A stretch of 15,911 nt of DNA. Origin: a virus (lineage: Duplodnaviria > Heunggongvirae > Uroviricota > Caudoviricetes). Shown one piece after another: positions 1 to 15,911 of the stretch; the first letter of the stretch is position 1, and the number at the start of each line of letters is the position of its first letter. Below the pieces are notes generated by a model. It was not told the origin of the DNA. It did no database searches and worked only from the letters and a program-made list of their open reading frames with translations. Location of the stretch: IMG/VR virus record IMGVR_UViG_2541047698_000016, positions 1 through 15,911 of that record. The stretch is one strand, 5' to 3'. The position numbers and the translations under genes were made by a program.

Positions 1-1362
1 ATGTTTAAACCGGAACTCCTTTCCCCGGCGGGAACGCTGAAAAATATGCGTTACGCTTTCGCTTATGGCGCAGATGCTGTTTATGCGGGCCAGCCGCGTT
101 ACTCCCTGCGTGTGCGCAACAACGAATTTAACCACGAAAATCTTCAGCTCGGCATCAATGAAGCCCACGCGCTGGGGAAAAAGTTTTATGTCGTGGTCAA
201 CATTGCACCGCACAACGCCAAGCTGAAAACCTTTATCCGTGACCTGAAACCGGTGGTGGAAATGGGGCCGGATGCGCTGATTATGTCTGATCCAGGGCTG
301 ATTATGCTGGTGCGCGAGCACTTCCCTGAAATGCCGATCCATCTCTCAGTACAGGCTAACGCCGTGAACTGGGCGACGGTGAAATTCTGGCAGCAAATGG
401 GTCTGACCCGCGTGATCCTCTCTCGCGAACTGTCACTGGAAGAGATTGAAGAGATCCGCAATCAGGTGCCAGATATGGAGATCGAAATCTTCGTTCACGG
501 CGCGCTGTGCATGGCCTACTCCGGTCGCTGCCTGCTCTCTGGCTATATCAACAAGCGCGACCCGAACCAGGGCACCTGCACCAACGCCTGCCGCTGGGAG
601 TATAACGTCCAGGAAGGGAAAGAAGATGACGTCGGCAACATCGTACACAAGTACGAACCGATTCCGGTGCAAAACGTTGAACCGACGCTGGGGATCGGCG
701 CACCAACCGACAAAGTGTTTATGATCGAAGAAGCCCAGCGTCCGGGCGAGTATATGACCGCGTTTGAAGATGAGCACGGCACTTACATCATGAACTCGAA
801 AGATCTGCGCGCCATCGCCCATGTTGAACGCCTGACCAAAATGGGCGTGCATTCGCTGAAAATCGAAGGCCGTACCAAATCTTTCTACTATTGCGCACGC
901 ACCGCGCAGGTTTACCGTAAAGCTATCGATGACGCAGCTGCGGGAAAACCATTCGATACCAGCCTGCTGGAAACCCTGGAAGGTCTGGCGCATCGTGGCT
1001 ATACCGAAGGTTTCCTGCGTCGTCATACTCACGACGATTATCAGAACTACGAATACGGTTATTCAGTTTCTGACCGCCAGCAGTTTGTTGGTGAGTTTAC
1101 CAGTGAGCGCAAGGGCGACCTCGCGGCGGTAGCGGTGAAAAATAAATTCTCCGTTGGCGACAGCCTTGAGCTGATGACGCCGCAAGGGAACATTAACTTT
1201 ACCCTTGAGCACATGGAAAACGCCAAAGGCGAAGCAATGCCGGTCGCACCGGGCGATGGTTATACTGTGTGGATCCCGGTGCCGCAGGATCTTGAGCTAA
1301 ATTACGCGCTGCTGATGCGTAATTTCTCCGGGGAAACCACGCGTAACCCCCACGGTAAGTGA
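1..1362 (+). CDS. yegQ: U32-family peptidase-like protein YegQ/TrhP (tRNA hydroxylation-associated), 453 aa
   Basis: Full-length ORF from ATG at 1 to TGA at 1360-1362. Translation matches my recollection of E. coli K-12 YegQ (453 aa, peptidase U32 family). The cyaR and ogr neighbours match the K-12 gene order. Confidence 0.88.
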   Translation: MFKPELLSPAGTLKNMRYAFAYGADAVYAGQPRYSLRVRNNEFNHENLQLGINEAHALGKKFYVVVNIAPHNAKLKTFIRDLKPVVEMGPDALIMSDPGLIMLVREHFPEMPIHLSVQANAVNWATVKFWQQMGLTRVILSRELSLEEIEEIRNQVPDMEIEIFVHGALCMAYSGRCLLSGYINKRDPNQGTCTNACRWEYNVQEGKEDDVGNIVHKYEPIPVQNVEPTLGIGAPTDKVFMIEEAQRPGEYMTAFEDEHGTYIMNSKDLRAIAHVERLTKMGVHSLKIEGRTKSFYYCARTAQVYRKAIDDAAAGKPFDTSLLETLEGLAHRGYTEGFLRRHTHDDYQNYEYGYSVSDRQQFVGEFTSERKGDLAAVAVKNKFSVGDSLELMTPQGNINFTLEHMENAKGEAMPVAPGDGYTVWIPVPQDLELNYALLMRNFSGETTRNPHGK

Positions 1363-1396
1363 TTAATTTCGATTATTTTTCCCGGATGGAAAATTC

Positions 1397-1439
1397 TTAG
1401 AAACCGATCACATACAGCTGCATTTATTAAGGTTATCAT
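1397..1439 (+). promoter_or_regulatory. Putative CRP-dependent promoter of cyaR: CRP half-site TCACA at 1408-1412, -10 TATCAT at 1434-1439
   Basis: TTAGA-N6-TCACA is a 3/5 + 5/5 match to the CRP consensus TGTGA-N6-TCACA, centred about 42 nt upstream of the inferred CyaR 5' end at 1447. TATCAT lies 7-8 nt upstream of +1. CyaR is known to be cAMP-CRP activated. Confidence 0.45.
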
Positions 1440-1446
1440 CTGTTTC

Positions 1447-1533
1447 GCTGAAAAACATAACCCATAAAATGCTAGCTGTACCAGGAACCACCTCCTTAGC
1501 CTGTGTAATCTCCCTTACACGGGCTTATTTTTT
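1447..1533 (+). ncRNA. cyaR: CyaR (RyeE) Hfq-dependent small RNA, 87 nt
   Basis: Sequence GCTGAAAAACATAACCCATAAAATGCTAGCTGTACCAGGAACCACCTCCTTAGCC... matches the CyaR sequence as I recall it, including the anti-SD-like CCTCCTTA motif. It ends in a GC-rich hairpin (TGTGTAATCTCCCTTACACGGGC) plus T7 run, a rho-independent terminator. Location between yegQ and ogr is as in K-12. Confidence 0.8.
1507..1533. other. P2-type attachment core (attL), 27 bp AATCTCCCTTACACGGGCTTATTTTTT
   Basis: Reverse complement AAAAAATAAGCCCGTGTAAGGGAGATT matches the P2 att core as I recall it. It coincides with the CyaR terminator, and prophage DNA (ogr) begins immediately to the right. Confidence 0.65.
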
Positions 1534-1596
1534 ACGCGTAATACAATGAAATAAAAGGATTTATTTCTGGTCACGTCCACACATTGACCACATCGA

Positions 1597-1622
1597 CAAA
1601 AAAGCCCCTCGACTGAGGGGCT
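1597..1622 (-). terminator. Rho-independent terminator downstream of ogr
   Basis: Hairpin GCCCCTC-GACT-GAGGGGC at 1604-1621. On the minus strand it is followed by a T-run (plus-strand A-run at 1598-1603), about 15 nt after the ogr stop. Confidence 0.5.
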
Positions 1623-1634
1623 TCCTGTTTGTAA

Positions 1635-1853
1635 TTACATCCACATAATTTGCTGCCCTGACGGCAACGGGTGCGGTCTTACGGCGTGGACTTCTCCCGG
1701 CTTCACGATGTATCGCTGTAACGACTCATAAGTGATGAACGTGGCGCTGCAATTCACGTTCTGACACTGGTGATAACGCTCTTTTGTCGTGTCAGTGATA
1801 TAGCGGCTTGTACGCGCATGTGCGGCATGCTGGCATAAAGGACAATGAAACAT
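1635..1853 (-). CDS. ogr: Ogr zinc-finger late-gene transcription activator, 72 aa
   Basis: MFHCPLCQHAAHARTSRYITDTTKERYHQCQNVNCSATF... carries the CxxC-N22-CxxxxC zinc-finger of P2 Ogr / K-12 OgrK. Start placed at the internal ATG (plus 1851-1853) to give the canonical 72 aa; the ORF-track 93-aa version is an upstream over-extension. Confidence 0.88.
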   Translation of the reverse strand: MFHCPLCQHAAHARTSRYITDTTKERYHQCQNVNCSATFITYESLQRYIVKPGEVHAVRPHPLPSGQQIMWM

Positions 1854-1934
1854 CGCGAGCACCTCTTCCGGTTTTGTTGATGGTGCCATTTTAGTTAATT
1901 TATCCTTATAAAACAAACAGATAAAATAAAGACA

Positions 1935-3098
1935 TCACTCATCATCTTCTGTTTCGTACTCCACATCAGAAAGCCTGACCTCAAGCTCTAAGGACGTCGT
2001 GAAGCCGCTATTATTCAGAAAATGTGTCACCTTAGTGATTGTCCAGTCCTGCTCGTCTATGACGCGCTTAAAGCCTGACACTTTGACCGGCGTTTCCGTG
2101 TAAATATCTGCCCGACCAGTAGCCAGACTGATGGAGAACTCCGCAACGCCCCGTTGCAGCTTATCCCACTTCGCCTGAGCGGCGCGCATGGCCTGCGCTT
2201 TCGTGGCATATACCGTGGTCAGGGCAAAAACGTTGTCAGCCTCACCAGCCATGTATTCACCTTCGCGTGCTTCCGGTACTTTTGGCGCTTTCTTCTGCGT
2301 GACTGGTTTCGCTTTCGGGTGCTCCAGTGCGCGCAGGTGTTTCTCTTTCTTTTTGCGTTTCAGTTTTACCTTCTGCTTTTGTGGCTTCGGGTCTTTGGTG
2401 TGTAACCACTTTGCCGTTACGCCGGTATAGGCGCCACGGTCAGCAATCGCAAAATGATGACGGTCACCGTCGCTGCGGGTGATGGTAATCTGCGGGATTT
2501 TTTTACCGCTGGCAGTCACCCCCTGCCCCGCTTTGAGAAACAGCAGTTTTCCCATTTTTACCGACACCTCACCGCCGTTGCGTTCTGCAAGACGGGTCAG
2601 GAATTTCGCATCAGACTCCTGCGACTGGTCGATGTGCGGGATTTTAATTCCGGCCAGTGACGGAGCGACACTGGCTTCCAGTCTGTTACGGGAGGCTATC
2701 GCCTCAACAATCGCACCGAGCGTGGTGTCATGCCAGGAGCCTTCACGGCGGGAATTGAGCGTCCCGCGGAAATCTGCACTCCGGGCGCGGATGGTGACCA
2801 CATCCGGTGCGCCCCGGTGTTCAACCTCATCAACGGTAAATTTCCCTTTGCATACCAGGGCAAAACCTTTCCAGCCGATATACACCGTCAGGACAGCGCC
2901 ACGAACCGGCAGCCCGACCTGCCCGTCGGCATCGTTCAGTTCAATATCAAGCTGGTCAGCCTCAAAGCCCCGGTTATCCGTCAGGGTCATGCTCATCAGA
3001 CGGTCGCTGATATTGCCGGTAATATCCCTGCTGTCGAGCATCAGCATGTAATCCGGCGTCAGCGTACTGCCTGCATCAAATGTCAGCGCGTCCAGCAT
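1935..3098 (-). CDS. D: Tail protein gpD (late control D), 387 aa
   Basis: Length and sequence match my recollection of P2 gpD. Position between U and ogr is canonical, and the start ATG overlaps the U stop (TAATG). Confidence 0.88.
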   Translation of the reverse strand: MLDALTFDAGSTLTPDYMLMLDSRDITGNISDRLMSMTLTDNRGFEADQLDIELNDADGQVGLPVRGAVLTVYIGWKGFALVCKGKFTVDEVEHRGAPDVVTIRARSADFRGTLNSRREGSWHDTTLGAIVEAIASRNRLEASVAPSLAGIKIPHIDQSQESDAKFLTRLAERNGGEVSVKMGKLLFLKAGQGVTASGKKIPQITITRSDGDRHHFAIADRGAYTGVTAKWLHTKDPKPQKQKVKLKRKKKEKHLRALEHPKAKPVTQKKAPKVPEAREGEYMAGEADNVFALTTVYATKAQAMRAAQAKWDKLQRGVAEFSISLATGRADIYTETPVKVSGFKRVIDEQDWTITKVTHFLNNSGFTTSLELEVRLSDVEYETEDDE

Positions 3099-3577
3099 TA
3101 TCCCGCCCCCGTCATACCCGTGAATTTAGTCGCCATACTGCCAGCCTTACCGATGAGCGATTCCGCCTGTTTACCGATATCGCCATAAAGCGCGGCCAGT
3201 GATTCATCAACGCGGGTGAGCGACAACGTAAAATCAATTTTCCGGGGTGTGCCGTCTGCAAAGAAAATACTCCCTGTTTCACTCACCCTGCTGATGACAT
3301 ACATGCCGTAAATCATGCCGGTGCCATCCAGCAACGGCCACGCCCGGCCTTCCTCTGCCATCAGCCTGAGCGTGGTCATCGTCAGCTTGCCGCCGGTCAG
3401 TTCTGGATAAAGCACACCGGCAAGCGTGATGTTTTCCTCACCCACACCGAGAAACTGGTAGGCGTCCCGTTTACCGATACGGGAATTTGACGGCCAGCGA
3501 TAATCTGATTCACGCTGCATGGTCTGGTGTGGCAGCGTCTGGCGCATAAAAACAAACATACCTAACGCGAGCATCAT
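3098..3577 (-). CDS. U: Tail protein gpU, 159 aa
   Basis: Size and position between T and D match P2 gpU. Start codon lies 15 nt downstream of the T stop. Confidence 0.85.
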   Translation of the reverse strand: MMLALGMFVFMRQTLPHQTMQRESDYRWPSNSRIGKRDAYQFLGVGEENITLAGVLYPELTGGKLTMTTLRLMAEEGRAWPLLDGTGMIYGMYVISRVSETGSIFFADGTPRKIDFTLSLTRVDESLAALYGDIGKQAESLIGKAGSMATKFTGMTGAG

Positions 3578-3591
3578 TTTTCGTCACCTCC

Positions 3592-6039
3592 TTAACCGTC
3601 ATGCATCATGCTGGCACGGGCGCGCGCACGTTTATCCCGCTCGTATTTTTCGAGCGCATCCTGTAAATGGCGGTCGAGCTGTGTCCCCGGCGCAGTACCG
3701 CCCGTCAGATTGATGTGATATTCGTTTTTACTCTGGTCCACATAAGAGCGGCCAGCCGGTGCCGTGACCGGCTGGTAAGCCTGATACCCCGCATAAGAGC
3801 CGGTCGCCGGAATATAATCACCTGTGCCATACGTGGCGGCATGAGTTCTGGCGGCAGTCTGGTCAAGTGCGTCAGACTCTTTGTTGATGACGCCGAGTTT
3901 TTCCAGTACCCAGTCAATACCGCTGCGCAGTTTGTTGAACACATTAAGCGGCAGCATCAGCGCGTCAGCCAGTGCCTGCCCGAACATGACCCCCGTGTCA
4001 CGGCAACTGTTCAGGGTGTCCTGAGTGGCTTTGACCGGGGCAATCAGGTTTTTAAACCACTGCCACGCGGCCTGTAACTTTTCACCCAGCCAGTCAAACA
4101 CCGGCTTAAGTGGCGTGAACAGTTCCCCCACCGGCGCAAATGCCACTTTCAGCCCTTCAACCACACCGCCAAAGAATGCGCTGACAGGCTCCCAGTATTT
4201 ACGGATAAGCAACGCCCCGGCGACAATTGCGGCCACCACGGCCACAACCGGCCAGCTAATCGCCCCGATGGCGGTCATAACAGCACTGCCAACCGTCGTG
4301 AAGATTGCCCCCATTGCGCCTGCTGCCGCGATGATGGCATTGATGCCGGTGATAACCGGCCAGGCTACCAGACCAATGGCACCGATGATGCCAATAAGCG
4401 CCAGCGCGCCACCGACAATGAGGCCGATGGTTGACGCCAGTGATTTGTTTTTCTGGATCCAGCCGTCGAGTTTTAACACATACTTTGTGGCCGTCTGCGT
4501 GAGCTTACGCAGTGCGCCTTCCTGCTGGTCAAACAGGTCAGTCCCCACCGCCTCATAAGCGGACTGAAACTCCTTAAATTCACCGCCGAGGTTGTCCTGC
4601 ATGATATTTACCAGCTCTGCGGTCTTTCCGTCTGAGGCTTTAAACGCAGCGGTCAGTTTGTCCAGCTTTCCGGTTGAGGCGGCAGTCATCAGCACGGCGG
4701 CGGCTGAACTGGCCTCCTCCCCGAAAATGGTTTTCATGTATTCAGCCTGCTGGGCAGTACCGAGCCGGTTTTTCTCAAAACTGGCCTGCATTTCTTTCAG
4801 AATGGTAAATACTGGTCGGGTGTTTCCCTTGCTGTCTGAGGTTTTCACACCAAGCTCTTTGAGTGCATCCCATGCTTTTCCCGTCGGTGCCTGCAGGCGG
4901 CTTAACACGGCACGGCTTCCCGTCCCCACCATTGAGCCTGTGATTTTTGCATCATGCAGCGCCCCGACCATTGCGGCGGTTTCTTCAATGCTGACACCGG
5001 CATTTTTTGCCACTGGTGCGGTATAGGTCAGCGCATCGCTCATGCCGTCAAAATCAGCGGCGGTTTTGTTCATCGTCATGGAGAGAACATCCCCGATATG
5101 AGCGACCTTATCGTTTGAAAGCTGAAAGGCGGATTTCATCCCCATCAGCAGGGCGGCGTTTTCTTCCATTGTGCGACGGTTCGCCAGCGCCATATTCAGC
5201 GTGACCGGCGTTGCCGCCTGAATGGCATCAACATCCCCACCGGCTTTCGCAATAATAATCTGCGCACCAGCTGCATCATCTGCCGAGGCTGCGGTATTGT
5301 CGCCGAGCTGACGCGCCTGCTTGCGTAGTGCAGCCATTTCGGTGGAGTCTTTTGCCACACCGAGCACGGCCTGCAATTCTGAGTTTTTCTGCGCAAACTC
5401 ATAACCGGGCATCAGCAGCTTAACTCCGGCCATCGTTCCCGCCGCCGCAATCCCCACACCGGCAGCGCCCACCGAGGCCATATTTCCGGCCAGTTCCTTT
5501 CCGGCCTGATAACGCTGTTTTACTGCGTTAAGTTTTGCCTGTTGTGCACTGACACGCGCCAGCGCGTCACGCTGCCGGTTAAGCTGTGCGGTGGTTTCAC
5601 TGATACGGTTTTTCAGTCCTCGTTCATCATGCGCCAGATTACGGGTATTAATACCCGCCTGACTCAATTCCTGACGCTGGCGCTGTACCGACAATCTCAG
5701 GCTGTTATATTTCACCTGTAACTCAGACGCATTTTTACGCGCGGCTTCCATTGCCTTTGCCTGTGCATTTGTCGGTCGTTCAGTATTTTTAAACTGGACA
5801 GCCAGAGCTGCGGCTTCCTGTCTGGCTTTTTTCAGTTCCTGACCAGTCACGGCGAGCTGTGCACTGGTCTTGCGGAATCCCTCAATACGGGATGCGTGAC
5901 CGTTCAGCTCGCGCAGTGATTTTTGTGTTTCCCGGATATCCCCCGACAGCGATTTGCTCGCTGTGCGGATGGATTTAAACGGGCGGGATGCCTGGTCAAC
6001 AGCCCTGAGCAATACCTGTAATTTTACATTGTTACTCAT
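3592..6039 (-). CDS. T: Tail tape measure protein gpT, 815 aa
   Basis: Long coiled-coil-rich N-terminal half, an Ala/Gly-rich hydrophobic central segment and a C-terminal domain, typical of tape measure proteins. Start ATG overlaps the E+E' stop (ATGAGTAA). Position is canonical. Confidence 0.88.
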   Translation of the reverse strand: MSNNVKLQVLLRAVDQASRPFKSIRTASKSLSGDIRETQKSLRELNGHASRIEGFRKTSAQLAVTGQELKKARQEAAALAVQFKNTERPTNAQAKAMEAARKNASELQVKYNSLRLSVQRQRQELSQAGINTRNLAHDERGLKNRISETTAQLNRQRDALARVSAQQAKLNAVKQRYQAGKELAGNMASVGAAGVGIAAAGTMAGVKLLMPGYEFAQKNSELQAVLGVAKDSTEMAALRKQARQLGDNTAASADDAAGAQIIIAKAGGDVDAIQAATPVTLNMALANRRTMEENAALLMGMKSAFQLSNDKVAHIGDVLSMTMNKTAADFDGMSDALTYTAPVAKNAGVSIEETAAMVGALHDAKITGSMVGTGSRAVLSRLQAPTGKAWDALKELGVKTSDSKGNTRPVFTILKEMQASFEKNRLGTAQQAEYMKTIFGEEASSAAAVLMTAASTGKLDKLTAAFKASDGKTAELVNIMQDNLGGEFKEFQSAYEAVGTDLFDQQEGALRKLTQTATKYVLKLDGWIQKNKSLASTIGLIVGGALALIGIIGAIGLVAWPVITGINAIIAAAGAMGAIFTTVGSAVMTAIGAISWPVVAVVAAIVAGALLIRKYWEPVSAFFGGVVEGLKVAFAPVGELFTPLKPVFDWLGEKLQAAWQWFKNLIAPVKATQDTLNSCRDTGVMFGQALADALMLPLNVFNKLRSGIDWVLEKLGVINKESDALDQTAARTHAATYGTGDYIPATGSYAGYQAYQPVTAPAGRSYVDQSKNEYHINLTGGTAPGTQLDRHLQDALEKYERDKRARARASMMHDG

Positions 6040-6459
6040 TCGTGTTTCCGCTTCGCCGGAGCGCCTTTTCGCGCCATGTGATGAGTTCGGTCAGGCTCAT
6101 GGGATACAGTTCTGATGGCGGCCAGTGAAATATCACTGCCACATCCGCCATCAGGTCATCGACCGAGAGATTTTTCGGAAACGTCACTGCACCGAGTTCG
6201 GCGACAAAAAACCGACCACCTTACCGGCCAGCGCCACAAGGTCAGGCAGTTCCAGCGCGGCGACCTCCTGTTCGGTCAGCATCGGTGCCGTCATGCGCGG
6301 CAGCACTTTAATCAGTGCATCGACTTCGGAGTTCGCGACCGCAGCCAGACTGACACCGCGCAGCGTCCCGGCATTGGGTTTCATCAGCGTGACCTGTTCG
6401 ATAACCTGCTCACCACGCTTGACCGGATTGTCCAGGGTAATCACATTTTCTTTGTTCAT
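6032..6459 (-). CDS. E+E': Tail assembly chaperone gpE+E', about 141 aa, made by -1 programmed ribosomal frameshift at plus 6205-6211
   Basis: After a -1 slip at T_TTT_TTG the reading frame stays open for 58 codons (...FFVAELGAVTFPKNLSVDDLMADVAVIFHWPPSELYPMSLTELITWREKALRRSGNTNE*) and ends at TAA 6032-6034, overlapping the T start. This is the architecture of P2 E/E+E' and lambda G/GT. Confidence 0.7.
6184..6459 (-). CDS. E: Tail assembly chaperone gpE, 91 aa (zero-frame product)
   Basis: ORF ends ...KVVGFLSPNSVQ*; size and position immediately upstream of T match P2 gpE. Confidence 0.85.
   Translation of the reverse strand: MNKENVITLDNPVKRGEQVIEQVTLMKPNAGTLRGVSLAAVANSEVDALIKVLPRMTAPMLTEQEVAALELPDLVALAGKVVGFLSPNSVQ
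6205..6211 (-). other. Slippery heptamer T_TTT_TTG for the E -> E+E' -1 frameshift
   Basis: Minus-strand codons GGT TTT TTG in the E frame form a canonical X_XXY_YYZ heptamer, 6 codons before the E stop. Confidence 0.65.
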
Positions 6460-6515
6460 GGTTTTCTCACTTCTGAATCAGGGTTAACCGGTCAGCCTGG
6501 CTGACCGGATGAAAA

Positions 6516-7034
6516 TCACAGGCCGATATTGCGGCGGTGTTGCTCCAGCCGGTCGACGCCGTTCACCTTCTCAATCATGTTGATGGTGTCGATTTCGACC
6601 AGCTCCTTACCGTCCATCGTCAGCCGGAAATAGGTGCAGACCACGGAGATTTTCGACTCGGTGTCTTCTCCCTGTTTACCCTCTCCGGTGTCGATTTCTT
6701 TCTGACGTCCACGCATGACTACCTCGACGGCCACCGTTTCGCCGGTATCGTCGCGCTGGTAAGAGCCTGCAAAACGAATCGGCACGGCATCCACACCGGT
6801 TGCTGCGTAAAGCTCCCAGATAACCGAATCCGGGAAACCACCGAGCGACCACTCCATTGACAGCGCATCGTCATCAAGGCCGAGGTCTACCGGTGCGCTG
6901 CCGTTCATCCCCGCACCGCGATAGTTTTCGAGCTTACGGGTCAGTTTTGGCAGCGTGACGGACTTTGCAACGCCCTGATAGCTGTAGCCGTTCAGAAAGA
7001 CGTTCATTAACTTGAGTTTGCGCGGCATTGCCAT
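6516..7034 (-). CDS. FII: Tail tube protein gpFII, 172 aa
   Basis: MAMPRKLKLMNVFLNGYSYQGVAKSVTLPKL... matches my recollection of P2 FII. Lies 12 nt downstream of FI. Confidence 0.88.
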   Translation of the reverse strand: MAMPRKLKLMNVFLNGYSYQGVAKSVTLPKLTRKLENYRGAGMNGSAPVDLGLDDDALSMEWSLGGFPDSVIWELYAATGVDAVPIRFAGSYQRDDTGETVAVEVVMRGRQKEIDTGEGKQGEDTESKISVVCTYFRLTMDGKELVEIDTINMIEKVNGVDRLEQHRRNIGL

Positions 7035-7046
7035 CGGTCAGGCTCC

Positions 7047-8237
7047 TTAATTGCTGTTAACCGAGGTGACCAGATTTGCCAGGTATTTATCGGTAATACG
7101 CTGGCGCAGGGTCAGGTTTTCGAGAGGAGGCACCGGTGTATAGTCGTAGTCGATATACAGTTTTCCGGCCTTGAGGGTTTCCGCATCGTTGGATTCTTCG
7201 CTGAACCAGCAGGTCGCATCCACGATATAGCCGTTTGTTTTCAGCTCACGGAATTTGGCATTGATGCCGTCAACGATGTCGCGAATCAGCGTTGCGGTGA
7301 TGGGCTTGTCCACCGCCCACATGTGCGCCTCAGCCATCGTGTCGGCCAGCACCTGCGCGGTGCGGGTGTAGTTTTCAAAGAGGAACAGCGGATCATCAGA
7401 GCAGGTACGGTTACCCCAGAAGCGGAAACCGTCGCGGCGAATCAGCGTAGTGACGCCTGACTCATTAAGCAGGTCAGCATCGGTGCCGGACTCCTGCAAA
7501 TCCCAGAATACAGAGGCGCTGATGCCGGTAACACCGTTCACCCCAACGTTGGACAGTGTTTTATGCCAGCCCTGCTCCTGGTCGATTTTAGCGCGCAGAC
7601 CCAGCGCACGGGCGGTGGCATACGCGGTGGCGGTGGTACTGGTGACCGTATCCCATGCGAGGAAATCCGGCCAGATGACCATCAACTCACGCTGGCTGAA
7701 ATTCTGGCGGTAGGCTTTCACCTCGGAAATAGTTTTACAGCCCCATGCGCTGATATACCCGAAAGCGCGCAGCTTCTGACAGACTGATGCCAGTGCAACA
7801 GCCACCTCTTTGGTGTCCAGTCCCGGCACGCCGAGAATACGCGGTTTAACACCGGTTACCGACTCCGCCGCCAGCAGGGCTTTCAGTCCGGTGTACTGAC
7901 CGTTTTCGTCGGTGGTGCCGATGATATTGGAAACGGTCTGCGCGAGTTTCGTTTCCTCGTCGTCGCCGGTGCCGTCTTCCACACGCACGACAACGGTGAC
8001 CGGTTTTGACTGGTCGGCGATGGCCTGCAACGATGCCGCCAGCGTGCCTTTTTTACCAGCCTTTGCAATTGCGCTCTGCACATTGGTAATCAGCACCGGT
8101 TTATTGAGGGGGAAGGTTTCCGCATCCGCATCGCTGGCCGTGCAGACCATGCCGACAATGGCCGTGGATACGGTGGAAATGACGCGGGTGCCGTCGTTAA
8201 TCTCCAGCACCTGCACGCCGTGATGATAGTCACTCAT
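7047..8237 (-). CDS. FI: Contractile tail sheath protein gpFI, 396 aa
   Basis: MSDYHHGVQVLEINDGTRVISTVSTAIVGM... matches my recollection of the P2 FI N-terminus; size is right for a sheath protein. GGAG Shine-Dalgarno 8 nt upstream. Confidence 0.88.
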   Translation of the reverse strand: MSDYHHGVQVLEINDGTRVISTVSTAIVGMVCTASDADAETFPLNKPVLITNVQSAIAKAGKKGTLAASLQAIADQSKPVTVVVRVEDGTGDDEETKLAQTVSNIIGTTDENGQYTGLKALLAAESVTGVKPRILGVPGLDTKEVAVALASVCQKLRAFGYISAWGCKTISEVKAYRQNFSQRELMVIWPDFLAWDTVTSTTATAYATARALGLRAKIDQEQGWHKTLSNVGVNGVTGISASVFWDLQESGTDADLLNESGVTTLIRRDGFRFWGNRTCSDDPLFLFENYTRTAQVLADTMAEAHMWAVDKPITATLIRDIVDGINAKFRELKTNGYIVDATCWFSEESNDAETLKAGKLYIDYDYTPVPPLENLTLRQRITDKYLANLVTSVNSN

Positions 8238-8249
8238 CCGTTTAACTCC

Positions 8250-8330
8250 GTGGTTAATGGGTGCAACTATTTTCTGTTGGGCAGAGCATGAGACGCTATT
8301 TGACCTGGCTGGTCAGTGGATGAAACAACA
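8250..8330 (-). promoter_or_regulatory. Candidate Ogr-dependent late promoter (PF-like) upstream of FI, containing the inverted repeat TGACC-N5-GGTCA at 8303-8317
   Basis: By position this must be the promoter region of the FI-FII-E-T-U-D operon. An inverted repeat sits about 50 nt upstream of a possible -10. It does not fit the TGT-N12-ACA late-promoter dyad as I recall it, so the assignment is tentative. Confidence 0.3.
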
Positions 8331-8361
8331 GATAAAGAAAAGGCGGGCAATTCGCCCGCCT
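8330..8361 (-). terminator. Rho-independent terminator closing the upstream transcription unit (G or hotspot gene)
   Basis: Hairpin GGCGGGC-AATT-CGCCCGCC at 8342-8360. On the minus strand it is followed by TTTTCTTTATCT. Confidence 0.5.
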
Positions 8362-8535
8362 GTCCTGATTTGTACTCACTCATTTTCCAACTGACTATTT
8401 ACATAGTCCAAACGCTATCAAATCTGACTGTCTGCTTTGAGCGAGGTGCTGACATCCGCATGAATGTATGGAGCTGCCGCACACTCTAAAAATGATAGAA
8501 CGTCTATATATTAATTATCCCTAAGTCCAGTTTTA

Positions 8536-9063
8536 TTAATCAATTTTATTACTTTTACCTGCAACCTTTTTATTATAGTGATAACAAGAAATAGCACTAG
8601 CAAAATAGGATTTTGTCATCGATACGAAAAAATCCAACAAATCTGCCATGTTATCAATATCAATATTTGGTTTAGTTTTACTGGCTTTAGTAATCTTCAT
8701 GTAGAAGTCCACAAACTTACTTTTTTCTTTATCCGTAATCTGATAATTCAATTGATGACTGATTTTATTTCTTATGCTGTTAAAGTCTTTTATTCTTAAA
8801 TATATTTCATCATAAGGGGGGGTTGCAGGCTCATGTTGTATTAAAGCTATTTTTTGTGAAAATGTGAGTTTTGCATCACCCCAAGCTAACGAAGGATATC
8901 TTAATCCAAGATAATCAGTAATATACTTTTCAAGGCTCAAGTGCGCAGTAAGAAAGGCACCTATGAAGGCAACGTCAACCCCATCAACACGTTCCCATAT
9001 GCTTTCATTTTCATCAGTCATACCTGTATACACAGCGGTTGATGCAAGATCTTTCCAGTCCAT
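8536..9063 (-). CDS. Hypothetical 175-aa protein in the G–FI (Z/fun-position) hotspot; candidate anti-phage / abortive-infection effector with a possible HEPN-like R-x4-H motif
   Basis: Intact ORF with AAGGA Shine-Dalgarno 8 nt upstream of ATG and its own sigma70-like promoter. Strongly AT-rich compared with flanking tail genes. Predicted soluble and mostly helical; contains ...FNSIRNKISHQ... (R98-x4-H103). I recall no homolog. Confidence 0.7.
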   Translation of the reverse strand: MDWKDLASTAVYTGMTDENESIWERVDGVDVAFIGAFLTAHLSLEKYITDYLGLRYPSLAWGDAKLTFSQKIALIQHEPATPPYDEIYLRIKDFNSIRNKISHQLNYQITDKEKSKFVDFYMKITKASKTKPNIDIDNMADLLDFFVSMTKSYFASAISCYHYNKKVAGKSNKID

Positions 9064-9098
9064 GCTTTATCCTTTTAAAGGTGAATTTAACGAGTTTA

Positions 9099-9127
9099 AT
9101 TTTATCTCAACTCAATACTTATCTCAA
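9099..9127 (-). promoter_or_regulatory. Sigma70-type promoter for the hotspot gene: -35 TTGAGA, 17-nt spacer, -10 TAAAAT
   Basis: Read on the minus strand: TTGAGA (plus 9122-9127), 17 nt, TAAAAT (plus 9099-9104). This would give a leader of about 28 nt before the ATG at 9063. Confidence 0.45.
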
Positions 9128-9452
9128 AATTTATGAGTAGAAATAACATCCACAAAAAACCATTAAAGCCCTTTTACCTCTTATTATTGATGAAAATGTA
9201 CATTTTTATAAAGAATGTCGAAGAACCTCCTCAGTGGAACTATCAACTACACATTGCAAGACTAGAGTATGTGCAAACCTTTTGACAAGGTTCTGAAATA
9301 TTCATGGTGGCCTTATTATATCAATTTATCTTCACTTTATACATTAACATAGCATGATGTTGATAATGTCCGCTCCTAGCACAGAGCGGACTGTCAGATT
9401 AGGCCTTACTCTGTACTATAGCTATGTTAACTAACACAAGAGATCATATCAC

Positions 9453-9980
9453 TTATTGCGGCATTTCCGGCCATTCAGGATTTGCAGGATCCACACGGCT
9501 GACCAGAACACTGTAGCGTTCCCATGCTTCCAGTCGGCTACGCTCCTCATCTGTTGCCATGTTCAGCCTGACAGCGCGCTCCAGTGGCAAAATCACGGAT
9601 TCAGCATCTGCAAGAAGTCTGGCTTTCCGGTTTTCTGCCTGCTGCTGCAATTCCTCTGCCGTATAAATGCGTTTAATCACTTTGCCGTCCTTAAACATCC
9701 AGTTCCCTGAAATGTCCGCCCGTCGGTTAGCAGTAATATCCGCCACTTCAACCACACTTAATCCATCTGGTCTGATAGCTGTCACATCTTTTTCCACATA
9801 GCGGATAATATTATCCTTGTCGTACGCTATTTTTATCGTGTCATCAGCAAAATACTTTTGTTCTTCGTACCAGTTCTTACCATCTTCTGTAAAAAACCAG
9901 ACAACATCAAAGTCCTTTGTCAATTGATATTGTTCAACCGTTTTTGGATTACCCGCGGTTATATTTATCAAATGCTGCAT
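9453..9980 (-). CDS. G: Tail fiber assembly chaperone gpG, 175 aa
   Basis: Conserved C-terminal ...[43 protein letters not shown] and N-terminal MQHL...GNPKT..EQYQLTK match my recollection of P2 gpG. Lies immediately downstream of H. Confidence 0.88.
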
Positions 9981-9983
9981 AAA

Positions 9984-12302
9984 TTATACCTGTGCCACGT
10001 TATACCATGTCCCGTTAATGTATTTCTGCACCGGTCTGTAATATACGCCACCAATGTTATCGGCAGAGTTTGAGCCGGTATCCTGAACAATAATGCCGGA
10101 ATATACACACCCGGACGGTGCCTGATGTGTCCATGTCATGCCATTGTTCGCAGGTTTGTATGTGGCAGCACCACCAAGCCGGATATCCCGGACATAGCGT
10201 GAATCAAAATTACTATAGTTAGATGGTGATACCTGCCCGTTAACAGCAAAAGTGATGCTGTTATCTGTATTTCTCTGACTGTAAAAATGCCAGCCTGCAT
10301 CATCACCTAATTCAGCCACCACCGGACGACTTGAGTTTCCCCACAAATTGAATGCGGCTTCCTTCGTGGATGTATTACTGCTGCTGACCGTGAATTTTTT
10401 CCCGCTACCGGCACGTACTTTGGTACTTGAGGCAATATCACCAGTAACACTCAGGCCATGCCCCATTGATACAGCACCCGTGGCATCATTTATAATCAGT
10501 GGTCTTAAATTATTATAAGTGCCTAATCTGTCACCTGATTTAGTCAACATAAAATAAGTGCTGCTGCCATCATTCCTGATAAAGAATCCATAATTGCCAT
10601 AAGCAATGCGCAGACCATTAGCACTGCTTGATGTAATCTCACCTCTTGAACGGAGACCATAAGCGGAGCTGAGTGATAATTCTTCCTGAGCATCAGTATT
10701 ACCAGTCGCCCAGCGAACTACCCCGCCCTGTACTGTTTCATGCCAGATAGTGTCTCCTTCTCCACCACGAAACTTTCTGAGATATTTTTTGCCGCCTCTG
10801 GTGCCTGAACATAAGGCCGTAGACATATAGGCATTCTGGCTTCCGCCATCCTGATTAATCGTTCCGGTCATTGCGTCGCCCTGACGATTCCAGTCACGAC
10901 GCCAGCCGGGGGAGTAGCCGTCCCCATGATTAATGTAAGTGAATTGCGCGCTGGTTGTACCGCCACCGCTTGATGTTGTCGGCGTGGTCACTCGGATAGT
11001 GATTGCAGATTTAGTTCCCATGACCTCGACGACACAACCAGCCAGGTGGATATCACCACATCCGGTATCCGTAATGATTTTGTTATTTGCATATGACCAG
11101 GAGCCTTTGCACATCCAGTACGGATGATTAAATGCACCACGGGAATCCAGCCATTCAATAAACTGAGCGGTTGTCCAGTTTCCGGCTTCAGTGCTCAAAG
11201 CGCCGCTATAAGCACGACAGGCACCGATATTTTTCGTGAAGGTATCCTTTCCCGGAATATCCGCACCGTTCTGATCTTTCTGAAGACGTTTTTCAGCATT
11301 GTCATAGGCAGACTTCACTGCTTTTGGCGTTGCCGCGAGGGTTTCAGAATCACTGTTGGTGGCGCTACTGAGCTGGACAAGCCCTTTTCGCGCTGTGGTG
11401 GCATCCTGTGCAGTGTATTTCCCGTTAGCAAGGTCATACGCTGTCTTAACCGCCTTTGGCGTTGCCGCAAGCGTTTCAGAATCGCTGTTGGTGACGCTAC
11501 TTAGCTGGACAAGGCCTTTTCGCGCGGTGGTGGCGTCCTGTGCGGTATATTTCCCGTTAGCCAGGTCATATGCTGCTTTTACCGCTTTTGGTGTTGCAGC
11601 GAGCGTTTCAGACGTGCTGTTGGTGGCACTACTGAGCTGGACAAGACCTTTTCGCGCTGTGGTGGCATCCTGCGCAGTATATTTCCCGTTAGCAAGGTCA
11701 TACGCGGCCTTTACCGCTTTCGGCGTTGCGGCCAGTGTTTCAGACGTGCTGTTGGTCGCACTGCTTAACTGAGTAAAACCTTTGGCGGTCAGCGAGGCGT
11801 CCGGGTGACGTCGTGACTGTTCGTGCTCTGCAATTTTGTCATCAACGTAATCCTGCGTCGCCATCACTGTTGTGGTGTCAATGGTCAGCTCCACTGAGGC
11901 CACACTGCTGACGATGATGACCATGCGACAGGTCTGCGAACGCCCTGAGCCTTCGGCGAGAGCTGGCTTATAACTTTCGGCCATGTTCGCCACAGCAATT
12001 AACGTTCCCGCATCATCGTACAGGCCAAGCTCACGCATCCAGAAACCGCCCACCTCCGGCGGAATAACCAGCTCTGCGATAATATAATTACTGTTTCGTT
12101 TGTCCTGGCTGATTTTGTTCAGCGCATGTCGCCAGACTTCGTGGATAAGCCCGGTCTGTCCGGCATCCGGGACAGGCAATTTACCACCGCCATCCCCGAC
12201 GGCCATCGTGGTAATGTTGACCTTCCGCCCTCCCGGTGCGGTTGCCGCTGCCAGCTTTGCTGCACCGGCAGTGGTGATAACGGTTCTGAATTTTGTGCTC
12301 AT
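9984..12302 (-). CDS. H: Tail fiber protein gpH, 772 aa, with internal tandem repeats and a mosaic receptor-binding region
   Basis: N-terminus MSTKFRTVITTAGAAKLAAATAPGG... and C-terminus ...RPVQKYINGTWYNVAQV are P2 H-like. The central region carries 44-aa tandem repeats and a Cys/Trp-rich domain. Confidence 0.88.
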   Translation of the reverse strand: MSTKFRTVITTAGAAKLAAATAPGGRKVNITTMAVGDGGGKLPVPDAGQTGLIHEVWRHALNKISQDKRNSNYIIAELVIPPEVGGFWMRELGLYDDAGTLIAVANMAESYKPALAEGSGRSQTCRMVIIVSSVASVELTIDTTTVMATQDYVDDKIAEHEQSRRHPDASLTAKGFTQLSSATNSTSETLAATPKAVKAAYDLANGKYTAQDATTARKGLVQLSSATNSTSETLAATPKAVKAAYDLANGKYTAQDATTARKGLVQLSSVTNSDSETLAATPKAVKTAYDLANGKYTAQDATTARKGLVQLSSATNSDSETLAATPKAVKSAYDNAEKRLQKDQNGADIPGKDTFTKNIGACRAYSGALSTEAGNWTTAQFIEWLDSRGAFNHPYWMCKGSWSYANNKIITDTGCGDIHLAGCVVEVMGTKSAITIRVTTPTTSSGGGTTSAQFTYINHGDGYSPGWRRDWNRQGDAMTGTINQDGGSQNAYMSTALCSGTRGGKKYLRKFRGGEGDTIWHETVQGGVVRWATGNTDAQEELSLSSAYGLRSRGEITSSSANGLRIAYGNYGFFIRNDGSSTYFMLTKSGDRLGTYNNLRPLIINDATGAVSMGHGLSVTGDIASSTKVRAGSGKKFTVSSSNTSTKEAAFNLWGNSSRPVVAELGDDAGWHFYSQRNTDNSITFAVNGQVSPSNYSNFDSRYVRDIRLGGAATYKPANNGMTWTHQAPSGCVYSGIIVQDTGSNSADNIGGVYYRPVQKYINGTWYNVAQV
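11300..11790. repeat. Tandem repeat, 132-bp unit, about 3.7 copies, in frame within H (44-aa phage tail-fiber repeat)
   Basis: Unit starts at 11341, 11473, 11605 and 11737, with a partial copy from about 11300. Copies are roughly 90% identical and encode (Q)LSSATNS(T/D)SETLAATPKAVKAAYDLANGKYTAQDATTARKGLV. Confidence 0.85.
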
Positions 12303-12312
12303 TATTCCTCAC

Positions 12313-12843
12313 TTATCCGGGGTAAACCGTAATTACATCGCCGTCGTAAGCCACACCACCGGCGAACAGGTAGCCGGGAATGTCCCGGGTAATGTTCAGG
12401 CCAATAAGGTGGCGGCTTGCAGGTTTGGCATCAGCAATCAGCCGTTCCATTTCCTGATACATTGCCTCTGTGATGCCGCTTTCCAGTACACCAATATCAA
12501 GCCGGAAGGTGCCGGGCGGGTCACTGTTTTCCCACCACTCCGTCACGTTGATGAGATAGCCGAGCGGCTCCACCACACGCCGGATTGCACCTATTGTGCC
12601 TTTATGACAGTGGATGAAATACGCATCGCGGATAACGGCGCGTTTTGTCGCTTCCGGCCACTTTTCATCCCACCTGTCGACCGAAAACGCCCACGCCAGC
12701 CACGGCAGCAGATTTGCCGGACAGGTGTCCGGGTTCCACAGCTCACGAATACTGACCGGCGTTTTTTCAATTTCCGCACAGGCTTTTGCGGCGGCGACCT
12801 CAAGCGGTGATGAGCCGGTCGGCAGCAGTCGCGAATCACTCAT
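12313..12843 (-). CDS. I: Baseplate protein gpI, 176 aa
   Basis: Size and position between J and H are canonical; start overlaps the J 3' end by 8 nt. Confidence 0.85.
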   Translation of the reverse strand: MSDSRLLPTGSSPLEVAAAKACAEIEKTPVSIRELWNPDTCPANLLPWLAWAFSVDRWDEKWPEATKRAVIRDAYFIHCHKGTIGAIRRVVEPLGYLINVTEWWENSDPPGTFRLDIGVLESGITEAMYQEMERLIADAKPASRHLIGLNITRDIPGYLFAGGVAYDGDVITVYPG

Positions 12844-13744
12844 CCGAGCCTCCGGTCACGACGCGGTATTCGGTACAGAAAGACGCCTGCGTACTGTTGA
12901 GCACGATGTCGGCCAGTGGTGCAGCCAGTTCGACACGCTGCACACCTTCCACATGCAAAGCGGCATAAATGGCAGACAGACGGATGTCGCGCCCCAGCCT
13001 GTGCTGTGCCGTGATATACGCTTCCAGCTTTTTCACAGCGGCAGCGCGGATGGGTTCGCTTTCGGGACCAGGGTAAAGGTAAAGCGTGGCGTTTATCTGG
13101 TATTCAACGATGGCGGCAGACTGCACGGTCACGCGGTCGGCCACCGGCCTGACGTCCTCGCCATTAAGGGCGTTACGCACCACAGCCAGCAGGTCTTCGG
13201 ATGCGACGCCGTTATTTTCACGTGACAGCACAGAGATAGTGACGCAGGCCGGAGACGGACTGGTGACAGAGATATCCGCGACACGCCCGTCGGCACTGCG
13301 GCCATGATACTGATAGGCACCCACCGACCCGGCGACGCTTAAACCTTCAAACGCCTGCTGAATACGCAGCCGATAATCGGTGTCAGATTCCATCACTGCC
13401 GGTGTCGGCGGAATGGTCGAATCATCTGCCGGGGTGATAGTCAGGCGCGTGGTGTTGTAATTGGCACCAATCACATCAAGGTCATTACCGGCGGCACAGG
13501 CCAGCATCACCGCCCGTGCGGCCTCATTCACACGCTGACGCCAGATAAGCTCACGATAAGCATTTTCTTCCAGCAGTTTGACGAGAGGCTCAGATTCCAG
13601 TGTCAGGGTACGGGCGACCGCCTCCTGCTGATCTTCCGGGTAAAGGGAAATCAGTGTCGCCTTGCGTTCAGCGAGAATGCTTTCAAAGTCCAGCTCCTCG
13701 ACCACATCCGGTGCGGGTAGCTGGTTCAGGTCGATAATCGGCAT
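12836..13744 (-). CDS. J: Baseplate assembly protein gpJ, 302 aa
   Basis: Size and position between W and I are canonical for P2; gpJ is a gp6-like baseplate wedge protein. Confidence 0.85.
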   Translation of the reverse strand: MPIIDLNQLPAPDVVEELDFESILAERKATLISLYPEDQQEAVARTLTLESEPLVKLLEENAYRELIWRQRVNEAARAVMLACAAGNDLDVIGANYNTTRLTITPADDSTIPPTPAVMESDTDYRLRIQQAFEGLSVAGSVGAYQYHGRSADGRVADISVTSPSPACVTISVLSRENNGVASEDLLAVVRNALNGEDVRPVADRVTVQSAAIVEYQINATLYLYPGPESEPIRAAAVKKLEAYITAQHRLGRDIRLSAIYAALHVEGVQRVELAAPLADIVLNSTQASFCTEYRVVTGGSDE

Positions 13745-13748
13745 GGTT

Positions 13749-14096
13749 TCAACTCACAGGGATGGTTAATGAAAGTGGCTGGCCGGTGTCGTTGTGCTGG
13801 CCGGTTAACGTGACCGTCATTCGCCCGTCAAAACTGCGCTCAGTGGTGACGGATGACAGGGTGACGCGGGGTTCCCATTTCAGCACCGCCATGTAACAGG
13901 CGACCTTAATCTGCAACTCAAGCGCCGGGGTCTGCGGCTGGTCAATCATTGATGCCAGCAACGAGCCGTAATCACGACGCATCACCCGTGAGCCGACCGG
14001 TGTGCGCAGGATATCGCCGATACTCTGGCTGATATGCTCAAGGTCAGTGACAGTCAGGCCATCACTGCGATTCATTCCGAGATAACGCGCTGTCAT
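13749..14096 (-). CDS. W: Baseplate protein gpW (gp25-like), 115 aa
   Basis: Size and position match P2 gpW; start ATG overlaps the V stop (ATGA). Confidence 0.85.
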   Translation of the reverse strand: MTARYLGMNRSDGLTVTDLEHISQSIGDILRTPVGSRVMRRDYGSLLASMIDQPQTPALELQIKVACYMAVLKWEPRVTLSSVTTERSFDGRMTVTLTGQHNDTGQPLSLTIPVS

Positions 14097-14728
14097 AAAG
14101 GACTCCCGGTTGTGCCGCCGCTGTCGCCGGGGTGTTTATGGGTATGCAGTACCTTACCGTTTGATGAGAGTTCACCGCCGGTGTGTTCAATGTTGCCGCG
14201 CATCGTCCCGCCCTTCTGCACTTCCAGCGTGCCGGTAGTCAGTTTGTTGGTGCAGACCACTTCCGGTGTGTCCAGGGTGATGCGGGTTGATGCTTTCACC
14301 ATAACCACCGGCACCGTGGCAGTAACAGAATCAGAAGCCATCACGCTGGCCGTTTTAACTCCGCTTACCGTGAGCGCACTGGTTTCAGGTTCATACTCAA
14401 TCACCGCCCCGTCAGGGAAACGGATATGCAGGGCATCCGCCGACGCAGACGGCGCGGGGTTATCGCCGGAATAAATCCCCGGCAGAACGAACGCCGTGTC
14501 GAGTTCACCGCCCACGGCCAGAATCAGCACCTGTTCCCCCACGGAAGGTGCCCACCATGTGCGCGAACGTCCGGCGCGATGGGTCAGCCACTGAAGCCAG
14601 TCGGTGCACATGCCGCCGGTCTGCACACGGCAGCGACCGGCGTTAAGGTCGGTTTCGACGATAATACCGGTGCGGATCATGTTGCGCAGTGCACGCGCGA
14701 GTTCCTGAATATTTGCGAGAGTGTTCAT
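14093..14728 (-). CDS. V: Baseplate spike/hub protein gpV, 211 aa
   Basis: MNTLANIQELARALRNMIRTGIIVETDLNAGRCRVQTGG... matches my recollection of P2 gpV (211 aa). Start placed at ATG (plus 14726-14728) rather than the ORF-track TTG at 14746. Confidence 0.82.
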   Translation of the reverse strand: MNTLANIQELARALRNMIRTGIIVETDLNAGRCRVQTGGMCTDWLQWLTHRAGRSRTWWAPSVGEQVLILAVGGELDTAFVLPGIYSGDNPAPSASADALHIRFPDGAVIEYEPETSALTVSGVKTASVMASDSVTATVPVVMVKASTRITLDTPEVVCTNKLTTGTLEVQKGGTMRGNIEHTGGELSSNGKVLHTHKHPGDSGGTTGSPL

Positions 14729-14811
14729 GCATGTGAGATTGCACAATATATAAAAGTTATGCTATCTGGATTCATTTGTAGAACTACCAGACAACATTCA
14801 AGGAGAGCGTA

Positions 14812-15597
14812 ATGGTCAGCTATAATGTGACTAATGTGTGGGGGCTAATCGTTTTTTTCCTTTGTAGCTTTGCAGTATTAGCATTTTTTAGCTTTGGTAA
14901 AAGTAACCTTATGAGGCTTATTGCACATTATTTCAATTTTGGATATTCAGACAAAAAATTAAAAAGACTTGACCGCGAGTGGCGCGACATTCAACTATTT
15001 AAAATAATTAACGGAATCAATGTATCAGGCATTGAAAATGTGAGAATGATACAGCAGGGACTGATTGATGGAAAACTAAAAACATCGTATTTTTTTCTTA
15101 CTCGCATCTGGGGTGACATAACAAAACCACCACACATAATTAAAACAATAATTGTAATTCTGGCCAGTATTTTTTACATTCTCCTCGCATGTTACATACA
15201 CAACGTACAATCCGTTATAGTAAGGGATGCCATAGGCATACCATATAAAAACATGATGTACTATGTTTATAGTGACAAAGTTCTTTTATCCTTCAAAAAT
15301 AAAGCAGTTGAATTTAATAAAACTTATAGCCTTGCCGATTGCAAGAGACTGCAAAACGTATTTATAAAAGACACACTTCCTGAGATCGCCTGCAATAAGC
15401 TCTTACAGCTAAACGAGGAGGACTCCGAATGGTTAAGCCAGGAGATTAAAGATAATAACAGTCACAAAAAAGCATTATTAATACTATCCCTCGTCTATTT
15501 CACTTCAGGTCTGGTTATATTCCTGTCATATACAAAATTCTTTTACGCCAATAAGAAGGTTTTAGAATACAAAGCATCAAATAAAAATCACTCATAA
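14812..15597 (+). CDS. Hypothetical 261-aa integral membrane protein (3 predicted TM helices), AT-rich moron at the S–V junction; candidate exclusion/defense factor
   Basis: ATG preceded by AGGAGA Shine-Dalgarno at 14800-14805. Strongly AT-rich. Hydrophobic segments at about residues 10-28, 112-132 and 222-240. Divergent from V. I recall no homolog. Confidence 0.65.
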   Translation: MVSYNVTNVWGLIVFFLCSFAVLAFFSFGKSNLMRLIAHYFNFGYSDKKLKRLDREWRDIQLFKIINGINVSGIENVRMIQQGLIDGKLKTSYFFLTRIWGDITKPPHIIKTIIVILASIFYILLACYIHNVQSVIVRDAIGIPYKNMMYYVYSDKVLLSFKNKAVEFNKTYSLADCKRLQNVFIKDTLPEIACNKLLQLNEEDSEWLSQEIKDNNSHKKALLILSLVYFTSGLVIFLSYTKFFYANKKVLEYKASNKNHS

Positions 15598-15603
15598 ACC
15601 TCT

Positions 15604-15638
15604 AAACATTGAGCGACCAGCATGGCCGCTCAATGTTT
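15604..15638 (+). terminator. Hairpin, possible terminator for the membrane-protein gene
   Basis: Perfect 12-bp inverted repeat AAACATTGAGCG / CGCTCAATGTTT with an 11-nt loop, starting 7 nt after the stop codon and followed by TTTAATTG. The T-tract is imperfect. Confidence 0.35.
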
Positions 15639-15700
15639 AATTGCGCATCAGCCTCTGCCTGGATAAAACTAACGCTCAAGGTGAGCCAGGATAATCTCTT

Positions 15701-15911
15701 TAGACTGGCCCCCTGAATCTCCAGACAACCAATATCACTTAAATAAGTGATAGTCTTAATACTAGTTTTTAGACTAGTCATTGGAGAACAGATGATTGAT
15801 GTCTTAGGGCCGGAGAAACGCAGACGGCGTACCACACAGGAAAAGATCGCAATTGTTCAGCAGAGCTTTGAACCGGGGATGACGGTCTCCCTCGTTGCCC
15901 GGCAACATGGT
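15701..15911 (+). mobile_element. IS2 (IS3 family) left end, partial; continues beyond the window
   Basis: TAGACTGGCCCCCTGAATCTCCAGACAACCAATATCACTTAAATAAGTGATAGTC... matches the IS2 left inverted repeat as I recall it, followed by the insC start. Confidence 0.85.
15792..15911 (+). CDS. insC: IS2 transposase OrfA (InsC), N-terminal 40 codons only
   Basis: [40 protein letters not shown] matches my recollection of the K-12 IS2 InsC N-terminus; CDS is truncated by the window end. Confidence 0.85.

Follow-up and report, generated by a model that had tools for sequence, protein, structure and literature searches.

CyaR (RyeE) is a small RNA with a CRP-cAMP-dependent promoter and an Hfq-dependent mode of action, and it has been studied as a normal sRNA in K-12. 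The cyaR site is presumably locI, the primary P2 attachment site in E. coli, in agreement with the insertion-site literature. Tyrosine recombinases carry out strand exchange inside a short overlap region within the core of such sites. The genome paper on E. coli W names 'cyaR RNA' as a P2 insertion site, holding Wphi2 (P2) in strain W, ogr-D′ in K-12, and P2*B in REL606 (PMC3032704, Table 2), and gives the same site as empty in Crooks (PMC3032704). According to Bobay et al., phages had already been recognized as targeting ryeE of E. coli, a point for which they cite Wassarman et al. 2001 (PMC3603311). Insertions in the 3′ ends of tRNA, tmRNA, and sRNA genes have been described for a number of other phages and sites, including 186 in tRNA-Ile, Fels-2 and SopE-phi in ssrA, and the sdsR/ryeB site in Salmonella (PMC3603311, PMC3448106, PMC3333887).

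The stretch of DNA analyzed here (the window) comprises the 15,911 nucleotides of IMG/VR record IMGVR_UViG_2541047698_000016. Its junction between bacterial and phage DNA is almost certainly the cyaR side of a P2-like (Peduovirus) prophage, produced by Int-mediated site-specific insertion at the primary P2 attachment site of E. coli, and no data in the analysis contradict this explanation. The junction is ordinary, well documented, and already known, and the arrangement is shared by about 20% of complete E. coli genomes (1113 of the 5426 in the RefSeq set contain at least 80% of a query spanning the yegQ-cyaR-ogr-D junction). The features on the host side and around the junction are as follows.

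1–1362, plus strand: yegQ/trhP, U32-family tRNA hydroxylase gene, upstream of cyaR (Pfam Peptidase_U32 and Peptidase_U32_C; annotation of matching genomes)
1445–1533, plus strand: cyaR (ryeE) (RF00112 match at 1445–1530, U-tract to 1533; two-hairpin fold with the terminator last)
1498–1533, plus strand: CyaR intrinsic terminator (terminator scan, MFE fold, Rfam consensus structure)
1507–1533, no strand: 27-bp P2 att core, the cyaR-side prophage junction (identity to P2 attP; breakpoint at 1507)
1532–1565, no strand: IHF binding site of the attP P arm, by homology (P2 annotation, L001 1526–1559, shift +6)
1569–1596, no strand: Int arm-type binding sites of the P arm, by homology (P2 annotation, L001 1563–1590; identical to P2)
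1601–1624, minus strand: intrinsic terminator of ogr and the F late operon (P2 annotation, scan, and fold)
1635–1853, minus strand: ogr, late-gene activator of 72 aa (Pfam Ogr_Delta; one aa differs from P2 Ogr)

The att core, AATCTCCCTTACACGGGCTTATTTTTT, is present as a single copy in the window even when up to three mismatches are allowed, and the core search gave 0/200 matches in shuffled sequence. The initial annotation had called it a 27-bp P2-type core, and it is indeed identical at 27 of 27 positions to the annotated attP of P2 (NC_001895, 24356–24382). When window positions 1480–3100 were compared by megablast with a phage collection, the matches to P2 and to several Peduovirus records began at query base 28, which is window base 1507, and pairwise alignment with P2 is unrelated to the left of this base and ∼97% identical to its right. 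Host DNA therefore lies left of the core and the phage P arm right of it, and prophage DNA follows CyaR directly, as had been proposed. Base 1507 is also of practical use as an exact prophage boundary. Over 1507–1934, the window and P2 align without indels, which allowed the elements annotated in P2 to be transferred directly; the IHF site and the Int P-arm site occupy the gap between the core and the ogr terminator.

The host gene at this junction is intact. The Rfam family RF00112 (CyaR/RyeE) matches the plus strand at 1445–1530 with 100.7 bits against a gathering score of 47 (E-value in the window 1.5e-19), and the full model is covered (positions 1–85 of 85). In the MFE fold of CyaR, a small hairpin precedes the terminator stem of 11 bp (5′ arm 1498–1508, 6-nt loop 1509–1514, 3′ arm 1515–1525), and the terminator tail TATTTTTT occupies 1526–1533; the tail of the folded RNA, UAUUUUUU, ends at 1533. 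The core had been equated with the terminator hairpin and U-tract, which is correct for the loop, the 3′ arm, and the U-tract but slightly overstated for the 5′ arm, of which the core holds only the last 2 of 11 nt, the other nine bases (1498–1506) lying outside it in host DNA only. The gene lies 3′ of yegQ, with an intrinsic terminator, in the window, K-12, B, and EC77 alike, and positions 1445–1533 show 0 mismatches both to K-12 and to the unoccupied site, with predicted folds that are also alike. The CyaR RNA sequence is unaltered by prophage insertion. Regeneration of the sRNA 3′ end from phage-borne sequence was first suggested; because the phage and host cores are identical, which of the bases are phage-borne is not readable from the sequence, and the RNA is the same in either case. 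A literature search for the strand-exchange positions within the P2 core returned nothing usable.

Small differences are found on either side of the RNA. In the cyaR promoter region, a few bases 5′ of the RNA start, position 1441 is T in the window and C in K-12, the B derivative, and EC77; this is the sole difference from the empty site over 1363–1533 and the single difference from K-12 over the promoter region at 1363–1446. On the 3′ side, the sequences first diverge just after the sixth T, where lysogens and K-12 have A. Host flanks after the stem read ATGCAT or TATGCAT, giving 6 or 7 T, and because they differ in this way, a one-base change in the flank falls within natural variation.

The opposite end of the prophage was sought in relatives. 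The prophage of E. coli EC77 (NZ_CP196708), which is 33.3 kb long and 99.7% identical to window positions 1–15700, carries two identical cores in the same orientation (L003 2723–2749 and 36041–36067), and its far end runs through C, int (L003 34948–35961), the P′ arm, and the second core into the host gene yegR. The second core anticipated at the far boundary is thus present after int in EC77, and also at 67 int-side junctions of the survey below; the window itself ends inside IS2, short of the int end, its own far end lying outside, and a second core, int, and overall completeness are presumed for its copy from these relatives. The unoccupied site likewise has the predicted form, yegQ-cyaR-yegR. 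It was found in an E. coli B derivative (L005), where no insert separates the genes and the core at the end of cyaR is followed by T, then by ATGCATAAGCCC, and by the rest of the host flank up to yegR.

An exact scan for the 27-mer across viral contigs (IMG/VR) and species representatives gave 148 core copies in 145 loci, mostly from IMG/VR. Copies lying between cyaR and the P arm numbered 59 of the 148 and those between the P′ arm and the host flank 67; four were empty sites, and one was the attP of P2 itself. Twelve others, in Kluyvera and Enterobacter, had cyaR and core with unrelated flanks. The remaining five comprised three copies that ran off the locus before the flank became classifiable, one with a divergent left flank, and one int-side copy with an unrelated right flank. 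All 131 classified copies that are phage-associated or at empty sites belong to the classes expected from recombination between attP and attB.

Several further observations were made at these loci. Many IMG/VR prophage contigs have the core at exactly 1507–1533 counting from the yegQ ATG, and the window therefore probably represents a similar prophage prediction, made on a draft contig whose break falls in the IS2 repeat. The exact core also ends cyaR in many Kluyvera species and in Enterobacter hormaechei (L006, L008–L010, L013–L018, L020, and L024), where the flanks are unrelated and hold no relic arm of the kind described below; attB is therefore conserved beyond Escherichia. Two loci (L007 and L025) have a divergent P2-like arm at the same site. 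At four IMG/VR int-side junctions (L038, L056, L108, and L115), the host flank begins with ACGCGTAA, as in the phage arm of the window, in place of the usual ATGCATAA, and the identity between the two junctions reaches 8 bp past the 27-bp core; gene conversion between the two att copies and host polymorphism are both possible origins. In several complete E. coli assemblies (H1, H4, and H7–H9), ogr is found on the minus strand ∼28–30 kb from the record start, and these chromosomes appear to have been rotated to begin inside a P2-like prophage, probably as an artifact of automatic start-fixing.

The structure of the junction and of its relatives is consistent with the following sequence of events, in which the parts played by the proteins are drawn from established P2 biology. 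The attB site is the 27-bp 3′ part of cyaR, where the intrinsic terminator has its loop, descending stem arm, and U-tract, and attP holds the same 27 bp, such that recombination inside the core leaves identical sequence at both prophage ends and CyaR unaltered. Int, IHF, and Cox would act at these sites, with strand exchange presumably taking place in a short overlap region within the core. After insertion, the U-tract adjoins the phage P arm with its IHF and Int arm sites, followed by the minus-strand ogr/F terminator, ogr, and the tail genes. The second copy of the core, at the far end as seen in relatives, is abutted by int and the P′ arm and leads into the old host flank and yegR.

Beyond ogr, the window consists almost entirely of P2-type late genes and ends in an insertion sequence.

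1935–3098: D, by P2 annotation
1935–15700, minus strand: P2-type late/tail gene block (Pfam; RefSeq annotation of the collinear GF43 and EC77 prophages)
15701–15911, plus strand: IS2 left end, running off the window (divergence from EC77/GF43 at 15700/15701; NF006928)

A 93-aa reading frame in the mechanical ORF list corresponds to ogr with an upstream TTG extension. The block reads D, U, T, E/E′, FII, FI, a cargo ORF, G, H, I, J, W, V, and a plus-strand cargo ORF, and its final part is the last 32 nt of an S homologue. Pfam matches include Ogr_Delta, Phage_GPD, Phage_P2_GpU, PhageMin_Tail, Phage_tube, Phage_sheath, and Caudo_TAP, the DNA is 96–98% identical to Peduovirus records, and the late-gene order of P2 is kept. 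The first cargo ORF (8536–9063, minus strand, 175 aa) separates FI (tail sheath) from G (tail-fibre assembly) and presumably occupies the Z/fun cargo position of P2; its sole match is to phrog_5483 (unknown function), and Pfam, NCBIfam, and PADLOC gave no hit. Its length equals that of G, and it was considered as a second tail-fibre assembly gene, which was rejected as it has no similarity to G. The second (14812–15597, plus strand, 261 aa), which separates V from S and is encoded on the other strand, presumably occupies the P2 orf30 cargo position and has a full-length match to phrog_2407 (unknown function) and to no other family. Its counterpart in GF43 is split by an IS3-family element, an insertion that the window copy does not carry.

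The IS2 element interrupts the S (virion morphogenesis) homologue 32 nt ahead of its stop, at a cost of ∼10 codons (the S gene of EC77 corresponds to window positions 15669–16121), and the first 40 aa of the IS2 ORF match NF006928, 'IS2 repressor TnpA', at positions 1–40 of 121 (E = 1.4e-23). The S::IS2 junction was found in none of the 5,426 complete E. coli genomes and in none of the IMG/VR viral contigs. The K-12 locus had been described as an ogrK-containing remnant of which the window would be a fuller form, and the comparison agrees, with ogrK and a 213-bp D fragment in K-12 against at least 14.2 kb of prophage in the window. One account of the whole element, which the analysis leaves as a real though somewhat less than even prospect, is that it is a grounded, decaying prophage, a stage on the way from a full P2 lysogen to the ogrK-D′ relic of K-12, with a cyaR-side junction that is a fixed scar and no longer excisable. 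The position of IS2 inside the 3′ end of the S homologue would fit such a state, as would the presence of a different insertion sequence (IS3 family) in the same prophage of GF43, the closest complete genome, and K-12 would represent the end state of the decay. Set against this are the small cost of IS2 to S, only the ∼10 last codons, the 14 kb of late genes in the window, in which all ORFs are intact and of P2-like length, and the near-identical copy in EC77, a complete one that has both cores as well as int, cox, C, A, and the capsid and terminase genes, all of which would fall outside the window. With its IS2 near the end of S, the window copy may be defective and may already be on a decay path toward the K-12 ogrK-D′ remnant.

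A second account, first raised in the initial annotation, concerns regulation across the junction, namely that CyaR read-through runs antisense to ogr, or that transcription of ogr and the F operon collides with cyaR, such that lysogeny alters CyaR 3′ ends or ogr expression. This is pure speculation and is considered improbable. The two terminators do face each other, 67 nt apart, the ogr terminator lying on the minus strand close to the ∼65 bp from the core end at which it had been placed. Only CCTGTTTGT, a weak U-tract, comes after the ogr hairpin on the plus strand, and CyaR read-through is made plausible by a published value of 41% intrinsic read-through at the CyaR terminator, measured with a double-terminator plasmid in delta-hfq K-12 cells (PMC9765468). 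Both genes nevertheless end in strong hairpin terminators. That of ogr, labelled in P2 as 'rho-independent terminator for ogr transcript and F operon', is a GC-rich hairpin at 1602–1623 (−20.1 kcal/mol, z = −4.1); its minus strand carries T6, seen on the plus strand as a run of A6 ahead of the hairpin. The sequence and fold of CyaR are moreover the same with and without the phage, host flanks already vary between 6 and 7 T after the stem, and K-12, in which CyaR was characterized, has the exact junction (0 mismatches over 1445–1630). The widely studied CyaR of K-12 is thus already a CyaR at a phage junction, which is of practical relevance in its own right.

The last account, in which the 27-mer is merely the native cyaR terminator, the phage genes came by another route, and the match to P2 attP is coincidental, can claim the presence of the 27-mer in empty sites too, but it is ruled out for practical purposes by a P2 homology breakpoint exactly at the core edge, the P2 arm sites that come next in their annotated order, the second core adjoining int in relatives, and the fit of 131 of 131 classified copies to the attP × attB junction classes.

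The host flank to the right of the empty-site core, TATCTCTGGTAACCGTCTTCCATTGACCACATCGA, aligns with the P2 P-arm region TATTTCTGGTCACGTCCACACATTGACCACATCGA, and it was located as follows.

L005 3548–3583 (empty site), L003 ∼36081–36116, and L004 ∼4179–4214: P-arm-like host flank, with its counterpart in the window phage arm at 1561–1596

The local alignment score of the flank against the P arm is 38, and 2000 dinucleotide shuffles gave a mean of 13.7 and a maximum of 25, by which a chance origin of the P-arm-like flank was rejected. The flanks can be arranged in a series that starts from the functional P2 arm, proceeds to a copy that has decayed but keeps full length and correct spacing, next to cyaR in the cryptic-clade Escherichia sp. 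MOD1-EC7003 (L026), and continues through a form with a 4-bp deletion (L032 and L118) to one with a 16-bp deletion, which is the common E. coli flank. A 15-mer Int arm-type site, CATTGACCACATCGA, is invariant in all aligned flanks. The simplest reading of these alignments suggests that the 'empty' attB next to cyaR is a scar of an older P2-type prophage, a relic that is well supported, and such a fossil P arm suggests repeated insertion, decay, and re-use at one site. If the arm site still binds the Int N-terminal domain, it could help make the site a preferred P2 target, and the int-side junction of every lysogen would be a near-attP, with P′ arm, core, and relic P arm; that the retained site is functional in this way is a conjecture to which only a small probability is attached.

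The locus is a textbook case in which a temperate phage targets the 3′ end of a conserved RNA gene and carries a copy of that end, and the host gene survives. One close counterpart is the lysogen of P2 itself (NC_001895), with which it shares the identical 27-bp core, the order of core, IHF site, Int P arm, ogr/F terminator, ogr, and D, 96.7% identity over ogr-D, and the gene order of the tail region; the differences from P2 are 5 substitutions between core and IHF site, a tail-fibre gene H of greater length (772 aa), other cargo ORFs at the Z/fun and orf30 positions, and the IS2 insertion. The cryptic remnant of K-12 (cyaR-ogrK-D′-yegR) has the same left junction, with 0 mismatches over 1445–1630 and 9 over 1363–1934, and the same host neighbors, yegQ and yegR. 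In contrast to the window, however, K-12 (MC4100) retains only ogrK and 213 bp of D, and of its right core just CTACACGGGCTTATTTTTT is left, fused to D; a deletion reaching from D into the int-side core therefore gave rise to the relic. Wphi2 of E. coli W and P2*B of REL606 agree with the window in insertion site and phage type (PMC3032704) but carry different alleles and different cargo, E. coli W matching window positions 1000–2400 at 97.9%. As in other insertions into the 3′ ends of RNA genes, the phage copy restores the RNA 3′ end and the target is a conserved hairpin. Unlike in the tRNA-type cases, the target here is the terminator of an Hfq-dependent sRNA and not a tRNA-like structure, and the duplication, at only 27 bp, takes in just part of the hairpin.

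Follow-up and report, generated by a model that had tools for sequence, protein, structure and literature searches.

Gene content of the G-FI slot

The window analysed here, a stretch of DNA of 15,911 nucleotides, comes from a P2-like prophage of Escherichia coli, of which it is the right half. All of its phage genes are on the minus strand, and the gene order is yegQ, the sRNA gene cyaR, ogrK, D, U, T, E/E', FII, FI, the cargo described here, G, H, I, J, W and V (Table 1). GC content falls from 0.55-0.59 to 0.30-0.39 across approximately 8300-9500. This bears out an earlier reading made from the letters alone (the sequence-only reading), which had noticed an AT-rich island between G and FI and delimited it as 8362-9452. 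The cargo is AT-rich and foreign as that reading held, but its extent has to be revised. Because backbone homology with P2-like phages stops at about 8455 on the FI side and at about 9365 on the G side, we place the variable cargo at 8456-9365, with a GC content of 32.5% compared with 56.7% for FI. Comparison with P2-like phages indicates that 8240-8455, including the terminator found there, is conserved P2 backbone. The region homologous to the annotated pF activator site of P2 also falls in the backbone and not in the cargo.

Table 1. Positions of the cargo gene, its signals and its flanks in the window
Feature	Position	Strand	Remarks
Tail sheath gene FI	7047-8237	-	Flank of the cargo
Intrinsic terminator, GGCGGGC-loop-GCCCGCC plus T-run	8361-8331	-	9 pairs; fold z = -3.7
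Inverted repeat, left arm	8421-8455	.	35 nt, imperfect; FI-side boundary of the variable cargo
ORF175, hypothetical protein WP_021517187.1 (RefSeq)	8536-9063	-	Intact; 175 aa, 528 bp, ATG start
Codons R98-N99-K100-I101-S102-H103	8755-8772	-	Predicted HEPN RNase active-site motif (R-x4-H, N after R); R98, N99 and H103 invariant
Codon E45	8929-8931	-	Invariant acidic residue in A3; long N-terminal helix (motif G35..L38..H41-L42..E45)
Leader of the cargo	9064-9365	-	Non-coding, 29.8% GC; upstream of ORF175
Shine-Dalgarno-like AAGGA	9070-9074	-	6 nt before the ATG; read from the sequence
Candidate sigma-70-like promoter, TTGAGA-17 nt-TAAAAT	9127-9099	-	10/12 matches
Inverted repeat, right arm	9366-9400	.	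35 nt; G-side boundary of the variable cargo
Tail fibre assembly gene G	9453-9980	-	Flank of the cargo
H	9984-12302	-	Gene upstream of G

The cargo gene, ORF175, is the sole sizeable ORF between the start of FI (8237) and the stop of G (9453), and it is intact as previously described. A literature search found WP_021517187 mentioned in no paper. The Shine-Dalgarno sequence was also read correctly, and it is included in the DNA shared with a Pectobacterium homologue, since this homology begins 15 nt upstream of the ATG. The sigma-70 promoter, described before as near-consensus, is present as a sequence, but the AT-rich region holds 6 promoter-like matches where shuffles give 5.1 +/- 2.2, which is not above expectation. 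Because matches of this kind are as frequent in AT-rich DNA as in shuffles, we regard this promoter only as a plausible candidate. The hairpin that was thought to close the cargo has the pairs and the T-run of an intrinsic terminator, but it belongs to the P2 backbone and is not the cargo's own. P2 has the same element upstream of its annotated pF activator site, and the element is located just upstream of the FI late promoter. It probably ends transcripts that cross the cargo. Neither the leader nor the rest of the cargo has an Rfam match or tandem repeats; the leader has no other notable repeats and is not kept with the gene in the Pectobacterium locus.

The slot occupied by ORF175 is the G-FI (fun(Z)) slot, as the earlier assignment to the P2 Z/fun hotspot had it. 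The fun locus is a second defence-enriched locus of P2, with three validated systems (Vassallo et al. 2022, PMC9519451); the work of Rousset et al. 2022 concerns the old/tin slot only. In reference P2 the slot is about 2 kb and holds the V-operon terminator followed by fun(Z), the T5-exclusion gene, whose product blocks T5. Other phages carry orf44 (299 aa, Wphi), a 181-aa protein (P22H1 and PhiR44_1) or three genes (Yersinia phage vB_YpM_117), so that the comparison of P2-like phages at this junction, as had been proposed, finds unrelated cargo between the same boundaries. ORF175 shows no similarity to Fun(Z), Wphi orf44, P22H1 gp22 or the other AT-rich ORF of the window. It shares with these three slot proteins the position, the conserved boundary repeats and the AT-rich, foreign character of the cargo. 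It differs from Fun(Z), which has 528 aa and is encoded on the opposite strand behind the V-operon terminator. Thus ORF175 has each feature of a gene of this slot, being located between G and FI, inside conserved boundaries, foreign in composition and variable among P2-like phages.

An imperfect inverted repeat of 35 nt lies exactly at the two ends of the cargo. Its arms are complementary at 28 of 35 positions, compared with a mean of 22.3 and a maximum of 26/35 in composition-matched shuffles, and its core is AATCTGACNGTC ... GACNGTCAGATT. Both arms are kept in P2, Wphi, vB_YpM_117 and P22H1 around wholly different cargo. Pairing of the arms has no support, because no clear compensatory changes are seen between them among the compared phages. 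The repeats may be recombination anchors or insulators of the slot. Recombination at P2 accessory loci was reportedly discussed by Nilsson et al. in 2004.

ORF175 is present in 50 of 5426 complete E. coli genomes (about 1%), always on the chromosome and at 95-100% identity, and on no plasmid of PLSDB. Among the 969 complete E. coli genomes that match the G-FI junction, 49 carry it as cargo and about 95% lack it. This distribution rules out a structural or universal P2 protein, the homology that the sequence-only reading had named as fatal to its proposal. The dN/dS ratio between the E. coli and Pectobacterium copies is 0.147. The gene is under purifying selection, and a spurious ORF is ruled out by this ratio together with the conservation across genera.

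Protein family, catalytic motif and predicted fold

ORF175 encodes a soluble protein of 20 kDa. It belongs to phrog_5483 of the PHROGs (2.7e-60), whose function is unannotated, and it has no match above threshold in Pfam or NCBIfam. A search of PADLOC-DB v2.0.0, which includes Abi families, PD-T4/T7/Lambda and PDC candidates, had been suggested as a check and returned 0 families at E <= 10. The earlier statement that there is no homologue has to be withdrawn, since the PHROG family is accompanied by 23 clusters of close homologues (58-98% identity) from Escherichia, Citrobacter, Superficieibacter, Pectobacterium, Yersinia, Serratia, Enterobacter and Ewingella. In addition, an exhaustive HMMER search gives 211 distant cluster representatives at E <= 0.001, mostly of 160-210 aa.

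All close homologues have in common the invariant block F-N-x-I-R-N-K-I-S-H-x-L-N-Y. The deeper alignment, A3, contains 92 sequences with 21-98% identity to ORF175, most of them only 21-30%, and residues G35, L38, H41, L42, E45, R98, N99 and H103 are invariant in it. The HEPN-like R98-x4-H103 segment was therefore rightly singled out in the sequence-only reading, but the concern that such a pair could arise by chance can be dropped. Because the pair is invariant in 92 diverse relatives, we consider R-x4-H to be the most conserved feature of the family and not a coincidence.

The AlphaFold2 model that used the 21 close homologues (A1) reached a pLDDT of 53 and was discarded, and A3 was used instead. 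The resulting model (pLDDT 85, pTM 0.78) is all-alpha apart from a short N-terminal beta-hairpin, in line with the helical protein that had been predicted. In this model helix 87-103 has R98-H103 at its C-terminal end, directly ahead of the loop that leads to helix 111-127. Anantharaman et al. 2013 place the HEPN motif at the C-terminal end of a helix, before a loop. They also give N, D or H as the usual residue following R, and describe a further conserved acidic residue, located upstream of R-x4-H, as common in HEPN families. The segment R98-N99-K-I-S-H103 agrees with this definition in both type and position. For the upstream acidic motif, E-x3-[KR], E45 is invariant in A3, but the fourth residue on is T49, which is neither K nor R. 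The weak Pfam matches of individual family members are all to HEPN families, namely Cthe2314, MAE_28990, RiboL-PSP and Csm6. A fold search of the BFVD viral library gave nothing significant. Taking the motif, the model and these matches together, we consider the HEPN fold and catalytic motif of ORF175 to be well supported and very likely correct, and RNase activity through R98 and H103 is predicted.

Comparison with HepS and other HEPN proteins

The closest characterised relative is HepS (STM14_3211), "HEPN Solo", an abortive-infection anticodon nuclease of the Salmonella prophage Gifsy-1 (Sargen et al., Nature 2026, PMC13043305; PDB 9oij, 9oik). HepS is constitutively expressed as a non-toxic, auto-inhibited tetramer, and its activator is a bound peptide from a siphovirus J tail-tip protein. 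Once activated, it cuts the anticodon loops of tRNA-Thr, tRNA-Ile and tRNA-Ser via R100/H105 and aborts infection. Sargen et al. delineated its family as PSI-BLAST relatives of fewer than 250 aa with R-x4-6-H (PMC13043305).

Profile searches of all PDB sequences match HepS (9oij, 9oik) only, with E values of 0.026 for the close family and 3.9e-7 for the broad family, the latter match spanning 41 residues. The Foldseek comparison, which had been proposed as a check of the HEPN fold, supports it. The best PDB matches are the HepS chains (probability 0.97-1.0, 155-161 columns, TM 0.44-0.51), and the ORF175 model matches the HepS protomer in structure. The 214-aa sequence of HepS was read from IMG/VR prophage contigs, where a degenerate DNA pattern gave 10 loci. 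The same pattern found no match in genome contigs, and neither did HepS fragments of 37 aa (tblastn against the phage collection) and 43 aa (protein homologue search). All HepS copies retrieved are 97-100% identical. HepS falls in phrog_5712 and cross-matches phrog_5483 at 1.3e-8 over residues 72-126 (55 residues); in the reverse direction, ORF175 weakly matches phrog_5712 (0.045). Direct comparison of the two proteins gives 34 residues with 32% identity in BLASTP and 30 columns with a probability of 89.7% in hhalign.

Both proteins are stand-alone prophage HEPN proteins of about 200 aa (175 and 214) without a partner gene, and neither has a Pfam family above threshold. They share R-N-K-x-[AS]-H, aligned and at nearly the same position (R98/H103 and R100/H105), and the flanks of the motif are similar, that of ORF175 being NSIRNKISHQLNYQITDKEK. 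Their PHROG families cross-match, as noted above. However, they are alike in sequence over no more than about 30-55 residues around the catalytic helix, the TM score is just 0.44-0.51, and the two fall in different PHROG families. The genomic positions are also different, since HepS is encoded in the early region of a lambdoid siphovirus and ORF175 in a tail-gene slot of a P2-like myovirus. After the motif ORF175 is 39 residues shorter than HepS. Because of this, the trigger-binding N- and C-terminal strands, the tetramer interface and the tRNA specificity of HepS cannot be assumed for ORF175. Since the direct similarity to HepS is short, we treat ORF175 as representing a sister family of HepS within the HEPN superfamily, and not as a demonstrated HepS orthologue.

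Further likenesses are to HEPN RNases that are partnered or multidomain: MNT-HepT (DUF86), AbiD/AbiF (Abi_2), AbiU2, AbiV, RnlA/LsoA, PrrC/RloC and Csm6/Cas13. Like ORF175, they are built on a four-helix HEPN core and carry the motif of metal-independent RNases, R-x4-6-H, in which R is followed by a polar residue, and many of them are abortive-infection or toxin effectors. Assignment to the MNT-HEPN (HepT/DUF86) type was rejected, as there is no neighbouring ORF in the cargo, no DUF86 or NTase match in Pfam and no MNT in the contexts of homologues. MtlR/YggD (PDB 3brj, 3c8g, 6kcr) are chromosomal housekeeping regulators of the mannitol operon, about 60% of which retain the motif. They resemble ORF175 in fold alone; ORF175 lacks a Pfam MtlR match and is found in a prophage hotspot, so it was not assigned to them.

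Mobility, possible functions and significance

The genomic contexts of relatives are diverse. Among the E. coli prophages of IMG/VR, the gene (97-98% identity) remains beside FI (99%), and G (76-97%) and H vary. Homologues with 60-61% identity follow the tail-fibre gene of a divergent P2-like prophage and adjoin an AbiGi gene. A homologue with 63% identity in Ewingella lies between portal/Ogr and GpA, which is hotspot 1 of P2, the classical old/tin hotspot. The Pectobacterium homologue (82%) is part of a chromosomal island that also contains DUF2971, an HTH gene and a reverse transcriptase, and a diverged tandem paralogue, which also has R-N-K-F-A-H, is found directly upstream of it. Of the distant members, one adjoins HEPN_AbiU2 and T5orf172, another is in an integrase-bounded island with DUF4365 and DUF3800, and another is in a P4-like satellite with an integrase, Ogr/Delta and a Toprim primase. 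Across six homologue contexts there is no conserved neighbour and no MNT, and the elements are mostly prophages or a satellite. ORF175 thus has the gene properties of the HepS family (fewer than 250 aa, stand-alone, no partner or inhibitor, often in a prophage). The gene moves alone between defence hotspots. At the DNA level the E. coli and Pectobacterium loci are homologous over the ORF with 15 nt upstream and 47 nt downstream of it and no further. Because of this we take the mobile unit to be the bare gene, and the 300-nt AT-rich leader is not a conserved partner.

We suggest that ORF175, in the G-FI (fun(Z)) accessory slot, is a single-gene "moron" acquired by horizontal transfer, that it is a predicted stand-alone HEPN ribonuclease, and that it forms a one-gene abortive-infection system, in which a latent RNase oligomer is activated by a phage ligand, cuts RNA and halts translation. 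The computations support the locus, the HEPN protein and the single-gene effector of the sequence-only reading. Taken as a whole, this explanation is in our judgement reasonably probable. Its parts differ in strength. A role in defence is likely, on the basis of genomic context and of analogy. We also infer an anti-phage phenotype and expression in the lysogen. The HepS-like details, namely oligomeric latency, a protein trigger and tRNA anticodons as the target, are quite possible, though they fall short of probable. We propose this mode because HepS is the closest characterised relative. On the model of HepS, the lysogen would produce ORF175 in the form of a latent homo-oligomer, to be bound and switched on by a component of the phage that infects. 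Its paired R98/H103 sites would next cleave RNA of the cell, with tRNA anticodon loops as the most plausible target. Translation would stop and the infection would abort, which would protect the lysogen population together with the prophage.

Alternatively, the protein could serve the phage. Transcription of ORF175 would then belong to the V-W-J-I-H-G late operon, and the protein would act in P2 lytic growth or in conflict between elements, and not in the protection of the lysogen. Proposed roles are to degrade host RNA, to counter host defence, or to interfere with P4-like satellites or competing prophages at induction. The arrangement of the locus points this way, as ORF175 has the same orientation as the late genes and no canonical intrinsic terminator is found between the G stop (9453) and ORF175. 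The only one is located downstream, at 8361-8331, and the hairpin that follows G lacks a T-run and folds unremarkably (z = -1.6). This is unlike P2, where fun(Z) is antisense and preceded by the V-operon terminator. Because of the shared orientation and the lack of a canonical terminator after G, late read-through transcription of ORF175 in the lytic cycle of P2 itself is likely, and the gene may also, or only, be expressed at this late stage. Given read-through, the protein either is not triggered by P2 or acts at that stage. However, close homologues are found outside late operons, in the Pectobacterium island and in the gpA-portal hotspot, and distant ones in satellites and in chromosomal islands with Abi genes. 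ORF175 is also not needed for the growth of P2, since it is absent from about 95% of the junction-bearing E. coli genomes. We therefore regard a phage-serving role as unlikely.

A further possibility is an addiction or toxin-antitoxin toxin that stabilises the prophage. Its unrecognised antitoxin would be encoded either in the AT-rich leader, as a peptide or small RNA, or elsewhere. This has a slim chance of being correct, since no homologue context contains an MNT or other conserved neighbour, and HepS shows that a solo HEPN protein can be non-toxic through auto-inhibition (PMC13043305). No Rfam match or tandem repeat is present in the leader, which is also not conserved with the gene in Pectobacterium, and the idea of an antitoxin or ncRNA within the cargo was rejected on these grounds. 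That ORF175 is a HEPN regulator or binds RNA without catalysis, in the manner of MtlR/YggD, and acts in lysogenic conversion without cutting RNA is very unlikely, because R98, N99, H103 and E45 are invariant in a family otherwise at 21-30% identity, whereas non-catalytic HEPN lineages characteristically lose the motif, and because the gene has no Pfam MtlR match and no mannitol-operon context, its contexts being mobile elements and Abi genes.

Going beyond the abortive-infection explanation that we favour, ORF175 might found a second, previously unrecognised solo HEPN abortive-infection family, with about 200 clusters at 50% identity in Proteobacteria. Such a family would have a trigger other than the siphovirus tail tip and possibly another RNA target, and it would move as a bare ORF among P2-like slots, P4-like satellites and chromosomal islands, with the 35-nt repeats serving as functional anchors for cassette exchange or insulation. 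We consider this extended proposal possible but doubtful.

The effector was initially called novel. This is weakened by the fact that the solo HEPN abortive-infection kind has already been set by HepS (PMC13043305). Already known are the solo prophage HEPN abortive-infection nuclease, the use of HEPN proteins as defence effectors and the slot as a hotspot, which has been published. The novelty lies in the family, which is uncharacterised, bears a clear catalytic signature, shows a strong distribution in defence hotspots and is missed by current defence detectors. If our explanation is true, a compact one-gene immune module of 528 bp is present in about 1% of E. coli genomes and is overlooked by PADLOC, Pfam and NCBIfam. 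It would also provide a second solo-HEPN family to set against HepS, and thus bear on how one small protein senses phage and yet stays harmless. A trigger or an RNA target unlike that of HepS would be an informative outcome. The boundary repeats could help to explain how cargo is swapped precisely in P2-like phages. In addition, the case for the P2 G-FI slot as a productive mine of defence genes, like the old/tin slot, would be strengthened.

Boundaries of the cargo slot

The variable AT-rich cargo holding ORF175, the gene for a stand-alone HEPN-fold protein, lies in the slot between genes G and FI and ends exactly at the two arms of an imperfect inverted repeat. The arms are complementary at 28 of 35 positions, with shuffles reaching 26 of 35 at most. 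Both are kept in the P2-like phages P2, Wphi, vB_YpM_117 and P22H1, where they flank unrelated cargo, and no compensatory changes were seen between them. The arms could serve to anchor the exchange of cassettes, or else to insulate the slot.

In P2, the V-operon terminator precedes the cargo of this slot, whereas no canonical counterpart was found upstream of ORF175. The potential hairpin past the G stop lacks a T-run and does not stand out in fold energy (z = -1.6).

Features of the prophage window and of two compared loci carrying ORF175 homologues
Feature	Location	Strand	Remarks
35-nt imperfect inverted repeat, two arms	window 8421-8455 and 9366-9400		exact ends of variable cargo
CyaR (RyeE) sRNA gene	window 1445-1530	+	Rfam, 100.7 bits
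Potential hairpin, ~11 pairs, AGUACAGAG...CUCUGUGCU	window 9355-9452	-	conserved backbone directly past G stop
Genes G and H	window 9453-12302		AT shift in G and 3' part of H
Second AT-rich accessory ORF, 261 aa, 33.8% GC	window 14812-15597	+	just past gene V
Near-perfect palindrome	window 15602-15640	both	immediately 3' of 261-aa ORF
Tandem pair of solo-HEPN genes	L013 4284-4784 and 5001-5510		Pectobacterium sp. PL64
AbiGi gene and unannotated 228-aa gene	L014 5708-7177		next to 60% homologue; divergent P2-like prophage, Logan ERR5464317

Tail-fibre module and outer regions of the prophage

In the prophages L039-L044, ORF175 is 97-98% identical and FI 99%, yet G is just 76-97% identical and H is mosaic. 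In the window, base composition shifts towards AT across G (45% GC) and part of H. The tail-fibre host-range module is swapped independently of the adjacent cargo.

The CyaR gene sits between yegQ and the ogrK end of the prophage. Therefore, the prophage abuts cyaR, where P2-like phages are known to have an attachment region.

The 261-aa ORF runs in the opposite direction to the late genes and occupies the position that orf30 has in P2. Its PHROG family is phrog_2407, of unknown function. The ORF has no matches in Pfam or PADLOC, and is split by an IS3 element in strain GF43. The segment behind it fits a single Rfam hairpin model, mir-9256, with a score far below threshold; because the same model matched on both strands, the segment is a near-perfect palindrome. 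It is probably a bidirectional terminator.

Neighbourhoods of ORF175 homologues

In Pectobacterium sp. PL64, a diverged paralogue (166 aa, ~34% identity, motif R-N-K-F-A-H) is found directly upstream of the 82%-identical ORF175 homologue, and the products of this tandem pair might form hetero-oligomers. In the divergent P2-like prophage, the AbiGi assignment comes from a PADLOC match at 2e-31, and the tail genes past the AbiGi and 228-aa genes are inverted. Together with the 60% homologue, these two genes make up a defence cluster of several genes, at the corresponding position distal to the tail fibre.

What the first reader, a model, noticed from the sequence alone, without database searches (positions are those of the whole stretch)
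14729..15700. Second moron: AT-rich 3-TM membrane protein encoded divergently from V at the S–V junction, next to IS2
A 261-aa ORF on the plus strand, opposite to all prophage structural genes, starts 84 bp from the V start and has a strong AGGAGA ribosome-binding site and markedly low GC. It encodes three hydrophobic helices separated by soluble segments of about 80-90 aa. The site corresponds to the S–V junction, where I recall P2 carrying an orf30-like moron. Small prophage membrane proteins in such positions often mediate superinfection exclusion or act as membrane-disrupting abortive-infection effectors. I recognise no known family. The divergent arrangement also leaves little room for a canonical late promoter for V; the only TGT..ACA dyad in the 84-bp intergenic region (14777-14793) has N11 spacing, and how V is transcribed here is unresolved.
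Basis: partly seen in the sequence, partly recalled or inferred. Interest (0 to 1): 0.72.

Follow-up and report, generated by a model that had tools for sequence, protein, structure and literature searches.

The report
Phage P2 orf30 membrane-protein gene
This is the already catalogued but never characterised gene orf30 of phage P2, an optional AT-rich three-helix inner-membrane protein gene that sits in a cargo slot where related prophages often carry anti-phage defence genes, so the guess that it is defensive is reasonable but untested.

Summary
A 261-aa ORF (14812-15597, +) lies 83 bp from the V start, on the opposite strand. It has an AAGGAGA ribosome-binding site, GC 0.34 against 0.59 for V, and three hydrophobic helices. 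IS2 follows at 15701.

It is not an unknown gene. The region is 99.6% identical to phage P2 orf30 ("nonessential"), which belongs to PHROG 2407 (function unknown).

What I add:
- The family is small and found only in Enterobacterales. It is probably a distant branch of Pfam DUF6216.
- Relatives down to 23% identity occupy the same S-V slot, divergent from V, and all are AT-rich.
- The gene is optional: about 28% of P2-type V loci in E. coli carry it.
- It evolves faster than its neighbours (dN/dS 0.46 against 0.07-0.14).
- Relatives stay intact in decayed prophages.
- Across 62 species-level loci the slot is occupied in 41. The cargo is diverse and includes PADLOC matches such as a type V retron reverse transcriptase and Ppl.

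My best reading is a lysogen-expressed inner-membrane anti-phage protein. This rests on association only. There is no homology to any known defence, exclusion or lysis protein. Novelty: already known gene, unknown function.

The parts
14812..15597 (+). orf30 coding sequence (261 aa plus stop). Predicted inner-membrane protein of the P2 Orf30 / PHROG 2407 family.
   Evidence: ORF list. 99.6% nt identity to AF063097 orf30. PHROG 2407 match over the full length, E 4e-148.
14800..14806 (+). Ribosome-binding site AAGGAGA, 5 nt upstream of the ATG.
   Evidence: Read directly from the sequence.
14836..14892 (+). Transmembrane helix 1 (aa 9-27). This is the fastest-evolving part of the gene.
   Evidence: Kyte-Doolittle peak 2.41. 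Helix 6-28 in the AF2 model. Regional dN/dS about 1.2.
14893..15135 (+). Soluble segment 1 (aa 28-108). Helical and net positive, so predicted cytoplasmic. It carries the family's best-conserved motif, D.QLFK..NGINV...DA.
   Evidence: Alignment A2. Charge counts. AF2 secondary structure.
15136..15204 (+). Transmembrane helix 2 (aa 109-131).
   Evidence: Kyte-Doolittle peak 2.59. Helix 109-134 in the AF2 model.
15205..15471 (+). Soluble segment 2 (aa 132-220). Four beta strands plus helices, with a conserved Cys pair (C177, C194). Predicted periplasmic.
   Evidence: AF2 strands 141-173. All 24 aligned family members have exactly two Cys here, and C194 is invariant.
15472..15534 (+). Transmembrane helix 3 (aa 221-241), followed by a Lys-rich tail predicted to be cytoplasmic.
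   Evidence: Kyte-Doolittle peak 2.25. Charge counts.
14729..14811 (.). Divergent V-orf30 intergenic region. It is part of the orf30 module and is replaced wholesale in prophages that lack orf30.
   Evidence: Identical to P2. Homology to empty-junction prophages stops at the V ATG and resumes at the S stop codon.
14770..14797 (-). Activator (Ogr/Delta) binding site of the late promoter pV, as annotated in the P2 record.
   Evidence: AF063097 misc_feature 10239-10266 mapped onto the window.
14093..14728 (-). Gene V (baseplate spike). The P2 record places the V-operon transcription start at its first base.
   Evidence: Pfam Phage_base_V/Phage_spike hits on the V orthologues of related loci.
15603..15639 (.). 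Strong hairpin between the converging ends of orf30 and S. The P2 record annotates it as the putative rho-independent terminator of the O operon. It could also stop orf30 transcripts.
   Evidence: P2 annotation. Folding energy -21.3 (+) and -26.8 (-) kcal/mol, z about -6.
15669..15700 (-). Last 32 nt of tail-completion gene S (stop codon plus about 9 codons), cut off from the rest of S by IS2.
   Evidence: The alignment to P2 ends exactly at 15700.
15701..15911 (+). End of an IS2 element inserted in S. It runs off the window.
   Evidence: Divergence from P2 starts at 15701. Thousands of matches annotated as IS3-like element IS2 family transposase.

Best explanation
**Shown.** The feature is orf30 of phage P2, carried by a P2-like prophage integrated beside yegQ and cyaR.
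- It encodes a 261-aa protein with three hydrophobic helices.
- It belongs to a small family found only in Enterobacterales. Members recurrently occupy the same slot between tail genes S and V, on the strand opposite V.
- It is optional, AT-rich throughout the family and fast-evolving, yet under purifying selection.
- Its distant relatives (Orf30-family and DUF6216 proteins) remain intact in prophage remnants that have lost their structural genes.
- In other species the same slot holds recognisable defence genes.

**Inferred, topology.** N-terminus out; an ~80-aa cytoplasmic helical domain; a ~90-aa periplasmic alpha/beta domain held by one disulfide; C-terminus in.

**Inferred, function.** It is a lysogenic-conversion gene, transcribed independently of the Ogr-dependent late operons and probably kept low by H-NS-type silencing of AT-rich DNA. 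It acts alone in the inner membrane of the lysogen against other phages. The most likely mode is exclusion: the periplasmic domain meets an incoming phage component or a host entry factor and blocks genome passage across the inner membrane. Identity is near certain. The confidence given is for the defensive function.
For: **Identity**
- 99.6% nt identity to P2 orf30 and an identical intergenic region.
- Full-length PHROG 2407 match.

**Conserved slot**
- Homologues at 23-31% identity sit in the same place and orientation: an Enterobacteriaceae isolate, Yersinia, Cronobacter and two unnamed assemblies.
- V and J there are 63-84% identical (W 58-76%, S 47-49%). GC is 0.30-0.35 for the homologues against 0.48-0.60 for the flanks.
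- The BL21(DE3) and E. coli C P2-like prophages carry a DUF6216 protein in the same slot, GC 0.33.
- Link to DUF6216: 10 of 24 members hit PF19723, one above the gathering score. hhalign gives E 1.4e-4 with the Cys pair aligned.

**Accessory status**
- 529 orf30 places against 1858 V places in E. coli.
- Empty junctions in 5 of 6 sampled loci.

**Selection**
- dN/dS is 0.46 for orf30, 0.14 for V and 0.07 for S.

**Retention in decayed elements**
- BL21 defective prophage.
- Serratia and Klebsiella remnants with V cut to 23-80 aa but the DUF6216 gene intact.
- A solo copy beside cyaR in Enterobacter cloacae.
- Here, S is broken by IS2 while orf30 is intact.

**Hotspot**
- 41 of 62 species-level S-V junctions are occupied by low-GC cargo of more than 30 families. 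Orf30 is the most recurrent (5 loci) and is always opposite V.
- The 10 largest cargo proteins include PADLOC matches to retron RT type V (E 7e-156), Ppl, PDC-S06, caspase and PDC-S33.

**Topology**
-.
Against: - No experiment supports any function, and no sequence or fold match points to one. There is no PADLOC hit for any of 24 members below E 0.006, and nothing informative in Pfam, the PDB or BFVD.
- No sigma-70-like promoter was detected on the orf30 strand in the 83-bp region, so expression in lysogens is unproven.
- The classical exclusion phenotypes of P2 lysogens are assigned to old, tin and fun(Z), not to orf30 (text quoted).
- From my own knowledge of P2 genetics, P2 vir1 and heteroimmune P2-like phages plate on P2 lysogens. 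That argues against exclusion of P2-type phages.
- Guilt by association is weak. Half of the large cargo proteins at this slot have no defence match, and hotspots also carry non-defence cargo.
- AT-richness partly reflects a composition rich in Ile, Phe, Lys and Asn.
Confidence: 0.4

Rival explanations
1. Abortive-infection effector. Orf30 is a latent membrane-damaging protein that senses infection, depolarises or permeabilises the inner membrane and kills the infected cell, much as RexB does.
For: - It is a multi-pass inner-membrane protein at a slot that holds abortive-type systems elsewhere: retron RT, caspase-like and Ppl-type cargo.
- AT-rich genes without an obvious promoter fit tight silencing of a toxic product.
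- A preprint on H-NS silencing of antiviral genes mentions DUF6216, BL21 and P2-like elements, but I could not read it.
Against: - It is a single gene with no sensor partner at most loci.
- The large conserved soluble domains on both sides of the membrane and the periplasmic Cys pair look more like a binding or sensing protein than a simple pore.
- No homology to RexB or other membrane effectors.
Confidence: 0.15
2. Lysogenic conversion unrelated to phages. The protein modifies or protects the host envelope, for example as immunity to a bacteriocin or contact-dependent toxin, as an envelope-stress sensor, or as a colonisation trait.
For: - Relatives of the gene (Orf30-family and DUF6216 proteins) are retained intact in decayed prophages and as a solo chromosomal copy conserved in Enterobacter cloacae. 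This shows benefit to the host without specifying what the benefit is.
- Fast evolution of a membrane protein is also typical of immunity proteins.
- One family member gave a very weak colicin-K-immunity hit, E 0.11.
Against: - No significant similarity to any immunity or envelope family.
- No toxin gene is adjacent.
- The neighbouring cargo families that could be identified at this slot are anti-phage, not anti-bacterial.
Confidence: 0.2
3. Accessory function in the phage's own lytic cycle, such as tuning lysis timing, helping tail or baseplate assembly at the membrane, or helping genome delivery.
For: - It lies between the lysis and tail-completion genes and the baseplate genes.
- Its module carries the pV promoter region.
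- It has stayed at this slot over deep divergence of P2-like phages.
Against: - It is annotated nonessential in P2.
- It is absent from about 70% of P2-type V loci, which have a 66-bp junction instead.
- It is transcribed opposite to both late operons, and the Ogr site is too close to its start codon to serve it.
- Its relatives are kept intact where the structural and lysis genes are deleted.
- No holin, antiholin or spanin family match.
Confidence: 0.1
4. A decaying or non-functional ORF with no current role.
For: - No known phenotype since the P2 record annotated it as nonessential.
- No detectable promoter.
Against: - Purifying selection, dN/dS 0.46, with 8 of 8 alleles intact.
- Architecture, motifs and the Cys pair are conserved down to about 20% identity.
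- Confident fold prediction.
- Relatives retained in remnants.
Confidence: 0.03

Closest known systems
Bacteriophage P2 Orf30 (AAD03281.1, AF063097 9439-10224); PHROG 2407
   Same: The same gene. It is 99.6% nt identical across 14729-15700. It has the same neighbours (V and S), the same intergenic promoter region and the same terminator hairpin.
   Different: There are four nucleotide differences in the ORF. In this prophage IS2 has been inserted 32 nt inside the 3' end of S. The rest of the prophage is only about 95% identical to P2, so the orf30 module looks like a recombinational mosaic.
Pfam DUF6216 (PF19723), e.g. WP_000115390.1 of the defective P2-like prophage of E. coli B/BL21(DE3) and E. 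coli C
   Same: - Same slot between S and V, on the strand opposite V.
- Similar size (268 aa).
- Three hydrophobic helices.
- A D-C...C-x-L-L Cys pair before the last helix.
- GC 0.33.

   Different: - Sequence similarity is marginal. The window protein does not hit PF19723 at E<=1.
- hhalign probability is only 53% over 112 columns.
- The first soluble segment is about 40 aa in DUF6216 against 80 aa here, and it lacks the QLFK..NGINV motif.
P2 lysogenic-conversion genes old, tin and fun(Z)
   Same: They are AT-rich, nonessential cargo at variable loci of P2-like phages, expressed from the prophage and not as part of the late operons. orf30 is one of the three classic variable loci (PMC3091744).
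   Different: Those genes have demonstrated exclusion phenotypes. No phenotype is known for orf30 (function listed as unknown). I am not aware that any of them is a multi-pass membrane protein (own knowledge, not checked here), whereas orf30 is predicted to be one.
Single-gene inner-membrane superinfection-exclusion proteins (T4 Imm, P22 SieA, HK97 gp15)
   Same: This is a functional analogy only. These are small prophage- or phage-encoded inner-membrane proteins that act alone to block genome entry, and they are typically fast-evolving and optional. The comparison rests on my own knowledge of these systems.
   Different: No sequence or fold similarity was detected. Orf30 is larger and has substantial domains on both sides of the membrane. 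Its activity is untested.

Membership tests
P2 Orf30 / PHROG 2407 | Full-length profile match to the family | tested here: met
   phrog_2407, E 4.1e-148, residues 1-261 matched to profile positions 1-261 of 261.
P2 Orf30 / PHROG 2407 | Position between S and V, transcribed opposite to V | tested here: met
   The same holds in 5 distant homologues and in 5 of 5 family members found in the species survey.
Pfam DUF6216 (PF19723) | Score at or above the gathering threshold (27.3 bits) | tested here: not met
   - The window protein gives no Pfam hit at E<=1.
- Among 24 family members, 10 hit PF19723 at E<1, but only P0027 passes the threshold (28.9 bits, full length).
Pfam DUF6216 (PF19723) | Profile-profile homology to bona fide DUF6216 proteins | tested here: inconclusive
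   - hhalign of A2 against A3: probability 53%, E 1.4e-4, 112 columns, Cys pair aligned.
- The A2 profile scores DUF6216 proteins up to 23.9 bits.
Pfam DUF6216 (PF19723) | Shared architecture and genomic slot (three helices, Cys pair, S-V junction, low GC) | tested here: met
Moron (autonomous cargo unit in a prophage) | Present or absent between conserved neighbours, with deviant composition | tested here: met
   - 66-bp empty junction in 5 of 6 sampled prophages.
- GC 0.34 against 0.59.
Moron (autonomous cargo unit in a prophage) | Own promoter and terminator | tested here: inconclusive
   - The terminator-like hairpin is strong.
- No sigma-70-type promoter was found on the + strand of 14600-14811.
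Known anti-phage defence systems (PADLOC-DB 2.0) | Match to a defence-protein model | tested here: not met
   - No hit for the window protein.
- Only three isolated weak hits (E 0.007-0.02) among 24 members.
Superinfection-exclusion membrane proteins | Located in the inner membrane | tested here: inconclusive
   This is a prediction only, based on three hydrophobic helices, the positive-inside charge pattern and the AF2 model.
Superinfection-exclusion membrane proteins | Expressed in the lysogen and blocks phage genome entry without killing the cell | not testable with these tools
   This needs transcript mapping and infection assays.
Holin / antiholin / spanin lysis proteins | Family match and co-transcription with the lysis cassette | tested here: not met
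   - No Pfam or NCBIfam lysis family match.
- The gene is on the opposite strand to Y-K-lysABC-R-S.

The most novel reading that the evidence does not exclude
Orf30 and DUF6216 proteins together form an unrecognised family of single-gene inner-membrane anti-phage determinants. They are the most recurrent cargo of a third defence hotspot of P2-like phages, the S-V junction. They are kept silent by H-NS and retained by the host after the prophage decays.
Probability: 0.3. Interest if true: 0.55.

Novelty: already known. Interest (0 to 1): 0.33.

Why it matters
orf30 is a leftover unknown in one of the best-studied temperate phages. It is common: about 9% of complete E. coli genomes carry it, and a further 2% carry the DUF6216 version.

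If it proves to be an anti-phage membrane protein, two things follow:
- It would add a single-gene, membrane-level mechanism to the P2 defence repertoire.
- It would establish the S-V junction, alongside the old/tin and Z/fun loci, as a place to mine for new systems.

As it stands, the finding is a correct recognition of a known gene whose function is unknown.

Tried and rejected
**Function by homology: nothing usable**
- Pfam, NCBIfam and PADLOC on the protein gave nothing.
- A family profile against PDB sequences gave only chance hits, E>=0.06.

**Function by fold: rejected as not significant**
- Foldseek against the PDB and BFVD gave nothing at E<=1e-3, and TM-scores were about 0.15. The top hits were claudin/TARP-like folds.
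- I rejected the claudin resemblance as a family assignment.
- The afdb50 library was unavailable.

**Searches that failed or could not be completed**
- The search for related loci with the family alignment failed for lack of a conserved block.
- The preprint 10.64898/2026.09.05.749240 mentions DUF6216, BL21 and P2-like elements and may bear directly on function. It could be indexed but not read.
- I looked for the source strain through the S::IS2 junction. No complete E. coli genome has it.

**Considered and dropped**
- The Ogr site as a bidirectional activator for orf30. Its centre lies only about 27 bp upstream of the orf30 ATG.
- AT-richness as a sign of recent acquisition. It persists across homologues that are only 23% identical.

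Full report
**1. The observation**

- It runs 14812-15597 on the + strand: 261 aa, ATG start, AAGGAGA 5 nt upstream.
- Gene V starts at 14728 on the other strand, which leaves an 83-bp divergent intergenic region.
- GC is 0.338 for the ORF and 0.593 for V.
- A hydropathy scan gives three helices, at about aa 9-27, 109-131 and 221-239, separated by 81- and 89-aa soluble stretches.
- The TGT-N11-ACA dyad at 14777-14793 is there.
- IS2 begins at 15701. Between the ORF and IS2 lie a strong hairpin (15603-15639; -21 and -27 kcal/mol on the two strands, z about -6) and the last 32 nt of gene S. IS2 therefore interrupts S about ten codons from its end.

**2. Identity**

- The stretch 14729-15700 is 99.6% identical to phage P2 (AF063097 9336-10307). 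There the ORF is annotated orf30, "nonessential". The intergenic region and the hairpin are base-for-base identical to P2.
- The protein matches PHROG 2407 (function unknown) end to end, and matches nothing in Pfam, NCBIfam or PADLOC.
- The window as a whole is a P2-like prophage. It is about 95% identical to P2 from 1507 to 15700, and it is integrated next to yegQ (1-1362, Peptidase_U32) and the CyaR sRNA (1445-1530).
- The literature I could search lists Orf30 as "unknown". It names the orf30 locus as one of three classic variable regions of P2-like phages (PMC3091744; PMC6823313).
- Recent surveys of defence hotspots in P2-like phages focus on the old/tin and Z/fun loci and mention "the tail genes" only in general terms (PMC9122126; bioRxiv 2024.10.15.618418; PMC13586616).

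**3. The promoter question**

- The P2 record annotates the activator-binding site for the late promoter pV at 10239-10266. The record places the V-operon transcription start at the first base of V. Because the sequence is identical, V transcription here is not an open problem.
- The entire S-V intergenic region is part of the orf30 module. In prophages without orf30 the junction is 66 bp of unrelated sequence. Homology to P2 stops exactly at the V ATG and resumes at the S stop codon.
- A GTTGT half-site about 65 nt upstream of the V ATG is present in the P2-type and empty junctions. The same motif also lies upstream of V in the 741-bp-ORF junction and in four distant loci.
- What remains unresolved is orf30's own promoter. 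No sigma-70-type site was found on its strand.

**4. The family**

- Word-indexed searches found only close relatives plus one protein at 39% identity.
- An exhaustive HMMER search of 1.84 billion cluster representatives found 34 hits. About 20 are full-length proteins of 250-270 aa at 21-33% identity.
- Named members come from Enterobacterales: E. coli, Yersinia, Cronobacter, Enterobacter, Gibbsiella and Serratia.
- The alignment (A2) keeps the three helices and a motif in the first soluble segment (D.QLFK..NGINV...DA).
- Every member has exactly two cysteines in the second soluble segment. C194 is invariant, and C177 is present in 21 of 24.
- Charge distribution points to N-terminus out, first loop cytoplasmic, second loop periplasmic (hence a likely disulfide) and C-terminus in.
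- AlphaFold2 with this alignment gives a confident model (pLDDT 83.8, pTM 0.72). The first loop is helical, and the second is a four-stranded sheet plus helices.
- No solved or viral predicted structure resembles the model significantly.

**5. Link to DUF6216**

- Ten of the 24 members hit Pfam PF19723 (DUF6216) weakly. One hit is full-length and above the gathering score.
- The defective P2-like prophage of BL21(DE3), which is also in E. coli C, carries a "DUF6216 family protein" of 268 aa. It sits in the same S-V slot, opposite V, with GC 0.33.
- It has the same three-helix layout and a D-C...C-x-L-L cysteine pair.
- The profile-profile comparison is only suggestive: probability 53%, E 1.4e-4.
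- I treat Orf30 as a probable distant branch of DUF6216, not as a demonstrated member.

**6. Genomic behaviour**

- *Same slot over deep time.* Homologues at 23-31% identity lie between S and V, divergent from V. They occur in P2-like prophages of Yersinia, Cronobacter, an Enterobacteriaceae isolate and other unnamed assemblies, sometimes as tandem paralogues or with extra genes. V and J there remain 63-84% identical. All homologues are AT-rich, GC 0.30-0.35.
- *Optional.* orf30 is found at 529 places in 506 of 5426 complete E. coli genomes. V is found at 1858 places. The DUF6216 version is in 111 genomes, and an unrelated 741-bp ORF is in 77.
- *Faster evolution under constraint.* dN/dS is 0.46, against 0.14 for V and 0.07 for S. 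The first helix is the most variable region.
- *Retention in decayed elements.* Relatives of the gene survive where the prophage has decayed. The DUF6216 gene is intact in the defective BL21 prophage, and in Serratia and Klebsiella remnants where V is reduced to 23-80 codons. An Orf30-family gene survives as a solo copy right after cyaR in Enterobacter cloacae.
- *A true cargo hotspot.* I surveyed 80 species-representative loci recovered with V. In 62 of them both S and V could be placed. Of those, 21 junctions are empty and 41 carry 0.8-3.1 kb of low-GC cargo from more than 30 unrelated families. The Orf30 family is the most recurrent (5 loci) and is always opposite V. Of the ten largest cargo proteins, five match PADLOC models: retron RT type V (E 7e-156), Ppl, PDC-S06, a caspase-like protein and PDC-S33.

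**7. Interpretation**

- The evidence shows a genuine, selected, host-retained accessory membrane protein in a slot that other P2-like phages use for defence genes.
- I favour an exclusion-type mechanism at the inner membrane (0.4) over a membrane-damaging abortive effector (0.15). The protein acts alone and has sizeable, conserved domains on both faces of the membrane.
- The case is associative only. There is no functional homology, no proven expression and no phenotype reported for orf30.
- From my own knowledge, P2 vir1 and heteroimmune relatives plate on P2 lysogens, so any target is unlikely to be P2-type phages.
- A non-phage conversion function (0.2) and a lytic-cycle accessory role (0.1) remain open.
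- A 2026 preprint on H-NS silencing of antiviral genes mentions DUF6216, BL21 and P2-like elements. It may already address this, but I could not read it.

**8. Verdict**

- The object is an already known gene (P2 orf30) of unknown function. It is neither a new element nor an unexplained promoter arrangement.
- Interest is modest. The useful outputs are the predicted topology, the probable DUF6216 link, the conserved slot, the retention pattern and the S-V hotspot evidence. Together they make the gene a reasonable candidate for a simple phage-challenge experiment.

Noticed in passing
window 15669-15911: IS2 is inserted 32 nt inside the 3' end of tail-completion gene S, so this prophage is probably defective for tail completion. 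None of 5426 complete E. coli genomes contains this junction.
   Followed up: partly
window 1-1916: The window starts with host yegQ (Peptidase_U32, 1-1362) and the CyaR sRNA (1445-1530, Rfam 100.7 bits), followed by the prophage ogr gene (1635-1916). The prophage therefore sits at the cyaR-adjacent site. In Enterobacter cloacae the same site holds a solo Orf30-family gene with no other phage genes (L023).
   Followed up: partly
window 8238-9452: The Z/fun slot between FI and G carries different low-GC cargo (GC about 0.32; ORF 8536-9063, 175 aa) and not P2 fun(Z). Only phage vB_EcoM-569R9 matches it. It has no Pfam or PADLOC hit.
   Followed up: partly
window 14729-14811; L003 3137-3202; L008 3137-3213: The pV promoter region differs completely between orf30-bearing and empty S-V junctions. 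A GTTGT half-site is nevertheless kept about 65 nt upstream of the V ATG in the P2-type and empty junctions, and a perfect ACA lies 10 or 11 nt beyond it. The same motif is also present upstream of V in the 741-bp-ORF junction and in four distant loci.
   Followed up: partly
L037-L116 (S-V junctions of 80 species-representative P2-like prophages): The S-V junction behaves as a cargo hotspot. It is occupied in 41 of 62 loci, by more than 30 families. These include a type V retron reverse transcriptase (L115), Ppl (L092), PDC-S06 (L108), a caspase-like protein next to an Orf30 homologue (L076) and PDC-S33 (L038). In 18 loci S was not found within 3.5 kb, and I did not resolve these.
   Followed up: partly
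L022 6001-7658; L024 4965-6816: Some S-V junctions carry two tandem Orf30-family paralogues (P0026 plus P0037). Others carry an Orf30 homologue preceded by two further genes on the same strand, one of them DUF7480.
   Followed up: no
window 14729-15700 versus the rest of the prophage: The orf30 module is 99.6% identical to P2, while the prophage overall is about 95% identical. Synonymous divergence from P2 is 0.013 in orf30 against 0.105 in the adjacent V gene. This suggests recent recombinational exchange of the module.
   Followed up: no
L013 66-1743; L016 685-2571: Two distant family members on short metagenomic contigs lie outside any recognisable prophage context. One is divergent from a DsbA-like gene. 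The other follows two 49-aa ORFs and sits next to a GNAT acetyltransferase.
   Followed up: no
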